Both the position numbers and the translations under genes were made by a program. DNA of 64,000 nt from a virus (lineage: Duplodnaviria > Heunggongvirae > Uroviricota > Caudoviricetes). The notes under the pieces are model-generated. The model was not told where the DNA came from, made no database searches, and was given only the letters and a program-made list of their open reading frames with translations. Positions within the stretch are counted from its first letter, which is position 1, and each line of letters opens with the position of its first letter. The stretch is taken from IMG/VR virus record IMGVR_UViG_2974649431_000001, positions 92,282 through 156,281 of that record. One strand, given 5' to 3'. Below, piece by piece: positions 1 through 64,000 of this stretch.

Positions 1-44
1 GGCTCCCTTCGCCGCCTTCCCTGCCAGTTTGATGAGTGATGCCA

Positions 45-422
45 TTAGTGTTCTAGGTTGTATCGAGGGGCTTCGCGGATCAAGAGATCGACGATCCTGT
101 GGTCCATTTCGGACTCATCTACCCGGGGCACGTCAGCCCGGAGGTACCAAAGAATGGCAGCGGCGATGCTGTAAAATTGGGGCTCGAAGAGGAGCCTGAT
201 GATCTCGTTCGTAGCGACCTTGCCGAAGCTATTAAGGGCCACTACGGTATTGTTCAGAGCGAGATGGTAGTTGATCTCGCCGGTCTTAGTGAACCGCAGG
301 CATTGCTTCCTGAGGATCATGAACAAGGCGTAGTCCTTAGCGAACTTCCCCTCGTTGAAGGCCCCGGGGCTGTAGAAGTGCTGTCGGGCGATCTCCGCAG
401 CCAATGCCTTTGGTTCACTCAT
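45..422 (-). CDS. hypothetical protein (125 aa)
   Basis: Intact minus-strand ORF; ATG at 420-422 two nt downstream of the stop of the upstream minus gene (operon-like). No recognisable motif. Confidence 0.45.
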   Translation of the reverse strand: MSEPKALAAEIARQHFYSPGAFNEGKFAKDYALFMILRKQCLRFTKTGEINYHLALNNTVVALNSFGKVATNEIIRLLFEPQFYSIAAAILWYLRADVPRVDESEMDHRIVDLLIREAPRYNLEH

Positions 423-425
423 GTC

Positions 426-878
426 TTAGGCTGCAGCGACTGCAGCAGTACCAGCGGACGTCGCGGATGCGGTGCCTGCGCTGTTGGTTGCCGTCACGGT
501 GACGGTGATGACTTGCCCTTGGTCAGCAGCCTGCAGGACGTAGGTCGTAGCGGTTGCGCCGCTGATGTTCACGCCGGCACGCTTCCACTGGCGCGTGTAG
601 GTCGGAGCAGGAGTGCCCGTCCATGTGCCGTTCGCAGCCGTCAAGGTCTGGCCGACAGTGGCTGTGCCGCTGATCGTCGGACGCACCGTGTTCTTGGGAG
701 CGTTGGGGTTGATGAACGCCTTCTTCCGCGAGTTGGGACGGTAGTAGGGCACCGGATTGTCCAGGCCGCGGATGCTGACGAGGTGCTCGCCAGTATCGGG
801 GTGCGCCCAGCCGATCTTGGTGGCAACGGCGTCGGGCACGTTCTTGGGTACGAGTTCTGTGAGTGGCGTGTGGGCCAT
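426..878 (-). CDS. hypothetical protein with Thr/Ala/Gly-rich C-terminus (possibly structural)
   Basis: Minus ORF 426..953; preferred start MAHTPLTEL at 878 avoids overlap with the divergent primase gene. C-terminal low-complexity T/A/G-rich region. Confidence 0.45.
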   Translation of the reverse strand: MAHTPLTELVPKNVPDAVATKIGWAHPDTGEHLVSIRGLDNPVPYYRPNSRKKAFINPNAPKNTVRPTISGTATVGQTLTAANGTWTGTPAPTYTRQWKRAGVNISGATATTYVLQAADQGQVITVTVTATNSAGTASATSAGTAAVAAA

Positions 879-927
879 TGCGTTTTCTCCGTTAAAATGG
901 TTGCAATGCAGATATTTAAGACATACG

Positions 928-2037
928 ATGTCGTGGTTTGATACAAAGTACATCAGCTTGATGTCGGTTCGCCTGGAGCGCTACAAGCAGACAGGTCCGA
1001 CAACGCACACCTTCCGCTGCCCCTACTGCGGGGACTCGCAATCCAAAAAGTCCAAGACGCGGGGCTACTTCTATCCGGTGAAGGACGCGATGCGCTTCAA
1101 GTGCCACAACTGTGGTGCGTCGCGCAGCATCCGGGACTTCATCAAGGAGATCTGCCCTGACCTCTATCGGGGGTATTTATTCGACTACTTCGGGCGCGCG
1201 GAGAAGCCCGAAACTGAAGTCGTACCGTCGGAGTTCAAGACGGCGAACATGAGCGCGCGCTTCAAGAAGAAGGAAGAGTTCCTCTCCAACTTCAAGGCCG
1301 TAGCGGCGCTGCCCGAGGACAACCCTGGGAGGGCTTACATCGAAGGCCGGATGATCCCCGAGAAGTGGTTCAACTCCATCTACTACGTGGAGGACGCCAA
1401 CGACGTGTTCTCCCGACTGGAAGCCTACAAGCACAAGACGTGGAAGCAAACCTTCGACGCCGTCATGGTGCCCTTCCACAGTCGAGAAGAGGATGGCTTC
1501 AAGCTGATGTATGTCCAGCTGCGGTTCCTCGGGGAAGACCCGCCGATCCGATACCTCACGCTGGAGGTCGACGGGGGCCACAAAGCGTGGGGGCTTGACC
1601 GCATCGACCCCACGAAACGGGTCTACATTTTGGAAGGGGCGTTTGACGCGATGTTCGTGGACAACGCTGTAGCCTGTGCAGGGTCGGACATCACTGCGCT
1701 GTCGGACTACTTCAAAGAGATCGGATGCGACGACGTGGTAGCAGTCTGGGACAGTGACTTCGCTACCAACGCTGACGTGAATGCGAAGCTGGTGGCAGCA
1801 GTTAATAAAGGCATGCCGGTGGTGCTCACCGGACCCGGGCTCCCTGGAAAGGACATCAATGCAGCGGTAAAGAATGGCTTCACCCCCGACTCGGTTATGC
1901 CATACCTAGCGTCGAGGCAGTTCGACGGATTGAGCGCTAGGCTTGAACTCACGAAATTCAAAGCACCTTCCAAACCTACCAAGGGCATCAATGCGCGCAC
2001 AACCCAAAAGAAAGTCAAGCAAGTTCCAACGTTCTGA
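928..2037 (+). CDS. DNA primase, T4 gp61-like (zinc ribbon + Toprim)
   Basis: N-terminal FRCPYCGDSQSKKSKTRGYFY...KCHNCGASRS zinc ribbon and EICPDLYRGYLFD are close to T4 gp61 (RCPVCGDSK...ARGWYY; EFEPDLYREYIFE). Toprim-like ILEGAFDAMF. Start at 928 (MSWFD, compare T4 MSSIPWID) chosen over 757. Confidence 0.85.
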   Translation: MSWFDTKYISLMSVRLERYKQTGPTTHTFRCPYCGDSQSKKSKTRGYFYPVKDAMRFKCHNCGASRSIRDFIKEICPDLYRGYLFDYFGRAEKPETEVVPSEFKTANMSARFKKKEEFLSNFKAVAALPEDNPGRAYIEGRMIPEKWFNSIYYVEDANDVFSRLEAYKHKTWKQTFDAVMVPFHSREEDGFKLMYVQLRFLGEDPPIRYLTLEVDGGHKAWGLDRIDPTKRVYILEGAFDAMFVDNAVACAGSDITALSDYFKEIGCDDVVAVWDSDFATNADVNAKLVAAVNKGMPVVLTGPGLPGKDINAAVKNGFTPDSVMPYLASRQFDGLSARLELTKFKAPSKPTKGINARTTQKKVKQVPTF

Positions 2038-2716
2038 ACGGTCAGAAACGGGACTGAACCAAATCAAGGACTTTCGCCCCCTGACCGACAACCAGGAACT
2101 CATGGAAGAAGAGTTCATGGACGGCAAACACCTTCTCACCGTGGGCTCCGCGGGCACGGGGAAGACCTATGTGGCGCTTGCCCTCGCCACTCGTGAAGTC
2201 CACGAAGGGCGTGCATCCAAAATCGTTATCGTGCGGTCTGCAGTACCCGTCCGTGACATCGGCTTCCTCCCCGGCGACGAGGCTGAGAAGATGGCTGCAT
2301 ACGAGCGCGCATACGGCCCCATCGTGAACGACATCTACGGCCGCGACGACGCCTACGGCATTCTGAAGAACAAGGGTGTCATCAAGTTCGAGCCGACCAG
2401 CTTCATGCGGGGCATGACCTGGGACGACACCATCGTCATTGCAGACGAGATCGAGAACTTCAGCTATGCCGAAGTGAACACGCTGATGACCCGGATGGGC
2501 CGCAACACGCGCGTCATCCTCTGCGGCGACATCGTGCAGAACGACTTGGGTCGGGAAGACAGTGGGTACCATCTTCTCATGACCGTCGTGCCCAAAATGA
2601 CGCGTAACTTCGCTATAATCAAGATGGGTCACGATGACATCGTCCGTAGCCCACTCGTGAAGGAATGGATCATCAACGTCGAGCGCCATTCCGACTTCTA
2701 CAAAACCAAACGGTAA
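1991..2716 (+). CDS. phoH: PhoH-like ATPase
   Basis: Walker A GSAGTGKTY preceded by LTDNQ, as in PhoH; Walker B VIADEIEN. Start uncertain (ATG 1943, 1991 or 2102); the gene overlaps the primase 3' end. Confidence 0.75.
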   Translation: MRAQPKRKSSKFQRSERSETGLNQIKDFRPLTDNQELMEEEFMDGKHLLTVGSAGTGKTYVALALATREVHEGRASKIVIVRSAVPVRDIGFLPGDEAEKMAAYERAYGPIVNDIYGRDDAYGILKNKGVIKFEPTSFMRGMTWDDTIVIADEIENFSYAEVNTLMTRMGRNTRVILCGDIVQNDLGREDSGYHLLMTVVPKMTRNFAIIKMGHDDIVRSPLVKEWIINVERHSDFYKTKR

Positions 2717-2720
2717 CACC

Positions 2721-2909
2721 ATGGGTCGCAGCTATAAGGATCGGGCTGCGGTCGTCAACAATTGGGAGCGCCGCCTCTCCAATGACGACCGCAACAACAA
2801 GACGCGGGGGCGTGTCCCCCTCAGCAAAGTGACAGTCAGGGAAGAAGACTTCCTCGACGACGAGCCTTATGAAGACCAACCGGAAGGGATGGAAAATTCT
2901 ACTCTTTGA
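2721..2909 (+). CDS. hypothetical small protein (62 aa)
   Basis: ORF immediately after the phoH stop. It overlaps the rnh start by 41 nt and may be spurious. Confidence 0.2.
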   Translation: MGRSYKDRAAVVNNWERRLSNDDRNNKTRGRVPLSKVTVREEDFLDDEPYEDQPEGMENSTL

Positions 2910-3777
2910 CGCAAACAACCTTTTCTTCAAGACTGTGCTCGAGTTCCATAACAGGACAGGCGAGCAGGTCAGTATGGACACCACGAGGCGGCTTCTCGTC
3001 TCCTCGCTGGCAGGTGAATACCGCAAGTTCAAGTCCGCGCGTGCAGTCGGCGGTGCTGTGCTCGCATTCGACGACAAGAACTACTGGCGCCGCGAATACT
3101 TCCAGCACTACAAGGCAGCACGGGCGAAGGGCCGGGCTGACAGTACGTTCGACTGGAACAACTTCTTCTCGCACTACAACCGTTTCAAAGAAGAACTGGC
3201 GGAGAATTTCCCGCTGCAGTCCCTCCAAGTGCACGGGGCTGAGGCCGACGACATCATCGCAGTGCTCGCCCTGCGATACGCGCCCCAAGGCGAGGTCGTC
3301 ATCTGGTCCAGCGACACTGACGACCTCCAGCTGCAGAACATCGACCCTTCCATCAAGCAATACAGCTATGTGAAGAAGAAGATGATCACGCCCAAGTCCG
3401 AGGGCTACACGCTCTTCGAACACGTGGTGCGAGGCGACGCTGGCGACGGCATCCCCAACATCCTCAGCGCGTCCGATCACTTCGTGCAGGCCGCAGCGAA
3501 CCCCGAGAAGAAGATGCGGCAGAAGAGCGTCATGACGGCTTCCATCCAGGACTGGGAAGCGCACGGGCTGAAGAATCCCGAGAAGTTCTGCACCTCGGAG
3601 GAGATGCTCCGACGGTTCAAGGAAAACCGCACTCTGGTGGACTACCGCTACATCCCCGCCGACCTGGCGAGCCGGATCGTGGACGCCCACGAGGAAACCA
3701 AAATCGCCAAGGGCAAGGTCTTCAACTACCTGGTCGAGAACCGGCTGACCAACGTGCTCGCAGAAGGAGCGTTCTGA
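2869..3777 (+). CDS. rnh: RNase H / 5'-3' flap exonuclease (T4 rnh family)
   Basis: ILLFDANN; YWRREYFQHYKAARAKGRADSTFDW matches T4 RNase H YWRRDFAYYYKKNRGKAREESTWDW; EADDIIAVL, SSDTDDLQL and a C-terminal RLTN motif are present. Confidence 0.85.
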   Translation: MKTNRKGWKILLFDANNLFFKTVLEFHNRTGEQVSMDTTRRLLVSSLAGEYRKFKSARAVGGAVLAFDDKNYWRREYFQHYKAARAKGRADSTFDWNNFFSHYNRFKEELAENFPLQSLQVHGAEADDIIAVLALRYAPQGEVVIWSSDTDDLQLQNIDPSIKQYSYVKKKMITPKSEGYTLFEHVVRGDAGDGIPNILSASDHFVQAAANPEKKMRQKSVMTASIQDWEAHGLKNPEKFCTSEEMLRRFKENRTLVDYRYIPADLASRIVDAHEETKIAKGKVFNYLVENRLTNVLAEGAF

Positions 3778-4034
3778 TGCCCTACTACACCTACAAATGC
3801 CAGGAGTGTGGGGCGTCTGAGTCCCGCTATGCGAAGATCAGCGACCGCGACGCCCTCGTGGGAAGCGGCTGCGCGATGACCGATGGGTGTGACGGACAGC
3901 TCATTCGCCCTGTGGAGATGCCCGGCTTCACTTCCAGCGAGAGCCTGGGTCGCATCAAGGCTCCCCAAGAGTTCCGCGACCTTCTCAAACAGATGAAGAA
4001 GGACAACCCCGGCAGCACCATCAACGAGCGCTAA
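3777..4034 (+). CDS. FmdB-family zinc ribbon protein
   Basis: MPYYTYKCQECG...GSGCAMTDGCDG: paired CxxC as in the FmdB putative regulatory zinc-ribbon family. Confidence 0.55.
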   Translation: MPYYTYKCQECGASESRYAKISDRDALVGSGCAMTDGCDGQLIRPVEMPGFTSSESLGRIKAPQEFRDLLKQMKKDNPGSTINER

Positions 4035-4035
4035 A

Positions 4036-4272
4036 ATGTCCATTCTGCTGTTCCTCACTGTCGTGCATCTCGCTTCGGCGATTTGCTTTGCATGGCCCGC
4101 TGTGGCCCCACTGTACGATCTCTGGAAGACTTCCGGATCGGCAAACGCGATTGGCTCGGGCCTCATGGTCCTGGTGATCGCGCTGACCCCCGTCTATAAC
4201 CTCTATGGTTACCTGCGGTACGAAAGCATCTACTTCTATGCAGCTAAGGACAACGAAGACGAAGACGCGTAA
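4036..4272 (+). CDS. small membrane protein (2 predicted TM segments)
   Basis: Hydrophobic segments LLFLTVVHLASAICFAW and LMVLVIALTPVYNL. Confidence 0.45.
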   Translation: MSILLFLTVVHLASAICFAWPAVAPLYDLWKTSGSANAIGSGLMVLVIALTPVYNLYGYLRYESIYFYAAKDNEDEDA

Positions 4273-4756
4273 CGCAGTCATCGCACTCACCCTTCTCTTT
4301 TCGCCCCTCGCGGCGTCAACCGATGTGATCGGGGACTGGATCGACAAGTTCGTCTACAGTAGTCCCCGCGTCGCTTCCTACGACAAGGAGGCACACTGCC
4401 TGGCGCGTGTCATCTACCACGAAGCTCGTGGAGAACCCCTCAAAGGGAAGATGGCAGTGGCGCAGGTAGCGCTGAACAGGACGCAGCACCCGGAGTTCCC
4501 TTCTGCGGTCTGCGACGTCATCAACCAGAAGAACGCTTTCCCCTGGGCACGCAAGCCGACGCCGACCAAGTCGAAGGCCTTTGCAGAAGCCAAGAAGCTG
4601 GCCGTGGAAGTCATGACCTACCACATGAATGGAATCGAGTGGGGTCCTGCCAAAACACGTGACGCTCTTTTTTTCAACACGGTCGCTTTCAACTATAAGC
4701 GTTTACAATATAGGGCTAGGATAGGTAGTCACCTGTTCTACGCAATCAAGGAGTAG
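4238..4756 (+). CDS. SleB-like cell wall hydrolase (Hydrolase_2 family) with signal peptide
   Basis: CLARVIYHEARGE...AVAQVALNR signature of SleB/CwlJ-type hydrolases. N-terminal basic region then AVIALTLLFSPLAAS signal-like segment. Start 4238 chosen; it overlaps the upstream gene by 35 nt. Confidence 0.6.
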   Translation: MQLRTTKTKTRNAVIALTLLFSPLAASTDVIGDWIDKFVYSSPRVASYDKEAHCLARVIYHEARGEPLKGKMAVAQVALNRTQHPEFPSAVCDVINQKNAFPWARKPTPTKSKAFAEAKKLAVEVMTYHMNGIEWGPAKTRDALFFNTVAFNYKRLQYRARIGSHLFYAIKE

Positions 4757-4758
4757 GC

Positions 4759-4992
4759 TTGCCATCGTATAGCGAAGAGATTTTGTCAAAGGTCATTGCC
4801 ATCGCAGAGCGTGACCGCGTGGGCTTGTTCGATGCCTGCGTGACCTACTGCGAAGAGGAAGACCTGGAAGTCGAAGAAGTGGTGCCCTACCTGGACGCCA
4901 ATGCGATTTCCCAGCTACGGCAATCCGCACTGGACCTCAACAAGGTGAGGAAGTGCGTCGAGGTTCCAGGCAATGCGCTGGAATTTGAATGA
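4759..4992 (+). CDS. hypothetical acidic protein (77 aa)
   Basis: ORF with consistent codon bias, no motif. Confidence 0.4.
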   Translation: MPSYSEEILSKVIAIAERDRVGLFDACVTYCEEEDLEVEEVVPYLDANAISQLRQSALDLNKVRKCVEVPGNALEFE

Positions 4993-5599
4993 ACCGAACG
5001 AGGCACTTCGAGCATTCAGCGACTACGTAGGCCTCAAGCTTCACTTCAGCGGCGACCTTGTGTGGAAGCCAGAGTTGAAGCTTCGTCTGACAGAGGAGTC
5101 GCTGGGGAAGCGTCGCGATGCGATATACTTCCACCGGGCAGCAGTCAAGTACAAGCGCCGAGGCGACTACGTTGACCTGCTCGTCAGCTCGTTCTTCAGG
5201 AACCGAGACTTCTGGATTGGTGACCTGGAGCACCAAGAAAACATCGCTGCCCACAAGACGCGCATGCGTAGCGCGGGCGCGCTGCTGCACACGTTCAAGA
5301 CGGACGTGGACAATATCGCCGAGTACATGGAGACCAACGGCGTGGACATCAAGGGCTTGCTTGCAGGTGATGGAGTGCCACGCATCATCCGCGACCAACG
5401 CAAGATTTTTGGAGGCGTGACCAATGAAACACTAGCTACCCTGGACAACTTCTTTGATTACTGTTCGAGGGTCAAGACCAACGACCCCCTGTGGAATGAT
5501 CACGCGACGGCTTTGAGCCGGTATAAATACTTCTGTAGGCCCGACAAGGACTCCAAACCGGAGTTTGAGAAGTGCGTCTACAAACTACTGGGCACCTAG
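4973..5599 (+). CDS. gp59-like helicase-loading protein
   Basis: RNRDFWIGDLEHQENIAAH resembles T4 gp59 NQDAWIGDISDADALVFY. Its position directly upstream of the gp32 SSB matches T4 gene order. Confidence 0.6.
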   Translation: MRWNLNEPNEALRAFSDYVGLKLHFSGDLVWKPELKLRLTEESLGKRRDAIYFHRAAVKYKRRGDYVDLLVSSFFRNRDFWIGDLEHQENIAAHKTRMRSAGALLHTFKTDVDNIAEYMETNGVDIKGLLAGDGVPRIIRDQRKIFGGVTNETLATLDNFFDYCSRVKTNDPLWNDHATALSRYKYFCRPDKDSKPEFEKCVYKLLGT

Positions 5600-5653
5600 G
5601 CCGCTGAGCCGTAATAGCCCGAATACTGCAACGAAAGAGAGAACCTAAGACAC

Positions 5654-6625
5654 ATGTCATTCGCAAAACTGAAGAAATCCTCCCAAGGCGCCATCGACTC
5701 GATCAGCAAGAAGTTCGAGGAAGACAAGAACGGCGGCTTCGCCAAAGACGACCGCTTCTGGAAGCTGGACGTCGACAAGTCCGGTAACGGCATGGCAACG
5801 ATTCGCTTCCTCCCCGCACCAGGCGACGAGGAAAGCCCGTACGTGAAGCGCTTCGAATACTTCGTGAGGTTCGGCCAGCGCTTCTACGTGGAGAACTGCC
5901 GTACGACGCTGGGAGAGAAGGATCCGATGAACGAGCACTTCTTCAAGGTGCGCGGCAAGGATCCCAGCGAAGCGCAGAAGACTGCTGCACGCCAGTTCAG
6001 CCGGTCGACCAACTACATCGCCAACATCTACGTGGTCGATGACCCCAAGCACCCCGAGAACAACGGCAAGGTGTTCCTCTACAAGTTCGGCTCGCGAATC
6101 TTCCAGAAGCTGGAAGGCGCAATCCGTCCGGAGTTCGACGACGAGAAGCCGTTCAACCCGTTCGACCTGTGGAGCGGCGCCAACTTCAAGCTGAAGGCAC
6201 GCACGCTGGACGGTCAGCGCAGCTACGACAAGTCGGGCTTCGAGGCCTGCGGTCCGCTCAGCGACGATGACGACGAGCTGGAAAAGATCTGGAAGAGCGA
6301 GCACAGCCTGGCCGCCGAAGTCGCAGCAGACAAGTTCAAGTCCTACGACGAGCTGAAGAAGAAGCTGGACGACCTGCTGGGCGAGGCCGACAACAAGAGC
6401 GAAGAGAAGCAAGCCGATCGCACCCGCGAGCGCCTGGCGGCCCGCAACGACGACGAACCCGACGGGGCTCGTCGCAAGTCCGAGTCCAAGCCGGCTACGC
6501 GTGCCGTCCCGGAAGACGACGATGACGACGCACCGCAGAAGCCGGCGAAAGCAAGCAAGCCGGCAGCAGACGACGGTGACGACGATGACTTCGCGCGCTT
6601 CAAGAGCGCACTGTTCGAAGACTGA
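5654..6625 (+). CDS. single-stranded DNA-binding protein, T4 gp32 family
   Basis: FWKLDVDKSGNGMATIRFLP matches gp32 WKLKLDNAGNGQAVIRFLP. Acidic C-terminal tail DDGDDDDF as in gp32. Confidence 0.9.
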   Translation: MSFAKLKKSSQGAIDSISKKFEEDKNGGFAKDDRFWKLDVDKSGNGMATIRFLPAPGDEESPYVKRFEYFVRFGQRFYVENCRTTLGEKDPMNEHFFKVRGKDPSEAQKTAARQFSRSTNYIANIYVVDDPKHPENNGKVFLYKFGSRIFQKLEGAIRPEFDDEKPFNPFDLWSGANFKLKARTLDGQRSYDKSGFEACGPLSDDDDELEKIWKSEHSLAAEVAADKFKSYDELKKKLDDLLGEADNKSEEKQADRTRERLAARNDDEPDGARRKSESKPATRAVPEDDDDDAPQKPAKASKPAADDGDDDDFARFKSALFED

Positions 6626-6630
6626 TCGAT

Positions 6631-6657
6631 GAGGGGGCCCTTCGGGGCTCCCGTTTA
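6631..6657 (+). terminator. intrinsic terminator-like hairpin after the SSB gene
   Basis: GGGGGCCC-ttcg-GGGCTCCC stem (1 mismatch) followed by GTTTAG. Confidence 0.4.
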
Positions 6658-6658
6658 G

Positions 6659-7255
6659 ATGAGCGAAGACGCAATCACCCACCTTTGTTTTGACACCGAG
6701 ACCCTCGCCATCACGCCGAACGCTGTGGTGCTGAGTATCGCGGTCGTGCCATTCCAGTTCGAAAATCCCGTGAGCTTCCGCCAACTCGTGAAGGGTGGCT
6801 TCTACGCGAAGCTCAGCGTGGAGGACCAGGTGCGCAAGTACAAGCGGTCCATCGACCCTGACACCGTCGCATGGTGGAAAGCCCAAGGTGCTGAGGCCCG
6901 TGCCGTGCTGAAGCCCAGCGATGAAGATCTCACGCTGGAGGAGCTTGTCCAAGAGATGGGCGCCTTCATCAAGGCCAGTGGCTACAGCTGGAAGAAGTCC
7001 TATGTCTGGTCGCGAGGCAACACCTTCGACTTCGGCAAGATCGAGAGCATGTACGGCAACCTCGGTCTGAAGGAACCTTACAACACCTTCATGCAGCGTG
7101 ACATCCGCACCATGATCGATTGCCTGACGGGCAGTTCCAACGGCAAAGCCAAGCCGCAAGGAGAACGGGATGGGTTCGTCGCCCACAACTGTCTCCATGA
7201 CGCTGCGAATGACGCGGCAACAATGACGGAAATTTTCCAAGCACTTTCGGAGTAA
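6659..7255 (+). CDS. dexA: exonuclease A (DexA-like DEDDh 3'-5' exonuclease)
   Basis: FDTETL; WWKAQGAEARAVLKPSDEDL vs T4 DexA WWKNQSPEARKNIAPSDEDV; MQRDIRTMID vs NQRDIRTRIE; DGFVAHNCLHDAAND vs DGFVAHDSIHDCAKD. Confidence 0.8.
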   Translation: MSEDAITHLCFDTETLAITPNAVVLSIAVVPFQFENPVSFRQLVKGGFYAKLSVEDQVRKYKRSIDPDTVAWWKAQGAEARAVLKPSDEDLTLEELVQEMGAFIKASGYSWKKSYVWSRGNTFDFGKIESMYGNLGLKEPYNTFMQRDIRTMIDCLTGSSNGKAKPQGERDGFVAHNCLHDAANDAATMTEIFQALSE

Positions 7256-7257
7256 CC

Positions 7258-7461
7258 ATGATACTACATGAAGACCAACTGTACGATGCACAGACGCGCC
7301 AATCGGTGCTGGCAGCGACCCTGGGTAACCTCGCGCAGGTCGGTTCCATGCTGAACCAAACGAACGGCTCCAGCTACCGTGAGCTGAAGGCCATCTACGA
7401 CGACGTCCTCGCGGTCGCCAAGTTCCACGCAGCCGATGCACGGAAGGCGCAGGAGGCCTGA
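7258..7461 (+). CDS. hypothetical protein (67 aa)
   Basis: Small ORF between dexA and rdgC. Confidence 0.4.
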   Translation: MILHEDQLYDAQTRQSVLAATLGNLAQVGSMLNQTNGSSYRELKAIYDDVLAVAKFHAADARKAQEA

Positions 7462-8366
7462 TGTTCAAGAACGCCATCATCTACCGCATCGGCTCCAGCT
7501 GGCAAGCCACGCAGGAGGAAGTCGAAGAGGCCCTGCAGAAAGCCCCGTTCCTGGACTGCGGTGCCACGCAAGAGAAGTCCATGGGCTGGGTGCCTCCCCG
7601 CGGTGAAGACCACGGCGCACTGGCAGAGTCCATCAACGGCCAGTGGATCCTGAAGTTCCGCCAGGAGACCAAGTCCGTTCCTGGAAGCGTGCTGGCGCGC
7701 AAGGTCGCCGAGAAGGCTGCGCGCATCGAGCGCGAGACCGGTCGCAAGCCCGGCAAGAAGGAAACCCGCGAGCTGAAGGAAGAGGCGAAGCTGGATCTGC
7801 TGCCCTATGCTTTCACGAAGCTGAAGGGCATGTGGGTGTGGATCGACATCAAGGCAGGGCTTCTCGTCCTGGACACTTCCAGCCAAGGCTTCGCGGACAC
7901 CGTGGTCTCGCTGCTGGTCGAGCTTCTGCCTGGTCTCAGCGTGGCGCTGCTCGACACGAAAATCAGCCCACCCACCGCGATGTCTGAATGGCTCAGCACC
8001 CAAGAGCCACCCACGGGTTTCAGCATCGATCGGGAGTGCGAGCTGAAGAGCAACGACGAGAGCAAGGCGGGCGTCCGCTATGCACGACATCCGCTGGACA
8101 TTGACGAGATTCGTGATCACGTTGCTGCCGGCAAGATCGTGACGCGCCTCGCGCTGACCTGGGACGACCGCGTGAGTTTCACTCTGACCAACGACCTGAA
8201 GGTCACCAAGATGAAGTTCATGGACACGGTCTTCGACGGCGTCTCCAAGGACGACTCGGGCTTTGACGTGGACGTCGCGATCCTCACCGGAGAGCTGTCC
8301 AAGATGATCCCCAACCTCATCCAAGCACTCGGCGGCGAAGGGCGCGAAGCATGGCTGGAGAAGTGA
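7461..8366 (+). CDS. rdgC: recombination-associated protein RdgC
   Basis: MFKNAIIYRI...MGWVPP...GQWIL, LLPYAF, KIVTRLALTWDDRVSFTL, ILTGELSKMIPNLIQALGGE align along the whole length with E. coli RdgC. Confidence 0.85.
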   Translation: MFKNAIIYRIGSSWQATQEEVEEALQKAPFLDCGATQEKSMGWVPPRGEDHGALAESINGQWILKFRQETKSVPGSVLARKVAEKAARIERETGRKPGKKETRELKEEAKLDLLPYAFTKLKGMWVWIDIKAGLLVLDTSSQGFADTVVSLLVELLPGLSVALLDTKISPPTAMSEWLSTQEPPTGFSIDRECELKSNDESKAGVRYARHPLDIDEIRDHVAAGKIVTRLALTWDDRVSFTLTNDLKVTKMKFMDTVFDGVSKDDSGFDVDVAILTGELSKMIPNLIQALGGEGREAWLEK

Positions 8367-8623
8367 ACGTGGATCTGCTGGCAATCGGCGGGCTGCCCGT
8401 CATGGGCGTCCAATACCATCGGTTCCCCGGTACGACCGTCACGGTGTGTGCACTCACTCTGGAAAACGGCTTCACGGTCGTCGGCATGAGTGCTGCTGCC
8501 GACCCCAACCTCTTCGATGCCGATAAGGGCATGAAGTTCGCGTTCGAAGACGCGACGCAAAAGGTCTGGGACTTCGCAGCCTTCGAGATGCGCCGTAAGG
8601 CCCATGAAGGCCAGCAAGCCTAA
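8351..8623 (+). CDS. hypothetical phage protein (90 aa)
   Basis: ORF with small overlap at both ends. Confidence 0.45.
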   Translation: MAGEVNVDLLAIGGLPVMGVQYHRFPGTTVTVCALTLENGFTVVGMSAAADPNLFDADKGMKFAFEDATQKVWDFAAFEMRRKAHEGQQA

Positions 8624-9125
8624 GTGGAATTCGGGACTGGTGTCGCAGATGGTCTTCCAGCAAGTGCTGAAGTCCTCCGCGATGCTGGTCGTGCCGAACT
8701 GCTACTGGACGGGATACGAGTGCGACTTGCTCGCCATCGAAAAGGGAATGCGCATCATCGACATCGAGGTGAAGATCAGCAGGGCTGACTTGAAAGCCGA
8801 CATGAAGAAGGACAAATGGTGGCATACCCTCAGCTGGAGGTGCGAGGGACCGCCGAATCCCCGTCCATGGCCTCCCAAGGTGTGGAAGCACTGGTTCGCA
8901 CTCCCCGAGGGCATCTGGGACGACTCGCTCTACAGCAGCATCCCTGCCAACAGCGGGGTCATGTTGATGGAGGACAACCGGCAGCGCATCCGCATTGCAC
9001 GCGCACCACGTCCCAACAGGGATGCACCCAAAATCGAAGCAGCTGACGCGATCAACCTTGCGAGGCTGTCCAACTACCGACTCTGGGGCGCACAGCAGCG
9101 CATCTGGGAACTTGAAGGGGCGTAA
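8604..9125 (+). CDS. putative PD-(D/E)xK-type nuclease (MmcB-like)
   Basis: ECDLLAIEKGMRIIDIEVKISRADLKAD resembles the D...E-V-K core of PD-(D/E)xK / MmcB-like nucleases. Inference only. Confidence 0.4.
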   Translation: MKASKPKWNSGLVSQMVFQQVLKSSAMLVVPNCYWTGYECDLLAIEKGMRIIDIEVKISRADLKADMKKDKWWHTLSWRCEGPPNPRPWPPKVWKHWFALPEGIWDDSLYSSIPANSGVMLMEDNRQRIRIARAPRPNRDAPKIEAADAINLARLSNYRLWGAQQRIWELEGA

Positions 9126-9139
9126 GCCCTTTCTTTTTG
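9115..9139 (+). terminator. rho-independent terminator
   Basis: aaGGGGC-gtaa-GCCCtt stem followed by TTCTTTTTG. Confidence 0.6.
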
Positions 9140-9154
9140 ACTGGGCTTGTTTTC

Positions 9155-9194
9155 TGGAACTTTTCCAAGTTATAATCGAGTCACAGCAACACAC
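9155..9194 (+). promoter_or_regulatory. class-A promoter copy 1 (palindrome + -10 + conserved leader)
   Basis: TGGAActtTTCCA palindrome at 9155-9167, TATAAT at 9171-9176 and leader CGAGTCACAGCAACACAC. Near-identical to copies at 15552 and 34740. Confidence 0.6.
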
Positions 9195-9212
9195 TGACCC
9201 CAGGAGTACATC

Positions 9213-9872
9213 ATGACCAAGTCCAGCAACATTCAACAGCGCGGCCACTGCCAGTGCTGCGGTCGCCAGCAAGCCGTGATCGCCGGCACTGGCTTCATGG
9301 CGAAGCATGGTTACACCGTCGAAAACGGATGGTTCCATGGTGTGTGCAGCGGCCACCACTATGTGCCCGTGGAAGTAAGCAGGGTGCAGCTCGACAAGCT
9401 CTGCGAAATGGTTCTCACGGAATCTGCCAGCCTGGATCTGCGCGTCAAGGACCTGCAGGAGGGCGTCGAAGTCCCGAAGGCTGTGGTAAAGCAAGTCTAC
9501 AACCCCAAGACCAGCAAGTTCGAGGATGTGTCTACTCCCTGGGCCGACGCTACTCCCTGGGCGAAGCGTGACTTCCTGGAAACCATGATCTACAGGCTGA
9601 AGTCCCGGGCCTCCGCTGGTCGCAGCTGGGTTGCCCAGATGGAACGCATCGCCGACACCTACCACGGCCAGCCTCTCATGGATGTCGTGAAGACGGAAGG
9701 CCCGGAAAAGATCGTGGTCGGCGAGCAGCGCAAGGCGCCGAGCGGCATGGTGGTGACCGTCACTGACATCCGCGGAGCACGCGTGTACTGGCAAGGCAAG
9801 CGCCCCGGCGAAGAACGCGTCATGAAGGGCTGGACGGGAAGCACGGCTTTCCGCAAGTTCGAAAAGGTCTGA
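9213..9872 (+). CDS. hypothetical Cys/His-rich protein (219 aa)
   Basis: GHCQCCGRQQ...HGVCSGHH putative metal-binding N-terminus. Strong RBS (CAGGAG) and upstream promoter. Confidence 0.55.
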   Translation: MTKSSNIQQRGHCQCCGRQQAVIAGTGFMAKHGYTVENGWFHGVCSGHHYVPVEVSRVQLDKLCEMVLTESASLDLRVKDLQEGVEVPKAVVKQVYNPKTSKFEDVSTPWADATPWAKRDFLETMIYRLKSRASAGRSWVAQMERIADTYHGQPLMDVVKTEGPEKIVVGEQRKAPSGMVVTVTDIRGARVYWQGKRPGEERVMKGWTGSTAFRKFEKV

Positions 9873-9877
9873 AAACA

Positions 9878-9909
9878 GGGAGGCTAGGACCTCCCTTTCC
9901 TGCTACAAT
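9878..9909 (+). promoter_or_regulatory. terminator hairpin plus class-B extended -10 (TGCTACAAT)
   Basis: GGGAGG-ctagga-CCTCCC + TTTCC (9878-9900), then TGCTACAAT at 9901-9909, 24 nt upstream of ATG 9933. Confidence 0.55.
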
Positions 9910-9932
9910 CTGTCATCGAAAGAACATTCATC

Positions 9933-10253
9933 ATGGACAACCAAAAACTTCAAATGGTGTCGGACAGCTTCGCTTTCCTGGAGGGGCTGGTCAGCGAGGC
10001 CACTTACCTCCAGGTCGTGGAGAAGGCTCGCGATCTCATCGAACGAGATGGCTGGATCAGCGTAAGTCAGCGTCTCCCGCCGGCTTGCCACTACATCATC
10101 GCTTACGGCCGCTCGGGGTACACTGCCCCGCGGTGCCGCCAGGTTTACAGCACCTACACGGGCACACGCCCCCGTGACACCGTGGAAGACGAGCAGATCA
10201 CCTACTGGAAGCTCTACCCCAACCGCCCACCGATGGGAGACGCCGATGAATAA
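9933..10253 (+). CDS. DUF551-like phage protein
   Basis: DGWISVSQRLPPACHYIIAYG resembles the W-x-x-x-x-x-LP core of DUF551. Paralog-like to 17180..17575 and 33444..33740. Confidence 0.45.
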   Translation: MDNQKLQMVSDSFAFLEGLVSEATYLQVVEKARDLIERDGWISVSQRLPPACHYIIAYGRSGYTAPRCRQVYSTYTGTRPRDTVEDEQITYWKLYPNRPPMGDADE

Positions 10254-10677
10254 CACCCTCCCCAGGTACACCGAATGGTGTGCACTCCGAAAGAACGGAA
10301 AGTGGACCGACGGCATCCCCGATTGGGCCAGGAACCACATGGGCCACATGGACGATGTCACCGCGATGCGCTCCGTCATTGAAGAGCTCGCTGACTTCCG
10401 CCGGCTGCCTGCCGTCGAGACCTGCGCGTTCTGTGGCGAAGGTGAGGCCCGCTTGCTCGTCATCCGGCATTGCTCATCGTGCGAAGCTGACTACTCGGGC
10501 TCTCCGGAAGGCAGGATGCAAGCCCAAATCTCCTGTGCTGATCAGGTGTGTGAACGCTGCAGCGGCTCTGGTGAAGACCCCGAGGGCTACTACGATCAGA
10601 GCAAGGGCAATGCGGGCGGCACCCACGATGGACCCTGCCGCAACTGCAGCGGCTCCGGCGAAATCAAACCCACCTGA
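10246..10677 (+). CDS. DnaJ-type zinc-finger (CxxCxGxG repeat) protein
   Basis: Four CxxC units: CAFCGEG, CSSCEAD, CERCSGSG and CRNCSGSG. Start 10246 overlaps the upstream stop. Confidence 0.55.
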   Translation: MNNTLPRYTEWCALRKNGKWTDGIPDWARNHMGHMDDVTAMRSVIEELADFRRLPAVETCAFCGEGEARLLVIRHCSSCEADYSGSPEGRMQAQISCADQVCERCSGSGEDPEGYYDQSKGNAGGTHDGPCRNCSGSGEIKPT

Positions 10678-10686
10678 AGGTCAATC

Positions 10687-11700
10687 ATGACACCAGAATT
10701 TTTCACTGCCAAACAAGCCTCGGCAGAAATCGACAAAGTCCTCGCGGAGTACGGGATGCCCCAAGCCCCTCTGCTCGCCGCTGGTGCTGGATTCGAGGCT
10801 GCTCGGCGTCTGTTCCAGAGCGCATACGCCGACCTCCAGGAGACCATCAAAACCCTGGAAGAGGACGTCAGGCACCGGCAGGCGGCGATTGCCTTGCTCG
10901 AATCCCATATCGGCGATGACGTCTGGCGCTGGCAAGGCGACGGCAGCGACAACCTGAAGTCCATGGGCAACCAGATGGCTGTGCTCATCTCGGCTTCCGA
11001 CCTACGGAAGATTTCCTGCACGGACATCATGCTGGACGTCGTCCCCGGTCTGGACGGCATGGGCTATGAAGTCTATGCTAAGTCCGCGGATCAAGTCGCC
11101 GACAAGCTCTCGGAAACCTTCCAGGAGCTGGAGGACTGGCAACTCGGCATCAAGAGCATCCCGATTCGCGACCGTCTCTTCAAACTTCTCGAAGGCGTGA
11201 GCGTGTCCACGGATGTCAGCACTTCCGAAGCGACGGCGCACCATCGGTACTTCGGCAACGTGACTGTCGTGCAGGAAGACCCCTTCGATAAGCTGGGCCT
11301 TACGCTGCTCGTACAGGACGCCGAACCCAACTTCAAGCCTCAGCCGGGACTCACTGTGCGCGTGGTCAGTCGGCCGGAGTCCAACGGGAAGCGGAACTGG
11401 TACGCTGACATCGTTCGCTCCGAGCCCTGGAAGGGACTCGCAGGCACTGCCGGAGGTGTCTCGATCGCCCACGGCGAGCTCTGGAACCGCGTGGCGTATG
11501 CAGCGGAGCGGGCACGCTTCTTGCTCGGCGAACGCGACACCGAGCCCTACATCCTGGACTACAGCGAAGACATCCAGACGCCTGAAGGATGGAAAGGCGA
11601 ACGTGGTCGTGGCGCAAGTTTCAACCCCGCTGAGGGCAGTCCGCTCACCGCAATTCAGATGGCCGCCGTCATCGCCGCCCGTGATTCTGAGGGCAAGTAG
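10687..11700 (+). CDS. hypothetical protein (337 aa)
   Basis: Long ORF, no motif recognised. Confidence 0.5.
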   Translation: MTPEFFTAKQASAEIDKVLAEYGMPQAPLLAAGAGFEAARRLFQSAYADLQETIKTLEEDVRHRQAAIALLESHIGDDVWRWQGDGSDNLKSMGNQMAVLISASDLRKISCTDIMLDVVPGLDGMGYEVYAKSADQVADKLSETFQELEDWQLGIKSIPIRDRLFKLLEGVSVSTDVSTSEATAHHRYFGNVTVVQEDPFDKLGLTLLVQDAEPNFKPQPGLTVRVVSRPESNGKRNWYADIVRSEPWKGLAGTAGGVSIAHGELWNRVAYAAERARFLLGERDTEPYILDYSEDIQTPEGWKGERGRGASFNPAEGSPLTAIQMAAVIAARDSEGK

Positions 11701-11734
11701 CCTACAATACGCACACCGAAACAAGGAAGCCGAC

Positions 11735-12559
11735 ATGATAGAACCCACACTGCCGAAGCCTGCTTGGGATGCCAAGAGCATCGGCACCACGGAGGACGCC
11801 TACTCCGCACAGCAGATGAAGGAAGCGCTCCACCAACGGAACGCACTCGCCGACATCCTCGGCCAATGCATTGCAGCATCGGGCATCATCCGGCCCGTCG
11901 GACTGAGCGGCCCCCAGCTGCTGATGTTCGGCAATGACCTCCTGGAGCACCTGATCCGCCAGAACCCGCCGGTGGACAAGAAAGCAGTGATGACCACGGC
12001 CAGCGCCATTGTCGATGCACTGGTCGCCGACGCAAACGACGGGGGCTATGACCTGGAAGCCGGCTTGTTCGGCCCGGCATTCAGCAAACTGGTTCGCAGC
12101 TGGGCGCTGTGCTGCGATCTGGTCGCCCGCGCCGACGAAGCGATCACGAAGGAAGTCCCTTTCCCCACCGAGCTGCTTCGTGCGATCAACGCACTCCGGC
12201 TGGAATGCCCGTCGGAGGTCGTGAACGCCCTCGAGCATGAGTTCCGCCAGTGGTTCGACGCTGTGAACACTTCCACTGCTACGCTGAAGCGCATGCATGC
12301 AGCAGCGCGCGACCAGCTGGACAAGATCGCCGAAAACGACCCCGACCCGCTCGCGCCTCCCGGCAAGGAGTTCCACGCCGTGCTCACGGGCTGCGGCGAA
12401 GGTGTGCTCTTCGAGCATGAACCTGATGCGAAGTTCACGGAGACCGGCGACGAACGCATGACCGCCCCGGGTGTGCCTGCGATCGGAGAACACTTCCGCG
12501 AGCTCTACGCCGGCGACCCCAAGATGAAGCGCGTGAAGGTACGCGTTCTCAACGACTGA
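11735..12559 (+). CDS. hypothetical protein (274 aa)
   Basis: Start at ATG 11735 after RBS AAGGAAG. A CCTACAAT -10-like box lies at 11701. Confidence 0.5.
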   Translation: MIEPTLPKPAWDAKSIGTTEDAYSAQQMKEALHQRNALADILGQCIAASGIIRPVGLSGPQLLMFGNDLLEHLIRQNPPVDKKAVMTTASAIVDALVADANDGGYDLEAGLFGPAFSKLVRSWALCCDLVARADEAITKEVPFPTELLRAINALRLECPSEVVNALEHEFRQWFDAVNTSTATLKRMHAAARDQLDKIAENDPDPLAPPGKEFHAVLTGCGEGVLFEHEPDAKFTETGDERMTAPGVPAIGEHFRELYAGDPKMKRVKVRVLND

Positions 12560-12568
12560 AGAGGCCAC

Positions 12569-13096
12569 ATGAAGACAACCGCAGAATGGCTGGCAGGCAT
12601 CGAGAATGACCGCGCCCTGCTGGAGGACTGGCTGAAGAAACAGTACCGTGGTGAGGTGCGCGCTTCCATCAAGGTGGCGGAGCTTGCCGAGACCATCGAG
12701 GATCCGTCTCTTCGGACTGCAGTGGATCGCGTCGCCGACGACGAGGGGCGACACGCAGCATGGATTCGCGCCATCCTGAAGGTCGAGGGCGTCGAAGTCA
12801 ATCCGGACCAGGAGAACGCTGACGATCGCTACTGGCGCCACGTGATGGACGGAGAGCTGTCGCAGGACGAGCTTCTCGCCGCCGGCGCGCATGCCGAGCA
12901 GATGCGACTGGTTCGCATCGAGGCCATCATGAACTCCGGCGTGCTGGGGCAACACATCATCGCCGTCTTCCGGAGGATCTACGAAGACGAAGTGCACCAC
13001 GCGCGGATTTTCTCGCAGGCTTGCACACCCGAAGCCTACGCCAAGATGAGCGAAAAGCACCAAGCGGGCCTGGCTGCGCTTGGTCTTGAAATTTAA
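12569..13096 (+). CDS. ferritin-like di-iron domain protein
   Basis: Two E-x-x-H motifs (DDEGRHAAWI and EDEVHHARIF) spaced ~95 aa apart, typical of the ferritin-like superfamily. Inference. Confidence 0.45.
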   Translation: MKTTAEWLAGIENDRALLEDWLKKQYRGEVRASIKVAELAETIEDPSLRTAVDRVADDEGRHAAWIRAILKVEGVEVNPDQENADDRYWRHVMDGELSQDELLAAGAHAEQMRLVRIEAIMNSGVLGQHIIAVFRRIYEDEVHHARIFSQACTPEAYAKMSEKHQAGLAALGLEI

Positions 13097-13110
13097 CCAA
13101 GGAAGAACAC

Positions 13111-13392
13111 ATGACAAAAGGCATCAAACTGGTCGACGTCGCCATCACGATCAGAACGGTCATCGCAGTAGAAGTCGATGACATGAGCACCGAGTTCCGC
13201 ATGGAACAGATCCCCGCGCATGCACTGCGCGAAGCCAAGGACGACACATCGATCCTTCAATGCGAGGTGGATCTCTACAAGGAGATCAAGAAGGTAAGCG
13301 ATCTCGAAGAGCCCTGGGATGGCATCTGCCTCCCCTACGGCCGTCATGGGGCACGCACCATCGAGGAGATCCTGCAGGAATTCCCTCGGTGA
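13111..13392 (+). CDS. hypothetical protein (93 aa)
   Basis: ORF with RBS AAGGAAG. Confidence 0.45.
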   Translation: MTKGIKLVDVAITIRTVIAVEVDDMSTEFRMEQIPAHALREAKDDTSILQCEVDLYKEIKKVSDLEEPWDGICLPYGRHGARTIEEILQEFPR

Positions 13393-13868
13393 AGAAGCCC
13401 TACGAGTTCGAGCCGGGCAAAGTCTATGTGGTGTACGCCGACGGCTCCTGCAAGAACAACGGCAAGCCCGACGCCAAAGGTGGATGGGCTTACGTCATCT
13501 TGGACGCTGAGCAGCGCTACACCCTGGAGGAGAACTTCGCGGGCGCCTTCGGCGTGACCAACAACCAGATGGAGCTCATGGCAGCAATCGAGGCCTTCGA
13601 GCGCCTCCCCAAGGGCTGCTACGTGGATGTCTTTTTGGACAGCGAGTACGTCCTGAAGGGCTGTCGGGATTGGCTCCCCGGTTGGGTCGCGCGCGGATGG
13701 AAGACTTCGAGCGGCGGTCCCGTGAAGAACGAAGGTCTCTGGCACCGCATGATGGCCGCACTGGAAGGCAAGAAATTTGCCTGGACGTGGGTCAAAGGGC
13801 ACGCTGCAAGCAAATACAATAACCGAGTCGACGAGCTGGCGCAAGCGGCGGCCGCTCGGGTGGCATAG
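13389..13868 (+). CDS. rnhA: ribonuclease HI
   Basis: VYADGSC, TNNQMELMAAIEA, GWKTSSGGPVKNEGLW and WVKGHA...NNRVDELAQAAA align with E. coli RNase HI. GTG start overlaps the upstream TGA. Confidence 0.85.
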   Translation: MKKPYEFEPGKVYVVYADGSCKNNGKPDAKGGWAYVILDAEQRYTLEENFAGAFGVTNNQMELMAAIEAFERLPKGCYVDVFLDSEYVLKGCRDWLPGWVARGWKTSSGGPVKNEGLWHRMMAALEGKKFAWTWVKGHAASKYNNRVDELAQAAAARVA

Positions 13869-13882
13869 AAAGGAAAGAAAGT

Positions 13883-14131
13883 ATGCACCCCATGTTGGTG
13901 GTCTGGATCGTGTTCTCTGTGCTTCACATTCTGTTGGCATGGTTCTGCGTGAAGCTCGGTTACTCCGGCCCCAGGACGATCGGCGAATACGCGATCGTCG
14001 GAGGAATGATGTTCGTGCCTGTCGTGCAGGTGTTCAGCCTCATCGTAATCGCAGGCGGTCTCATCATCGACTCGAAAATCTGGGAGCTCACTCCCCGTGA
14101 GCTCTGGGCAAAACTGAAGGGCAAGCAATGA
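13883..14131 (+). CDS. small membrane protein
   Basis: Two hydrophobic segments; RBS GAAAGGAAAG. Confidence 0.45.
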   Translation: MHPMLVVWIVFSVLHILLAWFCVKLGYSGPRTIGEYAIVGGMMFVPVVQVFSLIVIAGGLIIDSKIWELTPRELWAKLKGKQ

Positions 14132-14439
14132 CGATTTTCTGGGTTCAATACCTGCTATCGGTAGTGGCCGTCGCAGTCTTGGCGTGTGGCATCTACAAGT
14201 ACCCGCAGACCTACGATGACCGGAAGGAAAGCTGGAGACCGAACGCCGTTCGATCGGTGCGAAACCTGAATGAGATGAACTTCGCGGCGATCATCCTCAT
14301 CTTTCTCGGATGCTTCGTGCCGGTGCTGAACACCCTCGCGGCGATCATCCTCCTGTTGGTGTCGGCGTTCGTGGGCTGCGGCCCCACGTGGAGTGAAGTG
14401 AAACAGATGTTCAAGAAGACAAAGGAGGTCAAGGAATGA
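14128..14439 (+). CDS. small membrane protein
   Basis: Hydrophobic segments LLSVVAVAVLACGIY and AAIILIFLGCFVPVLNTLAAIILLLVSAF. Confidence 0.45.
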   Translation: MTIFWVQYLLSVVAVAVLACGIYKYPQTYDDRKESWRPNAVRSVRNLNEMNFAAIILIFLGCFVPVLNTLAAIILLLVSAFVGCGPTWSEVKQMFKKTKEVKE

Positions 14440-14615
14440 CCAATGCAGAAGAAGCCGACGCGGCCGCCTTGCGCCACCTGAGCGACGCTATCGACGCGGC
14501 TGTCAAAAAATTCGGAGCCAAGGAACTCGCGGAGTCCCTGGCGTACAGCAACCAAGGTCATGGCATCAACTGCGATTGCGGTTCCTGCACTGGCGATGAC
14601 ATGATGGGGGATTGA
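14436..14615 (+). CDS. hypothetical small protein (59 aa)
   Basis: ORF below the 60-aa track cutoff that fills the gap between 14439 and 14615. ATGA overlap with the upstream stop; C-terminal CDCGSC. Confidence 0.3.
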   Translation: MTNAEEADAAALRHLSDAIDAAVKKFGAKELAESLAYSNQGHGINCDCGSCTGDDMMGD

Positions 14616-15067
14616 TGGAAGCAGCAATGAAAACGAAGAAGGTACGCGAGACGCGCGCGGAAGCCAATGCGCGGGCGATCCGCGAACAAAAAGAGCGAGA
14701 GGCTGCGTGGGTGGCACGGCGTCCGCTCGCCCTCGCCGACCTCATCCAGAAGGTGAAGGCTGCCGGGATGTTTGTCGAGGACTTGACAGTCCAGGTCGTG
14801 GAAGGCGTGATCATCCCGAGCTTCATCGTCCCGCATCAACTGGTCGGCTACGACAACGTCTTCGGTTGGGACACCGAAGAATGGGAGTTCGAGGAAGCCA
14901 TGCTGAGTGTCGACCACTACATCGCCCAGCAGAAGGCAGAGGCCGAGAGACGCGAGTTTGCGGCCGCGACCTGGAAAGGCCTCTCGCCGGAACAACGGGG
15001 TGCGCTCATCGAGTTCCCACCGTTCGAGATCAGCGAAGCCATCAGCTGGTCCTCGTCGGGCTGCTAA
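14615..15067 (+). CDS. hypothetical protein (150 aa)
   Basis: ORF 14612..15067 with ATG at 14615. Confidence 0.45.
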   Translation: MEAAMKTKKVRETRAEANARAIREQKEREAAWVARRPLALADLIQKVKAAGMFVEDLTVQVVEGVIIPSFIVPHQLVGYDNVFGWDTEEWEFEEAMLSVDHYIAQQKAEAERREFAAATWKGLSPEQRGALIEFPPFEISEAISWSSSGC

Positions 15068-15106
15068 GCCCAAAGCGTGTTAGTATCAATCTTTTAGGAG
15101 TCAAAC

Positions 15107-15298
15107 ATGTCCATCATCGGCCTTCTGGGCGTTCTCTTCGTAGCACTGAAACTGATCGGCGTCATCACCTGGTCCTGGTGGCTGGTGCTGCTTCCCTTTT
15201 ACCTGGGGTTCGCGATCTTCATCGGCTTCCTCGTGCTGACCATGGGCTTCGCGGCGACCTTCCTGGTCATCGGCTCCTTCTTCAAGGGCTGGCGGTGA
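15107..15298 (+). CDS. small hydrophobic membrane protein (63 aa)
   Basis: Almost entirely hydrophobic; RBS TAGGAG. Confidence 0.45.
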   Translation: MSIIGLLGVLFVALKLIGVITWSWWLVLLPFYLGFAIFIGFLVLTMGFAATFLVIGSFFKGWR

Positions 15299-15542
15299 GC
15301 GCAAGGCGCATCAAGAAGCGTACCCATCAGATGCTGGGGAGGGGCTTCTGTCATTCCAGCGAGCGCGGGCCAGCTGAGAAGCAAATCACGCACTGTGCTG
15401 ATTGGTATCGAGGCGGACGGATTCGCTTGCTGACGTGCCATCGTCGATTCACTATCCACTACGGAGTTTGGAGACCGACCCTGTGGGTCCCGAAGAAGGG
15501 CGTAGTGCACAATCTGACGAACGGTTTCCGGCACATCAGGGC

Positions 15543-15590
15543 TTGACCCCGAGGAAAACTTCCAGTTATAATCGAGGCACAGCAACACAC
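15543..15590 (+). promoter_or_regulatory. class-A promoter copy 2
   Basis: -35 TTGACC (15543), GGAAaacTTCCA, TATAAT (15567-15572) and leader CGAGGCACAGCAACACAC. Confidence 0.6.
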
Positions 15591-15601
15591 TGGAGTTTGA
15601 A

Positions 15602-15985
15602 ATGAAAGCCGATATCAAAGACCACCTGGAACGCACCATCGCTGCTTCGAAGAAGCGGCTGAATGAGTTCTCCCTGGCCTTCGCGAAGGAACCCCTGTAT
15701 ACCATGCGGTGGGCAGACCAGACCTTCGAGCACGCAGCGAAGATGGAAGTCTATGGGAAGGCTCTCGTGTCGCTGGAGGCACCTGGCCTCCAGATGGAAG
15801 TGGACGGCGAGAAGGTTTTCAACCTCCGCCGGTGCATCGAAATCCTCCAGGACCTGATCCTACACGAGACTCGCCATCCCGCTCGCAGCACCTCGGCGAT
15901 GGCGAACATCGCAGACCAGCTGGTCAACGCTGCGCGCTGCGAACTCCTGGAAGACCTGAAGACCTTCGAAAAAGAAGGGGCTTGA
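15602..15985 (+). CDS. hypothetical protein (127 aa)
   Basis: ORF following class-A promoter copy 2. Confidence 0.5.
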   Translation: MKADIKDHLERTIAASKKRLNEFSLAFAKEPLYTMRWADQTFEHAAKMEVYGKALVSLEAPGLQMEVDGEKVFNLRRCIEILQDLILHETRHPARSTSAMANIADQLVNAARCELLEDLKTFEKEGA

Positions 15986-16016
15986 TTCAGTTTCGGCCTG
16001 CAGTTATAATGACTGC

Positions 16017-16241
16017 ATGCTGACACTGAACCAGATCAACAAGGAACTAGCCCGCCGAGGGTATGAGGAGCGCATTGCCAAAGGCAAGGGCTACTTCTAC
16101 TTTTTCGGCGGTACCTGCCCTACGTGGATCAAGACTTGCGTATGGGTTGACACCTTGAACACCTACTCCATGACGGAGTGGCTGACGCAATACTTCATGT
16201 TGAAGCAAACGTGGGACAGCTTCCCACAAGCAGATTTTTGA
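16017..16241 (+). CDS. hypothetical protein (74 aa)
   Basis: ORF after a TTATAAT box flanked by GCAGT/ACTGC inverted repeat. Weak RBS. Confidence 0.35.
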   Translation: MLTLNQINKELARRGYEERIAKGKGYFYFFGGTCPTWIKTCVWVDTLNTYSMTEWLTQYFMLKQTWDSFPQADF

Positions 16242-16248
16242 GGACATC

Positions 16249-16560
16249 ATGGAAGAGAAACCCTCCCAGAAGCAAGTCACCAAAGCGGTGCGTAACATCG
16301 TCTCCAACGAAATGGGCGTGACCCGCACGGACGTCCAGACGGAACTGAAAGAGATGCTGCGTGAACGCATCGACACGGCTTTCCGCAGCATGGACCTGGA
16401 TGCGGTGGTGCGCGAAGCCACTGTCTCTGTGCTGAACAACCTGATCCGAAAAAACAGCTGGGACCGCAGCGCGCTTCAAAGCGCCGTGATCGAACAGGTG
16501 AAGGCCACTGTGTCGCAGAACCTGAAGCTCTCAGTGGAGTGCAAGGTGGGCCCACAATGA
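16249..16560 (+). CDS. hypothetical protein (103 aa)
   Basis: ORF. Confidence 0.45.
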   Translation: MEEKPSQKQVTKAVRNIVSNEMGVTRTDVQTELKEMLRERIDTAFRSMDLDAVVREATVSVLNNLIRKNSWDRSALQSAVIEQVKATVSQNLKLSVECKVGPQ

Positions 16561-17177
16561 CCTACGAAACCGCCGCCAGTGCGTATGACGAGGACGCCGA
16601 CACGCTCCTGCGACTGCTCGACTCGATTGAGCAGATCGTCTCCGGTGAAACCGTGACCAGCAGCGACCGCCTTTATGACCGCAGCATCCGGCCTCGAAAG
16701 ATGACGATTCGAGACGCGCAAGCGAAGCTAGAGCCTATGGTCAGTACCCTGCGGTCGATCGTGGTTCGCATGCGTGCCGCAACTCCGCGCCCCCAGGCGG
16801 ATGCAGTGGCACCGTTCCAGGAGCGTGTGCAGCTGTGGATGATGGCGTGCTTCGGCGCTGAGATTTCTGCCGATCTCGGGGAGCGCAATCTCCGCTTCTT
16901 GGAAGAAGCGCTGGAGTTGGTCCAGTCCTGCGGCTGCAGTGTCGATGAAGCGCACCAGATGGTGGACTATGTGTTCAATCGACCGATCGGCGAACCCTCG
17001 CAAGAAGTCGGCGGGGTGATGGTCACGCTCGCTGCTTTGTGCCTCGCCAACAGCCTGGACATGCACACGGCGAGCGAAACGGAGCTGTCTCGCATCTGGA
17101 CGAAAGTGGAGGTCATCCGTGCCAAGCAGGCATCCAAACCTGTCCCGGTCCGCTCGAGAACGGCCGGGAGGATCTGA
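16557..17177 (+). CDS. MazG-like nucleotide pyrophosphohydrolase
   Basis: FLEEALELVQS (EExxE) and EVGGVMVTLAAL motifs of all-alpha NTP pyrophosphatases. Could play a dCTPase/dUTPase-like role. Inference. Confidence 0.45.
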   Translation: MTYETAASAYDEDADTLLRLLDSIEQIVSGETVTSSDRLYDRSIRPRKMTIRDAQAKLEPMVSTLRSIVVRMRAATPRPQADAVAPFQERVQLWMMACFGAEISADLGERNLRFLEEALELVQSCGCSVDEAHQMVDYVFNRPIGEPSQEVGGVMVTLAALCLANSLDMHTASETELSRIWTKVEVIRAKQASKPVPVRSRTAGRI

Positions 17178-17179
17178 CC

Positions 17180-17575
17180 ATGGCTGCTGACTCTCATTCG
17201 TTGCCAAAGCCCGGGTCATCGGATGCTTCCGATGCGATCGACTCCGTCCTCGGCGAGTACAACTGGCCTGCGAATCCTAAAAATGCTGCACGCGCTGGTT
17301 TTGAAGCGGCGCGCCGGATGTTGTCATCGCAAGAAGCGTCCATCAACTCTCACAAGTTCGACAGCACCCGTTCTGCCGTGGTGAACCCCAAGTCCCACTG
17401 GCTACCCATCGACAAGAACACGCCCCGCGGCTGCAAGGTCTACGTGATCCGGCGCCCCGCGGGTGTCGCTACCACTGGTGTCGTGGCGTCCGACGAAACG
17501 TTCTGGACGCACTGGCACCCTATTCCCACATTCAACCCGGAAGAAGAGTATGCAAGCCAACCCCCGAGAAGCTGA
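17180..17575 (+). CDS. DUF551-like phage protein
   Basis: WLPIDKNTPRGCKVYVIRRPAG core; RBS GGGAGGA. Confidence 0.4.
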   Translation: MAADSHSLPKPGSSDASDAIDSVLGEYNWPANPKNAARAGFEAARRMLSSQEASINSHKFDSTRSAVVNPKSHWLPIDKNTPRGCKVYVIRRPAGVATTGVVASDETFWTHWHPIPTFNPEEEYASQPPRS

Positions 17576-17888
17576 GCACGTCGCTTTCGACAAGTGGATC
17601 GCCGACATCGCAGGCGAGGGCGCGCTGGAACGCTTCTGCGGCCTGAATGAGCAGTACGAGAATCCGCGTGTCCAAGACTACCGGCTCGGCTGGCGGGAAG
17701 CGCTGAACTACGTCCGCGAGGAGCGCAAGGAACTGGAGGCAGTCGTCGCAGAACTGCGTCATTTGCACGCGAACTTGGTGCGCAGTGCTACCAAGGACTA
17801 CGGGGGTCTGGGTGCGCAGGGAAAGCGCCTTGCCGAAGGCCTTTTGTCCCCGCAGATTGAGCGACTGGAACGCTTCTTGGCGTTATAA
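17550..17888 (+). CDS. hypothetical protein (112 aa)
   Basis: ORF 17463..17888 with internal ATG 17550; it overlaps the upstream gene. Confidence 0.35.
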   Translation: MQANPREAEHVAFDKWIADIAGEGALERFCGLNEQYENPRVQDYRLGWREALNYVREERKELEAVVAELRHLHANLVRSATKDYGGLGAQGKRLAEGLLSPQIERLERFLAL

Positions 17889-17912
17889 TCAGACATCAAC
17901 GAGGAGTTCGTA

Positions 17913-18269
17913 ATGAAGCACTACACACTGACCCTGATCACCCCCGTCCGCCACGACACCATCCCCGACTTCGTCCCCGTCGTGAAGGAACTCCGTAACC
18001 TCACTGGCTGGACACTGGAGAAATCCGTGTACTTCCTCCGGGGCGAACGTGCGCGCGTCGTGACGCACCAATGCGTCAACCTGGCAATCCCGGAGGGTTC
18101 TCGGCTCCGCGACATCATCAGGGTTGAAGAAGGCAGCATCGGTAAAGGCTTCGCTGCACTCAGCCTGTATGAGTTGACCAGATTCTTCGACCGCCTGGAA
18201 CAGGCCGGGTTGAATCACGACATGGGCAAGCATATCGCCCAACTCCAAGAATTCTTCAACCAACCGTAA
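17913..18269 (+). CDS. hypothetical protein (118 aa)
   Basis: Preceded by GTTATAAT and RBS GAGGAG. Confidence 0.5.
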   Translation: MKHYTLTLITPVRHDTIPDFVPVVKELRNLTGWTLEKSVYFLRGERARVVTHQCVNLAIPEGSRLRDIIRVEEGSIGKGFAALSLYELTRFFDRLEQAGLNHDMGKHIAQLQEFFNQP

Positions 18270-18281
18270 AGGCATTTCATC

Positions 18282-18677
18282 ATGAACGCTTTCCACCAAG
18301 ACGGCAGCCGTCCCGCAGCCGACCAGATTTTCGTCTTCGGTTCCAACCTGAGCGGCATTCACGGCGGCGGCGCTGCCCGTGCAGCCTACGACTACTACGG
18401 CGCCGAATGGGGCGTGCGCGGCTCTGTCGGCATGACCGGCCACTGCTACGCGATTCCCACAAAGGCTGAGGGCATCACCCACACGCTGGACCTGGATGAC
18501 ATCCGCGTGTTCATCGATGCCTTCGTGGCGTACACCAAGGCGCACCCCAACCTGAAGTTCTTCGTGACGCGCGTCGGCTGTGGCCTCGCTGGCCTGAAGG
18601 ACGAGGACATCGCACCCATGTTCAAGGGTGCCGTCAACTGCGACTTCGCCGAAGAATGGAAACCCTACCTGGAATGA
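18282..18677 (+). CDS. hypothetical protein with Gly-rich nucleotide-binding-like motif
   Basis: IFVFGSNLSGIHGGGAARAA is reminiscent of SLOG/macro-type GGG loops. Family not recognised with confidence. Confidence 0.45.
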   Translation: MNAFHQDGSRPAADQIFVFGSNLSGIHGGGAARAAYDYYGAEWGVRGSVGMTGHCYAIPTKAEGITHTLDLDDIRVFIDAFVAYTKAHPNLKFFVTRVGCGLAGLKDEDIAPMFKGAVNCDFAEEWKPYLE

Positions 18678-18788
18678 AACCCGCGCTTCTCGCCCTCGCC
18701 GTGCTCGATCTCAAAGAGCCGGCGATCACACGTGACGACCCTGACCGCGCGGTCTCGGTCGTTTTCTTGTCCATACCCATCGCAGCCA

Positions 18789-19073
18789 ATGACGCAAAAG
18801 ATGATTGAAAAGGACCTCCAGGAGCAGTTCATGGAGTACAAGATGACCGGGGCTATTCGACACGACTGGTCATTCGAGAACGTCAACCCCGTAGACGCGA
18901 TCAACATGATCTGGGGCGTCTACAGCGAATGCACGGGTCTGGACATCCGCCTCAGCGACAATGCCGAATGGATGGACTTCATCGTGCAGAAGTGCCAGAT
19001 GATGGCAATGTCGCTGCTTTTCTGCTGCCACGAAGAGATCGTCGCAGCCGTCGCAGCAAGGAGAGCCGCATGA
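18789..19073 (+). CDS. hypothetical protein
   Basis: ORF 18732..19073; start ambiguous (18732, 18789 or 18801). Confidence 0.35.
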   Translation: MTQKMIEKDLQEQFMEYKMTGAIRHDWSFENVNPVDAINMIWGVYSECTGLDIRLSDNAEWMDFIVQKCQMMAMSLLFCCHEEIVAAVAARRAA

Positions 19074-19282
19074 TCAAGCTGAGTGACTGGAACAGCAGAG
19101 GGGTCATCCTCGTCAACATCGATGACATCGTCTCAGTGAAGTCGCCCGCTAGCCCCGGCGGCTACTCTCCTATGGCCTATGTGAAGGTGAGGGGAGAGAC
19201 CCAAGACTTCGCCGTCTGCGAAAACCCTACTGACATCTATGCAGCCATCCACCGTGCCCGCGCCCTTCGAACGGGCGAATGA
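19070..19282 (+). CDS. hypothetical protein (70 aa)
   Basis: RBS AAGGAGAG; ATGA overlap with the upstream stop. Confidence 0.45.
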   Translation: MIKLSDWNSRGVILVNIDDIVSVKSPASPGGYSPMAYVKVRGETQDFAVCENPTDIYAAIHRARALRTGE

Positions 19283-19571
19283 CCCTCCCTGGGCAGACCT
19301 CGCGGGCAACCTGACCTACTCCCTTTACTGGAACTCCGGTGGAGGGCACTTCGTCCTCAGGGCTGCCCTGGACTCCGAGCATCCGGAGTGTCTCTACAAC
19401 TACATCAAGCGCGCCGGCTTCGTCCCCGAAGACTACGGGATCGAGAAGAGCCCGAGCGTGGATGACCAGAAGACCATCGACCTTTGCGCGTCGATGAGCC
19501 GGCAAGATCTCATCCAGGAGATTCTGTCTCTTCGCCGCCAGATCCAACTCATGGAGGAAGCAGGACTGTGA
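19239..19571 (+). CDS. hypothetical protein (110 aa)
   Basis: ORF; overlaps the upstream gene by 44 nt. Confidence 0.35.
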   Translation: MQPSTVPAPFERANDPPWADLAGNLTYSLYWNSGGGHFVLRAALDSEHPECLYNYIKRAGFVPEDYGIEKSPSVDDQKTIDLCASMSRQDLIQEILSLRRQIQLMEEAGL

Positions 19572-19939
19572 CCACGATACGAGAACTCGCCGCATGGGCG
19601 TCCGCAGTGGACAGCCTCGCGGCCAAGTCACTGAAGAAGGTCGAAGCCAAGATCGAGGAGACCGGCGAGAAGCTGGACCGCCTGGAACATGAGCGCCGCG
19701 AGCTCATCCGCACTGCGAAAGTCGTGCGCTGTGAAGCATGCGGGGCCGATCATTCCCTGTCGGAACTCGACGCGGTCTACCGCTACGGGTGGAGCAACGA
19801 GGCCTACAACGAGCACAGCTACCTGAGCTCCATCGAGTTCAATCTCCCCTGTTGCGGCGCTCCCTTCCGCTTCAGGGAGCCCAAGAAGTTAGAATTCTAT
19901 GCGCCGCTCTTCAAGTCGGCGTCCACCGCGGGGTACTAA
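19568..19939 (+). CDS. hypothetical Cys-containing protein (123 aa)
   Basis: GTG start overlapping the upstream TGA with RBS GGAGGAAG. CEACG...PCCG. Confidence 0.45.
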   Translation: MTTIRELAAWASAVDSLAAKSLKKVEAKIEETGEKLDRLEHERRELIRTAKVVRCEACGADHSLSELDAVYRYGWSNEAYNEHSYLSSIEFNLPCCGAPFRFREPKKLEFYAPLFKSASTAGY

Positions 19940-19969
19940 GTACCCACATCACAAAGTAGGAGTTACGAA

Positions 19970-20977
19970 GTGAGTCAAAAAGTAGGTTTCGTCATCATGC
20001 GCGCACAGCCCTTTCACGCAGGGCACGCGCACCTCGTGAAGACCGCAAGGTCGAAGTGTGACCGTCTGGTCATCATCTTGGGCAGCGCCAATCGGCCGCA
20101 GAGTGCCCGCAATCCCTGGACGTACGAAGAGCGCCGTAAGATGATCCATCTCTGGGTTGACGCCCAGGGCCTGAGCAACATCGAGTTCGCCCCGCTGAAC
20201 GATCACAGGTACAGCGATGTCACATGGCGCCAGGAAGTCCAGACGGTATTCGACGAGCTGTCATTTCCCAGCGACATACTCATCCTCTTCGGCCACAGCA
20301 AGGAGGGCAACGATTACCTAGAATGGTTCCCGGAAGTGAACTATGTCGAGGTGGCCGCTGAGCCTGGAATGGAAACGCTGTGCGCGACTGACCTGCGGCG
20401 TCAAATGTGGGACCAGGGGTGCCTGCCATCCGAAGCAGCCGCAGACATGCAGTATTTCGAGGACGAGCGTGCGAGGTTCTCCGACTACCCCTACCCCGAA
20501 ACCCTGAACTTCAACTGCGCCGACGCCATCGTCGAATGCGATGGCCACGTCGCGCTCATCCATCGCGGTGGTTCGCCGGGCAAGGGGAATTGGGCGCTTC
20601 CCGGCGGCTTCAAGAACCGCAACGAGACATTCCTGGACTGCGCCATCCGAGAGCTGCGCGAGGAAGTGAACATCCGGGTACCCGAAAAGGTGCTGCGCGG
20701 CTCCATCGTCAGCACCAAGCTGTTCGACTCCCCCGATCGGGGCGAGGGCATTCCCCGCAACACCCTGGCCGTCCACATCCGCATCACCCGTGATGCCAAC
20801 GGCGACCTCCCCCGCATTTCTCCCGGCGACGACGCCATGAAGGCCACCTGGGTGAGCATATACTCGGCCATGAATGAACTGGCGATGCACGACGATCACC
20901 AGGACATCCTTTCCGTCATGTTGGGCACCTCCCCCGTGCCTGCAATCTTCAACCCCCGTTTCCAACCCAAGCGTTAA
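19970..20977 (+). CDS. natV: bifunctional NMN adenylyltransferase / Nudix hydrolase (NadM-Nudix type)
   Basis: N-terminal cytidylyltransferase HxGH motif (FHAGHAHLV). C-terminal Nudix box GNWALPGGFKNRNETFLDCAIRELREEVNI. GTG start with RBS AAGTAGGAG. Confidence 0.85.
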   Translation: MSQKVGFVIMRAQPFHAGHAHLVKTARSKCDRLVIILGSANRPQSARNPWTYEERRKMIHLWVDAQGLSNIEFAPLNDHRYSDVTWRQEVQTVFDELSFPSDILILFGHSKEGNDYLEWFPEVNYVEVAAEPGMETLCATDLRRQMWDQGCLPSEAAADMQYFEDERARFSDYPYPETLNFNCADAIVECDGHVALIHRGGSPGKGNWALPGGFKNRNETFLDCAIRELREEVNIRVPEKVLRGSIVSTKLFDSPDRGEGIPRNTLAVHIRITRDANGDLPRISPGDDAMKATWVSIYSAMNELAMHDDHQDILSVMLGTSPVPAIFNPRFQPKR

Positions 20978-20990
20978 GAAGGAGCTTCTC

Positions 20991-22382
20991 ATGAACGCAG
21001 ATATCATGTCTTCCATTCTCTTCAACACGGACAGCTACAAGGTGTCCATGTGGAAGCAGTACCCCGCGAACACCGAGTTCGTCTACAGCTACATCGAAGC
21101 GCGCGGCGGCCCCGTCGATCACACCATCTGGTTCGGTCTCCAGGCATTCATCAACCAGTACCTGCGGCGTCCGATCACGCAGTCGGAAATCGACCTCGCG
21201 GACAAGTTCTGGACGGCGCACGGCGAGCCCTTCAACCGCGAAGGCTGGGAGCACATCCTCCGCGTCCACCGCGGCTACCTGCCGATCCGCATCAAGCAGA
21301 TCCCCGAAGGCGAACGCGTCCCCGTGAAGCACGTACTCGCGACCATCGAGAACACCGATCCCAAGGTGCCATGGCTGACCACCTGGGTGGAGACCGCTGC
21401 GCTGCGCGCCGCCTGGTACGGCACCAACGTAGCAACGATCAGCTTCGAGATCAAGCGGATCATCAAGGACTACCTGGAGCGCAGCGGCACGCCTGAAGAA
21501 CTGGGCTTCAAGCTGCATGACTTCGGCGCTCGCGGCGCCAACAGTCTGGAAAGCTCCGGCATCGGCGGCGCCGCTCACCTCGTGAACTTCATGGGGACGG
21601 ACAACGTTTCCGGCATCATCCACGCAGCCCAGCACTACGGCGCCGACCTGTTCACCACGGGCTTCAGCATCCCGGCAGCAGAGCACAGCACGATCACCAG
21701 CTGGGGTCGCGAGCACGAGAAGGACGCCTACGCGAACATGCTGGAACAGTTCTCCGGACCCGGAAAGATCTTCGCCTGTGTGAGCGACAGCTACAACATC
21801 TACGAGGCTGTTGACATGTGGGGCGCCATGCGGGATCGGATCGTGGAACTCGGCGGCACGCTCGTCGTCCGCCCGGACAGCGGCGACCCCGTCCAAGTGC
21901 TGCGCCGGCTCATGGCCATGCTGGACCGCTACTTCGGCCACACGCAGAACGAGAAGGGCTACAAGGTTCTGAACAACGTGCGCGTCATCTGGGGCGACGG
22001 CATCAACCAGGCCAGCATCAGGTCGATCTACGGCTGGCTCGTGGACGTGGAAGGCTGGTCCGCTGACAACTTCGCGTTCGGCATGGGAGGCGCGCTGCTG
22101 CAACAGCATGACCGGGACACGTTCAAGTTCGCCATGAAGGCGAGCGCAGCGTTCATCGACGGCAAGTGGGTGGAGGTCTTCAAGGACCCCGTTACCGACA
22201 GCGGAAAGGCCAGCAAGCGTGGTCGCGTGACGACCGTGCTGGGCGTCGATGGCTACCGCAACGCCGTGCAGGACTGGGAGCCGGAGGCACTGCAAACCGT
22301 CTACGAAGACGGCATGCTCATCGGTCTCCAGAACTTCAAGAACGTTCGCATTCGTGCTGAGAAGGCGCTCAACGCCGCATAG
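20991..22382 (+). CDS. nadV: nicotinamide phosphoribosyltransferase (Nampt)
   Basis: Full-length similarity to Nampt/NadV (SYKVSMWKQYP, HDFGARG, VSDSYN, VVRPDSGDP). RBS AAGAAGGAG. Confidence 0.9.
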   Translation: MNADIMSSILFNTDSYKVSMWKQYPANTEFVYSYIEARGGPVDHTIWFGLQAFINQYLRRPITQSEIDLADKFWTAHGEPFNREGWEHILRVHRGYLPIRIKQIPEGERVPVKHVLATIENTDPKVPWLTTWVETAALRAAWYGTNVATISFEIKRIIKDYLERSGTPEELGFKLHDFGARGANSLESSGIGGAAHLVNFMGTDNVSGIIHAAQHYGADLFTTGFSIPAAEHSTITSWGREHEKDAYANMLEQFSGPGKIFACVSDSYNIYEAVDMWGAMRDRIVELGGTLVVRPDSGDPVQVLRRLMAMLDRYFGHTQNEKGYKVLNNVRVIWGDGINQASIRSIYGWLVDVEGWSADNFAFGMGGALLQQHDRDTFKFAMKASAAFIDGKWVEVFKDPVTDSGKASKRGRVTTVLGVDGYRNAVQDWEPEALQTVYEDGMLIGLQNFKNVRIRAEKALNAA

Positions 22383-22423
22383 ATGTTGGTAGTTCGGCGT
22401 TTCGGACTACATCTATAACTAAG

Positions 22424-22446
22424 AACCCGCTACGGCGGGTTCAGTT
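22424..22446 (+). terminator. hairpin after nadV (possible terminator)
   Basis: Perfect 8-bp stem GAACCCGC-tac-GCGGGTTC followed by AGTTCTAT. Confidence 0.4.
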
Positions 22447-22481
22447 CTATAAGTACAGCATCAAACGAATTGAGGCTGGAC

Positions 22482-23030
22482 ATGACAGAAGAGAAGAACT
22501 ACGTCACTCTGCTCACGGAGCGAGCAGGCACGATGGGAGCGATCAAAGCCCGTGACGTCCAAAAGATGCTGGCAAAATGCGGGGCTGGAGAGAACTCGCA
22601 GGCGACCTCCAAGACGGTGCAGATCAACGGGAACGCCGACTATACGAAGGCCGCCAACCCTGCTGCACTCGCGAAGCTCACGAATGACAGCGTTGCCGGT
22701 GTCGTCGTGTTCTGGAATGAAGAAGAGGTGATGGCGCGCACCTGTGATGGCGTCACGTGGAGCGTACACAGCTCTCCCATCGAGTTCCCGGGCTTCCTGA
22801 CCACCATGGTCATCCACAAGGACGTCACCCGGAAGGAAATCTCCAGTTTCCGTGACATGGCTGCTACGGCACCTGTCCGCAAGATCATCGTGAACGCAAT
22901 CCGCACCATCCGTGCGAACACCGACAAGATCGAATCGCAGATCAACGCAGGCGACCTGAGCCAACTGCAGACGCTGTGCGCTGCTCTCCGAGACAGCGTC
23001 AGTGCCATCGAAGCTGCTGCTAAGAAGTGA
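22482..23030 (+). CDS. hypothetical protein (182 aa)
   Basis: ORF; ATG at 22482 after GAGG. Confidence 0.5.
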   Translation: MTEEKNYVTLLTERAGTMGAIKARDVQKMLAKCGAGENSQATSKTVQINGNADYTKAANPAALAKLTNDSVAGVVVFWNEEEVMARTCDGVTWSVHSSPIEFPGFLTTMVIHKDVTRKEISSFRDMAATAPVRKIIVNAIRTIRANTDKIESQINAGDLSQLQTLCAALRDSVSAIEAAAKK

Positions 23031-23032
23031 AT

Positions 23033-23620
23033 ATGCACATCCCCAACGAAGACAACGGTATGGGGAAGCGTCGTCATGCGATGCCCCAGATCAAGGACTT
23101 TGACGCCTTCATGAAGGACCTGGAGGCCAACGACATTGCTGTCGTGACCATCAGCGTGGATCCTGAGGAGCTGAAGCCCACCCAGGGCAACTTCAATGAA
23201 GCCAAGGTCAAAGCCATGCTCGCCGACAAGAGCTGGTCAAAGAACCCCATTGTCTCCAGCGACGACGATTTCGTCCTGGATGGTCATCACCGTTGGTTGG
23301 CCGCTGCCAACGCGAAACAGTTCATCAAGAGCCGCGTAGTCGACCTTCCCATCGACGAGCTCCTGGACTTCGTGAAGGGCAAGCCCTACGTGGAGACCAA
23401 GGCGCTGCACGAGGACATGCGGGACAATCTCAGCCGGATCCAAGACTACTACGCGCGCATCGGTCGCGGCGAAGGTGGCGAGAGCCTCGTGAAGATGCTC
23501 ACCCAAGTGAACTCCGTGCGAGAAGCTGTCCAATCCAACCACCCTGACGTGAAAAAGAATCGAGCAGTCATTATGAGAAAACTCCAGGAAGTCATGAGCC
23601 TTTGCGGGGTGCCAGCGTGA
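23033..23620 (+). CDS. ParB/Srx-like nuclease domain protein
   Basis: LKPTQ and DGHHR motifs of the ParB N-terminal / sulfiredoxin-like fold. Confidence 0.45.
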   Translation: MHIPNEDNGMGKRRHAMPQIKDFDAFMKDLEANDIAVVTISVDPEELKPTQGNFNEAKVKAMLADKSWSKNPIVSSDDDFVLDGHHRWLAAANAKQFIKSRVVDLPIDELLDFVKGKPYVETKALHEDMRDNLSRIQDYYARIGRGEGGESLVKMLTQVNSVREAVQSNHPDVKKNRAVIMRKLQEVMSLCGVPA

Positions 23621-25143
23621 GCGTTTGGTTCGGCAATGGCCGCCTCGCGGGCGTCACGAAAGTCGACGGCGCAGCGACTGGCGGTGTCACCGTTGAGGTC
23701 TTCCACAAGGCTAGCGGAGTGCGCGTAGCGTCCGTGGTTAGCAACACACCCACCGGCCAGTTTGAAGTCTTGGGGCTCAACCCAGCAGAGACATTCGACT
23801 TGGTGAGCAAAGCGCCAGGAAAAACTGCTGCGGTCAGTGACCTTCGGGAACCCGTCGCCTACCTCGATCCCTTGCAGGAGTTCGTGGTCGCGCAAGTCCA
23901 GTTCGTCCCCGGTTATGGGCACATGGAAATCGGAGGCGCTGTGCGCGTCGGTGAGGCTACCACTACTGCCAAGGGGCTGTTCCACCGGGTAGACGACGGC
24001 GGACCATTCCCGGGTGTCGGAGCAATGCTCAGGGCGAACAGGACAACAGGCGACTACACCCACAACTGGATCGAAGGGCCAGGCGTTGCATGCGGTACCG
24101 CGGACTTCTGCGCTGAGACCTACGTGCGACTCCACAATGGCGGCGCCACCCCGTTGAACGACGTCTACCCTCGAATTTTCCAGTTCGGTTCTACTCAAGG
24201 AACGCGAGGATGGGTGTTGGCGCTCAACATGGACAAGCGAGCGCCCAACATGATCCTGGAAACCACCCAGAATGGTTCCTACATGGGCGGCCTCATCGCA
24301 TCGCTGGGCCAAATCCCAAACAACCGCTGGGTGCATGTCGCCGTGACGCGTCAAGGGACGACGTGGAGAGTCTTCGTGGACGGCGCTCTCCGAGGATCAG
24401 CCGACTATGCGTTCGATTATGCGAACACTTCCTTCTACAACAACCGCATTGGGCTGGGGTGCAACGCGAACAGCAGCGCATCAAACGAGACAGCAAACGC
24501 CGACTTTGCGATGTTTCGCTACACCGTCGGCAATGCTCGCTACACCTCCGCGTTCACGCCACCCACACCCTATGCGATGCCGGAACGCGTCTACTCCAAG
24601 TGGAGTGGCGACAATGACAGCAACTATGCAGACGTCGGCGAGCCCGTTACGGTAGCCATCGTCAATCCCTCGATCGCTCGGGGTGGATTTGAGCAGTGGG
24701 TGCGCGCCGATCAACCCAAGTCCTCGGGCAAGTGGTACTGGGAAGTGAAGGTGCTCGAATCGACTTCGAAGAGCCTGTTCTTGGGCGTCTGCGATGCCGA
24801 CCAAGGCACGCGCGCATCGCTGGGATACCTAGCCTGGGTTTACGTCGCAAGCGGAAGTTCCTACAATGGGCCTTTGTCACAGCAGAGCACGTATGGCGCG
24901 GCCTATGACAACAACGACGTCATAGGGTTTGCGCTTGACATTGACGCAGGAACGCTGGAGTGTTTCAAGAACGGGGTCAGCCAGGGCATCATGGCGTCCA
25001 ATATCACGGGCACAGTCACGCCGATGTTCGCAGGGATGACTTTCAACTATTCCTTCTCAGCAGTCCAAGCCAACTTCGGAGAGACGCCCTTTGCGTACAG
25101 CCCTCCGTCGGGTTTCAACTCTGGGTGGTACCGCGAACTTTGA
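23617..25143 (+). CDS. ConA-like lectin (LamG) + SPRY domain protein
   Basis: WVHVAVTRQGTTWRVFVDGAL (LamG-like). GKWYWEVKV...LGVC...GYLAWVYVASG...DVIGFALDIDAGTLECFKNG (SPRY core). GTG start overlaps the upstream TGA. Confidence 0.6.
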   Translation: MSVWFGNGRLAGVTKVDGAATGGVTVEVFHKASGVRVASVVSNTPTGQFEVLGLNPAETFDLVSKAPGKTAAVSDLREPVAYLDPLQEFVVAQVQFVPGYGHMEIGGAVRVGEATTTAKGLFHRVDDGGPFPGVGAMLRANRTTGDYTHNWIEGPGVACGTADFCAETYVRLHNGGATPLNDVYPRIFQFGSTQGTRGWVLALNMDKRAPNMILETTQNGSYMGGLIASLGQIPNNRWVHVAVTRQGTTWRVFVDGALRGSADYAFDYANTSFYNNRIGLGCNANSSASNETANADFAMFRYTVGNARYTSAFTPPTPYAMPERVYSKWSGDNDSNYADVGEPVTVAIVNPSIARGGFEQWVRADQPKSSGKWYWEVKVLESTSKSLFLGVCDADQGTRASLGYLAWVYVASGSSYNGPLSQQSTYGAAYDNNDVIGFALDIDAGTLECFKNGVSQGIMASNITGTVTPMFAGMTFNYSFSAVQANFGETPFAYSPPSGFNSGWYREL

Positions 25144-25177
25144 TGCTACAATAAACACTTCCAAACAGGAGTTCATC

Positions 25178-25441
25178 ATGAGCAAGACACACTTCATCGT
25201 CCACAACGCCGAAATCTACGCGGTTCCCGATAGCTTTGTTCTCGTTACCGATGAGAACGTGTTCTTCGGCATGCTGCTGGAGGTCTGCGTGTCGCCTTCC
25301 TCCCGCTTCGACGACTACATGGGCGCCATGCAGCTTCTCTCCCGCATCCTGAAGGGGCAGAAGATGCTCGTCGACTCCCAGGTCGCCCAGCTCATGGGGA
25401 GCGTCACGGATGTTTCTTTTCGAGAAATTCCTCAAGTTTAG
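25178..25441 (+). CDS. hypothetical protein (87 aa)
   Basis: TGCTACAAT box at 25143 and RBS CAGGAG before ATG 25178. Confidence 0.45.
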   Translation: MSKTHFIVHNAEIYAVPDSFVLVTDENVFFGMLLEVCVSPSSRFDDYMGAMQLLSRILKGQKMLVDSQVAQLMGSVTDVSFREIPQV

Positions 25442-25775
25442 CACGCGCGTCATCCAGGCTGGAAGCAAGCCTGGTGTTCAACTCCGTCAGGATGAACAGC
25501 CGATTGTTCATCCCCTCAACCTCGCCAGCGAGAACGCGAAGACGTTCCTCCAGAGCGAGGTTTTTTGTTTGCAGCGCCTCCGCTTGCGCCGCATAGTGAT
25601 CGCGCTGCTGGATGGCGGCGTTCTTCTCCCCGATGACGTGACCCAAAATGTTCTCCCTCTCGCGCTTCTCTGAGCGACTCCCTGCCCACTTGGAAACGCG
25701 GTCCCAAGCAAGGGCGATGCCTGCCGCAATGGTCAGGACACCAGCGATCATCTCTTCAATCGGGGGCAGGATCAT
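25404..25775 (-). CDS. membrane-anchored coiled-coil protein (minus strand)
   Basis: N-terminal TM IAGVLTIAAGIALAW followed by a heptad-rich, Ala/Glu/Leu-rich region. Spanin- or anchor-like architecture. Inference. Confidence 0.4.
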   Translation of the reverse strand: MILPPIEEMIAGVLTIAAGIALAWDRVSKWAGSRSEKRERENILGHVIGEKNAAIQQRDHYAAQAEALQTKNLALEERLRVLAGEVEGMNNRLFILTELNTRLASSLDDARAKLEEFLEKKHP

Positions 25776-25776
25776 T

Positions 25777-26025
25777 TCATTCCTTCAGGAAGTACAGTCC
25801 GATTCGCTTTCGCCAGGATGGCTTTCCGATCTTCCTGTGGTGGGCTGCATGCTCTTCAACAAGACCGTCGGGCATGGCGGTGGCGATGAACTCGTCGAAG
25901 CGAATGCTCAGATCTGACATTTCTGCCTGAACTTCGCCGAGCTCTACCCTAAAGTCGTTTACACTCTTGTTGAGCGTTTGGAGCAGCAGCAAGATTTCGT
26001 TCAGCAGTGATTCGGAATGTTGCAT
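25777..26025 (-). CDS. hypothetical protein (82 aa, minus strand)
   Basis: ATG at 26025 (minus); stop 2 nt before the downstream minus gene. Shares an AT-rich divergent promoter region with the gene at 26074. Confidence 0.35.
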   Translation of the reverse strand: MQHSESLLNEILLLLQTLNKSVNDFRVELGEVQAEMSDLSIRFDEFIATAMPDGLVEEHAAHHRKIGKPSWRKRIGLYFLKE

Positions 26026-26073
26026 TCTGTTATAATCGTTTTGTTTTTCGTCTTTTCTATTTATGGAGCAAAC

Positions 26074-26340
26074 ATGACCCGTCAATCCAAGAACACCAAG
26101 CTGAAGGCACTGGCTGCCCAGTTCTCCGCAGTCCGCAAGGCTGGTGGCCGCACGAACGCTCCCGGCGCCAAGCACGAGAAGGACTGGGACAAGCGGATCT
26201 GCAACCCGCGCCATCCGCTGTTCGCGAAGCGCGCTGAAGTGCTGAACGGCACCAACAAGGGCCCGCGGGGTAACAACCCCAACCGTGGCACCGCCGGTGG
26301 TCGTGCAGTGCTCGCCGGTGCAGGGGGTGCTGCCAAGTAA
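26074..26340 (+). CDS. small highly basic Gly-rich protein (88 aa)
   Basis: Lys/Arg/Gly-rich throughout; preceded by GTTATAAT and RBS TGGAG. Confidence 0.45.
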   Translation: MTRQSKNTKLKALAAQFSAVRKAGGRTNAPGAKHEKDWDKRICNPRHPLFAKRAEVLNGTNKGPRGNNPNRGTAGGRAVLAGAGGAAK

Positions 26341-26376
26341 AGGCACTTCCGGGAACATCCAGAACCACAGTTTTCA

Positions 26377-26447
26377 CCCTGAGGCGCGCCCGGCCACGCG
26401 GGCTACGAGTCAGAGACGCAGATTCGGACACACGCCTCAGGGCTTTT
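26377..26447 (+). ncRNA. structured RNA element or long-stem terminator
   Basis: 10-nt perfect inverted repeat CCCTGAGGCG (26377-86) / CGCCTCAGGG (26432-41) encloses nested hairpin GCCCG-gccacg-CGGGC. Followed by CTTTTCT. Confidence 0.35.
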
Positions 26448-26457
26448 CTACGACAAT

Positions 26458-26886
26458 ATGAGCACCACCGAGAACGAACAGAAACCCGTGACGGAAGTCG
26501 ACTTCCGTCGCCCCGAGTACCAATTCGCCAGGGTTGAGGACTACGAGCGCACGCGCGACGGCGGCATCGCCCGCAAGGACCGCTGGTACACAGCATTCAC
26601 CGACCTGGCACGAGCAGCACGCATCGGCATCCCGGCGATCGACGGGCTTCCCAACGCAGCATTCTCTCTGCTGAAGGATGAGATCCTGGCGGCCAAGCCG
26701 GCGCCCACGCTCCTGCCGCCGGTGACGATGACTTCCTCGTTGCCCGCTCCTGCTAAGCGGCCGCCGACTGCCGCTGAAGTCCACGCACTCTGGAACAAGC
26801 TGGTGGAGCAGCACAACGCCGGTTTCAAGTCGGTCCTCCCCATCAAGGAGTTCGCAGACGCCCTCTGGAAGGAGTTCCAGAAATGA
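26458..26886 (+). CDS. hypothetical protein (142 aa)
   Basis: ORF. Confidence 0.5.
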   Translation: MSTTENEQKPVTEVDFRRPEYQFARVEDYERTRDGGIARKDRWYTAFTDLARAARIGIPAIDGLPNAAFSLLKDEILAAKPAPTLLPPVTMTSSLPAPAKRPPTAAEVHALWNKLVEQHNAGFKSVLPIKEFADALWKEFQK

Positions 26887-27146
26887 GCAGGATCCCTGAA
26901 CACAGCTACCTCGAGCTGGCCGCCCACGTCCTGGGCATTTCCGAGGAAAGCCCTCGTTACGAAGATGAGCAATTCATCTGGGGACGGATCGAAGACCATC
27001 ATGGCTTCACGCCCCGCGAGTTCATGGAGGCTGTGGACATGCTCCTGCCCTTCACGCCGAAGTGGAAGGGCGCTCTCACCGATACGGTCTTCCAGGGATT
27101 CGTTGCACCCGACGGCTACACCCTGGTGAAGCAGAAGGTTCAGTAA
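26883..27146 (+). CDS. hypothetical protein (87 aa)
   Basis: ORF; ATGA overlap. Confidence 0.45.
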   Translation: MSRIPEHSYLELAAHVLGISEESPRYEDEQFIWGRIEDHHGFTPREFMEAVDMLLPFTPKWKGALTDTVFQGFVAPDGYTLVKQKVQ

Positions 27147-27152
27147 GACGCC

Positions 27153-27186
27153 GCTGATCTCCGCGTAAGTACACGCAGGAGATCAG
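27153..27186 (+). promoter_or_regulatory. RBS-sequestering stem-loop upstream of 27188
   Basis: 9-bp stem CTGATCTCC / GGAGATCAG. The 3' arm contains the Shine-Dalgarno AGGAGA, 2 nt before ATG 27188. No U-tract follows. Confidence 0.45.
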
Positions 27187-27187
27187 A

Positions 27188-27487
27188 ATGGCAGCAGAAG
27201 ACATCATTCAGGCCGCGCGAACGCTTCTCACTGCTGAGAGCTCGTGGACGACCAAAGCAATCGCTCGCAAGGCCAGTGGACAGCCTTGCGGGCCTCTCAG
27301 CGTTTTCGCAGCAAAACGCGACATCTACGGCGCCCTCGTGAAGGCCAAGCAGGACCTGAACGACACCCAAGAAGAGCTGAACATCGCCATGCTCCTTCTG
27401 CGCGCCAAGCTGACCACATCCAACAAAGACATAGACTACTTCAACGACCGCGCGACTCACGCCGAGGTCATGGCAATTCTCACCTAA
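27188..27487 (+). CDS. hypothetical protein (99 aa)
   Basis: ORF with its RBS inside the hairpin at 27153-27186. Confidence 0.5.
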   Translation: MAAEDIIQAARTLLTAESSWTTKAIARKASGQPCGPLSVFAAKRDIYGALVKAKQDLNDTQEELNIAMLLLRAKLTTSNKDIDYFNDRATHAEVMAILT

Positions 27488-27494
27488 GGTACAC

Positions 27495-28088
27495 ATGGCA
27501 ATCAAGACCATTACACAGATTCGGGTGGATCGCCCGACCGTAGTCCTCGCCGGATCCAACTTGGTCCCCGTCGATCAAGCTGACCAAACGGTCGCCGCAA
27601 CGCTCTCCGAAGTGGCAGCGTTTGTGCGCCCCGGCGATGCTTCCCCGACAGCCAGCGGCCTGATGAGCGCGGCAGACAAGACGAAGCTGAATGGAGTAGC
27701 AGCGGGCGCCACTGTGAACTCCACAGATGCGCAGCTTCGCAATCGAGCAACGCACACGGGCACGCAAGGAATCTCGACTATTTCCGGGCTGGGCGAGCAG
27801 CTGGAAGCCCTCGGCGACAGTGCTGCGGCCCAGCAAGCTGACATTGAGGCACTGGAAGCGTTCCAAGAGTCCACACAGACGGAACTGACCAATCTGGACG
27901 GTCGCCTGGATGTTCTGGAGGCGCCTCACATCCTCGTCCTGAAGGCTTACACGCTGGCAACCCTCCCGTCTGCTTCGACAAACCCGCGGGGCATCATCGA
28001 AGTCAGCGACGCCACCGGCGGTCCCAAAGTTGTGCGCTCCAACGGAACAGCCTGGCTCATCCTGAACACTTCCGAGGTGGTAGCATGA
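27495..28088 (+). CDS. tail-fibre-like protein
   Basis: SGLMSAADKTKLNGV, a motif common in phage tail-fibre N-terminal regions. Ala/Thr/Gly-rich. Confidence 0.5.
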   Translation: MAIKTITQIRVDRPTVVLAGSNLVPVDQADQTVAATLSEVAAFVRPGDASPTASGLMSAADKTKLNGVAAGATVNSTDAQLRNRATHTGTQGISTISGLGEQLEALGDSAAAQQADIEALEAFQESTQTELTNLDGRLDVLEAPHILVLKAYTLATLPSASTNPRGIIEVSDATGGPKVVRSNGTAWLILNTSEVVA

Positions 28089-28459
28089 CGACCCGCGCAG
28101 CCAAGCACGACCTCTACATTGAGCAGGGCGCTACCTTCGACTTCCAACTGAACTGGAAGCAAGGCAAGCCTGCCGTCCCCGTGGACCTTACGGGCTGCAG
28201 TGCACGCATGAAGTTCCGCGAGGAATACACGAGCCCCTCCCTCTTCGAGGCCAGCACGGACGACGGCAATATCACCCTGGGTGTGGCTGCCGGCACAGGT
28301 GCCAACATCCGCGTTCTCATCCCCGCTGCAGTGACCGCCGCCTTTACCTTCGATGCGGCAATCTACGATCTGGAAATCGTTGCCGCCGATGGCGTAACGG
28401 TTCGTCGTCTCCTGCAGGGCCGAGTGATCGTGAACCCTGAGGTGACGCATGACGACTGA
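28085..28459 (+). CDS. hypothetical protein (124 aa), possibly structural
   Basis: ORF; beta-rich composition. Confidence 0.45.
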   Translation: MTTRAAKHDLYIEQGATFDFQLNWKQGKPAVPVDLTGCSARMKFREEYTSPSLFEASTDDGNITLGVAAGTGANIRVLIPAAVTAAFTFDAAIYDLEIVAADGVTVRRLLQGRVIVNPEVTHDD

Positions 28460-28946
28460 CATCCTCCAGATCAACACCACCGAGACCATCGTGATGCCCG
28501 ACCAGCCGGAAACGCTGGTTTCGGAAGTTCAGGTGGTGCAGCTCGTTGAAGTGCCCCAACAGGGCTTCCCCGGGCCTCGTGGCCTTCCGGGTGAGCCGGG
28601 TAGTGCCTACTTCGTCATGACGGCAGGCGAAGCGCTTGGGGGCCATCGCATCGTGGTGGGCTTCCAGGGGAAGGCATTCTACGCCGACCACACCAATCCC
28701 GACCACTGCAACGCTGTCATCGGCATGACGCTGAATGCTGCTGCAGCAGGCGATGAAGTGCGTGTGCAAGTCAGCGGCCAGGTCAGCGAGCCCACATGGA
28801 ACTGGACAGCGTGGAAGCCAATCTTCCTAGGCACACAAGGCCAGCTCACCCAAACCTACGTGGGCGAAGGCTTCACGCAGATCGTGGCAACGCCCATGGA
28901 CGCGAAGACCGTCACAGTAAATATCAAGCAACCCATCAAACACTGA
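28449..28946 (+). CDS. collagen-like repeat protein (tail-fibre-like)
   Basis: GFPGPRGLPGEPG Gly-X-Y collagen-like tract. Confidence 0.5.
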   Translation: MTTDILQINTTETIVMPDQPETLVSEVQVVQLVEVPQQGFPGPRGLPGEPGSAYFVMTAGEALGGHRIVVGFQGKAFYADHTNPDHCNAVIGMTLNAAAAGDEVRVQVSGQVSEPTWNWTAWKPIFLGTQGQLTQTYVGEGFTQIVATPMDAKTVTVNIKQPIKH

Positions 28947-28956
28947 GGAATAGAAC

Positions 28957-29469
28957 ATGGCAGGCAAGAAACTCATCCGTCTGGGCACCGACGGCAACTT
29001 CATCGAAGTCCTGGGCACCCAGACTTCCGCTGGTGTGTCCAACGCCGGCGACATCGTCTCTCTGGACGACACAGGCCGTCTCGCATCGTCCATGATGCCA
29101 GTGGGCATCGGCGCCGACACAGCGGTCATCGTGGCAAGCGAAGCGCTGGCGGCCGGCGACTGGGTGAACGTGTGGAACGACACTGGCACTGCGAAGGTCC
29201 GCAAGGCTGACGCAACGACCGCAGGCAAGGAAGCATGGGGCTTCGTGCTCGCTGCTGTTGCCAACTCGGCGAACGCCACGGTGTACTTCGAAGGCACCAA
29301 CACCCAGGTGACCGGCCAGACGCCCGGCAAGGTCTTCCTGGCAACGACTGCTGGCCAAGGCACAGGTACCGCGCCATCCGCAAGCGGCAACATCGTTCAA
29401 GCCATCGGTGTGGCCTACAGCGCTACCGCCGTGAACTTCGAGCGCGGCACGCCCGTTACGCTGGCGTAA
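28957..29469 (+). CDS. hypothetical structural-like protein (170 aa)
   Basis: Ala/Thr/Gly-rich; RBS GAGGAATAG. Confidence 0.45.
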   Translation: MAGKKLIRLGTDGNFIEVLGTQTSAGVSNAGDIVSLDDTGRLASSMMPVGIGADTAVIVASEALAAGDWVNVWNDTGTAKVRKADATTAGKEAWGFVLAAVANSANATVYFEGTNTQVTGQTPGKVFLATTAGQGTGTAPSASGNIVQAIGVAYSATAVNFERGTPVTLA

Positions 29470-29472
29470 TCT

Positions 29473-31332
29473 ATGGCAGTTCGACGTCCCCTGGTCCTTG
29501 CGAACGGAGACGTCACGGAGCTTCCCTCCAGTGACTATCTGTTCGGGACACGAGAGAAACTCTCGGCTGCCCGCACGTACTACGTGCGAACGGATGGCAA
29601 CGACTCCAACACCGGATTGGCGAACACATCTGCTGCAGCATTCTTGACGATGCAGAAAGCAGTGGACACGGCGGCGGGCCTGGATCTGGGGACATACGAT
29701 GTCACCATCCGGGCTACTGGCACCTTCAACGAAACGATTTTCCTGCGCCGTTTGAATACCGCCGGCGGCCGTGTGAACGTGCGCGGCGATGCGACCAACA
29801 TGACGGGGTTCGTCCTGAGCCCTTCGACGGGTTCCTGCGTCAACACCGGCAATGGCTTCACAGGGCAGTACGACTTCAGCTACATGAAGTTCGCGGGCCT
29901 AGGCGGCGGCATCCGTGGCACCGCAGGCGGCGGCGGTACCATCACCTTCAGCAACGTGGACTGGGGGCAGATGAACTCGGAGCACATCGCGGCTCCGCAA
30001 GGCTGTCTCGTCATGGCAACTGGCCCCTACCAGATTAGCGGGGGCGCATACGCGCACGCCGCTGCCTATGACAGTGCACAGCTACGCATCCAGAACGTTA
30101 CGGTGACGATCATCAACGCGCCGACGTTCGTTGCAGGTTTCGCCCTCGGCACTCGCGGTGGCGTGATCCTCATCACAGGTACCACCTTTACAGGTAGCGC
30201 CCTGGGCAAGAAATTTGACGCCAACCAGGGCGGGGGCATCCTGACCTTTTCGGGCGTGAACTACCTCCCCGGCGATACCCCGGGTTCGGTTGTCAGCCCA
30301 GGTTGGTACGATCAACTCTCTTCAGACGGCATCCTGGATCGCAACCGCATCATCAACGGAAAGTGCGAAGTCGCGAACGCCGTGACCAGTTTCGCTAACC
30401 AGACCATTGGTACCGGAGGCGTTCCTGTAGAGATGTTCGTCTTCATTGGCTCAGGCTCAAGCGCCGCTCAAGTCACTGTCTCCCAGCAGGTGGATGCCCC
30501 TTACGGCTTCCGTAACAGCATTCGCCTCCTTGTGACAACAGCGCAGCCATCAACGGGCACCACCGACACTTCGGGCATCCAGACTCGCATTGAAGGCTAC
30601 AACGTCAGCGACTTGGTCGGACAGACATTCACGTTGAGCTTCTGGGTGAAGAGCCCTCGAGTAGGCACTCACTCCGTGGGTCTATACAACAGTGGGTTCG
30701 ACCGATCCTACGTTGCCCCATACACTGTGAACGCAGCTAACACCTGGGAGCAGAAACAGATTGTGGTGGAAGGCGGCCTACCGAGTAGCGGCACATGGGA
30801 CTTCGCTAACGGGATGGGTCTGGCGGTACGCTGGAACACGACTTGCGGAACCCAATACCAGACATCTAGCTCGAATACCTGGGTGAGTGGTTTGTACTTG
30901 GGCGCGCCCGGTCAGGTGAACTGCTTGGACACCGTGAACAACATCTTCGCCCTGACCGGCATGCAATTGCGGAAGGGCGCAGGTACGCTTCCCTACGACC
31001 ACACGCCGTACGTTCAGGAGCTCATCCAATGCCGGCGATACTACCAGGAGTATTGGGGGACTTCCAACGGGGCATTTAGCTTCGCCGGTCGCGGTAGTCC
31101 CGGGGGCGGCAACGGCATCTTCTTCGGCATGAGCCTGCCGGTAGAAATGAGGGTGCCTCCGACGGCAACGATTGTCGGTACCTTCGTCACTGGCAACTGT
31201 TCGCAGCCCGTCATCAACGCCGTCTCCAAGAACTTCATCAGCATGGTGGGGAATGCAGCCACGGCCGGTGATGCATACTACGCTAGCCAGTCGAGTAGCG
31301 TCGGATTCACTTTGAACGCAAGGCTCCAGTAA
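29473..31332 (+). CDS. pectate-lyase-type beta-helix protein (tailspike / depolymerase-like)
   Basis: N-terminal TYYVRTDGNDSNTG, characteristic of right-handed beta-helix pectin-lyase-fold proteins. Long Gly/Thr/Asn-rich repeats. Confidence 0.55.
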   Translation: MAVRRPLVLANGDVTELPSSDYLFGTREKLSAARTYYVRTDGNDSNTGLANTSAAAFLTMQKAVDTAAGLDLGTYDVTIRATGTFNETIFLRRLNTAGGRVNVRGDATNMTGFVLSPSTGSCVNTGNGFTGQYDFSYMKFAGLGGGIRGTAGGGGTITFSNVDWGQMNSEHIAAPQGCLVMATGPYQISGGAYAHAAAYDSAQLRIQNVTVTIINAPTFVAGFALGTRGGVILITGTTFTGSALGKKFDANQGGGILTFSGVNYLPGDTPGSVVSPGWYDQLSSDGILDRNRIINGKCEVANAVTSFANQTIGTGGVPVEMFVFIGSGSSAAQVTVSQQVDAPYGFRNSIRLLVTTAQPSTGTTDTSGIQTRIEGYNVSDLVGQTFTLSFWVKSPRVGTHSVGLYNSGFDRSYVAPYTVNAANTWEQKQIVVEGGLPSSGTWDFANGMGLAVRWNTTCGTQYQTSSSNTWVSGLYLGAPGQVNCLDTVNNIFALTGMQLRKGAGTLPYDHTPYVQELIQCRRYYQEYWGTSNGAFSFAGRGSPGGGNGIFFGMSLPVEMRVPPTATIVGTFVTGNCSQPVINAVSKNFISMVGNAATAGDAYYASQSSSVGFTLNARLQ

Positions 31333-31769
31333 TGTATCGAGCAACACAATCAGACATGATCGAGCGGATCGCTGATGGGGCGCGCATCCCACCCGATCCT
31401 GAGAACAAGGACTATGCCGAGTTCCTCCGATGGCTCGAAGATGGGAACACCATCTTGCCCTACGTGTCGACAGAGACGCTGGAGGACCTTCGGAAACGCG
31501 CCTTCGACGAGATCCGCGAGGTCCGCGCGCCGATGCTGAACGCTGTGACGGGCATAGGCGTGACCGCACTCATCGACGGCAACGAAGCCGAAGCAGCCGA
31601 AGCAAAACTCATCAGGCAGAAGCTCCTGGAGATCACAGCGGACGCCGCCTTGAATGCTGCCACTACATATGAGAGCATGAAACTTGCAGGCAGGCTTGCC
31701 TACAGGAAGATCGCAAAGGCTGCGTCGCCCGCGTTCGCAGCAGTGTTCAAAGAAACAACAGGAGCCTAA
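31332..31769 (+). CDS. hypothetical protein (145 aa), possible fibre assembly/chaperone
   Basis: Immediately follows the beta-helix gene (ATGA overlap). Function inferred from position only. Confidence 0.4.
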   Translation: MYRATQSDMIERIADGARIPPDPENKDYAEFLRWLEDGNTILPYVSTETLEDLRKRAFDEIREVRAPMLNAVTGIGVTALIDGNEAEAAEAKLIRQKLLEITADAALNAATTYESMKLAGRLAYRKIAKAASPAFAAVFKETTGA

Positions 31770-31770
31770 C

Positions 31771-32253
31771 ATGAGTGGTCTGATTTACGTTCTCATTCTC
31801 GTCTTTGCGGTCGTCGTGCCGCTGATCCTAGTGAAGGTGGGCTGGAAGCCTTCCAAGCTGAAAGCCTACTTCTGGGACACCAAGCAGGGCAAGGGCATCT
31901 TGAAGGGCATCGTCCTGGGGGTGGGTGTGCTTGTCGTTGCGGGTTCGCTGATGACGTGTGCCAACAACGTGCATGCGCAGCCCATCAAGGTGCCGGGCAC
32001 TTTCTTCAACGACGCTTCCGTGTTCATGGGGCTGGACCACACCAAGAAGCTCAGTCCGCAGTGTGTCGCTGGGGGCATCGACGATCGGACTACTTCCAAC
32101 CTCGGCGCCCGCTTGAACGTCTGGCAGAGTCCCGCAAAGGACGTTCGCTTCAACCTGCAATACACCCACCACTCCTGCGCGCTGAACGTGGACCGCAATG
32201 GGTATGACGCTATCGGCGTTCAGGTTGAGTGGACGCCCTGGCGCCGCAATTGA
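31771..32253 (+). CDS. membrane protein (160 aa)
   Basis: Two N-terminal hydrophobic segments; RBS AGGAG. Confidence 0.45.
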   Translation: MSGLIYVLILVFAVVVPLILVKVGWKPSKLKAYFWDTKQGKGILKGIVLGVGVLVVAGSLMTCANNVHAQPIKVPGTFFNDASVFMGLDHTKKLSPQCVAGGIDDRTTSNLGARLNVWQSPAKDVRFNLQYTHHSCALNVDRNGYDAIGVQVEWTPWRRN

Positions 32254-32319
32254 GCTCGAACGCCTAGCCCTGCGCTCAAAACCGCAAGGCTAAAATACAG
32301 CTCAACTACTGGAGAACAC

Positions 32320-32715
32320 ATGGACGAACTGTACGCAAACGAAGACCACCTGCTCTCCACAATCGAGACCGTGAAGGAGTGTCTCGCAGAGCTTCTCATC
32401 GAAGGCCAGATGATCACGACGGACCGCGTGGCTGTTGCCCTCGCAATGGTCGTCCAGCTGGAGGCACGCGTCATGATGGGGTTCGATGACGAGGAGTCCA
32501 ACATGGCTCCCAGCATCGCGATCCTGAACAAGCGCCTGCAGGAACCCCCGCTGGAGTTCGAAGGTATCGACCCCTCGGTCCTCAGCGCCGTCTACAGCGC
32601 TTGCGACAGTGCTGAGACCAACAATCTGGAGGACTGGGAAATCGACCTCATCGCCACTCGAATCGTGGAAGCTCACAACGGCCAACGCAAGTTAGCCCAC
32701 AACCAAGAAGAATGA
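32320..32715 (+). CDS. hypothetical acidic protein (131 aa)
   Basis: ORF. Confidence 0.5.
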   Translation: MDELYANEDHLLSTIETVKECLAELLIEGQMITTDRVAVALAMVVQLEARVMMGFDDEESNMAPSIAILNKRLQEPPLEFEGIDPSVLSAVYSACDSAETNNLEDWEIDLIATRIVEAHNGQRKLAHNQEE

Positions 32716-32716
32716 A

Positions 32717-33031
32717 ATGACTGCAATCGAAAAACTCCGTGACAAGCTCATCGCCGAGGGCTTTACGCTCACCGACGAGAACAAGGGCGTCTTACACCTG
32801 AGCCGCATGACGAAGGTCGGAGCGCCTCCCAACAAGGCCACCGGCCAGCGCGTGGACGTGTTCTTCGAACTGGATGGACCGGCGAACAGCGTGGACATCC
32901 TCGTGGAAGCCCACAACGGGGACGCCTGGTGCCGCCCGGCCATCACTGGCATGTCGCCGGAGTACGTCAGCAAGCATTTCAAGATGCTGGAGCAGCGCGT
33001 GGTCTATGCTTGGCGAGAGCTCTCGGATTGA
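32717..33031 (+). CDS. hypothetical protein (104 aa)
   Basis: ORF. Confidence 0.5.
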   Translation: MTAIEKLRDKLIAEGFTLTDENKGVLHLSRMTKVGAPPNKATGQRVDVFFELDGPANSVDILVEAHNGDAWCRPAITGMSPEYVSKHFKMLEQRVVYAWRELSD

Positions 33032-33215
33032 GTTTGACGGACTGGTCGGGGAGCTTCTAAAGCTCCTCAGCCAGAACGAGGAAGCGCTGCTGAAAGAAAA
33101 AATCATGCGGTGCTCAAATTGCAGTGGTGCGCAGCTAAAATCTGTCTATAAGTCCCCGGAGGCATATCGAATCGGTCAGCTCTTGCAGACGCTTCGACTC
33201 CGAAACTTCTTGTAG
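33006..33215 (+). CDS. hypothetical small protein (69 aa)
   Basis: Internal ATG of ORF 32874..33215; CSNCSG motif. Lower-GC segment. Uncertain. Confidence 0.25.
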   Translation: MLGESSRIEFDGLVGELLKLLSQNEEALLKEKIMRCSNCSGAQLKSVYKSPEAYRIGQLLQTLRLRNFL

Positions 33216-33222
33216 GATCAAT

Positions 33223-33444
33223 ATGGAAGACAACCACCCAGAAGACATCAACCCTTTCCACGTCAGCATCGCTAACGACGTCTACGTGGACTCCGGCATT
33301 TCCCCGATGAACAGCATCGTGCTCGCTCGAAAAGAGCTTGCGGACGAAGGACTGAGTCAGTCCCAAATCGCGAAGGTGCTGCTCGCAAGCCTCTACGCCG
33401 ACGTTCGTGAACTGAACCTGCGCGCTGTCATGGAGCTGTTCTGA
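33223..33444 (+). CDS. hypothetical protein (73 aa)
   Basis: ORF. Confidence 0.45.
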   Translation: MEDNHPEDINPFHVSIANDVYVDSGISPMNSIVLARKELADEGLSQSQIAKVLLASLYADVRELNLRAVMELF

Positions 33445-33740
33445 TGGAAGAAATCTTCTGGCGTCCCCTCGAGGAACTATCCGACATGGATGAATGCATG
33501 TCCATCCTCGTTCTCCGTCGCGGCAACGAAGCAGCCGATACCATCGTGACACAAGCACAGCTCTTCGAGGGCAGTCTGTACCCCGACGATCTCGACTTCT
33601 GTGCAGACTACGAAGACCGCATCCAGGATGCAATCGCTTGGATGTACATTCCCCGCGCCTTCCGGTTCTTCATGAACCCTGGTATGGAAATCTCGTACGA
33701 CCCGCGTACTGGCGAGACCAAGGTCAGGTCAGTCCCTTGA
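33444..33740 (+). CDS. DUF551-like phage protein
   Basis: FWRPLEELSDMDECMSILVLRRG core. Confidence 0.4.
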   Translation: MEEIFWRPLEELSDMDECMSILVLRRGNEAADTIVTQAQLFEGSLYPDDLDFCADYEDRIQDAIAWMYIPRAFRFFMNPGMEISYDPRTGETKVRSVP

Positions 33741-34126
33741 GGATCGGCGTCGTCGGCAGTCGCACGCTCTGCGACTACGAGTGGTTTGCTAACCAGATGG
33801 ACAACCTCGTCGGTCACAGCAAGACACCCATCCAATTCGTAAGCGGGGGCGCAGATGGCCCCGACACCATGATCGAGCGCTACGCTCGAGAACGCGGACA
33901 TCCTGACGTCTGCGTACACACCCCAAATTGGAACCAGGAAGGTTGGCGCGCAGGCTTCAACCGAAACTCTGACATCGTAGCGGACTGCGACGCTGTCATT
34001 GCCTTCTGGGACGAACGCTCGGCGGGCACCCGAGACACCATCAATAAGTGCAGGCGTGCCTTTGTGCCTGTTCTCGTCATCACCTTCAACCCCAACCAAG
34101 AAACCAATGAGCTCCTCTTTGAATGA
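33737..34126 (+). CDS. SLOG-family protein (DUF2493 / YspA-like)
   Basis: RIGVVGSR...FVSGGADGPDTMIERYA...DAVIAFWDERSAGTRDTI matches the DUF2493 SLOG pattern. TTG start (TTGA overlap). Confidence 0.5.
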   Translation: MRIGVVGSRTLCDYEWFANQMDNLVGHSKTPIQFVSGGADGPDTMIERYARERGHPDVCVHTPNWNQEGWRAGFNRNSDIVADCDAVIAFWDERSAGTRDTINKCRRAFVPVLVITFNPNQETNELLFE

Positions 34127-34505
34127 CCGCAACCTTGCGGACGCACTCCGCCTCGCCAACGACCTCGTGGAAGCCTGCGCGCAGCTCGCCCACAACGCCA
34201 ACCGCGCCTACTGCGAAATGATCGGCGACTTCAGCCAACTCCCGTGGGACGCCGCACCGGAGTGGCAACGGGAAAGCGCTCGCCAGGGTGTGCGCTTCCA
34301 CCTGGACAACCCGGACGCCGGCCCCAGCGGTTCTCACGAGTCCTGGCTGAAGGTCAAGGAAGCCGAAGGCTGGCGCTACGGTCCCATCAAGGACGCCGAT
34401 GCCAAGACGCACCCCTGCTTCCTCCCCTATGACGAACTGCCGAGTTCCCAGAAGCTGAAGGACTACATCTTCACGAGCGTCGTGAAGGGCTTCTTCACCG
34501 AATGA
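34107..34505 (+). CDS. RyR-domain protein
   Basis: WLKVKEAEGWRYGPIKDADAKTHPCFLPYDELPSSQKLKD resembles the RyR (ryanodine-receptor) domain seen in phage proteins. Confidence 0.5.
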   Translation: MSSSLNDRNLADALRLANDLVEACAQLAHNANRAYCEMIGDFSQLPWDAAPEWQRESARQGVRFHLDNPDAGPSGSHESWLKVKEAEGWRYGPIKDADAKTHPCFLPYDELPSSQKLKDYIFTSVVKGFFTE

Positions 34506-34708
34506 CCTACGGACTGAAGGACGTCGCGAAAGACGTCCTGACGGGGCGCGTGCAACACGCTGAGCCCCAAGTGGTGCAAGACCGTTTGAAGACCTGCCAG
34601 GGCTGTCCATCCTACAGACAGACCATGAAGGTGTGCGGAGACTGTGGGTGCTACTTGCCCGCAAAGACCAAGTTCGCGCAATCCACTTGCCCCCAAGGGA
34701 AGTGGTAA
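34502..34708 (+). CDS. zinc-ribbon protein (68 aa)
   Basis: CQGC...CGDCGC...C. Confidence 0.45.
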   Translation: MTYGLKDVAKDVLTGRVQHAEPQVVQDRLKTCQGCPSYRQTMKVCGDCGCYLPAKTKFAQSTCPQGKW

Positions 34709-34715
34709 TACCAGA

Positions 34716-34740
34716 GAAGCCCTTAGGGGCTTTTTCTTTT
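34716..34740 (+). terminator. rho-independent terminator
   Basis: AGCCC-tta-GGGCT then TTTTTCTTTT. Confidence 0.6.
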
Positions 34741-34778
34741 GGAAGTTTTCCAGTTATAATCGAGGCATAGCAACACAC
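34740..34778 (+). promoter_or_regulatory. class-A promoter copy 3
   Basis: TGGAAgttTTCCA (34740-52), TATAAT (34755-60) and leader CGAGGCATAGCAACACAC. Confidence 0.6.
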
Positions 34779-34792
34779 AGTAGGAGAAGATT

Positions 34793-35143
34793 ATGAAGCG
34801 CTACAGCTACACCGAATTTGCACAAAAGCTCGCCGATGTGCGCCTCGAATGGTTCAATGGCCTCGCAAAGACGCCCCAGGAAGAAAAGATCCTGAAGCAA
34901 GCCCACGCAGAGCTGACCAAGGCCTGCCGGGAAGCGTCCGACTACATCGTCGCTACCAAGATGAAGAAGACGGACGCCCTGATGTACCTGGCGGGCCTGA
35001 GCGCAGATGCGTGGGCACTCCACAAGGACAAGCTCGTTGTCATGGGCTGGGGCACTGCCCAAATGACCCAAGGCAAGGTAAAGCCAGAACACTGGGCGGT
35101 GAAGGAACTCTTCGAGCGAGCTCAAAACATCCTGCAACCCTAA
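34793..35143 (+). CDS. hypothetical protein (116 aa)
   Basis: RBS AGTAGGAG. Confidence 0.5.
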   Translation: MKRYSYTEFAQKLADVRLEWFNGLAKTPQEEKILKQAHAELTKACREASDYIVATKMKKTDALMYLAGLSADAWALHKDKLVVMGWGTAQMTQGKVKPEHWAVKELFERAQNILQP

Positions 35144-35166
35144 ACTTTCCAACCAAGGAGTTCATC

Positions 35167-35520
35167 ATGTACAAATCTCGATCGCATCGCGCCCTCGAAA
35201 GTCTGTTCCCGCGCGAGAGACACGCCTTCAAGGAGTCAGACGACAGCAGCATCCTCTCCCTGGTGGAGTGGGTAGCAGACGGTAAACCCTTCGTCTGGAA
35301 GATGGAAGCCTCCAATGTCAGCCCCAAGACCGGTAAGGAGGTCGAAGTCTGGTTTGCCCAGGGACACGGCATCAGTGCAATTGTCATCGATGGCCGCGTC
35401 GGCGATTGGTGCGGTGATCGCACCAGCGGACCAGGTGCTGCGCGCAACCTGCAAGCCGAATACTTCGTTGCCGTCAACACCGGAGTGGGCTGGCGGTTGT
35501 TCGAAGAAATGGCGAAGTAA
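35167..35520 (+). CDS. hypothetical protein (117 aa)
   Basis: RBS CAAGGAG. Confidence 0.5.
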   Translation: MYKSRSHRALESLFPRERHAFKESDDSSILSLVEWVADGKPFVWKMEASNVSPKTGKEVEVWFAQGHGISAIVIDGRVGDWCGDRTSGPGAARNLQAEYFVAVNTGVGWRLFEEMAK

Positions 35521-35536
35521 CATTCTCCTTCCAGTC

Positions 35537-35568
35537 GGGGGCCTTCGGGCCCCTTTCTGCTGTACAAT
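35537..35568 (+). promoter_or_regulatory. terminator hairpin plus TGTACAAT -10
   Basis: GGGGCC-ttcg-GGCCCC + TTTCTGC, then TGTACAAT (35561-68), at the start of the long non-coding region. Confidence 0.5.
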
Positions 35569-36029
35569 CGCAGCTCTTTGAGCCTGCACAATCAAGCGGT
35601 AACGCTGCGGGCTAGTCGTTATGTGTCATTGGGTTGAACTACTCCGTCCTTCTCGGGAGTGTGACGGTAAATCGGGGCCCACGTGGTAAACGGCTGGCAG
35701 GCCAACACGTTAAAGAGCAGCAAGGTCTGACCCTCTAGGGGCAGTCAGTAGGTTCGGGCGACGCCTGGGGCGAACACTGTGAGCAAGAGGGAGTCTCAAA
35801 ACAGACCGAGACGCATTCGACGAAATGCAGCGCCGAGGGAGTAGCCATTCAACAGGTTCCACGGCGTGGGCGTCATTGGGGTAACCCGCGTACACGATAA
35901 AGGGCGATTCGCATGACCCGTCCTGCCTTTGATTGGGCCAGTGTGTTGAACATGGTGAGGCAGAACTATACTGACACCACGGAACGGCTCAAAGCCGTTT
36001 CACGGCTCCGCAATCCAACCTGAAAGACT

Positions 36030-36194
36030 ATGATGAAAGAAAGTGTGGACTACAAAGGGCACTGCCTCTGGAAGAACAGTGAAGCGCTCAGGCTCTACCA
36101 TGAAGCGCAAAAGGACAGGAGGCTCTTCAAAAAACTCGATGATCATTTGAAGGACGTTGACCGCAGGGAAAAGGAACTGCTGGCTCGTCTCTAA
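36030..36194 (+). CDS. possible small protein (54 aa)
   Basis: Only ORF in the 35.5-36.2 kb region; weak RBS. Highly uncertain. Confidence 0.2.
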   Translation: MMKESVDYKGHCLWKNSEALRLYHEAQKDRRLFKKLDDHLKDVDRREKELLARL

Positions 36195-36235
36195 AGGTGG
36201 TACAATCCACTGTGTTCAACACAAAGGAGTTCTTC

Positions 36236-36688
36236 ATGAACGGTTACAAAGGGATGCTGTGCGCAGCATTGCTGGCTGCCTGTGCTTCGGCAGCAGCTCA
36301 AGACAGTGGTGTGCTCATCACGCGCAAGGCTGCGGGCACGGTCATCGCTTCCACGCCTCGCGCTGAGCAGAAGGTCTGTGCGGATGGGGGCGTCAACGGA
36401 GCCCACGTTGCCGGTGGCCTTCTGGGTGGGGCAGCAGGTGCAGGAGCCGCGAAGTTCTTCCGCCTGGGCAAGACTGCAACGGTGATCAGCGGCCTCGCAG
36501 GTGGTGCGGCCGGCACGATGATCGGCAACCAGGTCAGCAAGGACTGCAAGACCGTTCCTGCAGGCCACGACATCAGCGTCGAGTTCGCCGACAAGTCCGA
36601 GGTGCTCGTGAACTCCTCAGCTCCCCGCGTCGTCGGCAGTTCTGCTGTCGTCCTCTTCTACTCCAACGGCACGTTCGGACTCCGCTAA
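36236..36688 (+). CDS. glycine-zipper lipoprotein (SlyB / 17-kDa-antigen-like)
   Basis: Signal peptide with lipobox LAAC. GGLLGGAAGAGAA and GLAGGAAGTMIG glycine-zipper motifs. TGGTACAAT -10 and RBS AAAGGAG upstream. Confidence 0.55.
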   Translation: MNGYKGMLCAALLAACASAAAQDSGVLITRKAAGTVIASTPRAEQKVCADGGVNGAHVAGGLLGGAAGAGAAKFFRLGKTATVISGLAGGAAGTMIGNQVSKDCKTVPAGHDISVEFADKSEVLVNSSAPRVVGSSAVVLFYSNGTFGLR

Positions 36689-36689
36689 C

Positions 36690-37292
36690 ATGAAAACGAT
36701 CCGCATTTTCTTCGCGGCTATCGCAGCCGCACTCGCTTTCAGCGCTGCTGCACAGACGGTGGACATCAGCAGTCTTCCCAAGGAGGCTCAGGCCTCTATC
36801 CAGCAGCAGATCGCCGAGAAGACGGGCAACAAGACCTCCGGTGTCGTCGAGGCGAGCGCAGCGCTTCGCGGCGAGACCGAGAAGTGGGCTGAAGTCATCG
36901 TGGGTGCCGCAGTGAGTGGCGCGCAGAAGGCCAACATGGTCGTGGACGAGTTCTCCAAGACGACGGTCGGCAAGGTCACCATCGGCATCGTCGCATACAA
37001 ACTGATCGGCAAGGACGCTGTCTTGCTGCTCAACCAAGTGATCCGCTACATCACCGGCTTCGGCGTGATGCTCTTGGGCTGCGTCGTCGCCTACATCTTC
37101 TGGTTGAAAACGGAACGCATGCGGACCGTCGAGCAAACCCGAGAGCTCCAGCCCGTCCTCTTCGGCTTGACGCAGCGCCTCGTCACGGTGCGAAAAGTTC
37201 GCAGAGTGCAAGGGGACAATGACTGGCTGCCGGGCATTTTCATCAGCGTGGCTTGTGGAATCGCTGTTGGCGCGATGGTGGCGTTCGCCTAG
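36690..37292 (+). CDS. secreted/membrane protein (signal peptide + C-terminal TM segments)
   Basis: N-terminal FFAAIAAALAFSAAAQ signal-like; C-terminal hydrophobic segments. Confidence 0.5.
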   Translation: MKTIRIFFAAIAAALAFSAAAQTVDISSLPKEAQASIQQQIAEKTGNKTSGVVEASAALRGETEKWAEVIVGAAVSGAQKANMVVDEFSKTTVGKVTIGIVAYKLIGKDAVLLLNQVIRYITGFGVMLLGCVVAYIFWLKTERMRTVEQTRELQPVLFGLTQRLVTVRKVRRVQGDNDWLPGIFISVACGIAVGAMVAFA

Positions 37293-37556
37293 GTGTTCCG
37301 ATGCCCTGAATGCCGGACGCGCCGCAAGACCTTCGAAGGGATGCAGGCGCACCTGCAGAAGTCCGGTCATTCGTTATGCACTTGCGGTGGCTACCCCTAC
37401 AGTCACCGCAAGTTTTCTCCTTTCTGCTACCACAACCCCATGTCTTCGGTGCTGCACGCCGAACGAGCAGGCGCTACTGAAGAGGAACTGTTTGACATCC
37501 AGCTGGAATGTGTTATGCTTCCAGGACGTCCACTCAAAGTTTGGCCTTCATCATGA
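37293..37556 (+). CDS. C2H2-like zinc-finger protein (87 aa)
   Basis: FRCPECRTRRKTFEGMQAHLQKSGH (CxxC...HxxxxxH). Confidence 0.45.
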   Translation: MFRCPECRTRRKTFEGMQAHLQKSGHSLCTCGGYPYSHRKFSPFCYHNPMSSVLHAERAGATEEELFDIQLECVMLPGRPLKVWPSS

Positions 37557-38224
37557 AAATCGTTTCTGACTTCCGCGACTACTACGACCATTGCGGTCAC
37601 ATCTACGGCATCGACGAGGGACTGCGGTGCGACCGTATGCCCTTCCAGCCCGCGAAGCGCCCCGAATGGAAGTACGGCAAGAAGGTGCTCTACGGCGAAC
37701 TCAACTTCCCTGAAACGGTGGAGATCGAGCTGGCCCAGGCACTGCAAGACGTCATCGCCGGTGCCGCTACTCTCGAACAGCGCCTGTGGAACGAGGTGAA
37801 ATTCCTCGAGAAGCGTGCCATCGTGGTTGGCGACCACTACTTCGTTGTGGGCCGCGCTTACCGCGAAGTGGATATGCGTTGGATCACCGAACGGGTGCCG
37901 TATGGACCCTGGACTGTCCTCAGCCACGACATGCCCTCCTGGGTGAACGCACTCACGGAGCGCGTTGGTCGGCCCGTCTACGCAATCGTCGACAAGTTCC
38001 CCAGGGACGGAAAAATCGAACTGTCCAACCTCATCCCGAAGCTCTCGGAGTACGGCATCCCGAGCTTCCTGGGTGCTACGGATGCATACCGTTCCATCTA
38101 CACCTGCCTGACCAATGTGCTGCGCGCCGACCCCGACGCAATGCCGGAGTCTAAGCGGACTGACGTCGAGAAGGTCGAGTCTCACGGCTTCGACAAGCGC
38201 GTGAGCTTCCGGAAGCGCGTATAA
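37553..38224 (+). CDS. hypothetical protein (223 aa)
   Basis: ATGA overlap with the upstream stop. Confidence 0.5.
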   Translation: MKIVSDFRDYYDHCGHIYGIDEGLRCDRMPFQPAKRPEWKYGKKVLYGELNFPETVEIELAQALQDVIAGAATLEQRLWNEVKFLEKRAIVVGDHYFVVGRAYREVDMRWITERVPYGPWTVLSHDMPSWVNALTERVGRPVYAIVDKFPRDGKIELSNLIPKLSEYGIPSFLGATDAYRSIYTCLTNVLRADPDAMPESKRTDVEKVESHGFDKRVSFRKRV

Positions 38225-38231
38225 TCACCAA

Positions 38232-38480
38232 ATGACGCAAGCATACGACCTCGACCAATGCTACACAGCGGGCGAACTCAGGAGCAGGGGCTACAACTTC
38301 CCTGAGGTTGTCCCAGACTGTGCTTGGGTCCCTCGGGACTCCGTGGTCTTCAAAATCGAAGACTGGAAGGCGGAAGTCCAGGACGGAGTGATCGTGCTCC
38401 TCTATTCCATCGGCGCCTACTTCTTCGAGCCGTTCCGCTGGATTTCGGCAGAGTTCTTCGTGGAGTCGGTGAAGACATGA
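38232..38480 (+). CDS. hypothetical protein (82 aa)
   Basis: GTATAAT box upstream. Confidence 0.45.
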   Translation: MTQAYDLDQCYTAGELRSRGYNFPEVVPDCAWVPRDSVVFKIEDWKAEVQDGVIVLLYSIGAYFFEPFRWISAEFFVESVKT

Positions 38481-38782
38481 CTCTAGAACGGTGGCACGAC
38501 GCCAAAGACTCCGACGACCTCTTCGTTCAGATTTTCTACCTGAACCTCATCACCCGGATGCAGGTGAAGGCCATGGAACCCGACGAGATTGTCCTCTGGT
38601 TCCTGAAGGACCTCAACTGTGCGATCCGGCCATTGCTGGACAGCAAGCCCGGGAAGAAGCAAGAAGAGGAACTGAGAGCCTGGGAGGAATCCATGATCCC
38701 GTGGCGTCGGCAAATCGTGTTGGCGCACAATGAGCGCATCCGACTCTGCATCGAGGACAGAAAGAATGGCCGTTTACGTTGA
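38477..38782 (+). CDS. hypothetical protein (101 aa)
   Basis: ATGA overlap. Confidence 0.45.
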   Translation: MTLERWHDAKDSDDLFVQIFYLNLITRMQVKAMEPDEIVLWFLKDLNCAIRPLLDSKPGKKQEEELRAWEESMIPWRRQIVLAHNERIRLCIEDRKNGRLR

Positions 38783-39053
38783 CGACATGCACCTCACGCC
38801 CATGGGGCGTCTGGGGCGCATGAAGATGTGCCACATGGTGGCGGACACCGAAGAAGAACTGCACGCCATGGCGGAACAGCTGGGTGTCCGACAATGGTAC
38901 CAATACCCCGAGAAATCGAGGTACCCGCACTATGACATCGCAATGAGCAAACGCGCGCTCGCAGTGCAGCTGGGCGCAAAAGAAATTTCCATGAAGGGCG
39001 CCGTTGTGATATCCAAGGCGTGCCGTGACCTCATCAAAGGAGCAGCAACATGA
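38766..39053 (+). CDS. DUF4031-family protein
   Basis: MAVYVDDM...MCHMVADTEEELHAMAEQLGV...HYDI matches DUF4031. Confidence 0.5.
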   Translation: MAVYVDDMHLTPMGRLGRMKMCHMVADTEEELHAMAEQLGVRQWYQYPEKSRYPHYDIAMSKRALAVQLGAKEISMKGAVVISKACRDLIKGAAT

Positions 39054-39364
39054 AGACAGCAATGATCACCTTCCGAGCATCGGGCCCTGGTGGCGATTAC
39101 GACGTGACAGTGCCTGGAGTGGTGTCCGACAATGGACGCTCCGCCTGGATCTGTTGGCCAGGGGAGGAAGTCCCGACGAAGCTCAGCACGTCCTTCGAGC
39201 ACACGCCCCTGGAGACCTTTTGGGACGCACAGCGACGCTACATGGAGAAGGAAGCGACTGCGCGCAAGGAATTCGGCGACGAAATGGCGGTGATCAACGC
39301 ATTTCAAGCCGAAGCGCATGCCATCCGGGCATTCTTCGAAGACGTGGGGAAGCAAATATCGTGA
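39050..39364 (+). CDS. hypothetical protein (104 aa)
   Basis: ORF. Confidence 0.5.
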   Translation: MKTAMITFRASGPGGDYDVTVPGVVSDNGRSAWICWPGEEVPTKLSTSFEHTPLETFWDAQRRYMEKEATARKEFGDEMAVINAFQAEAHAIRAFFEDVGKQIS

Positions 39365-39531
39365 ACCAGCCGCATGTCCTGTCTCGGAAGGTCGCCGGGT
39401 TCTCCTACTGCACCCACTGCGGCCTGATAGCGCTGGCAAACGCTGAGACGAGGAAGGCCCTCCAGAAGGGCTGTGCGGAACGCGCAAAGATCGACGCTGA
39501 GACCAAAAAGAAGAAAAAGAGTGTAGACTAG
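39361..39531 (+). CDS. hypothetical small basic protein (56 aa)
   Basis: GTG start overlapping the upstream TGA; CTHCG; Lys-rich tail. Confidence 0.3.
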   Translation: MNQPHVLSRKVAGFSYCTHCGLIALANAETRKALQKGCAERAKIDAETKKKKKSVD

Positions 39532-39553
39532 CGCTGTTTTATAGGAGCACATC

Positions 39554-39895
39554 ATGGCAGTGAAAACGACAGGGGCGGAGTTCAAGCAGTTCTACAACGA
39601 CGAAAAGGTCTGGGAAGGCGACGCCTGGCACGAAGACGTCGTACTCAGAGTGGACGGCAAGTACGTCGACGAAGGTGAAGACCTGAACGACCTCCCCGAT
39701 AATGCCTCGGTCGTCATCGAGGGAGGCTGCATGCTGGACGGCCCTTACAAGGACAAGGACGTCTCCATGGAGACCGTCTTCAAGCGCTGGCGCAAGCAGC
39801 TCACCGCGCAAACCGTGGTCGTGGAAGTCGACAACGCATACCTGGAAGCCGTTGTCGCAGCCATCAAGGCTGCCGGCGGCAAGATCATCAAGTAA
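39554..39895 (+). CDS. hypothetical acidic protein (113 aa)
   Basis: RBS TAGGAG. Confidence 0.5.
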   Translation: MAVKTTGAEFKQFYNDEKVWEGDAWHEDVVLRVDGKYVDEGEDLNDLPDNASVVIEGGCMLDGPYKDKDVSMETVFKRWRKQLTAQTVVVEVDNAYLEAVVAAIKAAGGKIIK

Positions 39896-39922
39896 CCATT
39901 CATCAACTGAAAGAGAGAAGCT

Positions 39923-40819
39923 GTGAACTATTTCAAATCCCTGCTGCTGGCCTTCATGGCGGCGCTGTCGATGGTCCTTGTGGGCTGCGGCGAACGCGTG
40001 GACGTGCCTCCCGCGCTGGTCGCGAAGATCGTCACGAAGGACGGCTACAAGGAAGGCATCATCCCGACGTCCAAGTTCCGCCTGGACCCCTGCATGGCCT
40101 ACTGTGACAAGCTGGTCCTGCTGGACGCCTCGGACAAGTCCGTGGGCGAGTCCATCGAAATCTTCATGCCCAAGGACAAGCTGAACATGAAGATCGACCT
40201 GAAGATGACCCTCTCGGTCAGCCCGGCCAAGTACGAGGAGGTCTTCAAGAACGTAGCGCCGGCGTCCAGCAGCGAGAAGGACTCGCCGATCTACTACATC
40301 CCGTGGGAGACCGTCTACTCGACCTATGCGAAGCAGATCCTGATCAGCGAGGCGCGTGAGTACCTCAGCCAGTACAGCATCGGGGAGATTTCTTCCAACC
40401 TGGAGCGCGTGAACCAGGAACTGAGCGCACAGCTGAGCAAGTCCATTGCGAGCCGCACGCCCTTCGTGGCACGCTTCGTCGGTCTGGCCAATCCGCGGTA
40501 CCCCGATATCATCGTGAAGGCCCAGGAGAACGCAGCGGAACGCCGGGAGCGCATCGAACAGGAAAACGCCCAGCTGGAGATCAGCCGCGTGGAACTGGAA
40601 CGCAAGCTGCAGGAAGCGAACCTGAAGCGGAAGGTCGAAGTGACCAAGGCACAAGCTGACGCCGAAGTCGCAGCCATCCAGTCCAAGGCTATGACGCCGG
40701 AGTACCGCGCCTACCGCCAGCTGGAAGTCCTGGAGAAGATGGCCGACTCCGACAACAAGGTCTTCATCCCCGTCGGCATGCTGGATGGGCTGGCAGTCCA
40801 GAGCATGATCGGCAAGTAA
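39923..40819 (+). CDS. SPFH/band-7 domain lipoprotein
   Basis: Signal peptide with lipobox LVGC. SPFH-like core. C-terminal coiled coil (ERRERIEQENAQLEISRVELERKLQEANLKRKVE). GTG start after AGAGAGAAG. Confidence 0.6.
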   Translation: MNYFKSLLLAFMAALSMVLVGCGERVDVPPALVAKIVTKDGYKEGIIPTSKFRLDPCMAYCDKLVLLDASDKSVGESIEIFMPKDKLNMKIDLKMTLSVSPAKYEEVFKNVAPASSSEKDSPIYYIPWETVYSTYAKQILISEAREYLSQYSIGEISSNLERVNQELSAQLSKSIASRTPFVARFVGLANPRYPDIIVKAQENAAERRERIEQENAQLEISRVELERKLQEANLKRKVEVTKAQADAEVAAIQSKAMTPEYRAYRQLEVLEKMADSDNKVFIPVGMLDGLAVQSMIGK

Positions 40820-40846
40820 CCCTCCGACCACCACAGACATAGAAAG

Positions 40847-40870
40847 ACAGGGGATTCGTCCCCTGTTTGC
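40847..40870 (+). terminator. rho-independent terminator
   Basis: CAGGGGA-ttcg-TCCCCTG + TTT. Confidence 0.55.
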
Positions 40871-40874
40871 ACGA

Positions 40875-41267
40875 ATGACATACCTCATCAATGTTCTCCT
40901 CAGCGCGCAACCCTTCCTGGTGGCTGCGCTGGTCATCGCAGTGTTGGGCTTCGCAGTTCCCCGGCTGTTCTTCTACGCAGTCAACTACGGTCACAACACA
41001 TTCAGTCACACCCTGCAGGACTACATCGACCGAGGTACCCACGTTCTCGCCGGTGTCGTTGCAGTCGCCGGCATCACCTTCGGGCTCATCGCAAGCGGGA
41101 ACACCACCAAGCTGGGCTCCGACGGGAAAGCGCAGGCACAGCAGGCGATCGTGCAGCAGCTAGAAAGCCCACCCACCGCGGGTCCTATCGTGGACAAGAG
41201 CAGGAGCACTGCAAAGTCCGCGAGTGACAGCAAAGCCGACTTCGACGAGATGGTCAGGTACAAGTGA
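40875..41267 (+). CDS. membrane protein (130 aa)
   Basis: Multiple hydrophobic segments. Confidence 0.5.
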   Translation: MTYLINVLLSAQPFLVAALVIAVLGFAVPRLFFYAVNYGHNTFSHTLQDYIDRGTHVLAGVVAVAGITFGLIASGNTTKLGSDGKAQAQQAIVQQLESPPTAGPIVDKSRSTAKSASDSKADFDEMVRYK

Positions 41268-41282
41268 AAGAGTTCGTACCAG

Positions 41283-41305
41283 GGGCTGAGAAGCCCCATT
41301 TCGTC
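41283..41305 (+). terminator. terminator-like hairpin
   Basis: GGGGCT-gaga-AGCCCC + ATTTCGT. Confidence 0.4.
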
Positions 41306-41524
41306 AAGTACGGCATCTGGACGTGCTACACGGTGGACGCTCAAGGGGAGAAGGCTATGGCGTGACCCCTAAGGACGCGCTCAGCAACTACCGATTCTGG
41401 ATGGAGTTCTCCAAGCCGCCTTTCCGTGCGTTCATGGCGCCGCCGAAAAATTTCTTGGAAAAGTTCTTGGAATGGATGAAAGGCGTATATAATAGAGGCA
41501 ACTAAACACTTTCAGGAGAACAAC

Positions 41525-41740
41525 ATGGCAAAGAACCAAACGTCGCTCGACAACATCCTCATCGGCTCGCTCAACGAGATCGCAAGAATCCGTAAGGAAG
41601 CGCTCGCCGACATTCAGAAGGTTTGCAAGTCTGCGAGTGGCACCGTCGATTCTTTCCGGGATGAAGTGCAAAAAATCCTGGACGTCGAAGAGCGGCGTGT
41701 CAAGGAAGCGCTGGATAAGCGTGCGCGTGCACTGAAGTAA
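41525..41740 (+). CDS. hypothetical small protein, paralog A (71 aa)
   Basis: QTSLDNILIGSLNEIARIRKEALADIQK; paralog of 41827..42075. Confidence 0.5.
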   Translation: MAKNQTSLDNILIGSLNEIARIRKEALADIQKVCKSASGTVDSFRDEVQKILDVEERRVKEALDKRARALK

Positions 41741-41826
41741 CCGGCGGAAAATTTCTTCCAAAAGCTCCTGGAACAGCTGAAAAAGAACATACAATAGAGG
41801 CAAGCAAACAGTTTCAGGAGTACATC

Positions 41827-42075
41827 ATGGGAATGCGGCAGACCGCGATCGACAATATCGTGATCGCATCGTTGAACGACATTTGCAAGGCACGCAAGGA
41901 AGCCTTGGATCACATCGCTAAGCACCAGCACAGCGTCACCGGCGGACTGTTGCAGCTCGTCATCAAAGTCGCGCTGGACTACGAAGCTCAGCAGGTCAAG
42001 GAAATCCTGGACCGGCGGGCAGTCCAAGAAGCGGCTGTCATGGCCAAAAGTTACCCCGACGAGGAGCCGGAGTAA
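41827..42075 (+). CDS. hypothetical small protein, paralog B (82 aa)
   Basis: QTAIDNIVIASLNDICKARKEALDHIAK. Confidence 0.5.
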   Translation: MGMRQTAIDNIVIASLNDICKARKEALDHIAKHQHSVTGGLLQLVIKVALDYEAQQVKEILDRRAVQEAAVMAKSYPDEEPE

Positions 42076-42076
42076 C

Positions 42077-42544
42077 ATGCTCGAGAACCCAACGACATCG
42101 TGGACTTGCTTCCACTGCGACGAGCGCTTCGACACGCCGGAAACGGCAGCGGAGCACTTCGGCCGAACCGACTATCAGAAGCCGGCGTGCCAGGTCGACA
42201 TCGCCGAGTACCGAGCGATGGAGCAGCGGCTTCTCGCGTACTCCGCTGAGGACACCGACCTCCATCGCGAGCTCGAGGCTAAGCTGAGCGCACACCAGTT
42301 GGCGCTTGAACGCGCGGAGGAAAGAGGGTACTCCAGGGGCCTTCGAGACGCCAAGCGCTTTCCCGCTGACCTAGGTCTCGTGCCTAGCGAAGACCTGGAC
42401 AACCTGAAGAGCGACCTCTACAACCTGGTCGTCGCCATGGACTCTGTCCGCGACCTGCTGGTCAGGCAGCACAAGATGCACCACAGCGACTTCATCGTCG
42501 AACTTGCGGGTGTAGTGACGGCAACGCCCCGCATCACGTTGTAA
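42077..42544 (+). CDS. hypothetical protein with N-terminal CxxC...H zinc-finger-like motif
   Basis: WTCFHCDERFDTPETAAEHF. Confidence 0.5.
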   Translation: MLENPTTSWTCFHCDERFDTPETAAEHFGRTDYQKPACQVDIAEYRAMEQRLLAYSAEDTDLHRELEAKLSAHQLALERAEERGYSRGLRDAKRFPADLGLVPSEDLDNLKSDLYNLVVAMDSVRDLLVRQHKMHHSDFIVELAGVVTATPRITL

Positions 42545-42553
42545 GGACGCCAC

Positions 42554-42706
42554 ATGCTCGCCATCGCATACGCCCTGCTGAAAGCAGCCCTAGTCACGCT
42601 TGGCTGCTTCGCTGTGATTGACGCTGTACGCCCCTCCACGAAGATGGGCATCAAGGTGGGCTGGGGTCTGCTGTTGGCAGCGGTCTCCCTTTGCCTGGAC
42701 CTCTAA
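42554..42706 (+). CDS. small membrane protein (50 aa)
   Basis: Sub-threshold ORF with two hydrophobic segments; RBS AAGGACG. Confidence 0.3.
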   Translation: MLAIAYALLKAALVTLGCFAVIDAVRPSTKMGIKVGWGLLLAAVSLCLDL

Positions 42707-42707
42707 A

Positions 42708-42792
42708 GTTCCTGGAACTGTTACATCTTTTTTGTCAAACTGTTTGAAATCTTTGTTATACTAGCGGCACAGCAAAGGAAATGCTGCTTTTT
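42708..42792 (+). promoter_or_regulatory. degenerate class-A promoter copy 4 with leader hairpin
   Basis: Perfect palindrome AGTTCCTGGAACT (42708-20). -35 TTGTCA (42732-37) and -10 TATACT (42757-62). Leader GGCACAGCAAAGG. Hairpin CAGCA-aaggaaa-TGCTG followed by TTTTT (42770-92). Confidence 0.5.
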
Positions 42793-42811
42793 AACTCCCA
42801 GGAGATACATC

Positions 42812-43780
42812 ATGGCACACGAAATCACCAACACCAACGGCATGGACGAAATGGCCTTCACGGGCAGCCGTGCTGCAATCTGGCATGGCCTCGGCCAAGA
42901 ACTGCCGGTCGGCGCAAGCATCGCTGAGTGGCGCAAGGCCGCCGGCATGGACTGGGAGGCGATGGAGTCCCTGGTCAGCTACAACGCCCTCGGCGAGACC
43001 AAGTTCGCACCGGACAAGAAGCTGCTGTTCCGCAGCGACAACAAGGAAGCGCTGGGCATCGTCGGCAGCGACTACAAGATCGTCCAGCCGGGGCAGGTCC
43101 TGGGCTTCTTCGACGACCTGACCAAGCTCCATGGCATGCGCCTCAGCACTGCTGGCACGCTGTTCGGCGGCAAGCGCTTCTGGGCACTCGCCGAGACCAG
43201 CAACAAGGCCGACGTGGTGGGTGGCGACGAGGTCGGCGCATACCTGCTGCTCACGACCAGCGTGGACGGGACGATGTCCACCCAAGCGCGCTACACCAGC
43301 ATCCGCGTGGTGTGCAACAACACCCTGACGATCGCACTCAGCGGCAACGCCAAGCGCGCTGTGAAGATGACGCACCACCGGGAATGGGACCCCACGCAGG
43401 TCAAGATCGACATGGGCCTGCTGGGCGAATCCTGGGCCGGCTACCTGGGCAAGCTCCGTGCGCTCAGCGAAATCAAGATGAGCGAGCAGGACACCCGCAA
43501 GTTCTACGAAAAGATGTTCTATAATCCCAGCAAGGCAGAGCCGACGACCGCTGAGCAGCGTACCGTCGACATGCTGATGGAAAAGGCCTTCGCTGGCATC
43601 GGCAGCGAGATGAGCGCCGGCACCGCCTGGGGTGCGCTGAACGGAGCCACCGAGCTCTACACGCACTGGAAGGGCAATCGCGACCTGAGCCGGCAGTTCT
43701 GGGACGCGTTCGCCGGTGAGCAGTCTGATAAGAAGGACATGGTCCTCAACGGCTTGGTCGAACAGTTCGAAATCGCATAA
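42812..43780 (+). CDS. DUF932-family protein
   Basis: LFGGKRFWAL...YLLLTTSVDGTMS...RVVCNNTL matches the DUF932 pattern. Confidence 0.55.
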   Translation: MAHEITNTNGMDEMAFTGSRAAIWHGLGQELPVGASIAEWRKAAGMDWEAMESLVSYNALGETKFAPDKKLLFRSDNKEALGIVGSDYKIVQPGQVLGFFDDLTKLHGMRLSTAGTLFGGKRFWALAETSNKADVVGGDEVGAYLLLTTSVDGTMSTQARYTSIRVVCNNTLTIALSGNAKRAVKMTHHREWDPTQVKIDMGLLGESWAGYLGKLRALSEIKMSEQDTRKFYEKMFYNPSKAEPTTAEQRTVDMLMEKAFAGIGSEMSAGTAWGALNGATELYTHWKGNRDLSRQFWDAFAGEQSDKKDMVLNGLVEQFEIA

Positions 43781-43808
43781 TGGGGACGGGGCGAAAGCCC
43801 CGGTCATA

Positions 43809-44054
43809 ATGGCAAGCAAGAAGACATACCTGGTCAAGGTGACCAACGAGCGTGACTACAGCGGTCGGCTCACAGCGGTCGTCATCACGGCATACGACCG
43901 CTTCAACGCGAAGAACAGCGTGGCTGAAGGTCGCTTGGAGACCACAGAGCACGCCCCGGTCATCGCACCCGACCTGATCGCGGAAGTCGTTGCTGACTTC
44001 CAAGCTGGTCGCTTCCCCGAGGAAATCTTCCATGCTGATCCTGAAACCGTCTGA
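43809..44054 (+). CDS. hypothetical protein (81 aa)
   Basis: ORF after the GC hairpin at 43786-43806. Confidence 0.45.
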   Translation: MASKKTYLVKVTNERDYSGRLTAVVITAYDRFNAKNSVAEGRLETTEHAPVIAPDLIAEVVADFQAGRFPEEIFHADPETV

Positions 44055-44460
44055 CTCGTTCATCGGCTTCCCTGTCGGGGATGTATCCGGCGACATGTGG
44101 GACAGCTTCTCCAGGGCTCGCGATGCCATTGCGGCAGCTAAAGACGCGAAGCGCCTCGAGATGTGGAAGGCTGTTGCAGCCAACTACAACAAAAGCAAGT
44201 TTCCCTGGTCCAAGCGCATCGACCCTGACACAGCGCGGGACTGGTACGACAAGAACCATCGGGCAACCAGGGGCCTCTACGGCAATCCCTGGTTGCCATG
44301 CGGACTCCACTCGCAGCGCATCGACAACATGCACTCGGACGTGCTCGACTTCATCGACTCGCTGGAGAAAAGCCAGTGGCTCGAAGCCACCTTCGTGGTT
44401 TATGTCCCCCTGAAAACCTTCAACTCTTACCAAAGGCTCATCGATGAAAATCCGCACTGA
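44032..44460 (+). CDS. hypothetical protein (142 aa)
   Basis: ORF 43990..44460 with ATG at 44032. Confidence 0.45.
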   Translation: MLILKPSDSFIGFPVGDVSGDMWDSFSRARDAIAAAKDAKRLEMWKAVAANYNKSKFPWSKRIDPDTARDWYDKNHRATRGLYGNPWLPCGLHSQRIDNMHSDVLDFIDSLEKSQWLEATFVVYVPLKTFNSYQRLIDENPH

Positions 44461-44905
44461 CAGTTTCCACTACCGCCTGCTCGCCGACTGGTGGGAAATC
44501 GACATGGACAGGCAATGTCGCACCCTGTGCCAGTATTTCTGGCATGTGGTGATGTACTCGTTCTTCACGCTCGCCCTGGCGGTCGTCGTGGGCTTCATGT
44601 CCTGGCTGTTTGCAACGGTCATGATTGCGGCGCCCCTCATGGTCGCATATTCTTTGCTGAGCGGTGGTCTGGCAGGGGACGGTCTCTGGGCCGCAGTCCT
44701 GGGGCTGGCGCTGGACGCTTGCGTGGCGTACTTCTGTTTCGAGGCTTACATGTGGAAGCGCCGCGGATCCGACGAAAACTCGCCGGTGCTTCCGATCGCA
44801 TCCAAGGCGGTGAAGTCCTTGCGTGAGTCCTGGATTGGCCAAGCATTCAAGGACTTCAAGGAGAAGCGCTGCAGCCTCATCGAGTATGTGGAGGTGCAGA
44901 AGTGA
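44444..44905 (+). CDS. membrane protein (153 aa)
   Basis: Three hydrophobic segments. Confidence 0.5.
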   Translation: MKIRTDSFHYRLLADWWEIDMDRQCRTLCQYFWHVVMYSFFTLALAVVVGFMSWLFATVMIAAPLMVAYSLLSGGLAGDGLWAAVLGLALDACVAYFCFEAYMWKRRGSDENSPVLPIASKAVKSLRESWIGQAFKDFKEKRCSLIEYVEVQK

Positions 44906-45798
44906 ACGTCACGCCTCAATCCATGCGCGCATACCTGGAAGACGCGCGCAGCAAGGGACTGGTCTCCATGAAGGAGTGCCCCAACCATCCCGGCCTGTAC
45001 GTGCTGAAGTACAGCAAGAAAGTCTTCTACAAAGACCTGTGGGACGACCACCTGGAGGAAAGCCGCGGTACCATTGTGGACGCCGACTTCAACCCCGTGG
45101 TGCTGCCCTTCCGCAAGATCTACAACTTCGGCATCGAAAAGCGTGCCCCGCACTTCGACGACGATGAGCTCGTCATGGTGCATCCCAAGGTCAACGGCTT
45201 CATGGCGGCGATCACGCCCTACAAGGGTCAGCTCATCTACTCCACCACGGGCTCCACGACGTCCGACTTCGTCGACTACATCAAGGAGCTCGCGTCGGCA
45301 TACAAGCTGGAAGGTCACCTGGAGGAGGGCACGACGTATCTGTTCGAGGCCTGCCATCCCAAGGACCCGCACGTGATCCCGGAAATGCCCGGCCTCTACT
45401 ACCTGGGGCAGCGTCGCACAGCCTTCGGCACTTCGGTGGTCCACGACGACGTGCTCGCAAGCGCGCTGGGCTGCTTCTACTATTGGCCGACGCCCTGTCG
45501 GGTGAGTGAGCTGAAGAACTGGGCGAAGCGTGCTAACCACGAGGGCTTCGTCTTCTACAGCATGACAGACCCCACGAAGGCGGCTAAAATCAAGTCGCCC
45601 TACTACCTCGCCACGAAGCTCTTCGGCCGGGCCTCCAATCTGGACGTCCTGCTGAATGGCAAAGCCAAGCTCATCATGGACGAGGAGTTCTACCCGCTGA
45701 TCGACATGGTCCGGGAGAACAAGGAAGAATTTTCGTCCATGGACGAGCAAACCCGCATGGCATGGTGCCGTGCACACCTGGAGACCCTGATCAAGTGA
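44902..45798 (+). CDS. putative ATP-dependent RNA ligase
   Basis: KVNG (nucleotidyltransferase motif I KxDG/KxNG) in HPKVNGFMAAI. Size and context (adjacent polynucleotide kinase) as in T4 rnl/pnk. Confidence 0.5.
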   Translation: MNVTPQSMRAYLEDARSKGLVSMKECPNHPGLYVLKYSKKVFYKDLWDDHLEESRGTIVDADFNPVVLPFRKIYNFGIEKRAPHFDDDELVMVHPKVNGFMAAITPYKGQLIYSTTGSTTSDFVDYIKELASAYKLEGHLEEGTTYLFEACHPKDPHVIPEMPGLYYLGQRRTAFGTSVVHDDVLASALGCFYYWPTPCRVSELKNWAKRANHEGFVFYSMTDPTKAAKIKSPYYLATKLFGRASNLDVLLNGKAKLIMDEEFYPLIDMVRENKEEFSSMDEQTRMAWCRAHLETLIK

Positions 45799-46070
45799 CC
45801 CAAGCACAGAAACCCGTCCTCGTCATCTACGAATTCGTCCCGGAGGAAGCAACTCTGTGGAGTGTGCCCGCAGACTTCTTCACGGAAGCCGAGTGGAAAG
45901 TCTTCGCGGGCACCTACCAGAACACCACGACCATCACTGATGAGGAAATGGCCCTCCACGATCGGTTCAACGTGATCAACGAAGAAGGCAATGTGGCGAC
46001 GAAGCTGGAGGGCTCGATCTTCGATGCCAGCCAGTTCAGCAAGGTCGTCATTGCGGGCTTCATCCTCTGA
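45795..46070 (+). CDS. hypothetical protein (91 aa)
   Basis: GTG start overlapping the upstream TGA. Confidence 0.4.
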   Translation: MTQAQKPVLVIYEFVPEEATLWSVPADFFTEAEWKVFAGTYQNTTTITDEEMALHDRFNVINEEGNVATKLEGSIFDASQFSKVVIAGFIL

Positions 46071-46522
46071 TGGACGAGACGACTCTGACCATCTTCCGTG
46101 GGTTGCCCGGCAGCGGCAAGTCCACCCTGGCGAAGAAGATCTGTCCGCGCGTCTACGAAGCCGACCAGTTCTTCCTGGGGCTGGACGGCAGCTACCGTTT
46201 TGACCCCGAAATGGTGAGTCGCGCGCACCGGTGGTGTGCCAAGTCCGTCTATGCAGCACTTGCGCAGCGACAGACGGTGGGTGTAGCGAACACGAACACC
46301 ACTATCGCTGAGGTCATGCGCTACGCAGAGATGGGCGTGGAGGCGGGTGTGCGCATCGCGGTGTATGAGCTCACGGGCTCCTACGGCAGCGTCCACAATG
46401 TTCCTGATTTGGCAATGGAGAGGATGCGCGACCGCTGGGTGGACGGCACTACAATCGCCGACACGTTCAACGCGTACTATCCCCATTACACCAACTTCGT
46501 CTATGCGAGGGTTTCACGATGA
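46070..46522 (+). CDS. polynucleotide 5'-kinase (Pnk kinase domain only)
   Basis: LTIFRGLPGSGKSTLAKK vs T4 Pnk LTIGCPGSGKSTWAREF. About 150 aa, with no phosphatase domain. Confidence 0.65.
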   Translation: MDETTLTIFRGLPGSGKSTLAKKICPRVYEADQFFLGLDGSYRFDPEMVSRAHRWCAKSVYAALAQRQTVGVANTNTTIAEVMRYAEMGVEAGVRIAVYELTGSYGSVHNVPDLAMERMRDRWVDGTTIADTFNAYYPHYTNFVYARVSR

Positions 46523-46929
46523 AAGCTAAGTTTTACTCCCTGCCCGGTTTCCTGCAGCACGCGATTTACCACGCCATGGATCGCGAAGACTTCCCTATGG
46601 CCGCCTGGTCCGGCGCCGCCGAAAAAGTGATCGAGGCGAAACTGACCATCAAGGTCGAAGGGGACGCCGAGGAGTACGAAATCCCGGCACTGGACATCCT
46701 GGATCGGGTGCTCAACGAGCATGCAGATGCACGCATCAACAGGCGCGCACGTGAGATGGCCCAGGAAATGCTGGGCCTGGAAAAGATGAGCGCTCTGGCT
46801 GAGCGCATGCGTTGCAGCGCAGCGGCCATTGACAGTGCTGTCAGCGACCTGGAGAGGGTCAGCGACGAGGGCTTCAAGGACATCCATCCGGACGTCTATT
46901 GGGAATCGAGTAGCTCCCAGAACTGCTGA
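46519..46929 (+). CDS. hypothetical protein (136 aa)
   Basis: ORF. Confidence 0.5.
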   Translation: MKAKFYSLPGFLQHAIYHAMDREDFPMAAWSGAAEKVIEAKLTIKVEGDAEEYEIPALDILDRVLNEHADARINRRAREMAQEMLGLEKMSALAERMRCSAAAIDSAVSDLERVSDEGFKDIHPDVYWESSSSQNC

Positions 46930-47216
46930 TGGCTCAGCGCCCCGACGGATACCTGGTGGAGCACTGGCGAAACTCTGGTTTGGTGTTCTCAACAATGGTC
47001 CCTGGGAGTACCCCTCCCCCGGACTATGGACCCGACAAGAAGGTGATACCGCTGTACCGCGAAGCGCCACTGTTCAGGTCCATCTACAAGAATCCCGCTA
47101 CGCTGAAGGACTGCATTGCGGTGCGCTTCTTTGGCTGCAAATTTGAAGAGCTCGACGACGGCGAAGTAGCCGAAGTCGAAAAGACATTCGAGGCCCTCGT
47201 TGACTATGCACGATAG
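46929..47216 (+). CDS. hypothetical protein (95 aa)
   Basis: ORF. Confidence 0.45.
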   Translation: MAQRPDGYLVEHWRNSGLVFSTMVPGSTPPPDYGPDKKVIPLYREAPLFRSIYKNPATLKDCIAVRFFGCKFEELDDGEVAEVEKTFEALVDYAR

Positions 47217-47715
47217 ACTGAACGTAGATTTCATCCACCCGGAATCCGGATACAAGCGCTATGGCTGCCGGTGGGAAAAAGAAGAGCTGGACCGACTGAG
47301 GCAGCTCTTCACGAGTGGGATGGACCTCAGCCAGACCTGCAGGCAATTGGAACGGCCTCCTGGTGGCGTCATCCCCAAGCTCCTCCAACTCGGATTGATT
47401 GCCGAGCATGAACAATCCGGCGAATACATTCGCGTCAACCAACCCAAGGAAAACATCATGAACGAAACCACCATTCTCGCCAAAAGTTTCTCGCCGGATG
47501 CTTCGGTACCCACCATCGAAACCGTCGTGCGTATCAACGGTCGCGATGCCTCCCAGATGAGCAACGCAGACATTTTCAGGCTCATCGCCAAGCTGGAGAA
47601 GGAAGTGGACGTGCTCGACGTCATCCGGGTGCCCTCCAAAAAGATTCGCGCTGCCATCGAGAGCCTGGAAGAAGACATCAAGAAGCTGGCAGAGTACGTC
47701 GATGCGCGTGCCTGA
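47206..47715 (+). CDS. hypothetical protein (169 aa)
   Basis: ATG 47206 (the track used TTG 47200). Confidence 0.45.
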   Translation: MHDRLNVDFIHPESGYKRYGCRWEKEELDRLRQLFTSGMDLSQTCRQLERPPGGVIPKLLQLGLIAEHEQSGEYIRVNQPKENIMNETTILAKSFSPDASVPTIETVVRINGRDASQMSNADIFRLIAKLEKEVDVLDVIRVPSKKIRAAIESLEEDIKKLAEYVDARA

Positions 47716-48253
47716 TCCCTTCCTCGCCATGGAGGTGGCCTACGAATGGCACGCCTCCCAGACCAGGAAGTTCACCGGCGAGCCCTACGTCATTCACCTC
47801 GGTGAAGTCGCTGGGTTCGTTTCGAGTGCTACGACCAGCAAGGCCGCGATCTGCGCAGCCTGGCTCCATGACAGCATCGAAGACCAGGGCAAGACCTGGG
47901 ATGACATCGAGGCTCTCTTCGATGCCGAAGTCGCCGACTACGTGCTCGCCCTCACCGACCAGGAGGAGGGCAACAGTGCAGAGCGTCACACGGGTGCAGT
48001 CGAGCGGCTACGCAATGCACCCTACCTGGCTCAGGTCGTGAAGTGCGGCGACATCTACTCCAACACCAAGTCCATCGCCTCCCACGATCCCACGTGGGGC
48101 ATGTACTACGTGGAAAAGAAACTGGAAGTCCTGGACGCGATGATCCCGAGCCGTGCAAGGGCTTTCGCAAGGGAGGTCGCCTCGAGGGCTCTCTACCAAT
48201 GTGAACATTTCTTCGTCGAGCGCTGGCTGGCACAGCGTGCAGGAAAACTATGA
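47702..48253 (+). CDS. HD-domain phosphohydrolase
   Basis: H...HLGEV and AAWLHDSIED (HD motif). Confidence 0.55.
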   Translation: MRVPDPFLAMEVAYEWHASQTRKFTGEPYVIHLGEVAGFVSSATTSKAAICAAWLHDSIEDQGKTWDDIEALFDAEVADYVLALTDQEEGNSAERHTGAVERLRNAPYLAQVVKCGDIYSNTKSIASHDPTWGMYYVEKKLEVLDAMIPSRARAFAREVASRALYQCEHFFVERWLAQRAGKL

Positions 48254-48810
48254 GCGACATCTACTTCACTTCTGACCTTCACGCGTTCCACAAGAACATC
48301 ATGAAGTTCTGCCCGGCTACGCGCCACGGCGACAACGTCAGTGAGATGACGTCCATCCTCCTGGACCAAATCAACAAGACGGTGAAGCCAGGGGACACGC
48401 TCTACAACCTGGGCGATGTGAGCTTCGGAAGCGCCGCTCAGACCGAGGGTTTTCTGGGTGCCATTGCTTGCCGGAACCATCATCTGGTTTACGGGAACCA
48501 CGACCAGGTGATCCGCAAGAGCCCCAAGCTCCAGTCCCTGTTCGCGTCGGTGCAAACCGAACTGACGATCACGCACCGCAAGGTCGAGATCTACATGCAC
48601 CACTTCCCGCATCGCAGCTGGGACAAGAGCCACTATGGTGCCTTCCATCTGTATGGGCACCACCACGGGGCTCTGGAAGATGAGCCCTGGGGTCGCAGCA
48701 TGGACGTGGGCATCGACGCGCGCCCCTTCGGTGACATGAAGGTCTGGCACATCGATGAGGTCTTCCAGATTCTGGGTGCGCGCGAGCCCCTTGGGAAGTT
48801 TTCCGACTGA
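48250..48810 (+). CDS. calcineurin-like metallophosphoesterase
   Basis: Motifs DLHAFH, LGDVSFG, GNHD and HH...H. Confidence 0.65.
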   Translation: MSDIYFTSDLHAFHKNIMKFCPATRHGDNVSEMTSILLDQINKTVKPGDTLYNLGDVSFGSAAQTEGFLGAIACRNHHLVYGNHDQVIRKSPKLQSLFASVQTELTITHRKVEIYMHHFPHRSWDKSHYGAFHLYGHHHGALEDEPWGRSMDVGIDARPFGDMKVWHIDEVFQILGAREPLGKFSD

Positions 48811-49037
48811 TGTGGGCAGTCGTGGACGGGTGGCCGCTCTTGCTGAGGGCTCGGGCCACATATCACGAACGCAAGGCCGAGAGAACGGTAGCATACGCTG
48901 CTAAAATCAAAGCCAAGCAAGACACACGACAACGGAAATGTCAAGAAAAACTTTTGAAAAAGGCCGGCTCTACCTCGTCATCGGAGGGCCACTCAATCCC
49001 CGCTTCTGGAACATCGGCGCGACCGTCAGGTCTGTGA
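48810..49037 (+). CDS. questionable ORF (75 aa, low complexity)
   Basis: Overlaps 48938..49240 by 100 nt. One of the two is probably not expressed as annotated. Confidence 0.15.
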   Translation: MWAVVDGWPLLLRARATYHERKAERTVAYAAKIKAKQDTRQRKCQEKLLKKAGSTSSSEGHSIPASGTSARPSGL

Positions 49038-49240
49038 AGTCTCTGGAAGACGGTCTCTGGCTCTGCCGGCATGCCCAGGAGGGGAAGAAGCTGAAGGGGT
49101 CCGATGAAATGGGCTTTGCACCCATGCGTACCTCGTGGCTCATCGAGATTGCCGAAGGGGGTTCGACGGCAGAACTCCTGGGTGCAGCCAATGGTGGTCC
49201 CGGAGGAACGGGCGCCAAAGTCGAAGAAGCATTCGCATAG
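48938..49240 (+). CDS. hypothetical protein (100 aa)
   Basis: ORF; weak RBS. Confidence 0.35.
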   Translation: MSRKTFEKGRLYLVIGGPLNPRFWNIGATVRSVKSLEDGLWLCRHAQEGKKLKGSDEMGFAPMRTSWLIEIAEGGSTAELLGAANGGPGGTGAKVEEAFA

Positions 49241-49249
49241 AAAGGAAAT

Positions 49250-49645
49250 ATGAGCTACCTCTGCAAAAAACAGCATAAATCGAATTTCGCAGCCCTCCGT
49301 GGGCTAGTCATCGAGAAAATCGAAGGCCTGGAAGTCGATAGCGAACGCGTCGAGTTCCATACCGCCTGCGGACGTCTGTTCCAGATGTACCACGAGCAGA
49401 ACTGCTGCGAACACGTCTACATCGCGGACGTCGTAGGTGACGTGTACGACCTGGTCAAATCTCCCATCACCATGGCAGAAGAGTCCAGCCGGGAAGCAAC
49501 CATTCCTGAAGAAGTCTACGAGTCGGGGACCTGGACTTTCTACAAACTCGCGACCATCAAGGGGTATGTGGACATCCGCTGGCTGGGCAAGTCCAACGGC
49601 TACTACGGAGAAGGCGTGAGCTTCTTCGAAGTCAAGGGCGAATGA
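49250..49645 (+). CDS. hypothetical protein (131 aa)
   Basis: RBS AGAAAGGAAA. Confidence 0.5.
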   Translation: MSYLCKKQHKSNFAALRGLVIEKIEGLEVDSERVEFHTACGRLFQMYHEQNCCEHVYIADVVGDVYDLVKSPITMAEESSREATIPEEVYESGTWTFYKLATIKGYVDIRWLGKSNGYYGEGVSFFEVKGE

Positions 49646-49911
49646 GGAACCCCTTCCACGAGCTGAAGCTCGTTCAGCCCTTCTTCGATGACGTGGTTGC
49701 CCTGAAGAAGACTTTTGAAATCCGCCTGGACGATCGCCAGGACGGCTTTGAAGTCGGCGACATACTGCACCTGAAGGAGTGGACGCCCTCTGGGCATACC
49801 GGCCGTGAGGTCGTCATGCAGGTCACCTATGTCCTCCGAGGCCGCGACTATCCGGGCTATGGCCTCGACCCCAACTACGTCATCCTGTCCATCCAACCGA
49901 AGAAAGATTAA
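49642..49911 (+). CDS. ASCH-like (DUF3850) domain protein
   Basis: KKTFEIRLDDRQDGFEVGDILHLKEW...YVILSI matches the DUF3850/ASCH PUA-like pattern. Confidence 0.45.
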   Translation: MRNPFHELKLVQPFFDDVVALKKTFEIRLDDRQDGFEVGDILHLKEWTPSGHTGREVVMQVTYVLRGRDYPGYGLDPNYVILSIQPKKD

Positions 49912-50795
49912 TGACCACTGCATCCCAAGTCAAGCACGACGGCCGCTACCAAGAATACCTGGACCACGGATTCGTGGGCCTCATCAACCACATGGGCAGC
50001 GATGAGACCATCGAGTTCGCTACCCGCATGAGCTACGGCCAGGGCACGCGCCAAGTCAGCGACACGCGCGCACTGCTGCGCTACCTCGTGCGCCACTTCC
50101 ATACCAGCCCCATCGAAATGGGCGAAGTGGTCTTCCACATCAAGGTGCCCATCGCCATCATGCGTCAGCTGGTGCGTCACCGTACCGCCAAGATGAACGA
50201 GTACAGTGCGCGTTACAGTGAGCTGACGGACGAGGTGTATGTCCCTCCCGTCGATCGAATCCAGTTCCAGTCGACTACCAACAAGCAGGGTAGCGGCGAG
50301 GAAATGCCCATGGACCAGGTCGTCGAAATCCTGGAAGTCATGGAGTGTGCGTACGGCGACACGGACAGCGCCTATCGGCACCTTCTGGACATGGGGCTCA
50401 GCCGCGAGACTGCTCGCATGGTCATGCCCGTCGGCGGTTACACCGAAGTGGTCTGGAAGTGCGACCTGAAGAACTTCTTCCACATGGTCAAGCTCCGTAC
50501 CGATCCGCATGCGCAAGCTGAGATCCGCGACCTGGCGAACATCATGTACTCCATGGTTCGGCCGCTCTTCCCGCTGATCTGCCAGGCGTTCGAGGACTAC
50601 TGGCGAGACGGCGTCCACCTCAGTGTCTTCGAGTACGAAGCCCTGATGGACATCATCAGCAATGCTTTCGACAGCACCGCCGACCTGCAAGCCACCCTGG
50701 CTGCTGCGCTGCTGACAAGCGCAGAGCAGCGCAACCAGGCGCTGAGCAAGCGCGAGATCACCGAGTTCGTTACCCGTTTCACCCCCTCCATCTGA
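49911..50795 (+). CDS. thyX: flavin-dependent thymidylate synthase ThyX
   Basis: ThyX RHR-X7-S signature (LVRHRTAKMNEYSARYSE) and conserved upstream/downstream blocks. Confidence 0.85.
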   Translation: MTTASQVKHDGRYQEYLDHGFVGLINHMGSDETIEFATRMSYGQGTRQVSDTRALLRYLVRHFHTSPIEMGEVVFHIKVPIAIMRQLVRHRTAKMNEYSARYSELTDEVYVPPVDRIQFQSTTNKQGSGEEMPMDQVVEILEVMECAYGDTDSAYRHLLDMGLSRETARMVMPVGGYTEVVWKCDLKNFFHMVKLRTDPHAQAEIRDLANIMYSMVRPLFPLICQAFEDYWRDGVHLSVFEYEALMDIISNAFDSTADLQATLAAALLTSAEQRNQALSKREITEFVTRFTPSI

Positions 50796-50806
50796 AGGAC
50801 ATCACC

Positions 50807-51118
50807 ATGAGCCAAAACGCCGACTATGACAACGCCCTGAAAGCCGTGCGGGACTTCCCCACCGCTGCTCTCGAGAAGCTGCCGGAGGGCCCCACCGCGA
50901 TGAGCCAAAAGGAAGCGCAAACCTACCTGGATGCGATGTCCAAGGCTTACGAGAAGGTCGCCGGTCTCCTGGAAGACCGGATGGCGGAAGTCGCCCTGGC
51001 CTACAACCTCTACCTGTACCTGGGCGACTACGGCAGTGGTCGCACCCTGCTGCTGCAAGACGACGAGTGGACTGGCAAGTCCCGTGGTGAATGGATGAGC
51101 TCCAGCGAAGCCTGCTGA
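50807..51118 (+). CDS. hypothetical protein (103 aa)
   Basis: RBS after the thyX stop. Confidence 0.5.
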   Translation: MSQNADYDNALKAVRDFPTAALEKLPEGPTAMSQKEAQTYLDAMSKAYEKVAGLLEDRMAEVALAYNLYLYLGDYGSGRTLLLQDDEWTGKSRGEWMSSSEAC

Positions 51119-51141
51119 TGCTTTGCGGTAGCGCAAGTCGT

Positions 51142-51176
51142 TACCGCCTCTAGCCGCTTACAATAGCGGCTTTCCA
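51142..51176 (+). promoter_or_regulatory. hairpin containing a TTACAAT box upstream of the nucleotidyltransferase gene
   Basis: AGCCGC-ttacaat-GCGGCT stem-loop (51152-71) followed by TTCCAAT. Preceded by hairpin GCGGTA...TACCGC (51125-47). Confidence 0.35.
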
Positions 51177-51191
51177 ATGAGAGGATTTTTG

Positions 51192-52229
51192 ATGAGCAAC
51201 ATTCTTTTGGTCGGCAGCGCAGCACTGGAATTCCACAAGATCAAGACGGGACGCCCTCGTCAAGACCTCGACTTCATCTGCAGCGCTGCTGCATTCTCTG
51301 ATGCTGTGCGCCGCTACCGGATGGATCCTGAGACTCGGGGTGTCGTGAAGTCCATCATGCCGACCCTCGCTGGCCAGGCTGTGATCTGGCGGGATGGCAC
51401 CATCTGGGATGCGGAGTTCTTCGAGGGCGGCACCGATCCGGCGAAGGAGAGCGAATGGACTTTCCATCGTGGCGTTGTGTCGGCAACGGGGCATGTTGCA
51501 CACCTCCCGGGCATCGGTGAAGTCTCGGTGCCTGACATTGACTTCCTCTACATGCTCAAGATGAGCCACCGTTTCAAGAAGAACAGCAAGTTCTTCCGCA
51601 AGACGATGGACGACATCTTGCTGCTGCGGAGCTACGGCGCCGACATTGCTCCCGCAGACCAGAGTCTCTATGAGGCTCGGCAGAAGTGCACCTACACCTA
51701 CGGTCATCCCAAGCTGAACGTCGACAAGAAGTCGTTCTTCAAGGATGACGTCCCTTACCTGTACGATCACGACACCATCCACGAAGCTGTGGCCATCATG
51801 AGCAGACCTGCCTACACCCACTACATGGTGGACGGTGAGCAGGTCCTGACCTCCCGTACCAAGTTCGAAGCGCTTCCGCTGGAGGTTCGACTGCTGGGTG
51901 TGCTGGAAGAGTCCTACGTGCTGGCGCTGGAGCGCAGCATCATCCCGCACGCCAGCAGCCCTCGCAAGGCCTTCATGATGGCGCTGGAGAAGGTCTGCAC
52001 TTCCATCACCTCAGGGTGGTTCCGGGAGTTTGCGTGGGAGAACTACCACACGGTGGTTGCAATGTACGATCATTACGGCGGGGAAACGTTCGTGGAAAAG
52101 TTCAAGCTGGCTCTTGCGGCCGGCCGCATCGCCCCCTTCCGGGGAAGCATCTACGACAATGAACCAAAGCCCCAACAGAGCAATCACAGCAATCCTTCTG
52201 GCGAAGTCCACGCTCTCGTGGAAGCCTGA
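51192..52229 (+). CDS. Pol-beta-superfamily nucleotidyltransferase (N-terminal GS...DxD), unknown specificity
   Basis: LLVGSAALEFHKIKTGRPRQDLDF: the hG[GS]...D-h-D nucleotidyltransferase signature, ~10 residues from the N-terminus. 346 aa. Reminiscent of AbiEii/DUF1814 (GGTAL...RFSEDIDF) or MNT-type nucleotidyltransferases. Confidence 0.5.
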   Translation: MSNILLVGSAALEFHKIKTGRPRQDLDFICSAAAFSDAVRRYRMDPETRGVVKSIMPTLAGQAVIWRDGTIWDAEFFEGGTDPAKESEWTFHRGVVSATGHVAHLPGIGEVSVPDIDFLYMLKMSHRFKKNSKFFRKTMDDILLLRSYGADIAPADQSLYEARQKCTYTYGHPKLNVDKKSFFKDDVPYLYDHDTIHEAVAIMSRPAYTHYMVDGEQVLTSRTKFEALPLEVRLLGVLEESYVLALERSIIPHASSPRKAFMMALEKVCTSITSGWFREFAWENYHTVVAMYDHYGGETFVEKFKLALAAGRIAPFRGSIYDNEPKPQQSNHSNPSGEVHALVEA

Positions 52230-52659
52230 CGCTACAATCGCTGACTTCATCGGACAGCAGCAGTATTTGAAAGAATACCGCTCTGTCCATACCAGCCTCC
52301 CACGGCAGACCGGGAAGACGACAGCCATCCGATTGCTCGCTCGGCCCGGTGACATCGTCGTCTACCCAACCAGGTATCTCGTGCAGCGGAGCCGTACCCA
52401 AGGGCCCCACGGAAACGTCGATATCTGCAATCTTCAATCCCGAGAACGCATCACCGGCGTCCATGCTGTCGTCCTAAGCGAGCCGCTTGACTGCCTCCGA
52501 GGCCTTGCCTTCCCGGAAGACATGACCATCTGGTTCGACGAAGTGCCAGCGCGTGAAGCAAACCAATGGCTGAATGCCCACGCAGATTTTCTGTCGGCAA
52601 TTCGCGCTGTCCGCGAAGGATCTGTGTCCATCATCGGTCTCAGCACCGACTATAAGTAA
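52159..52659 (+). CDS. P-loop NTPase (Walker A) protein
   Basis: LPRQTGKTTAI Walker A. Start uncertain: ATG 52159 overlaps the upstream gene by 71 nt, and a TTG at ~52266 is an alternative. CGCTACAAT box at 52230. Confidence 0.4.
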   Translation: MNQSPNRAITAILLAKSTLSWKPDATIADFIGQQQYLKEYRSVHTSLPRQTGKTTAIRLLARPGDIVVYPTRYLVQRSRTQGPHGNVDICNLQSRERITGVHAVVLSEPLDCLRGLAFPEDMTIWFDEVPAREANQWLNAHADFLSAIRAVREGSVSIIGLSTDYK

Positions 52660-52690
52660 CCACCCGCCCCAGTCATCACAAGGAGAACAA

Positions 52691-54973
52691 TTGATCGAAA
52701 CGATTATCAAGCGCAATGGGAAGCAGGAACCCTTCAGTCCTGCAAAGTTGAATGGCTGGGGTGAGTGGTCCGCAAAGACCCTCGGCCCTGGTCTTGATTG
52801 GGGCGGCGGCGTCCTGCATGCGGTCAGCGTGTGCCCCAAGGTTTGTACGAGCGAGAAGCTCAATGAAGAATTGGAAGCGTACTTCAACGGTCTCCGTACC
52901 TACGAAGGCGCACGGATGGCAGGTCGCCTCTATGCAGCGCGCCATCCCAAACGGATCTACGGCAGCAAGAAGAAGCCCACGGTCCGCGAGCTCCACACGG
53001 AGCTCTTCGATGCCGGCCTCATGGTCTGGCTGAACTACAGCGTCGACGAATACGAGTACGCCCAGTCCATCATCGACCACAGCCGTGACTTGAAGATGAC
53101 GTATGGCATGTACACGCAGATGCGCTTCAAGTACGCCCTTCGGAACAAGATCAGCGGCAAGGAATACGAGACCCCGCAGTTCGTCTACATGCGGATGGCC
53201 ATGGCTCTCGCGGAGGACTTCGAGGGACAAGAGCGGCTGGACCTCATGAAGGACTGGTACGACTATTACAGCGGCTACAAGATCAACCCACCCACGCCGT
53301 TCTTCACGAACCTGGGCACCAAGCTGAATGGCTATGCGAGCTGCTGCCTCTACACGACGCTGGACACGTGGCGGAGTCTGCTGGCGGGCAACGTCATTGC
53401 GGGTTCCATGACTGCGCTCAGCGCAGGCATTGGCAGTTCGACGGTGACGCGCTCCATCGGCGATCCCATTCGTGGTGGCATGATCGTCCACCAAGGCAAG
53501 GTGCCCTACTACCGTGCGAACGTCGGACAGATCGGGGCCAACCTGCAGAACGGCCGTGGCGGCGCACAGACCGAGCACTACACCTGCTTCGACCCAGAGG
53601 TGGAGACACTGCAGCGCCTGAAGAACCCCATGACGCCGGCCTCCAAGCAGGTCCGTGGCCTGGACTACAGCTTCGGTTCCAACAAGGTGTTTGCGCGCGC
53701 AGTCGCCCAGAACAAGGAATACGCGCTGTTCTCCTACCTGGATGAGCCGGAACTGCATGAAGCGATGTACCAGCCGGGGGACACCTTCGAGAAGCTCTAC
53801 GCGGAATACTGCGCGAGCGGGCGCCCCAAGAAGTGGCTGAATGCGCGGAGTGTCCTGATCAGTGCGATCGACGAAGCCTTCGAGACCGGCAGGCACTACC
53901 TGCATATGTTCGATGAGATGAACACGCACACGCCCTTCAAGGATCCCATTCGCAGTTCCAACCTCTGTCAGGAGATCAAGCTGCCGACCAAGGGATTCGA
54001 GAGTCCTGCGCAGCTCTACGAAGAGTGGAACGAGAGCCATGGGGAGATCGCTCTCTGCAACATCGGCGGCGTCATCGTCTCCAACATCAAGAACGATGAG
54101 GAGTACCGAAAGGCTACCTACCTGGCGCTCCTGGCTGTCGACGTGTCGATCTATAAGAGCCACTACGAGTTCCCGACGCTGCGCCACACTGCTACTTCGC
54201 GGATGAATGCTGGCATCGGCGTGCTGGGCCTCGCGCACCTCATGGCAATGAAGAAGCAGCGCTGGGACACGCAAGAAGGTCGGAATTTCATCCACGATCT
54301 CTTCGAGACCCACTACTGGTTCCTCACAGAGGCGTCGCTGAAGATCGGCCGGATGCGCGGCAATGCCCCCTGGATGCACAAGACGAAGTGGCCGGATGGC
54401 TGGTTGCCGCTCGACACCTACAACCGCAACGTGGACAGCCTCGTGACCGTGGGGAACAAGCGGGACTGGGAGTCACGGCGCGCCGAGATCGTTGCCAACG
54501 GTGGGCTGGGTCATAGCGTGCTGGCTGCGCATATGCCCGGGGAGAGCTCGACCATCGCGGCAGGCACAACCAACGGTCCCTACCCGATTCGGGACTTCGA
54601 CTTGGTCAAGACCAACGGCGACCTGGCCATCTATTGGGTGGCACCCGACTCGACGGAGCTCCGCGAACACTACCAGCTTGCGTACGACGTCCCAACGGAG
54701 TGCATGCTGTGGAACTACGCGATCATGCAGAAGTGGACTGACCAGACCATCAGTGCTGACCTGTGGAAGCGCCTCCAGGGCACCACAAAGATCGGCACCA
54801 AGGAAATGGTGAACGACTACCTGACTATGGTGAAATACGGGGTGGAAACGCGCTACTATATCAACAGCCTTACTGCCAAGGGCGTCAAGCTCGAGACGGA
54901 AGTCAAGGCAACCCCCCAACCCATCGACGACACGCCACCGGAAGACACGGTGTGCGAGTCTTGTGCTCTCTGA
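52691..54973 (+). CDS. nrdA: ribonucleotide reductase class I alpha subunit NrdA
   Basis: ATP-cone IIKRNGKQEPFSPAKL. Active-site NLCQEI, CLY and GLAHL blocks. 760 aa. TTG start 7 nt after AGGAG. Confidence 0.9.
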   Translation: MIETIIKRNGKQEPFSPAKLNGWGEWSAKTLGPGLDWGGGVLHAVSVCPKVCTSEKLNEELEAYFNGLRTYEGARMAGRLYAARHPKRIYGSKKKPTVRELHTELFDAGLMVWLNYSVDEYEYAQSIIDHSRDLKMTYGMYTQMRFKYALRNKISGKEYETPQFVYMRMAMALAEDFEGQERLDLMKDWYDYYSGYKINPPTPFFTNLGTKLNGYASCCLYTTLDTWRSLLAGNVIAGSMTALSAGIGSSTVTRSIGDPIRGGMIVHQGKVPYYRANVGQIGANLQNGRGGAQTEHYTCFDPEVETLQRLKNPMTPASKQVRGLDYSFGSNKVFARAVAQNKEYALFSYLDEPELHEAMYQPGDTFEKLYAEYCASGRPKKWLNARSVLISAIDEAFETGRHYLHMFDEMNTHTPFKDPIRSSNLCQEIKLPTKGFESPAQLYEEWNESHGEIALCNIGGVIVSNIKNDEEYRKATYLALLAVDVSIYKSHYEFPTLRHTATSRMNAGIGVLGLAHLMAMKKQRWDTQEGRNFIHDLFETHYWFLTEASLKIGRMRGNAPWMHKTKWPDGWLPLDTYNRNVDSLVTVGNKRDWESRRAEIVANGGLGHSVLAAHMPGESSTIAAGTTNGPYPIRDFDLVKTNGDLAIYWVAPDSTELREHYQLAYDVPTECMLWNYAIMQKWTDQTISADLWKRLQGTTKIGTKEMVNDYLTMVKYGVETRYYINSLTAKGVKLETEVKATPQPIDDTPPEDTVCESCAL

Positions 54974-54981
54974 AAGGATAC

Positions 54982-56097
54982 ATGAGCGACACCAACCTCA
55001 TCTTCAACAAAGACATGAAGGCTGAGGAATACGGGGCAATGCCCCTATTCTTTGGCCCTCCGCCGGGCCTCTTCGACACCATCCACCGGACGTACCCCAA
55101 GATCTGGGACTTCTACAAGGAGATGAAGTCGCTGGACTGGGACGAGCAGGAGTTCGAGAAGGGCTTCCAGCGGTGCCAGACGGACTTCGAGACCTGTGAC
55201 CCCACAGTGAGCTGGATGATGAAGCGGACGATCGCATGGCAATGGGAACAGGACAGCGTCGCAGCGCGTGCTCTCGGCCCCGTGCTGGCACCCTTCATCA
55301 CTGCACCGGAGTATTGGGCGGCCATCCAACGGGTCAGCGACAACGAGGTGATCCACGCGGCGACCTACTCGGAAATCGTCCGCATCAGCTTCCCCAACCC
55401 GAAGGAGGCGCTTGCCGAGATCCTGGAGGTCCGCGAGAGCCTGCAGCGCATGGACACCGTGACGAGGGCGCTCGCCGACCTCTACGAAGCCAGCCACAAT
55501 TGGGCGCTCCGTCGGATTCCCTACAGCCAGGAGCTCTACAACAAGGTGTTCGTGGGCGTCGCAACCATCCTCATGATGGAGCGCATCCAGTTCATGGCGA
55601 GCTTCGGCATCACGTTCACGATCTGTGCACAGCAGCTCTTCCAGGCGATCGGAAAGGCCGTCTCCAAGATTGCGCAGGACGAGCTGGAAGTCCATGTGCA
55701 GCTCGGCAAAGAAGTCCTGGCGATCGAGATGGCTACGCCCCGTGGACAGCTGGCTCTCCAGCAGACCAAGGAAACGCTGAACCGGATCTTCTACGAGATC
55801 ATCGCGAGCGAAGAGACATGGCTGGACTACATGTTCGCCGAAGGCCGCGAGCTCGCAGGCACCAACCTGAAGCTGATGAAGCAGTGGGTATTGTTCAACG
55901 CCGCTGACCCCGGCGTGCTGCTGCAGCTGGACATGAGCAAGCGGGAGTGGCCCAAGAAGAACCCCATGCCCCACTTGGAAGAGTGGCTGAACATGAACAA
56001 GATCCAAGGCGCTGCGCAGGAGCAAGAGCTGGCAGCATACAAGGTGAACCTCACCGTCGACAACCTCGGGGACGAAGTCCTCGACGTCGACTTCTAA
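54982..56097 (+). CDS. nrdB: ribonucleotide reductase class I beta subunit NrdB
   Basis: Di-iron ligand blocks (NEVIHAATYSEI, MERIQF, QDELEVH). 371 aa. RBS AAAGGA. Confidence 0.9.
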   Translation: MSDTNLIFNKDMKAEEYGAMPLFFGPPPGLFDTIHRTYPKIWDFYKEMKSLDWDEQEFEKGFQRCQTDFETCDPTVSWMMKRTIAWQWEQDSVAARALGPVLAPFITAPEYWAAIQRVSDNEVIHAATYSEIVRISFPNPKEALAEILEVRESLQRMDTVTRALADLYEASHNWALRRIPYSQELYNKVFVGVATILMMERIQFMASFGITFTICAQQLFQAIGKAVSKIAQDELEVHVQLGKEVLAIEMATPRGQLALQQTKETLNRIFYEIIASEETWLDYMFAEGRELAGTNLKLMKQWVLFNAADPGVLLQLDMSKREWPKKNPMPHLEEWLNMNKIQGAAQEQELAAYKVNLTVDNLGDEVLDVDF

Positions 56098-56103
56098 GGA
56101 GCG

Positions 56104-56367
56104 ATGATGTATCCCGGACGTGAAGAGTTTAGTTTTCTCCAGCTGCTATATAATGGTGAGCTGAAGTACCTGTTCGACGAAGGTCGGTACAAGTTCTACA
56201 CCTACCGTCCGGGCATCCGGATCGACTCCCAAAGCGGTTACGCTGTGGATGTCTTCCGGCATGACAGGGTCATGGGTCTCGTGAAGTTCAAGTTCGCGGG
56301 CATCGATGACTGGGAAGAGGAAGACAGCGACATTCTGAAACACTTCGGAGTCCACGGACTCCACTAG
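56104..56367 (+). CDS. hypothetical protein (87 aa)
   Basis: ORF. Confidence 0.45.
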   Translation: MMYPGREEFSFLQLLYNGELKYLFDEGRYKFYTYRPGIRIDSQSGYAVDVFRHDRVMGLVKFKFAGIDDWEEEDSDILKHFGVHGLH

Positions 56368-56375
56368 GGGCGCCT

Positions 56376-56858
56376 ATGCAGGTATCGTTCTCAAGCGGCA
56401 TTGAAACCTTCCAGAAGCGCTTGACGCGCGACCACAGCACTTCAGTCTTCCGGCTGTTGCTCGCAGGCGTGGGTTTTGCGATCTTCGCGTTCTACCCCGC
56501 CAACGTGATCCTGGGGACGATGTTCTTCATTCCTCTGGTCATACCCTGCATCAACTCCCTCCTCTACGGTGACGGGAGTGACGGGTTCTACGAAGACTTC
56601 GACGGGCCCGCCCTGGAACAGTTCTGCGAAAAGTACGAAGCGGTGATGGCAGCCAAGGGCATCCCCGTAGAGTACATCGCAACCGACCTCCTCACGCTGA
56701 CCGGCGAGCACGCCTCAGGCGATGCGGAGAACACCTACTACTCGATCATGCACATGATCAACAAATTGGAAGCCATCGATGGGTTACAAGATATTCAGCA
56801 AGGCGAACTGCCCCCAATGCGAGCAAGCGAAGAGGATGCTGACGGTCCGAGGGATTGA
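56376..56858 (+). CDS. hypothetical membrane-associated protein (160 aa)
   Basis: ORF; its 3' end overlaps the glutaredoxin gene by 80 nt. Confidence 0.4.
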   Translation: MQVSFSSGIETFQKRLTRDHSTSVFRLLLAGVGFAIFAFYPANVILGTMFFIPLVIPCINSLLYGDGSDGFYEDFDGPALEQFCEKYEAVMAAKGIPVEYIATDLLTLTGEHASGDAENTYYSIMHMINKLEAIDGLQDIQQGELPPMRASEEDADGPRD

Positions 56859-57003
56859 GTTCGACGTTCTCACGTTGGGCATCGACTACCAGCGTGAAGA
56901 GCTCATCGCCATCGTCCCTCAGGCGAGGAGCCTGCCCCAAGTGTTCCTCGATGGTGTGCACATCGGGGACCACATCGCACTGCACAAGCACCTCACAGCA
57001 TGA
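56779..57003 (+). CDS. glutaredoxin (NrdH/Grx-like)
   Basis: MGYKIFSKANCPQCEQAKRML...LPQVFLDGVHIG: CPxC active site and the Grx fold signature. Confidence 0.7.
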   Translation: MGYKIFSKANCPQCEQAKRMLTVRGIEFDVLTLGIDYQREELIAIVPQARSLPQVFLDGVHIGDHIALHKHLTA

Positions 57004-57986
57004 CGAAAGCAATCCACCCCGGCGAACCCTCGTTCGATGACGTCCTCCTGGTCGAGAAGATCGACCTCATCAGGGCGCTCAACTTCTACAGCATGCATGC
57101 CAGTGATGACAATGTGCGCGAGTGGATACGGGTGTGGGTTCGCGATCAGAACCTGGAAGTGAACCTTCGTGGACGCACGACGGGAGAGCTGATCAGCTAT
57201 GCCGCCTTCCAGCGCATGAAGGAGCGGGGCCTGGTCATCGACGACGCAACAGTGGAGCGGATCAATACCGCTCTTCTCGCTTTGCACGTCGTGAAGGAGG
57301 AGCCCACTGAGGTCAAGCCGCCGAAGCCCAAAGTGGTCGGCCCGATCGAGTGCATCAACAAGATCGACGCCTACCTGGATGAGGTTCTGGTGGGAAACAT
57401 CACGGCGTCCCGAGTGCCCAACTTCTGCGAGACCAAGAAGGACGTCCAGATCATCAGCGAGTTCGTGAAGCGCAAGGCTGCACAGCTGGAAGAGGATCGG
57501 GACGCACACAGCAAGGACAGCTACAGGGTTCTGAAGCAGGCTTACACGGCCATCACGAAGTCCCTGGGTGCTGCTTCTGAGAAGATCGCAACGGAGCGCA
57601 GCAAGACCGCAGTGAAGCGCTTGAAGCCGCCCTCGGTGGTCGCCAAGTCGGTGAAGTATCTGCGGAAGTTCCTGCACATCGAAGGCATCCCGCCGGAGCG
57701 GATGGTGGGGGCGAAGAAGGCCTATGTCTTCGACACCAAAGCCAGGAAGCTGACGGTGTTCGTTGCTACGGAAGCCGGCTTCACGTTCTCGGGCACCACC
57801 CTGAAGAACATCGACGCTGCGAAGACCAGCGAAAAGACGGTGCGCAAGCCCGAGGAGCTCTTTGCGGGTGTCCAGCCCTCCATGAGCGCGTTGAACAAAA
57901 TCTACGGACTGATCAAAGCGAAGGAGGGCACGGCAAACGGGCGCTTCAACGAAAGCATGATCGTCCTCTGTGTAGGAGGTTTCTGA
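57000..57986 (+). CDS. hypothetical protein (328 aa)
   Basis: Long ORF; no motif. Confidence 0.5.
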   Translation: MTKAIHPGEPSFDDVLLVEKIDLIRALNFYSMHASDDNVREWIRVWVRDQNLEVNLRGRTTGELISYAAFQRMKERGLVIDDATVERINTALLALHVVKEEPTEVKPPKPKVVGPIECINKIDAYLDEVLVGNITASRVPNFCETKKDVQIISEFVKRKAAQLEEDRDAHSKDSYRVLKQAYTAITKSLGAASEKIATERSKTAVKRLKPPSVVAKSVKYLRKFLHIEGIPPERMVGAKKAYVFDTKARKLTVFVATEAGFTFSGTTLKNIDAAKTSEKTVRKPEELFAGVQPSMSALNKIYGLIKAKEGTANGRFNESMIVLCVGGF

Positions 57987-58486
57987 TGGCCCTGAAAGGC
58001 TCTCAACTGGCGAAGATCCTGGCCCCCAAGTTTATGACGGGAGGGACGCCGGATGCGGACGTCCCTGCCGATCCCAAGCGTCCCGGGGTGCCTCAGTACA
58101 CAAGCGCGTTCGAACGCGCTGACCAACGGGAAGCCCTGAACGTCGCGAAGTACACGAGGAAACGGGCTGTGCTCATCAGCCCCTTCATGCCGGAGGACCT
58201 CTCCAATGCGGGAAAGATGCTGCGCTACGCCAATCGGGCAGTGCAGGACTCGCTGATGCGCAACGAGGCACCCATTGCATCGCATGCGTTCTTCTTCGGG
58301 CTTGCACCCAACGTCCCCATCGAGCGCGATGCGGGCCTCCACAGCCAGCTCAGCTGGATTCCCAAGGCGGACGTCGTCGTGGTGTATGTGGACTTCGGGA
58401 TCACTGCAGCCATGCAGGTCGCGATCAACGTGGCTGAGGTGAAAGCGAAAAAGATTGAATATCGTTCGATTGGGGCGACCGCATGA
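57986..58486 (+). CDS. hypothetical protein (166 aa), possibly nucleoside 2-deoxyribosyltransferase-like
   Basis: AVLISPFMPEDLSNAGKML is vaguely like DUF1937/DUF4406. Low confidence. Confidence 0.4.
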   Translation: MALKGSQLAKILAPKFMTGGTPDADVPADPKRPGVPQYTSAFERADQREALNVAKYTRKRAVLISPFMPEDLSNAGKMLRYANRAVQDSLMRNEAPIASHAFFFGLAPNVPIERDAGLHSQLSWIPKADVVVVYVDFGITAAMQVAINVAEVKAKKIEYRSIGATA

Positions 58487-59202
58487 ATCTTGAAACTCAA
58501 CCAGCTGGTACCAAAATCCGCATCGGTGCATTAGTGAGTGCGGGTGATATTCGACCTGCCGCATTCGACTGTACCTACCACGTGGACGGTTCTCCGGAAG
58601 AGACTGCGGCTGTACTCCAAACTATTTCTGATTATCAGGGAAAGCTCTGGATCGTCAACGGACTGGACACGGGCCAGTTGAAAGATAACCAAGAGTCGGG
58701 CTTCAGGCGGTACTTCCGTTACCCGTACTTGGGTAGCATGGGGGAGTGCTTGGCGAGTGAGCTCAGGCTCGCCTGCTGGGAGCGCTTGCAAGCGCTAGGG
58801 GCTCAAAACGCTGCGATCACTGTCACGGTACAGCCTGTGGTGCCTTCCGACGATGAGGTGGTTGTAGCAGCGCTCGGCGAGATCGCTGTGTTCAAGATCG
58901 CATACGAGTTCGGCGAGGGCTTTAAGGAGACCTGCGAGACCTGTGTGCAAGGCCGCACACTGCTGCGCCACGGGCAGGACTGGTTCAACGGCTCAGTCCA
59001 CCTGAATCATTCCCAAGACGGCACCATTTTCTTCGGTTGCCACATCGTGTCACCAGAAACCGCAAAGTGCATTGGCAACCCCATCCATTCTGCGATTTCT
59101 GGTGATACAATACAGACACACGCTAAGCATTGTTTCACTGAGGCCAATGCAGGAGCGCTAGAAATGGCGAGCGTGACTCAGGTCTTTTTCATCGGAACTT
59201 AA
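58483..59202 (+). CDS. hypothetical Cys/His-rich protein (239 aa), atypical lower-GC gene
   Basis: Codon usage visibly more A/T-rich than its neighbours. C-terminal CETC...H...H...C...H...C. Confidence 0.5.
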   Translation: MNLETQPAGTKIRIGALVSAGDIRPAAFDCTYHVDGSPEETAAVLQTISDYQGKLWIVNGLDTGQLKDNQESGFRRYFRYPYLGSMGECLASELRLACWERLQALGAQNAAITVTVQPVVPSDDEVVVAALGEIAVFKIAYEFGEGFKETCETCVQGRTLLRHGQDWFNGSVHLNHSQDGTIFFGCHIVSPETAKCIGNPIHSAISGDTIQTHAKHCFTEANAGALEMASVTQVFFIGT

Positions 59203-59206
59203 TCAA

Positions 59207-59464
59207 ATGGCAAAATTCACTTCTCTGAACACCCAAGTCTACATTCCCGACAACTTCGCGCCGCTCGGCAAGGAGAAGAAGGGCTACTTCGTGGACCTGG
59301 GTGACCGGAGCGTGCATTCCATCCACCGTGGCGGCTGCCTGAAGGCGCTGACCCCGTACAAGGGCCGCTACAAGCTGCGCCCCGCAGCAGGCGGCTGGCT
59401 GGCCCGTGACGTGATCGCCAAGGCGAAGCGGACCTCCAAGACGCCCCGCTTCGCCCGCGTCTGA
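59207..59464 (+). CDS. hypothetical basic protein (85 aa)
   Basis: ORF. Confidence 0.45.
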   Translation: MAKFTSLNTQVYIPDNFAPLGKEKKGYFVDLGDRSVHSIHRGGCLKALTPYKGRYKLRPAAGGWLARDVIAKAKRTSKTPRFARV

Positions 59465-59587
59465 GCAAGAAGCCGGAGCGGGTCCCTCGGGAGAGAAATC
59501 CGCTCGTGAAACCATCTCTGTTCCGGAAGGCCGGACGACACGGCAAGTCCAACAAGGCCCTTCGGAAATCTGAAAACCAAAGTCGTT

Positions 59588-59800
59588 ATGAACCTGACCC
59601 CGATCATCGATGATTCCTTTGACTTCGAGGCCCCCGTCTCGAAGGGTTACCTTCCCCCTGAGTTCACCGAGCTCGCGATCGGGGCGGACGCGAGGCAAGT
59701 CCAAGCGAAGCGAGACGCCGACAAGGCCTCTGCGGAATCCTCTGGTATGGACAGCCTGTTGGCTACCATGCACTACTTCTTTCAACCGAACGCATACTGA
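59588..59800 (+). CDS. hypothetical protein (70 aa)
   Basis: ORF. Confidence 0.4.
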   Translation: MNLTPIIDDSFDFEAPVSKGYLPPEFTELAIGADARQVQAKRDADKASAESSGMDSLLATMHYFFQPNAY

Positions 59801-60317
59801 AATGAACCGAATCCAAACTCTCGCTGTGCCCCCTGGCATGGAGGCCGCAATGGTCGCCGAAATCGCCCTGTTCCTGGAGCTGCTGAGCAATGCTGCCCGC
59901 GTCCAGGAGTTCAACGACGCCGACGACGCCCGTGACGTCGTCCGCGATCTGCTCTTCGGCACGCAAGGCGAAACCGTCGAAGCAGCCGGCCCGAACCCCA
60001 ACTTCGGCAAGCCCGTGGATGAGGACGTGCGTGCGTTCCTGGAGAACAAGAACGCGGCCATCATGTACCTGGGCACGACCACCGTCGCCTACGTCGTGGA
60101 AGCCAGCAAGCGCCGTTTCGCGGACGTCGCGATCGCGCACCTGGGCAGCGGTGACCAGTTCAAGAAGTCCGTGGGTCGCCGGCTGGCAATCAACCGCATC
60201 AACAACGGCGCTTCCATCCGCCTGCGCATCCCGGAATACGTGGACTCCACTGACCGTGCCTGCGTGAACGACTTCATCGCCGACACTTTCTCCAGCCAAG
60301 CAGCATTCAAGGCCTGA
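59801..60317 (+). CDS. hypothetical protein (171 aa)
   Basis: ATG 59801 overlapping the upstream TGA. Confidence 0.5.
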
Positions 60318-60322
60318 TCACC

Positions 60323-60658
60323 ATGACCCAAGAAAACAACCAAATCGCAGCACAGATCATCGCCTGGCGCGACGCCCACAACGTCATCCTGGTCCAGCCC
60401 TCAGAAGTGGTGCTGGCCCGCCGACTGGTCGCCAAGCACGAAGCCGAGACGCAGAAGAAGTTCGTGGAGTGGCTGCAGCAAGGCGCGGCCCTCGCAGAGC
60501 AAGTGGACGGCGACATCGAGGTGAACGGCGAAGTCATCGACGGCGACACCATCACCGGCGAGGCCGAAGATGCGGCCAGCGAGTACGCATACGACAACGG
60601 CCTGGAGTGGGACGGCGACCTCGCAGAGCCTGGCTTCTGGGAGCCCAGCACATGCTGA
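60323..60658 (+). CDS. hypothetical acidic protein (111 aa)
   Basis: ORF. Confidence 0.45.
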   Translation: MTQENNQIAAQIIAWRDAHNVILVQPSEVVLARRLVAKHEAETQKKFVEWLQQGAALAEQVDGDIEVNGEVIDGDTITGEAEDAASEYAYDNGLEWDGDLAEPGFWEPSTC

Positions 60659-61110
60659 ACGAAGACACGCTGGCCGCCCTCGGCTACACGAAGGCGTCGC
60701 TGGAGAACTGGCCAGGGGTTCAGACGCGCTGCAGCATTTCTCTCGTCGTGGTGCAGAGCTCCGGCGAGACCCGTGAGCACCAAGGCGTCCTCCTGGACGC
60801 CGGTGGCTACACCTACAACGACAAGGTCGAGCTGGACGCCAGCTGGCTGGAGGCGAGTCCCTACGGTGGCTACGAACGCCACAGCCTCTCGACGTTTGAA
60901 GGCGAAAGCGAGCTGTTCTTCAAGGTGCTGAGCTCTGCGTCGACGGTCGAAGAGATCCGCGACGAGACCTTCGTGAAGCTGGAAGGCCTGCAGCTGAACC
61001 ACGCCGACGAGGAAGCCGTGAAGCACCTGATCGAGGCGGCGCTGAAGGCCGCAGAGGAGCTGGGCTCGCGAAACGCCATCGACTGGGAATCTTCCAGCCT
61101 GTACTGCTGA
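60652..61110 (+). CDS. hypothetical protein (152 aa)
   Basis: ATG 60652. Confidence 0.45.
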   Translation: MLNEDTLAALGYTKASLENWPGVQTRCSISLVVVQSSGETREHQGVLLDAGGYTYNDKVELDASWLEASPYGGYERHSLSTFEGESELFFKVLSSASTVEEIRDETFVKLEGLQLNHADEEAVKHLIEAALKAAEELGSRNAIDWESSSLYC

Positions 61111-61153
61111 GAACGGTGCTACACTAGCGACACCAGAAACAAGGAGTTGAGCT

Positions 61154-61333
61154 ATGCTTCAAGTCATCGGAAAAGGGAAAGTCGCTTTTGTGCCCACGCC
61201 GAACCATACGTTCTATGCCAATACCGGGAAGGTCCGGATTGGCATCGCGTGTGCACCCCGCCCGCGGCGCATCGAGGGGCAGCACGAAATCCGCTTGCAA
61301 TCGCTGTTGCTGAACGGGAAGGCCGGTCGGTGA
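61154..61333 (+). CDS. hypothetical small protein (59 aa)
   Basis: ATG 7 nt after AAGGAG. TGCTACACT box at 61117. Confidence 0.3.
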   Translation: MLQVIGKGKVAFVPTPNHTFYANTGKVRIGIACAPRPRRIEGQHEIRLQSLLLNGKAGR

Positions 61334-61578
61334 GGTTCTTCATCCGACCCGGCGACACCAAAATCGGCATCATCACTGCAGACGACCTGGGCCCACGCAC
61401 TCACTTCCGAGGCGTGGGCTTTGGTCAGAACTGCGGGCTGTGCGTGCCCTGTGTCTGGCCTACAAAGACCCTCGAGGGCTACGTCGAGGCAAAAGAAATG
61501 CCGCTCTGGGCGGCATCGATCGACTTGAAGGAAGCGGAGAGGCGCTTAGGCCTGCTTCAAAACGTCCTTCAGGGCTAG
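61330..61578 (+). CDS. hypothetical protein (82 aa)
   Basis: GTG overlapping the upstream TGA. Its 3' end overlaps the convergent minus gene by 33 nt. Confidence 0.3.
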   Translation: MRFFIRPGDTKIGIITADDLGPRTHFRGVGFGQNCGLCVPCVWPTKTLEGYVEAKEMPLWAASIDLKEAERRLGLLQNVLQG

Positions 61579-62289
61579 AATCTTCTCACCCTTTGACCAG
61601 GCCCCGCAGCCCTGGCATTGGTAGCGCTGCCAGCGACCGGCAGCAGTAACGCTGAAGCCCTTCTTCGTGATGTGCGTGCTCCCGCAGTTGGGGCAGGAGT
61701 GTTCCAGATGAGCATCGCTGAACAGCGCACGGTGGGGGTGGTTGGGAATCCAGGGGAGGAGCTTCTTGTAGAGCTTCTCCAGCAGCACGACGTCCTGCAC
61801 GTTGTATGCCTTCATGGTCGCCCACGCCTTTGCCTCCCCTGCCATGCACTTCACCCACAGGGTGTGGCCTTCGTGCTGCTTCTTCTTGCCGAGGCCCAGC
61901 TCTCCCGACACATAGTCCAGTTTGTTGCTGGGGAAGCGGAACTTCGCCTTCACAGTCTGGAAGAGGTCGATCTGTTTGTAGGGGCTTGGGGGCGCGTAGC
62001 CCGCCAGGAGAAATTCCTTGTTCAGCGTCGGCATGTCGAAGCGTTTACCGTTGTAGTGAACGACCACGTCAGCTTCGTCGAGCAGCTCATGGATGCGTTT
62101 CAGCATGGACACGCGGTCGGAATTGTAGATGCTCGCGAACTCGGTGGTCTTGCTACCCGCCCACTTCGCGGCCCAACACAGCATGTGGCTCGACTCCATG
62201 AGCTGATTCAGGCTCACGTTGTTCTGCCATAGGCCCCATACGTGGGCGATGTTGGGGCTGGTCTCCACGTCGAGAAACAAAATTTTCAT
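61546..62289 (-). CDS. DEDD-type (RNase H-like) exonuclease with C-terminal zinc ribbon
   Basis: MKILFLDVETSP (Exo I motif). C-terminal CPNCGS...CQGCG. Minus strand; ATG at 62289. Confidence 0.55.
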   Translation of the reverse strand: MKILFLDVETSPNIAHVWGLWQNNVSLNQLMESSHMLCWAAKWAGSKTTEFASIYNSDRVSMLKRIHELLDEADVVVHYNGKRFDMPTLNKEFLLAGYAPPSPYKQIDLFQTVKAKFRFPSNKLDYVSGELGLGKKKQHEGHTLWVKCMAGEAKAWATMKAYNVQDVVLLEKLYKKLLPWIPNHPHRALFSDAHLEHSCPNCGSTHITKKGFSVTAAGRWQRYQCQGCGAWSKGEKILALKDVLKQA

Positions 62290-62352
62290 GGCACGCGTTG
62301 ATTCTGTTGATACGCGTGTACTTATTGCTATCCTTAATGTAGCGGGGGCGGG

Positions 62353-62757
62353 GTGGACGAGAAGCTCACAGGAACTATTCCATTCAACTGGAGCCAGGGG
62401 AGCGCGCGGCGCGTGGTCTTTGTGTGCAGCAGCGGGCAGCTGAGAAGCGCTACGGCCGCGCATGAGGCTGTGCGACTATACAGCTGGAATACGCGCTGCT
62501 GCGGGACGCATGCTGCAGCACTGCAACGCCTCACGGGGAGGCTCATTGACTGGGCCGACCGCGTGGTCTTCGTGCATGCGGAAAACTTCCGGCAAGCGCA
62601 GGAACAGTTCCTTGGTACAGAGCATGAAGCCGACCTGTTGCGTAAAAGCCACACCTGGAGCATCGAGGATGCTTACAACTACGGCGACGACAAGCTCTTG
62701 GCTGACATACGCGTCGGCCTTAAAAATTTAAACTCCGGCCCACGCTTCGCCCCCTAA
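62353..62757 (+). CDS. Cys-based phosphatase (CX5R P-loop, LMW-PTP/ArsC-like)
   Basis: VVFVCSSGQLRS (C-X5-R-S). GTG start after a G-rich RBS. Confidence 0.5.
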   Translation: MDEKLTGTIPFNWSQGSARRVVFVCSSGQLRSATAAHEAVRLYSWNTRCCGTHAAALQRLTGRLIDWADRVVFVHAENFRQAQEQFLGTEHEADLLRKSHTWSIEDAYNYGDDKLLADIRVGLKNLNSGPRFAP

Positions 62758-62802
62758 ACGTGTTACATTGCTTGCAGGACTTACAAGGGGTGTCGGCAAT
62801 TC

Positions 62803-63144
62803 ATGACAAAGCGCAAGCAAGATCCGCGTAAAGCAGCAGCCCTCGCTAAGGAGTGGGAGGCAATGCTAGCTAAGCACGCAGCACCCCTGGAGCGGGGAGC
62901 AAAGGCCAAGGGCGTGCGCAGCGCCCCGGTGGTCAAGACAAAGAGCATCACAGCGTGGGTGGGCAACGAGCGGGAAGTGAACCGACTCCCCTCGCACGTG
63001 ACGCCGGGCGGCGACACTTCAGTTCCACGCAAGCAAGCATATACAGGCACGCTAATAAAGGGCATCGCAACGATGCACAAGTCCAACGCCGTGCCCATCC
63101 TCAACGAGGACGACGCAGTCGCAGTCGCGACAATGCGCCGGTAG
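62803..63144 (+). CDS. hypothetical basic protein (113 aa)
   Basis: ORF. Confidence 0.45.
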   Translation: MTKRKQDPRKAAALAKEWEAMLAKHAAPLERGAKAKGVRSAPVVKTKSITAWVGNEREVNRLPSHVTPGGDTSVPRKQAYTGTLIKGIATMHKSNAVPILNEDDAVAVATMRR

Positions 63145-63263
63145 CTTACAAAATCTTACACATTCCTTCGCCTTGCAAGCTGAAAACGCTTGCAGGGACG
63201 CCCGCGTTCCTTTACATTTGAACTACGGCAACAACGCCGTTCAACACTAAAGGAAACTAGATC

Positions 63264-63611
63264 ATGAACACCGCTAACATCCAATCCGTCGACGCTTTCG
63301 CCCTGAACCTGCAACTGGCACAGGCCGTGGGTGGTCAGAAGGCACAGATCCACGTGATCACCGGCAAGCACGGTAACCGCGTGCGCCTGCTGACGCCGAA
63401 GGGAAAGTGGCGCATGGTCAACTTCCACAACCCTACTTTCAGCCGCCAGCTGGAAAAGGCACTCGACTGCAAGATCGACGAAGACAACGGCACGTTTCGT
63501 GCTAAACTGCCCAACGCGCGGGTAGGAGTGAAGGCGGACAATCGTCGTCTCGCAGTCGCCCTCGCAGCGCTGAAGGTGCCGAGCCCCAAAGGCCTGGCGA
63601 TTGCACACTGA
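63264..63611 (+). CDS. hypothetical protein (115 aa)
   Basis: RBS AAAGGAAA. Confidence 0.5.
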   Translation: MNTANIQSVDAFALNLQLAQAVGGQKAQIHVITGKHGNRVRLLTPKGKWRMVNFHNPTFSRQLEKALDCKIDEDNGTFRAKLPNARVGVKADNRRLAVALAALKVPSPKGLAIAH

Positions 63612-63645
63612 AACAGGGGGCCGATGGACCCCCAAAGAGGGGTTT

Positions 63646-63888
63646 ATGCTGTCTGCTGTTAAATCTTGCGTGTCCAGGGTCGCGAAGCTCTCCAAGCGGA
63701 GCTCCGACCCTGATTTCACGACTGCGCCCTGGTCCATGACCCTGGGTTTCCCTGGGACCGATGCGAGCATCGTGCTGCACAGCGCAACCCCCGCTGAGTG
63801 CAAGCAGGAAGCACAGCGCCTCAAGGCCCTGGGCTGGGTGGCAACGGCAGACGAGCCCGAGTACAAAACAAAGTTCACGAGCCCCTGA
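63646..63888 (+). CDS. hypothetical protein (80 aa)
   Basis: ATG 63646 after GAGGGG (the track used TTG 63601). Confidence 0.4.
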   Translation: MLSAVKSCVSRVAKLSKRSSDPDFTTAPWSMTLGFPGTDASIVLHSATPAECKQEAQRLKALGWVATADEPEYKTKFTSP

Positions 63889-63931
63889 AGAAAGCGCCGA
63901 AATGGCGCTACAATAGTGGCTAAGTAACAAC

Positions 63932-64000
63932 GCGGAGTAGCTCAGTTGGTTAGAGCGCCGGACTCATAATCCGGAGGTCGCAGGTTCGAGTCCTGCCTAC
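63932..64000 (+). tRNA. tRNA (anticodon CAT; Met or lysidine-modified Ile2), truncated at the window edge
   Basis: D-arm TAGCTCAGTTGGTTAGAGC. Anticodon stem-loop CCGGA-CTCATAA-TCCGG. Variable loop AGGTC. T-arm GCAGG-TTCGAGT-CCTGC. 3' acceptor strand cut after CTAC. GCTACAAT box 20 nt upstream. Confidence 0.8.

Follow-up and report, generated by a model that had tools for sequence, protein, structure and literature searches.

Putative regulatory cassettes in Acidovorax phage ACP17

Short, closely similar intergenic elements lie directly upstream of gp149, gp161, gp200 and gp217 in the stretch of DNA analysed here (the window, 64,000 nt), which corresponds at 100% identity to Acidovorax phage ACP17, record positions 92282–156281 (Table 1). 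ACP17 is a distant T4-like myovirus of the genus Busanvirus, and its membership of the T4-type myoviruses is evident from annotated T4 core genes, including a gp55-like late sigma factor and RegA, the latter confirmed with Pfam PF01818 (E = 1e-26), and from a major capsid protein with matches in >2,500 T4-type phage records. The genome is GC-rich (58.7%), as is that of the host. None of its 253 annotated CDS is an RNA polymerase gene; the gp199 product, annotated as 'DNA-directed RNAP', is 68 aa long and matches DUF6171 weakly. The ACP17 genome paper does not mention promoters or repeats, which are so far undescribed for Busanvirus and its relatives, a group infecting Betaproteobacteria.

A sequence-only reading of the window had placed three near-identical copies at 9155, 15552 and 34740 and a degenerate fourth at 42708, all of which exist as described. 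Its repeat length of ~40 nt proved too short: window positions 34715–34797 (copy 3) are identical at 83/83 positions to record positions 22430–22512, 104 kb away, and positions 9118–9203 (copy 1) match record positions 20652–20737 at 77/86, in both cases with unrelated flanks. The 83-nt block begins at a terminator, includes the Shine-Dalgarno (SD) sequence and stops two bases beyond the ATG; the 86-nt block likewise begins at a terminator and ends within the SD. Copies 1 and 3 directly follow intrinsic terminators with T-runs, as had been claimed for two of the copies, and in both the hairpin and T-run are part of the conserved repeat block; folding of the sequence upstream of copy 2 revealed no terminator or stem-loop.

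A 31-nt degenerate pattern allowing ≤2 mismatches recovered the three copies and had 0 matches in 100 dinucleotide shuffles. The count of three plus one, correct for the copies it named, underestimates the family, which has at least 17 members across the whole ACP17 genome, all on the same strand, including two weaker ones in the window. Five members share the subtype of the three copies (subtype B), and subtype A is larger. All are intergenic, on the coding strand and directly upstream of genes, with the consensus TTGnnn-N17-19-TATAAT-N5-CACAGCAA(A/C)...GGAG...ATG. A TTGnnn -35 lies 17–19 nt from TATAAT in most members, the -10 is preceded by AGT or TTC with no TGn extended -10, and the predicted +1 is an A in 14/16 sites. 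The predicted promoters have sigma-70-like -35 and -10 elements: TATAAT is perfect in copies 1–3, copies 1 and 2 have TTGnnn at a spacing of 18 nt, and copy 2 matches the sigma-70 consensus at 11/12 positions. The hexamers, the fixed N5 and the GGAG site upstream of genes support the earlier designation of these repeats as putative promoter and leader cassettes, although the ribosome site, formerly placed 15–25 nt past the leader, actually follows the 18-nt leader by 1–7 nt. Copy 3 has no TTG -35, the terminator T-run occupying that position; since its identical twin also has no recognisable -35, both may require more than plain sigma-70 recognition.

Table 1. Cassettes and their parts in the window (window coordinates)
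Feature	Position	Strand	Remarks
Copy 1, cassette	9114..9215	+	upstream of gp149, ATG 9213
Copy 1, terminator hairpin	9114-9133	+	then T-run; -13.9 kcal/mol
Copy 1, -35 TTGTTT	9147-9152	+	18-nt spacing to -10
Copy 1, dyad TGGAACTTTTCCA	9155-9167	+	
Copy 1, -10 TATAAT	9171-9176	+	predicted +1 near 9183
Copy 1, 18-nt post-TATAAT stretch CGAGTCACAGCAACACAC	9177-9194	+	
Copy 1, conserved start/leader CACAGCAACACAC	9182-9194	+	
Copy 1, SD AGGAG	9202-9206	+	
Copy 2, cassette	15543..15604	+	upstream of gp161 (ORFan), ATG 15602
Copy 2, -35 TTGACC	15543-15548	+	18-nt spacer
Copy 2, dyad GGAAAACTTCC	15553-15563	+	
Copy 2, -10 TATAAT	15567-15572	+	
Copy 2, leader CACAGCAACACAC	15578-15590	+	
Copy 2, SD GGAG	15592-15595	+	
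Copy 3, cassette	34714..34797	+	upstream of gp200 (ORFan), ATG 34793
Copy 3, terminator hairpin	34714-34736	+	with T-run; -12.9 kcal/mol
Copy 3, dyad TGGAAGTTTTCCA	34740-34752	+	
Copy 3, -10 TATAAT	34755-34760	+	
Copy 3, leader CATAGCAACACAC	34766-34778	+	
Copy 3, SD AGGAG	34782-34786	+	
Copy 4 (degenerate, subtype A), cassette	42707..42814	+	upstream of gp217 (DUF932), ATG 42812
Copy 4, first dyad AGTTCCTGGAACT	42707-42719	+	
Copy 4, -35 TTGTCA	42732-42737	+	overlaps second dyad TCAAACTGTTTGA, 42735-42747
Copy 4, -10 TATACT	42757-42762	+	
Copy 4, start motif CACAGCAAAGG	42768-42778	+	
Copy 4, leader hairpin (then T-run)	42770-42786	+	
Copy 4, SD	42800-42804	+	
Weaker member, gp213	41488..41527	+	TATAAT 41488-41493, agagg, SD, ATG 41525
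Weaker member, gp213, start motif CAACTAAACAC	41499-41509	+	
Weaker member, gp214	41790..41829	+	TACAAT 41790-41795, agagg, AGGAG, ATG 41827
Weaker member, gp214, start motif CAAGCAAAC	41801-41809	+	

Genomic neighbourhood and related lineages

The cassettes border or sit inside gene blocks for which Variovorax phage V45v66, the closest relative, lacks any homolog. No Pfam domains were found in the genes downstream of cassettes, which are ORFans or, in a patchy distribution, common to unrelated siphophages. A search of phage records, IMG/VR and metagenomes for a genome forming a closely related pair with ACP17 found none, and V45v66, with a capsid protein of 82% amino acid identity, is too diverged for cassette-mediated indels to be reconstructed, unlike in the RB49/phi1 pair. 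In V45v66, no cassette is present at the junctions that correspond to three of the ACP17 cassette sites.

V45v66 nevertheless has its own family of about 20 cassettes with the same architecture. At least seven occur on IMG/VR contig 3300035181_001055 (hairpin followed by TTGACA-N16/17-TATAAT-N5-CATCAGCAACGAAAACAGGAG-ATG), and Stenotrophomonas phage Moby also has a cassette family of its own. The architecture recurs across lineages whose core proteins are only 55–82% identical. A compact layout of T-run, dyad and -10 with no -35 is found in both ACP17 and V45v66. Searches of 50,697 phage records, of IMG/VR and of metagenomes found the exact cassette in no other genome, and looser cassette patterns gave mostly single chance matches.

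Spacer dyad and predicted transcript start

The GGAA-N3-TTCC dyad, previously thought to overlap the -35 region, sits in the promoter spacer between -35 and -10, and in copy 3 there is not even a TTG -35 to overlap. We consider it possible, though doubtful, that the dyad is an operator for a dimeric phage or host protein switching these promoters, which could stop early transcription or take the place of the -35 that the compact copies lack; such an operator would be an extra layer on the promoter cassettes and not their replacement. Consistent with a protein site, the arms are constant among the window copies while the 3-nt centres differ (GTT, CTT, AAC), and they covary between phages, the V45v66 counterpart being GAAA-N3-TTTC with six different centre triplets. 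Across ACP17 and V45v66 promoters, GRAA...TTYC pairs strongly prefer a 7-nt offset (17, against 0–3 at most other offsets; the 7 pairs at offset 14 are due to V45v66, where there is another TTTCC box), and 13/17 of the pairs at 7 nt are exactly complementary. However, the promoters are paralogous, so recurrence of the dyad is not independent evidence for an operator and the conservation and covariation of its arms carry limited weight. Folded as single strands, the spacer dyads give hairpins of little stability (-1.7 to -2.7 kcal/mol), which favours a protein site on duplex DNA rather than a structural stem-loop. The occurrence of compact copies in both phages is also in keeping with an operator, as is the fact that the shut-off of T4 early promoters is left unexplained in the literature (PMC2988021).

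The operator proposed by the sequence-only reading is weakened by the lack of a fixed dyad position among the promoters it would co-regulate, the centre falling near -17, -21/-22 or -29/-30 depending on subfamily. The dyad is perfect in 4/5 subtype-B copies but imperfect at record position 20705 (GGAAGAGTTTCG), degenerate in subtype A, where only AAC-T-GTT is left, and absent from the promoters of the third lineage (IMG/VR 3300035181_001055). In V45v66 its left arm overlaps a TTGAAA -35-like hexamer, a possible cause of its conservation. Genome-wide, GGAA-N3-TTCC is 6-fold above expectation, mostly as in-frame Glu-x-Phe codons, with control pairs 2–3-fold enriched. Its ~5-fold over-representation inside genes, partly due to Glu-x-Phe codon phase, counts against the operator. 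No obvious HTH regulator was found among about 20 ORFs scanned against Pfam.

In the leader, an AGCAAC/AACGAAAC motif is common to ACP17, V45v66 and IMG/VR 3300035181_001055, genomes of 41–59% G+C whose spacers are unconserved, which is not explained by composition alone; this sequence-specific conservation exceeds the needs of a strong promoter and an unstructured leader. The family leaders are rich in A (42%, the genome value being 23%) and unstructured, folding at 0 to -2.8 kcal/mol and thus no more stably than shuffled sequences, and the predicted 5'UTRs are 23–30 nt long in the window copies and 43 nt in copy 4. The motif is anchored to the -10, at a distance constant within 1 nt, while its distance to the ribosome site is variable. 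Its placement would fit either a DNA-level role of the sequence transcribed first or an RNA tag at the 5' end.

Recognition of (A)CAGCAAC... as RNA at the 5' ends of early mRNAs, coordinating post-transcriptional control of the cassette genes, seems to us rather unlikely. Candidate readers could be the RegA repressor, a RegB-like nuclease acting with S1, or a factor for 5'-end-dependent stability or translation. Conservation across three lineages of such different G+C content agrees with this proposal, as does the finding that upstream of ribosome sites the motif occurs almost exclusively together with a promoter (13/18 occurrences). ACP17 encodes RegA (gp112), and in T4 the targets of RegA and RegB are structure-free translation-initiation regions on early mRNAs whose ribosome site is of the GGAG type (PMC3014915). 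Known RegA sites, however, are A+U-rich and found at the AUG or immediately 5' of it, and the copies do not match the strong RegB consensus GGAGRAYARAA well (PMC3014915). The fixed distance to the -10 suits a DNA-level role at least as well, and the leaders have no structure, no meaningful complementary site (≤2 mismatches) for an antisense or sRNA partner in the phage genome, and no Rfam match, a scan of the window returning only a tRNA.

Likeness to promoter-early stem-loops and competing readings

Promoter-early stem-loops (PeSLs) are known in the T4-type phages RB49/phi1, T4/PST and KVP40/nt-1 (Arbiol et al. 2010, PMC2839356; Comeau et al. 2014, PMC4122927), a framework on which the sequence-only reading did not draw. 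The ACP17 cassettes largely match the published PeSL definition (PMC2839356, PMC4122927), and we put the probability that the 40-nt repeats form the central part of PeSL-type regulatory cassettes in this T4-like phage at about three in four. Like PeSLs they are composite intergenic elements of ~60–100 bp that combine a sigma-70-like early promoter, an SD sequence and a start codon with, in copies 1 and 3, a stem-loop or terminator; they are present many times in one genome, always ahead of small ORFans in variable regions, and have a lineage-specific consensus with copies alike enough that they might recombine. Conservation spread over up to ~100 bp and ending at the SD and start codon is a PeSL trait that the 83-nt and 86-nt blocks share, and many copies do precede variable ORFans, albeit by comparison with a phage far more diverged than those of the defining studies. 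Weighing against the fit are copy 2, with no stem-loop, and the three cassette-free V45v66 junctions. The elements also differ from described PeSLs in that phage and host are GC-rich and the phage is only distantly T4-like; in that the GC-rich terminator precedes the -35, whereas RB49 PeSLs often have a GC-rich stem in the spacer; in the additional weak AT-rich dyad of the ACP17 spacer; and in the sequence-specific conservation of the start and leader, even across lineages, which is not a stated PeSL feature.

Most likely, the function of the cassettes is to provide strong host sigma-70 early promoters within insulated, recombination-prone expression units. We posit that each cassette would be self-contained, often opening with a terminator that would halt incoming transcription. 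Host sigma-70 RNA polymerase would then fire the strong promoter (TTGnnn, 17–19 nt, TATAAT), with transcripts predicted to start at the A of CACAGCAA(C/A), 7 nt past the -10, and a 17–30 nt, A/C-rich, structure-free 5'UTR would lead into the GGAG-type ribosome site and then the ATG of an accessory gene that is small and presumably early. The near-identity of the copies probably reflects selection for high strength in both promoter and translation start, and probably also concerted evolution by recombination or gene conversion, which would move the flanked ORFans; the 83-nt pair, identical over 104 kb of separation, is indirect evidence for recombination.

T4 early promoters carry additional consensus beyond UP, -35, TGn and -10 (Hinton 2010, PMC2988021), and the ACP17 family resembles these 'uber' promoters as a set, predicted to be strong and host-sigma-70-dependent, with information beyond the two hexamers (PMC2988021) that would drive small nonessential early genes. 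It differs in having no TGn, a spacer of 18 and not 17 nt, a weak or variable -35, and extra information in the spacer and from +1 to +14 instead of in an upstream A-rich UP element. According to work reportedly done in the Bujard laboratory, strong early promoters of coliphage T5 share sequence from +1 to +20 that affects late initiation steps and promoter escape. A shared initial transcribed region is also found in ACP17, but the sequence differs and the likeness is a lead only. In layout alone, lambdoid PR' is similar in having a protein site (for Q) in the -35/-10 spacer and a conserved early transcribed sequence; its initial transcribed region has a pause-inducing element, whereas a -10-like ANNNT pause element is absent from the start region in ACP17, there is no downstream terminator except in copy 4, and no Q-like gene was identified.

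Several known promoter types could be set aside. An N4-like hairpin promoter, suggested by the 5-bp stem and 3-nt loop of the dyad (N4 virion-RNAP promoters have a stem of 5–7 bp and a 3-nt loop), is rejected in view of the T4-like genome, the lack of an RNAP gene among the annotated CDS and the sigma-70 hexamers, and a T7-like phage RNAP promoter by that same lack together with a perfect TATAAT and a TTG at 18 nt. The sigma-54 pattern GG-N10-GC fails to fit the sequence, and an ECF-type promoter (GGAAC/TGAAAC -35, CACAGC -10) would have inconsistent spacing (16 nt in subtype A against 21 nt in subtype B). Rfam offers no known RNA family. ACP17 virion genes are preceded by a different, (C)TAAATA(C) late motif, CTAAATAC, and the cassettes precede non-structural ORFans; the cassette TATAAT boxes are thus not T4-type, gp55-dependent late promoters (TATAAATA-like).

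A combination of two recognition elements beyond the sigma-70 promoter, the spacer dyad and a start-anchored tag (A)CAGCAAC(G)AAAC, is in our view improbable; a dimeric phage protein on the dyad would shut early promoters or replace the -35, and a phage factor would read the tag, on DNA or at the RNA 5' end, as a mark of early transcripts from the cassettes. If true, it would offer an experimental handle on early-transcription shut-off in T4-type phages. Quite improbable, too, is that the cassettes, or the compact copies among them, are middle-type promoters needing a phage activator or a sigma-appropriation-like factor. The missing TTG -35 of copy 3 and its twin and the conservation of the compact layout in V45v66 would be explained, and PmSLs occur in Vibrio phage nt-1 (PMC4122927). 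However, most family members have TTGnnn at 17–19 nt and share the -10, start region and leader of the compact copies, no MotA-box-like TGCTT element is present, and a separate class of -35-less GnTATAAT boxes preceding replication-type genes in ACP17 provides better middle candidates. The perfect identity of the 83-nt pair might instead suggest neutral remnants of segmental duplication or a selfish mobile repeat with no regulatory role, to which we give very little credence: block boundaries coincide with functional landmarks, from terminator stem to ribosome site or start codon, the uniform coding-strand, intergenic position directly upstream of genes would be unexpected, terminal inverted repeats are absent, and the same architecture persists in lineages with strongly diverged core proteins.

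As PeSL-type regulatory cassettes, the ACP17 elements would extend this class to GC-rich, distantly T4-like phages of Betaproteobacteria, and they map likely early transcription units and insulated ORFan modules, ready for use in annotating ACP17. They would also supply compact terminator-promoter-leader-RBS parts for Acidovorax and Variovorax. ACP17 itself is in use as a biocontrol phage.

Probable early-promoter cassettes of a T4-like phage

Window positions 8000-20000 matched Acidovorax phage ACP17 at 100% by megablast (NC_041997.1 / KY979132.2; genus Busanvirus; 156,281 bp, window position 1 being record position 92282). ACP17 is annotated with T4 core genes including a gp23-like capsid, sheath, baseplate, gp43, gp45/44/62, UvsX/Y, a gp55-like late sigma and RegA (Pfam PF01818, E = 1e-26), and its capsid protein has matches in >2,500 T4-type phage records. 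Nearly all window genes are small, non-structural, + strand and for the most part hypothetical.

The four repeats are present as described in the sequence-only reading, and a 31-nt degenerate pattern matched copies 1-3 at two mismatches or fewer compared with 0 matches in 100 dinucleotide shuffles. Terminators had been proposed ahead of two copies and are borne out by hairpins with T-runs before copies 1 and 3; copy 2 has no upstream terminator. The repeats exceed the ~40 nt first assigned to them, forming matching blocks of 83 and 86 nt. The 83-nt block holds a terminator stem, T-run, dyad (GGAA-N3-TTCC), -10 (TATAAT), leader, ribosome site and ATGAA between flanks that are unrelated on both sides, and the 86-nt block again begins at the terminator. 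As the blocks end at the terminator and at the ribosome site or start codon, the repeat unit is a terminator-promoter-leader-ribosome-site cassette bounded by gene ends. Within it the palindrome lies in the promoter spacer rather than over the -35, and 1-7 nt separate the 18-nt leader from the ribosome site, instead of the 15-25 nt originally claimed.

Whole-genome searching identified five members of subtype B (copies 1-3 and record positions 20705 and 22470), while anchoring on TATAAT-N5-CACAGCAA recovered subtype A, which has the spacer end (T)GAAACTGTT(C/T) and leader CACAGCAAACGAAACAGGAG and includes the degenerate copy 4. At least 17 + strand sites genome-wide share the layout TTGnnn, 17-19 nt (mostly 18), TATAAT, N5 and CA(C)AGCAA(A/C), with a G-rich discriminator (nGAGGC) and a GGAG-type ribosome site. 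The predicted +1 is A in 14 of 16 sites, and the 5'UTRs are 17-30 nt long (43 nt in copy 4), A-rich (42% versus 23% for the genome) and predicted to be unfolded (MFE 0 to -2.8 kcal/mol, not better than shuffles).

This layout makes it probable, at roughly three chances in four, that the repeats are an early-promoter cassette family of the PeSL (promoter-early stem-loop) type. PeSLs are composite motifs of hyperplastic regions in T4-type genomes, located mostly immediately 5' of ORFans and conserved over ~100 bp, which unite a terminator or attenuator stem-loop with a sigma-70-like early promoter, an SD and a start codon; their promoter and terminator activities have been demonstrated experimentally, as has recombination between copies yielding indels and mini-circles (PMC2839356; PMC4122927). 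In RB49/phi1 the stem-loop is mostly between -35 and -10 or overlaps -10, a location upstream of -35 also being possible (PMC2839356), whereas in ACP17 the strong stem-loop sits upstream and the spacer holds only a weak AT-rich dyad. The ACP17 genome paper makes no mention of promoters, terminators or repeats.

Coordinates of cassettes and other features in ACP17
Feature	Position	Remarks
Copy 1	window 9155	subtype B
Copy 2	window 15552	subtype B
Copy 3	window 34740	subtype B
Copy 4	window 42708	subtype A
Terminator hairpin, copy 1	window 9114-9133	-13.9 kcal/mol; T-run after
Terminator hairpin, copy 3	window 34714-34736	-12.9 kcal/mol; T-run after
83-nt block pair	window 34715-34797; record 22430-22512	100% identical
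86-nt block pair	window 9118-9203; record 20652-20737	77/86 identical
ACP17-specific block	gp047-048	between conserved tail protein gp046 and hub gp049
ACP17-specific block	gp050-062	after gp049
ACP17-specific block	gp145-154	
ACP17-specific block	gp158-172	
ACP17-specific block	gp200-203	after conserved gp199
Copy 4 leader hairpin	window 42770-42792	CAGCAAAGGAAATGCTG, then CTTTTT
GGAA-N3-TTCC, examples	window 1272, 4124, 7228, 11006, 11112, 27854, 31844	
Second-class TATAAT boxes (starts)	window 2614, 17884, 26031, 38220; record 4776, 7451, 23470, 66014, 73277, 81310	record sites carried by sequence handles L005/L006
TTGATT-17-TATAAT site	window 15982-16019	gp162 ATG at 16017
tRNA-Met	window 63934-64000	
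tRNA-Glu	record 276-351	
tRNA-Ser	record 1666-1753	
Unannotated stretch	window 35521-36029	~510 nt
Unannotated stretch	window 19572-19996	~425 nt

Gene setting of the cassettes

A tblastn search of all ACP17 ORFs against Variovorax phage V45v66, the nearest relative within the phage collection (capsid 81.6% amino acid identity), placed subtype-B cassettes at the edges or in the interior of gene blocks specific to ACP17. No Pfam domains were found in the genes directly downstream of cassettes. Two of these genes, gp161 and gp200, are ORFans. For gp149, homologs occur among unrelated siphophages (PAE1, XcP1, Burkholderia phages) and Stenotrophomonas T4-likes, and V45v66 lacks one. The hub gene gp049, which lies between two early cassettes, retains a late-type motif of its own (TAAATAC), consistent with terminators that would insulate the inserted early modules from late genes.

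The copy 4 leader contains a hairpin, terminator-like by consensus scan, directly past the predicted start and ahead of the DUF932 gene gp217. This hairpin may act as an attenuator, and the leader of the V45v66 ortholog likewise has one. The tRNA-Met gene overruns the record end by ~4 nt and is thus cut in the deposited linear record, consistent with a circularly permuted genome opened at an arbitrary point. The tRNA-Ser gene begins 7 nt past a TATAAT box. Two unannotated stretches are unusually long for this tightly packed region, and neither has an Rfam match at the gathering threshold.

Spacer dyad and start-anchored leader

It is possible but unproven that the dyad is an operator. Its arms are conserved while the centres vary (the window copies have GTT, CTT and AAC, and V45v66 has six different triplets), and the arms shift coordinately from GGAA/TTCC in ACP17 to GAAA/TTTC in V45v66. 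When the promoters of ACP17 and V45v66 are taken together, 17 GRAA...TTYC pairs have a 7-nt offset, 13 of them exactly complementary, compared with 0-3 pairs at most other offsets (the seven at offset 14 are due to a second TTTCC box in V45v66), although cassette promoters are paralogs and hence not independent samples. Against an operator, the dyad is imperfect in one subtype-B copy and degenerate in subtype A, its centre lies near -17, -21/-22 or -29/-30 depending on subfamily, the V45v66 left arm also serves as a TTGAAA -35-like hexamer, and a third lineage, IMG/VR contig 3300035181_001055, lacks it. As single strands the dyads form marginal hairpins (-1.7 to -2.7 kcal/mol). GGAA-N3-TTCC occurs 24 times in the ACP17 genome versus 3.8 expected from 4-mer frequencies; 20 are inside genes, mostly in frame G-GAA-NNN-TTC-C, so some of the excess, though perhaps not all, may be due to codon phase. 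Non-palindromic controls are also enriched 2-3-fold. Among well-populated 4-N3-4 palindromes GGAA-N3-TTCC ranks first in enrichment in ACP17, as GAAA-N3-TTTC (32 versus 7.1 expected) does in V45v66.

In most ACP17 members exactly 5 nt separate TATAAT from the leader motif CACAGCAA (some have single-base variants, for example CATAGCAA in copy 3), and in V45v66 and IMG/VR 3300035181_001055 AGCAAC holds this position within 1 nt. Its fixed -10 spacing, variable distance to the ribosome site and near-exclusive co-occurrence with a promoter (13 of 18 occurrences upstream of ribosome sites) tie it to the transcription start. The motif could work at the DNA level, where the initial transcribed sequence would influence open-complex stability or escape, a role with precedent in strong T5 early promoters. 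Alternatively, it could act at the RNA 5' end. A specific RNA mechanism finds no support from structure, Rfam families or an antisense partner, and published RegA/RegB site features fit only loosely. Operator function and RNA recognition are possible secondary layers on the cassettes. T4 early promoters have consensus beyond UP/-35/TGn/-10, and the mechanism of their shut-off is unknown according to the Hinton review (PMC2988021). The feature least to be expected is the conservation of the leader sequence over a G+C range of 41-59%, for which an unstructured A/C-rich leader alone does not account.

Related lineages and other promoter-like motifs

Relatives carry homologous cassette families, but the exact cassette was found only in ACP17, with none in phage records, IMG/VR or metagenomes. 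V45v66 carries ~20 cassettes that follow the pattern [terminator]-cTTGAAAgtgTTTCGAgttttccgtgtTATACT-N8-14-AACGAAGAAAGGAAA-N5-7-ATG, and it also has a compact form, T-run-GGAAACTGTTTCGTGT-TATACT. Its leaders (handles L054-L057, minus strand of the record) carry 1-3 tandem ACGAA/AACGA units ahead of GAAAGGAAA, and in many promoters the spacer resembles a 9-nt tandem duplication, GTGTTTCGA-GTTTTCCGT. In IMG/VR 3300035181_001055, a contig of 41-45% G+C whose hub protein is 60% identical, there are at least seven textbook PeSLs, with a GACCCTAC...GTAGGGTC hairpin, ggTTGACA, N16-17, TATAAT, N5, CATCAGCAACG(G/A)AAACAGGAG and ATG. Stenotrophomonas phage Moby has a separate conserved early-promoter family, gaagaaa..CTTGACA-N17-TAtACAATAggtgta..AAGGAG, with neither dyad nor AGCAAC. 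An unrelated metagenome contig, Ga0164297_10007513 (L086; 46% G+C), has three promoters (1192, 1498, 4038) that read TTGACA-[GC-rich hairpin in spacer]-TATAAT-ACA(C/T)ACA..., followed by a CA-rich leader, AGGAG and ATG; RB49-like PeSLs have this layout, and its combination here with a similar CA-rich leader suggests a recurrent design.

Perfect TATAAT boxes of a second class also occur in ACP17; these lack a -35 and the CACAGCAA start region and have G at -14 ((T/C)GnTATAAT) and GC-rich upstream sequence. Several lie ahead of replication-type genes (clamp gp108, dNMP kinase gp100), and the class may represent extended -10 or middle-type promoters. Distinct from the cassettes and similar to T4-type late promoters, (C)TAAATA(C/G) occurs 20-45 nt 5' of virion gene start codons, including capsid (L006 ~14650-14717), sheath, portal, neck, hub and gp068 (L005/L006). 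At the promoter-like TTGATT-17-TATAAT site the annotated gp162 ATG is 7 nt past the -10; the gp162 mRNA would be leaderless, or its start codon mis-annotated.

Follow-up and report, generated by a model that had tools for sequence, protein, structure and literature searches.

A very probable NARP2-type NAD+ salvage cassette in Acidovorax phage ACP17

Introduction

Here we report that two adjoining genes of Acidovorax phage ACP17, which encode a bifunctional NMN adenylyltransferase/Nudix protein (NMNAT-Nudix) and a nicotinamide phosphoribosyltransferase (Nampt), very probably constitute a two-gene NAD+ salvage cassette of the NARP2 type (positions 19970-22382). Positions refer to the window, that is, the whole 64-kb stretch of DNA that was analyzed, which corresponds to the final 64 kb of the ACP17 genome (KY979132.2, 100% identity). 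The assignment is based on domain and family matches, structural relatives and intact catalytic residues of both proteins, as well as on a search of the phage genome for the genes of the related NARP1 pathway.

The NARP2 pathway was defined by Osterman et al. (bioRxiv 10.1101/2024.02.11.579819), who found that, with the homologous gene pair of phage KVP40, the defence conferred by type I Thoeris and by DSR2 is lost and NAD+ levels go up. Their Table S2 already places the ACP17 Nampt (KY979132_00179) among the "Nmnat-associated" proteins. The pathway, its anti-defence role and the NARP2 membership of the ACP17 gene are already published, and since the ACP17 Nampt is in the list of the defining paper, the present finding is correct yet not new.

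Results

Organization of the locus

Both ORFs of the original prediction, namely 19970-20977 and an ORF ending at 22382, proved to be real. The features of the locus are as follows:

19568-19939, directly upstream of the cassette: probable gene without annotation
19957-19962, + strand: Shine-Dalgarno-like TAGGAG, 7 nt before the NMNAT-Nudix GTG (sequence reading)
19970-20977, + strand: NMNAT-Nudix (NadM-Nudix, NatV-like) gene, GTG start, 335 aa
20979-20984, + strand: Shine-Dalgarno AAGGAG within the 13-nt spacer, 6 nt before the Nampt ATG (sequence reading)
20991-22382, + strand: Nampt/NadV gene, product gp174, 463 aa, with ATG 20991 as the likely start, in agreement with GenBank
22389-22410, + strand: first hairpin, 8 bp including one G-U, 6-nt loop, from the MFE fold of 22380-22470
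22423-22442, + strand: second hairpin, GAACCCGC-TACG-GCGGGTTC, 8 bp, 6 of them G-C

The two genes have the same + strand orientation, and the TAA stop codon of the NMNAT-Nudix gene (20975-20977) is followed by the 13-nt spacer GAAGGAGCTTCTC. Thus, the short gap and the ribosome-binding site described earlier upstream of Nampt are seen in the sequence. They do not demonstrate the translational coupling that had been proposed from them, and the Shine-Dalgarno sequence of Nampt is an independent one. In GenBank, the pair is annotated as NMN adenylyltransferase/NUDIX hydrolase and nicotinamide phosphoribosyltransferase. Both GenBank and RefSeq start the NMNAT-Nudix gene at ATG 19997, which gives a protein of 326 aa; the true start probably lies 27 nt upstream of the deposited one, at GTG 19970. 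A promoter scan of positions 18000-24000 returned no sigma-70-like sites, and the pair is probably co-transcribed with the + strand genes lying upstream.

The unannotated ORF at 19568-19939, for which no homologues were found in phage records beyond ACP17, might work together with the cassette as an accessory factor or a regulator. The neighbouring ORFs were considered as further NAD-related genes and rejected, as they have no Pfam match: ORF 18282-18677 encodes an A1S_2505-family protein of unknown function, and ORFs 19239-19571 and 22482-23030 gave no informative matches.

Downstream of the pair, where one hairpin had been noticed before, we found two. The first can be extended by an outer pairing of 22379-22384 with 22411-22416 that shares bases with the TAG stop codon (as read from the sequence). 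The 91-nt intergenic stretch 22380-22470 has a folding energy of -34.8 kcal/mol (z = -5.98), and none of the 200 shuffled sequences folds equally well. The second hairpin, at most a putative terminator, occurs once in the window; it lacks a + strand T-run, and only for the - strand did the terminator scan pick it out. Terminator-like sites are not enriched (four found versus 5.3 expected), and on this ground and that of the missing T-run a canonical intrinsic terminator was rejected.

The NMNAT-Nudix and Nampt proteins

The domains and motifs of the two proteins are as follows:

19982-20410, + strand, about aa 5-147: NMNAT domain, aligning to its counterparts in 2qjo and 2qjt
20015-20026, + strand, aa 16-19: HxGH motif of the NMNAT domain (HAGH), intact
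aa 138-143, + strand: ISSTxxR-like motif CATDLR of the NMNAT domain, intact
20495-20923, + strand, about aa 176-318: C-terminal Nudix domain
20606-20674, + strand, aa 213-235: Nudix box GFKNRNETFLDCAIRELREEVNI, intact
21015-21293, + strand, Nampt aa 9-101: NAMPT_N domain (Pfam)
21507-22244, + strand, Nampt aa 173-418: NAPRTase catalytic domain (Pfam)

The NMNAT-Nudix protein matches the Pfam families NUDIX (3.1e-14; 53.6 bits versus a cut-off of 21.1) and CTP_transf_like (2.1e-10), and has full-length two-domain matches to the NadM-Nudix enzymes of Synechocystis (2qjo, 2.7e-48) and Francisella (2qjt, 1e-36). Its alignment to KVP40 NatV shows 36% identity over both domains (E 2e-67), with the equivalents of NatV D78 and W85 conserved and with H79 in place of NatV Y79 at the second NMN-contact position. 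Against the seven NCBIfam NadM-Nudix (PRK05379) equivalog models, which represent narrow bacterial subgroups, the best score is 224.1 bits versus a cut-off of 397; since the protein falls below these cut-offs yet matches the family over both domains, we consider it a divergent phage member. In the cassette, PHROGs 395 and 448 are matched as well.

By analogy with characterized NadM-Nudix enzymes, we predict that the C-terminal domain acts as a pyrophosphatase on ADP-ribose (or NAD(H)). It is very unlikely that this half is instead catalytically dead and serves only in ADP-ribose sensing or regulation, as in NrtR. Such a role would agree with a weak match to an NrtR repressor model (7.9e-06) and with the Nudix box, in which Asn replaces the penultimate Gly, but the protein has no DNA-binding domain, and the enzymes of Synechocystis, Francisella and KVP40, which are active, have Thr at this site. 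Moreover, the G-x5-E-x7-RE-U-x-EE core is intact (G213-x5-E-x7-R228-E-L-R-E232-E233, including REx2EE), with every catalytic glutamate present.

The second protein matches NAMPT_N (PF18127; 6.2e-25, 87.8 bits versus a cut-off of 25) and NAPRTase (PF04095; 2.1e-52, 178.7 bits versus 20.8), as well as the NCBIfam model NF006629 (567.8 bits versus 405). Its structural relatives include the Nampts of Xanthomonas (7yqo, 2.2e-150) and mouse (2gvl, 5.5e-108), and it is 43% identical to KVP40 NadV. In the alignment to 2gvl, the equivalents of D16, Y18, F193, R196, D219, H247, R311, D313, G353, D354, G383, G384, R392, K400, K415 and K423 are conserved. The first eight correspond, in order, to D14, Y16, F178, R181, D204, H232, R294 and D296 of the ACP17 protein, and the next five to G335, D336, G366, G367 and R375; these 13 positions, D16 through R392, we take to be active-site residues of structurally characterized Nampt. 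The autophosphorylated His is therefore kept (H232 for H247), and D204 is the counterpart of human D219, the Asp that selects nicotinamide (the amide). R311 is essential in Nampt (Osterman et al., bioRxiv 10.1101/2024.02.11.579819). Loss of catalytic residues, which the original prediction had named as evidence against itself, was not found, every mapped motif being intact in both proteins.

A reading of the second gene as a nicotinate phosphoribosyltransferase, in which case the pathway would depend on an NAD synthetase and offer no direct recycling of nicotinamide, is suggested by the title of NF006629 ("nicotinate phosphoribosyltransferase") and by the same name on several homologues in phage records. 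We regard it as extremely improbable and rejected it on the basis of domain content, D204 and structural relatives: the protein contains the NAMPT_N domain and conserves the Asp equivalent to human D219, and the PncB-type model NF006696 reaches only 1.2e-4, compared with 1e-150 to 1e-108 for biochemically defined Nampts. The sole "NAD synthetase" annotated in ACP17 (record positions 9483-9905) is a SegE GIY-YIG endonuclease, and it was rejected as a third gene of the pathway.

Taken together, the domains, families, structure matches and intact catalytic residues agree with the identification of the genes as NMNAT-Nudix and Nampt, and the alignments to NatV and NadV bear out the parallel drawn earlier with KVP40.

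Assignment to the NARP2 pathway

By analogy with characterized homologues, Nampt would convert nicotinamide and host-made PRPP to NMN, and the N-terminal domain of NMNAT-Nudix would convert NMN and ATP to NAD+. This predicted route had been proposed from the gene pair, and both gene identities, together with the conserved catalytic residues, argue for it.

Namat, the second enzyme of the NARP1 pathway, is homologous to Nampt and has identical Pfam domains and the same catalytic core, and would produce NAD+ directly from nicotinamide and ADPR-pyrophosphate (ADPR-PP); the KVP40 Nampt itself has weak activity on ADPR-PP (Osterman et al., bioRxiv 10.1101/2024.02.11.579819). For ACP17, an assignment to Namat is almost certainly wrong. 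A tblastn search of the whole 156-kb ACP17 genome with the Adps proteins of Bas63 and SPbetaL1 detected no Adps/Prs homologue (best E 0.064), and neither Prs nor Adps is present in the ACP17 annotation, which points to the PRPP-dependent route of NARP2 rather than to NARP1. The Nmnat homologue of the same genome is the adjoining upstream gene, and the ACP17 protein was placed in the Nmnat-associated clade. In one alignment, it shares 28-34% identity with two Adps-associated Namats versus 45% with the KVP40 Nampt, and its best structural relatives are true Nampts. The clamp-helix positions A368 and Q372 are non-aromatic, as in Nampt, whereas they are aromatic in Namat (PMC12774641). The Namat assignment was rejected because Adps is absent from the genome and the clamp positions are non-aromatic.

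Comparison with known systems

The KVP40 and ACP17 systems have in common the proteins, their domain architectures and catalytic motifs, and neither has an Adps partner. However, in KVP40 the genes natV (94507-95532) and nadV (138214-139707) are 42.7 kb apart, compared with 13 nt in ACP17, and KVP40 additionally carries nadR, Sir2 and a second PF04095 gene, none of which is annotated in ACP17. The order NMNAT followed by Nampt is also present in phages B1VFA, DLP_6, LucasX and BcepSaruman.

Bacterial nadM-nadV systems (Synechocystis slr0787, Francisella NadM-Nudix, Xanthomonas campestris Nampt 7yqo) show full-length homology to the ACP17 pair, and seven of the 30 closest bacterial loci have NMNAT-Nudix followed by Nampt on one strand within 4 kb. 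The bacterial Nampts closest to the phage-borne copy are 56-59% identical to it, and Acidovorax is not among their sources. The GC and GC3 contents of the cassette agree with those of the phage genome and thus give no hint that it was recently acquired from the host; with the bacterial Nampts at most 59% identical and none of them from Acidovorax, this origin was rejected.

Two further pathways share part of this biochemistry. NARP1 (Adps and Namat) likewise rebuilds NAD+ from the products of NADases, but it uses ADPR-PP made by Adps, whereas ACP17 has neither Adps nor the aromatic clamp residues and needs a separate adenylylation step. NARP3, which consists of a NadR-like RNK-NMNAT protein and PnuC (PMC13464706), also finishes with an NMNAT domain and counters defence through NAD+ restoration. 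In contrast to ACP17, NARP3 imports nicotinamide riboside as its starting material, and a kinase domain stands where ACP17 has Nudix (PMC13464706); PnuC and the RNK domain are both missing from ACP17.

Discussion

The original prediction presented the cassette as a counter to NAD+-depleting defences at large (Thoeris, SIR2/DSR and SEFIR-type systems). By analogy with KVP40, this role would hold for type I Thoeris and DSR2, since Thoeris and DSR2 are the defences in which NARP2 was tested, while the data on SIR2-HerA, SEFIR and DSR1 concern NARP1 (Osterman et al., bioRxiv 10.1101/2024.02.11.579819). For ACP17, we infer from homologues alone that the two proteins would have the enzyme activities described above, that NAD+ would rise during infection, and that the phage may thereby escape type I Thoeris and DSR2.

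It is possible, although we find it doubtful, that the cassette serves chiefly as an auxiliary metabolic module, enlarging the NAD(P) pool on which the phage draws for nucleotide synthesis and replication, whatever the host. Such a function is compatible with the assignment to NARP2, and in ACP17 evasion of defence would then be of secondary benefit or of no relevance. Since NARP2 raises NAD+ also in cells that carry no defence system (Osterman et al., bioRxiv 10.1101/2024.02.11.579819), its selective advantage could lie in general metabolism, and a metabolic interpretation prevailed before 2024, to judge from the passage of PMC9025141 that refers to Lee et al. 2017. Medium and jumbo phages are enriched in NadV, and the class Ia ribonucleotide reductase, ThyX, glutaredoxin-like protein and dNMP kinases of ACP17 draw on reduced pyridine nucleotides. 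On the other hand, the anti-defence activity of the homologous KVP40 pair was directly demonstrated (Osterman et al., bioRxiv 10.1101/2024.02.11.579819), and ACP17 encodes no obvious large consumer of NAD+, as its DNA ligase is of the ATP-dependent T4 gp30 type and neither an ADP-ribosyltransferase nor Sir2 is in its annotation.

Within the NARP2 assignment, the Nudix half could be an integral recycling step and not only a brake on NAD+ levels, a proposal that we consider rather unlikely. In this scheme, the Nudix domain would split the ADP-ribose released by NADases into AMP and ribose-5-phosphate, and the host Prs would turn ribose-5-phosphate into PRPP for use by Nampt. If so, the closely linked genes would recover the two parts of each cleaved NAD+ molecule, and this would compensate for the PRPP expense ascribed to NARP2. 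In a weaker variant, the Nudix domain may also degrade ADPR-derived immune signals.

The practical value of the analysis lies in the correction of annotation, namely a revised NMNAT start codon and the addition of a gene that was probably overlooked, and not in new biology. ACP17, which infects the plant pathogen Acidovorax citrulli, is used in biocontrol studies, and its intact NARP2 module may bear on its host range with respect to strains that have NAD+-depleting immunity.

Genomic location and organization of the NAD+ salvage genes

The 2,413-bp region carrying the two genes is 100% identical to positions 112251-114663 of the Acidovorax phage ACP17 genome (KY979132.2 / NC_041997.1; 156,281 bp; host Acidovorax citrulli), and the window is thus the final 64,000 bp of this record (window position = record position - 92,281). 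Both ACP17 records annotate the pair, the first gene as "NMN adenylyltransferase NUDIX hydrolase" (or cytidyltransferase) and the second as "nicotinamide phosphoribosyltransferase". The original prediction described here an NAD+ salvage gene pair with a short gap, a ribosome-binding site and a downstream hairpin, each of which we found in place. The features of the region are:

19568-19939, + strand, candidate gene of 123 codons, starting at a GTG that shares bases with the preceding TGA stop (GTGA) and has GGAGGA 9 nt before it
19970-20977, + strand, NMNAT-Nudix gene (ORF list, GTG start, 335 aa)
20991-22382, + strand, Nampt gene (ORF list for the end; ATG 20991 start, 463 aa)
22389-22410, + strand, first downstream hairpin (fold of the spacer)
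22423-22442, + strand, second downstream hairpin (fold of the spacer)

The TAA stop of the NMNAT-Nudix gene (20975-20977) is separated from the Nampt ATG by a 13-nt spacer (GAAGGAGCTTCTC), which contains an AAGGAG Shine-Dalgarno (SD) sequence 6 nt from the ATG. This start, which agrees with GenBank, is the most plausible one, and homologue alignments begin at residue 5-8. Translational coupling had also been proposed; the short gap and the separate SD sequence are present, but such an arrangement is no proof of coupling. The 99-nt spacer between the Nampt gene and the next gene (ATG 22482) folds into two hairpins at -34.8 kcal/mol (z = -5.98; 0 of 200 shuffles equally stable). The hairpin proposed after the genes is thus present, but a terminator role would exceed the data, since the G+C-rich structure is not followed by a T-run on the + strand and a simple terminator scan called it only for the - strand, with no enrichment over shuffles.

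Two corrections to the deposited annotation are suggested. The NMNAT-Nudix start in GenBank and RefSeq (ATG 19997, record 112278) probably lies 27 nt too far downstream (window 19970-19999), dropping the nine residues MSQKVGFVI; GTG 19970 is preferred because a TAGGAG SD sequence lies 7 nt upstream and because these residues fit the first beta-strand before the HxGH motif in 2qjo and in archaeal NMNAT/NMNAT family models. The 19568-19939 reading frame, which falls in a 425-nt 'gap' that both ACP17 records leave without annotation, is a probable missed gene for a 123-aa protein; its codon-position GC content (0.58/0.45/0.81) is like that of the flanking genes. The N-terminus of the product resembles a coiled coil, and a CxxC...CC motif is present; a search of the phage collection found no homologue, and family models gave no informative match.

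Some neighboring genes were also inspected. The 131-aa protein encoded at 18282-18677 (+) carries an FVFGSNLSGIHGGGAARAA motif and is a member of A1S_2505, a family of non-structural phage proteins (NF049995, 8.9e-38; phrog_2072); Pfam and PDB gave no match. The product of 23027-23620 (+), called 'DarB-like antirestriction protein', contains a DGHHRW (ParB/sulfiredoxin-like) motif and is similar to phrog_3041 'cytidyltransferase' over the C-terminal third of that family (5.8e-20). The NMNAT domain of the salvage gene matches the N-terminal part of the same PHROG (2.3e-07), so that the two domains may be fused in some phages.

Identification of the NMNAT-Nudix and Nampt proteins

The first protein matches the Pfam families CTP_transf_like (2.1e-10) and NUDIX (3.1e-14) as well as PHROG 395 (1.1e-63), and aligns, in its NMNAT and Nudix domains alike, with bifunctional NadM-Nudix proteins of known structure from Synechocystis (2qjo, 2.7e-48) and Francisella (2qjt, 1e-36). 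Its NMNAT motifs are intact (HAGH, aa 16-19; the ISSTxxR-like CATDLR, aa 138-143), as is the Nudix box (G213-x5-E-x7-REL-R-EE), whose sole departure from the textbook form is Asn for the penultimate Gly, a position occupied by Thr in the active proteins of Synechocystis, Francisella and KVP40. None of the seven narrow NCBIfam PRK05379 equivalog models gives it a score above the cut-off (224 vs 397 bits at best), and we read it as a divergent phage family member outside every curated bacterial subgroup.

The second protein matches NAMPT_N (6.2e-25) and NAPRTase (2.1e-52) in Pfam, NCBIfam NF006629 (567.8 bits, cut-off 405) and PHROG 448 (3e-158), and its top solved relatives are the Xanthomonas campestris Nampt (7yqo, 2.2e-150) and mammalian Nampt (about 1e-107). 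For comparison with mouse Nampt (2gvl, native numbering), we chose residues placed in the active site by the Nampt structural literature. All of them are identical: D16, Y18, F193, R196, D219, H247, R311, D313, G353, D354, G383, G384, R392, K400, K415 and K423 of 2gvl correspond to D14, Y16, F178, R181, D204, H232, R294, D296, G335, D336, G366, G367, R375, K383, K398 and K406. Nampt R311 is reported as essential (Osterman et al., bioRxiv 10.1101/2024.02.11.579819, methods), and PMC12774641 mentions the catalytic histidine.

Alignment to the Vibrio phage KVP40 proteins, named in the original prediction as its check, bears out both assignments: 36% identity to NatV (2e-67, residues 9-319) with NMNAT and Nudix motifs intact, and 43% identity to NadV (1e-126) with the checked catalytic residues all kept. 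Among the NAD-contact residues of NatV (D78, Y79 and W85; PMC13464706), the first and third are kept (D78 and W86) and the middle one is His.

Assignment to the NARP2 pathway

Two functional classes are distinguished among the phage homologues of Nampt: Namat, acting with Adps on ADPR-pyrophosphate (NARP1), and true Nampt, acting with Nmnat on PRPP (NARP2) (Osterman et al.). The ACP17 pair is classed as NARP2 by three independent tests. The gene next to Nampt encodes an Nmnat, and neither tblastn with the Bas63 and SPbetaL1 Adps (best E 0.064) nor the annotations revealed an Adps/Prs homologue anywhere in the ACP17 genome. KY979132_00179, identical in sequence to the ACP17 Nampt, is classed as "Nmnat-associated" in Table S2 of Osterman et al. 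Finally, Namat specificity needs two aromatic residues of the "selectivity-clamp helix", which were mutated to the Nampt residues (F392G, Y396K; PMC12774641). At the columns that we assigned to these positions from the identities of the published mutants, two Adps-associated Namats of Table S2 have W/F or Y/Y, whereas ACP17 has A368/Q372 and KVP40 has G/Q. The Nmnat partner, lack of Adps, Table S2 class and non-aromatic clamp positions make a NARP1 (Namat) reading very unlikely. As a NARP2 system, the pair would need PRPP supplied by the host.

Proposed function

By homology, on which every functional step in ACP17 rests, Nampt would convert nicotinamide and PRPP to NMN, the NMNAT domain would form NAD+ from NMN and ATP, and the predicted role of the Nudix domain is cleavage of ADP-ribose or NAD(H). 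Lee et al. 2017 demonstrated the activities of the KVP40 homologues by biochemistry, as related in Osterman et al., PMC9025141 and PMC9503650. Type I Thoeris and DSR2 defence is abolished when the KVP40 pair is co-expressed, and a NARP2 knock-in phage overcomes Thoeris, with NAD+ raised even without a defence system (Osterman et al.); Iyer et al. 2022 (PMC9503650) also put forward the anti-NADase rationale, on bioinformatic grounds.

The main rival explanation, not an exclusive one, is that the module mainly lifts NAD(P) for replication, in line with the RNR, ThyX and glutaredoxin-like protein encoded by ACP17; however, ACP17 has an ATP-dependent ligase of the gp30 type, and its annotations include neither an ADP-ribosyltransferase nor a Sir2. 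Separately, the ACP17 'NAD synthetase' gp020 (record 9483-9905, - strand, outside the window) is a misannotated SegE-type GIY-YIG homing endonuclease (PF19835, 1.2e-36) with no part in NAD metabolism.

Comparative genomics of the salvage cassette

Homologues of NMNAT-Nudix are present in 477 phage records, those of Nampt/Namat in 2,019. The adjacency of NMNAT and Nampt, in this order, is shared with Rhizobium phage B1VFA, Stenotrophomonas phage DLP_6, Xanthomonas phage LucasX, Burkholderia phage BcepSaruman and the Menderavirus relatives of ACP17 (PMC9025141), whereas the two genes lie 42.7 kb apart in KVP40 and about 41 kb apart in phi-ST2. Of the 30 bacterial loci closest in Nampt (41-59% identity, with Acidovorax absent from the set), seven carry a full-length NadM-Nudix gene on the same strand no more than 4 kb upstream, and the cassette thus has an ordinary bacterial salvage operon layout. 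Its GC content (0.60-0.62) and GC3 (0.78-0.87) agree with those of adjoining phage genes, which speaks against recent acquisition.

KVP40 additionally encodes a second, short PF04095-family gene (KVP40.0259, stretch L005:1160-2053) 3.2 kb 5' of nadV, a nadR homologue (KVP40.0211, stretch L004:39108-40088) and a Sir2 (KVP40.0043, stretch L002:23288-24028), whereas ACP17 has no annotated counterpart of any of these.

At the record ends, a tRNA-Met(CAT) at window 63934-64000 runs past the end of the linear ACP17 record; ARAGORN completes it only by borrowing the record's first 4 bases, with two acceptor-stem mismatches remaining. Within record positions 1-70, the first about 65 bases are tRNA-like without a 5' end (anticodon loop CTTTGGGAG, likely Pro-TGG). 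The record start (1-100000) and end (110000-156281) carry no annotated tRNA features. Since partial tRNAs stand at both ends, the deposited genome seems to have been opened, and possibly trimmed, within a tRNA cluster.

Taken together, the salvage pair is confirmed, and its interpretation as a counter to NAD+-depleting defences is supported. The finding is already known, since the pathway, its counter-defence role and the NARP2 membership of this very gene are all in print; what is added here is at the annotation level, namely the NMNAT start and the 19568-19939 reading frame.

Follow-up and report, generated by a model that had tools for sequence, protein, structure and literature searches.

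Folded non-coding RNAs of large size are few in bacteria and their phages, and each of them so far, namely RNase P, introns, OLE, HEARO, ROOL and GOLLD, has opened new biochemistry. ROOL and GOLLD, of roughly 580 and 800 nt, respectively, are found mainly in Firmicutes prophages. The T4 stable RNAs C and D (species 1 and 2) measure about 120-140 nt and are encoded in the tRNA cluster, and the prohead (packaging) RNA of phi29-like podoviruses, ~170 nt in length, belongs to a motor without TerS. T4-type packaging motors function in vitro without RNA. To our knowledge, the T4 origin RNAs have no conserved complex fold. ROOL and GOLLD form homo-oligomeric cages (PMC12286853), and abundant large non-coding RNAs without an assigned role occur in lytic phages, such as the ~800-nt non-coding transcript of Vibrio phage ICP1 (PMC7567579).

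The window analysed here is a 64,000-nt stretch of the Acidovorax phage ACP17, a T4-like myovirus. Within it, a gap between genes at 35521-36235, left blank in the ACP17 record apart from one small CDS discussed below, had been flagged in a first-pass annotation as a candidate large structured RNA, possibly a novel one. The comparative evidence, i.e. conservation, covariation and the lack of a coding signal, agrees with that proposal, and on these alignments a real family of structured non-coding RNAs is highly probable. It is also fairly probable, in our judgement, that 35575-36029 on the + strand is a stand-alone RNA gene of ~450 nt that belongs to a new family, has its own promoter and works in trans in a fold-dependent manner. 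As far as the searches described below reach, the family is previously undescribed and confined to one clade of T4-like myoviruses with Burkholderiales and Xanthomonadales hosts.

Like ROOL and GOLLD, the RNA would be a large multi-helix phage transcript with its own transcription unit, and it too was recognized from covariation, not from similarity to a ribozyme already known. Unlike them, the family measures ~330-450 nt, resides in lytic T4-like phages of Proteobacteria, gives no covariance-model match, does not lie beside tRNAs in the copy seen here, and comes as two paralogues, one of which is fixed in the terminase operon. It shares with the ICP1 transcript an ORF-less gap in a lytic myovirus; the latter is documented by expression data and has no published fold, whereas the present RNA is described by its predicted fold. 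The phi29 prohead RNA is likewise a structured phage RNA tied to packaging, the tie here being the position between terS and terL only. RNAs C and D are also non-coding RNAs of a T4-type phage, but the new RNA is three times larger, is located elsewhere and contains no tRNA-like element. ColE1 RNA II and the T4 origin transcripts resemble it as promoter-driven folded RNAs of a few hundred nt at discrete sites of a replicon (the promoter being inferred in our case), but no origin signature is seen at the loci and there is no sequence similarity.

The flagged interval had been described as ~715 nt of ORF-free DNA. An ORF-free stretch does exist, in that no internal ORF exceeds 61 codons between the end of the upstream gene at 35520 and the start of the lipoprotein gene at 36236, but its 3′ third is a genuine small gene. 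The 54-codon ORF there, dismissed earlier as weak, is annotated as CDS ASD50483.1 (36030..36194, + strand) and matches PHROG 6391 (E = 3.8e-8); it lies outside the RNA, and because of it the non-coding span proper shrinks to 35521-36029, ~509 nt (about 510). Its 54-aa product has no relative except itself in a set of 5.8 billion proteins. The argument that the stop codons are non-randomly dense fails, because their density equals that of random sequence of the same composition: there are 51 stops in the six frames compared with 57 ± 6 in composition-preserving shuffles, and the longest open run is 92 codons compared with 104 ± 26. The stretch is merely without the stop depletion typical of coding DNA, and no other tile of the window is as poor in ORFs (0.4-0.7 percentile). 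The local GC content is 54-57% rather than the 60% assumed earlier. The genes around it are small hypothetical genes and the lipoprotein gene (36236-36688), which matches PHROG 15869, and the only tRNA that ARAGORN finds in the window is at 63931, 28 kb away.

Comparison with related phages by BLASTN and nhmmer uncovers homologues where the flanking DNA no longer aligns. Around the locus, the sole DNA match to Variovorax phage V45v66 is a 62-nt block, which lies in an equally ORF-free gap there. ACP17 itself contains two paralogous copies: the one in the window, termed ACP17_A, and ACP17_B, located on the minus strand of KY979132.2 at 55737-56152, between terS and terL. Relatives, again two per genome, are found in V45v66, in the Stenotrophomonas Menderavirus phages and in the Xanthomonas phages X1 and BUDD; profile searches return exactly two copies each in ACP17 and V45v66, and blastn places two loci in every complete Menderavirus genome as well as in X1 and BUDD. 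One copy per genome always occupies a terS-terL gap of 500-660 nt, on the strand opposite to both genes, while in the outgroup T4-like phages, i.e. pf16 and the IMG/VR TerL relatives that were checked, terS and terL are adjacent or overlapping. Apparent terS-terL gaps in four IMG/VR relatives turned out to be an artefact of the ORF filter, as ordinary terS genes or other ORFs are present there. TerL identity across the family's phages is 52-69%.

The two copies of a genome share an identical 5′ core of 32-42 nt in ACP17, Ps15 and X1, the core being different between genomes, and outside it they are ~65-70% identical. The V45v66 copies have no such long core and share only blocks of 12-13 nt.

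The family evidence amounts to nine distinct sequences in total, which fall into a Burkholderiales-phage subfamily (subfamily 1) and a Xanthomonadales-phage subfamily (subfamily 2). The same motifs occur in the same order at 35640-36001 of the window and in the other eight distinct members: a CUA-N-CGUC...GACG hairpin, an AGGGCG...CGUCCU hairpin with a G-U pair and a CCG loop, an adjoining hairpin, and a 3′ hairpin of the UUUGGC/GCCAAA type. The subfamilies are linked by reciprocal best nhmmer matches on the correct locus and strand, though with marginal E-values (0.065 and 0.13), and a 46-position covariance model of one subfamily ranks ACP17_A third with a non-significant E = 0.8. Synteny, copy number and motif order agree with the putative homology of the two subfamilies.

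Upstream of the RNA, the first-pass annotation had noted a terminator and a box at about 35537-35568, and both can be read directly from the sequence. The upstream gene has a G+C-rich hairpin resembling a terminator, GGGGCC-TTCG-GGCCCC with TTTCTGCTG after it, at 35538..35558 on the + strand (stem-loop 35538-35553), although a simple terminator scan does not list it; the -10-like element TGTACAAT follows at 35561..35568 (+), which would place the start site near 35575. The other box, noted at about 36199, is present as TGGTACAAT (36198..36206, +), an extended -10-like element before the lipoprotein gene, but the idea of GTACAAT as a recurring promoter box was rejected because its 2 sites in the window match the 1.8 expected by chance. 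Homologous copies have extended -10 or sigma-70-like elements at the equivalent place, namely: TGGTAGAAT; TGCTAGAAT; TTGTTT-17-TATAAT; and TGTAAGAAT. In addition, G-U pairs far exceed A-C pairs in every copy, those in the terminase gap included, and the consensus folds reach -53.2 and -38.0 kcal/mol in the + sense compared with -43.7 and -30.8 kcal/mol on the reverse. The G-U pairs and the promoter-like elements favour the + strand of the window as the probable sense of the RNA.

The predicted RNA body of ACP17_A spans 35575..36029 (+), as delimited by profile search, alignments and covariation together with the inferred 5′ end; the profile search aligns 35558-36028 with the homologues, and conservation stops at ~36028. 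All helices described here are on the + strand and were assigned from the alignments and from covariation. A long-range closing helix would pair 35588..35594 with 35947..35953, the latter inside the conserved GUGUGUUGA block. It is weak in ACP17_A, where 5 of the 7 pairs form, but is a perfect 8-bp helix in ACP17_B (CACAGUCA/UGACUGUG) and has 6 bp in the V45v66 copy V45_B (GUCGAA/UUCGAU). The best-conserved block, 35640-35686, contains the core hairpin P2 (35644..35667), CCGUCCUUC-UCGG-GAGUGUGACGG with two bulged U residues. All family members retain the base of P2 (CGUC/GACG), and its upper stem stays paired despite differences between groups (CUUC/GAGG, GCUA/UAGU and GCA/UGC). At 35682..35709, a CGUG/CACG helix encloses a CGGC/GCCA hairpin; no variation is seen in the outer pairs, and changes in the inner stem are compensated.

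A central multi-helix domain at 35757..35874, closed by a GGCG/CGUC helix, is missing from the Xanthomonadales-phage subfamily. It contains a CGCAUU/AAUGCA hairpin (35812-35829), which covaries as GCAUU/AAUGC, GUACC/GGUAC or GCACU/AGUGC, and a further helix formed by 35830-35841 and 35857-35867. Hairpin P-a (35901..35924; AGGGCG/CGUCCU) has a G-U pair and a CCG-type loop motif that are both conserved; it is found in 9 of 9 distinct members, and its inner pairs compensate (C-G, U-A; G-C, A-U, U-G). Directly 3′ of it, P-b (35925..35938; GCCU/GGGC) is a hairpin in every member even though the sequences differ (CCCC-UUCG-GGGG, CUGCU-GGGA-AGCAG, CCC-GAAA-GGG and GUUC-UCAU-GAAC). The 3′ hairpin GAACGGCU/GCCGUUUC (35982..36001) covaries across the family as UUUGGC/GCCAAA, CUUCGG/CCGAAG and ACUUGGGCU/AGCCUAAGU, and the alignments end in the conserved 3′ motif CCUGAAAGAC (36019..36028). 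The four hairpins named in the first-pass annotation all exist in the sequence, but only two are kept in relatives: AACGGC/GCCGTT, which is this 3′ hairpin, and, partly, CTGAC/GTCAG. Its ACTCC/GGAGT hairpin is supplanted in the consensus by a conserved CCGUC/GACGG hairpin.

In the relatives, covariation of the helices clearly exceeds that of shuffled and slid controls. For subfamily 1, 89% of the 73 predicted pairs are paired and 23 of the 73 show a compensatory change, a result that none of 500 shuffles reaches; the slid controls give 5-9 compensatory pairs. For subfamily 2, the corresponding values are 94% of 44 predicted pairs and 13 of 44 with compensation, again reached by 0 of 500 shuffles, with 1-5 in the slid controls. 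It should be noted that the consensus structures were built from the same alignments that were used for the pair counts, and the difference from the controls is therefore overstated. Folded on its own, the sequence gains no stability over its shuffles (z = -0.52). The MAFFT alignment of the 3′ domain was excluded owing to one mis-registered hairpin. The hairpin UAGCC-GUC-GGCUA that alifold proposes for subfamily 2 is probably wrong, and the alternative CGUCG...CGACG also occurs in subfamily 1 and in L212.

None of the known RNA classes suggested earlier (GOLLD, ROOL, HEARO, introns, tmRNA, RNase P and 6S) withstood the Rfam scans and ARAGORN. At the gathering threshold, cmscan finds no match in the whole window, nor does it at E ≤ 10 in 35300-36500 or at E ≤ 1 in three homologous loci; the Rfam searches as a whole gave noise only (Zeta-pan, snoR35, a flavivirus stem-loop and sR14), which was discarded. 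ROOL has no covariance-model match in any of these searches. GOLLD gives no model match either, the element being ~450 nt with its nearest tRNA at 63931, nor does the HEARO/IscB omega-RNA, and no IscB or HNH nuclease gene adjoins the element. Against a group I intron stand the absence of an Rfam match, a site flanked by complete genes and preceded by a terminator and a promoter-like element, and a B copy encoded on the other strand from terS and terL; against a group II intron, no Rfam match, no reverse transcriptase ORF and a core GUGUGAC that is missing from the second subfamily. ARAGORN reports no tmRNA, and tmRNA, RNase P RNA and 6S RNA have no Rfam match at E ≤ 10. The motifs GGCUAAUCG, CAACAG and GUAAGGG...CACCGC, which resemble RNase P motifs, were dropped because no RNase P model matches. 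A phi29-type pRNA was rejected as well, since Rfam shows no pRNA match and the element is 2-3 times larger.

Action of the RNA in trans via its fold we judge to be an evenly balanced proposition. Under this reading, the host RNA polymerase would transcribe the RNA from its own -10-type promoter, and the folded shape would act in trans as a protein-binding scaffold, an RNA-only assembly or a ribozyme; neither long antisense pairing nor a leader role would be its mode of action. The identical 32-42 nt would be maintained by gene conversion of the most constrained part, the 5′ core, or by a shared partner.

Base pairing is the improbable but best-surviving alternative. Here, the terS-terL copy would be a cis-antisense RNA to read-through late mRNA, and the second copy would pair with the same mRNA in trans by virtue of the identical core, so setting the timing or balance of TerS and TerL. 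That the B copy keeps the same place and reverse direction in all genomes fits this scheme, as do 5′ cores that agree within ACP17, Ps15 and X1 but not between genomes. However, antisense action needs no conserved fold, yet covarying helices span the whole molecule, and the V45v66 copies have only their 12-13 nt blocks in common. Furthermore, a hairpin able to act as a bidirectional terminator lies just past terS, and the late-promoter-like TATAAGTA precedes terL in ACP17, so read-through of the gap is not required.

A long shot is that the RNA works as a component of the T4-type packaging or late-assembly module, either as a pRNA-like binder of terminase, portal or procapsid or as a new class of ribozyme, with the paralogue hetero-oligomerizing. 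It would then be the first RNA component linked to a T4-like terminase operon.

The copies might instead be origin-of-replication transcripts, in which a folded RNA in a persistent DNA hybrid primes the leading strand at two origins per genome, as for ColE1 RNA II and T4. Two promoter-driven copies per genome, a size near that of RNA II, somewhat GC-poorer DNA downstream and shallow minima of cumulative GC skew near the A copies (127 kb in ACP17 and 44 kb in V45v66) are consistent with this. These minima are within noise, however, the skew shows no inflection at the B copies, and neither iterons nor a marked AT-rich unwinding element is seen; we also know of no T4-type origin that needs a conserved 400-nt fold. 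We hold this account to be unlikely.

Somewhat less likely still is a DNA site, i.e. a pac-like TerS recognition site or a recombination site present twice, with the fold being secondary. There is a T4 precedent in the gene 16/gene 19 synapsis model, reportedly due to Black and co-workers; in all genomes the B copy lies directly beside terS, and the 32-42 bp of perfect identity in three genomes stand out against ~65-70% elsewhere. Gene conversion of the most conserved segment is a simpler account of that identity, however, and the long core is missing in V45v66. Compensatory changes and the excess of G-U pairs over ~400 nt also point to selection on a single-stranded fold.

We assign the same low likelihood to a mobile-element relic or passenger (an ORF-less intron, an IS-derived guide-RNA scaffold or a MITE-like element) that entered the terS-terL junction and one further site in an ancestor of the clade. 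The gap is indeed an insertion relative to outgroups with overlapping terS and terL, the element is multi-copy, ACP17 encodes a homing endonuclease, and T4-like genomes abound in free-standing mobile elements. On the other hand, no group I or II intron, HEARO or other mobile-RNA model matches, no reverse transcriptase, IscB, TnpB or endonuclease gene adjoins the element, and terminal repeats are absent. Its stable position, vertical inheritance over the deep divergence seen in TerL and purifying selection on structure also speak against a passenger.

It is very unlikely that the RNA is a long structured 5′ leader or riboswitch for the 54-aa gene. No terminator lies between the two in ACP17, so that the gene may be co-transcribed with the RNA and ACP17_A could double as its leader, and the conserved CCUGAAAGAC sits at the expected ribosome-binding site of that ORF. 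But the 54-aa gene is missing downstream of all other copies, which have different genes there, V45_A is followed by a separate promoter, and the terS-terL copies converge on terS, their own strand carrying no gene downstream; a cis-regulatory role was thus rejected for the family. Finally, a gene in decay, or several clustered small protein genes that escaped annotation, can be dismissed as highly improbable even though hypothetical proteins are annotated in the gap in some GenBank entries for relatives. An intact gene at the site is missing from every relative, the relatives share no conserved ORF, there is no three-base periodicity, mismatch rates are even across codon phases, indels among homologues are mostly not multiples of three (many are 1, 2, 4 or 5 nt long), and only short peptide matches occur, spread over several frames and both strands.

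Three features of the family are unusual: the paired paralogues in each genome, the reversed copy locked between the terminase genes, and the 5′ core that is identical between the copies of a genome. The hosts, namely Acidovorax citrulli, Stenotrophomonas maltophilia and Xanthomonas campestris, are cultured biocontrol or therapy systems, so deletion, RNA-seq and structure work is directly feasible in these phage-host pairs. The analysis also corrects the annotation of ~20 deposited genomes, in which the gaps are now blank or filled with spurious hypothetical ORFs.

Literature searches returned no description of this terS-terL-gap RNA or of the paralogue family, and loci reached via a neighbouring 68-aa zinc-ribbon protein contain no RNA homologue. 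Among the patterns run against IMG/VR, CGTCCTTCNNGGGAGTGTGAC and TCCGTCCN{8,11}TGTGACGGTAARYC have no match, the 10 matches to GGGAGTGTGACGGTAA and the 17 to GCATTCNNCGAAATGCAG are all due to chance, and CTAGCCGTCGGCTAA recovers only the phages IME-SM1 and Moby. Scans of metagenomes and genomes found no copies in bacterial chromosomes; the first pattern used for them gave nothing, and a looser one returned 109 loci, 2 of which are real, both near-identical to V45_B.

The ORF-poor gap flagged in the window holds a member of a genuine family of structured phage RNAs that had not been described before and is of substantial interest. By blastn, the region matches Acidovorax phage ACP17 (KY979132.2, genus Busanvirus) at 100% identity, with window positions equal to record positions minus 92281. 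A T4-like myovirus, ACP17 carries a terminase pair, regA, RNase H and genes of the gp5, gp6, gp13, gp14, gp19 and gp46/47 types. The first-pass annotation had described a ~715-nt, stop-dense non-coding stretch. Its internal ORFs are indeed all ≤61 codons, and the sequence does contain the terminator-like hairpin as well as TGTACAAT (35561-35568) and TGGTACAAT (36198-36206). The stop enrichment does not hold: the six frames contain 51 stops vs. 57 ± 6 in shuffles, and the longest open run is 92 codons vs. 104 ± 26. Thus, the stretch is random-like and conspicuous only beside the coding DNA around it, ranking at percentile 0.4-0.7 among the window tiles. GTACAAT has two sites in 64 kb, as expected by chance. 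The extent is also reduced. GenBank has no feature over 35521-36029 and annotates the 54-codon ORF at 36030-36194 as a CDS. Its product matches PHROG 6391 (E = 3.8e-8) and, in a large protein set, has no relative except itself. This ORF is treated as a real small gene, leaving ~509 nt non-coding. The next most ORF-poor window tiles, 41151-41650 and 42476-42925 (longest open stretch 71-75 codons per 450 nt), give no Rfam match at gathering.

Membership in a known RNA family, which had been suggested, was not borne out. Rfam at gathering returns solely a tRNA-Met across the whole window, two noise matches are all that a permissive scan of 35300-36500 yields, ARAGORN finds no tmRNA, and Rfam on three homologous loci (E ≤ 1) and five further loci (E ≤ 0.1) gives nothing relevant. 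The tRNA-Met (CAT; 63931-64000), cut by the window end, is the sole RNA gene from Rfam or ARAGORN in the 64 kb. No published description of the element was found in the literature, and the fold stability of the single sequence is not above shuffles (z = -0.52).

The sole DNA match outside ACP17 found by blastn is a 62-nt block (window 35626-35686) conserved in Variovorax phage V45v66 (PV558790.1), where it sits in a comparable ORF-free gap of ~515 nt; pairwise alignment reveals further conserved blocks with indels between them. The V45v66 element, used as a query, finds a second, unannotated place in ACP17 (record 56007-56110, minus strand). A profile built from the first two sequences retrieves exactly four copies: ACP17_A (window 35558-36028, +), ACP17_B (KY979132.2 55737-56152, -), V45_A (PV558790.1 43912-44345, -) and V45_B (PV558790.1 98554-98978, +). 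Each B copy sits, on the opposite strand, between terS and terL, the genes for the small and large subunits of terminase. In ACP17 this gap, outside the window, spans 660 nt (KY979132.2 55634-56293; 6634-7293 of fetched locus L047 and 3818-4477 of L041).

By tblastn with TerL, the nearest phages are Stenotrophomonas Menderavirus phages and Xanthomonas phages X1 and BUDD, followed by Pseudomonas phage pf16. In Ps15, X1 and BUDD the terS-terL gap is ~500 nt and contains a divergent relative of the element, antisense to terminase; in pf16 the two genes overlap. The same placement is seen in V45v66, the Menderavirus phages and one IMG/VR contig. Ps15, X1 and BUDD each have a second copy, co-oriented with its neighbours, in the accessory-gene arm downstream of NAMPT; ACP17_A occupies the same arm, ~13 kb past this gene. 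The element is present in 17/17 Stenotrophomonas and 2/2 Xanthomonas records, at two places in every complete genome. Among 80 IMG/VR loci encoding TerL relatives, it is found only in IME-SM1 and a new contig, L212 (616-914, minus); pattern scans of metagenomes and genomes add no more than two contigs, each almost identical to V45_B; and terS and terL are adjacent or overlapping in the TerL relatives checked for gene spacing. Thus, this is a rare RNA family restricted to one clade, and the gap between terS and terL is a derived insertion.

Several neighbouring genes should be mentioned. An extra ~88-aa ORF lies between the RNA and terL in L212 (975-1243, minus), on the RNA strand, and is absent from isolates. 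The GenBank records of Yut2, Yut3, Marzo, Mendera and Moby annotate ‘hypothetical protein’ ORFs within the terS-terL gap; they lack conservation in relatives and probably represent spurious gene calls made over the RNA. Some 1 kb upstream of their A copies, ACP17 (34502-34708, +) and V45v66 (3610-3816 of locus L002) both encode a zinc-ribbon protein of 68 aa with four cysteines (PHROG 13558, E = 6e-31; 47% identity between the two); the RNA was not found near its more distant IMG/VR relatives.

Comparative folding bears out the structured-RNA proposal. For the four Burkholderiales-phage copies (subfamily 1), RNAalifold predicts 73 pairs, of which 23 show compensatory change, and for six Xanthomonadales-phage copies (subfamily 2), 44 pairs, of which 13 do. 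Paired cells amount to 89% and 94%, respectively, vs. 36-44% and 29-44% when partners are slid by 1-3 columns. The compensatory counts exceed those of shuffles (about 11 and about 5) and slid controls (5-9 and 1-5), and 0/500 shuffles attain the observed values in either subfamily, a contrast that is somewhat inflated because the structures derive from the alignments being counted. Repeated independent double changes are seen in per-helix tables.

Four predicted elements recur in both subfamilies in a fixed order: a long 5′ hairpin with an invariant CGUC/GACG base and an upper stem of CUUC/GAGG, GCUA/UAGU or GCA/UGC; a hairpin AGGGCG/CGUCCU that keeps a G-U pair, has a conserved CCG-type motif in its loop and shows covarying inner pairs; an adjoining hairpin that differs in sequence in every member, several being capped by GNRA or UNCG loops; and a 3′ hairpin of UUUGGC/GCCAAA type, AACGGC/GCCGUU in the window copy. 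A central domain (~35812-35895) is found only in subfamily 1. The consensus fold is better in the window + sense for both subfamilies, each copy, the terminase-facing B copies included, has far more G-U than A-C pairs, and promoter elements of -10 type or full sigma-70 type precede the RNA on its strand.

The two subfamilies are probably homologous, judging from sequence and arrangement. Searched against the genomes of the other subfamily, each profile scores best at the right locus and on the right strand (E = 0.065 and 0.13), and synteny, copy number, orientation and motif order agree; with a 46-position covariance model, the bridge is not significant. Within a subfamily, copy-to-copy identity is 63-71% overall, yet a 5′ core is perfectly identical between the two copies of a genome over 32 nt in ACP17 (window 35643-35674 and KY979132.2 around 56060) and 42 nt each in Ps15 and X1. 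Cores vary from genome to genome, with six differences between those of Ps15 and X1. The V45v66 copies lack such a long identical core. This is concerted evolution, most simply explained by gene conversion of the most constrained segment; alternatively, a shared nucleic-acid or protein partner may maintain the identity, or the core could conceivably be a DNA site.

The family thus combines a conserved multi-helix fold on one strand with its own promoter-like element, occurs as two paralogues in each genome, has a fixed site within the terminase operon and is tied to no constant downstream gene. Host polymerase would transcribe the RNAs, probably early, and they would act via shape, by analogy with ROOL and GOLLD, large phage RNAs of still unknown role (PMC12286853), and the large ICP1 transcript, whose role is likewise unknown (PMC7567579). 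Simple antisense control of the terminase genes by the B copy is argued against in ACP17 by a hairpin after terS that could terminate in both directions and a palindromic late-promoter-like TATAAGTA before terL. The 14-nt palindrome GTACTTATAAGTAC between ACP17 terL and the RNA places TATAAGTA on both strands. In addition, the terL frame runs ~70 nt upstream of its annotated start (VSINIQDCYLGNVKLKKTGVAQE; L041 3817-3917), aligning with the V45v66 TerL N-terminus, and the annotated start looks too far downstream. As for an origin of replication, such a role is unsupported at the B copies, and the A copies show only weak skew minima. A decayed gene, also raised initially, or a hidden one is very unlikely, since the mismatch rate is even across codon phases, most indel lengths are not divisible by three, and peptide similarities are short and spread over several frames on both strands.

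Elsewhere in the window, Rfam gives no relevant match in the 426-nt ‘gap’ that precedes the NMN adenylyltransferase gene and inside which an unannotated, coding-like ORF of ~123-151 aa with CxxC motifs lies at 19569-19939 (+).
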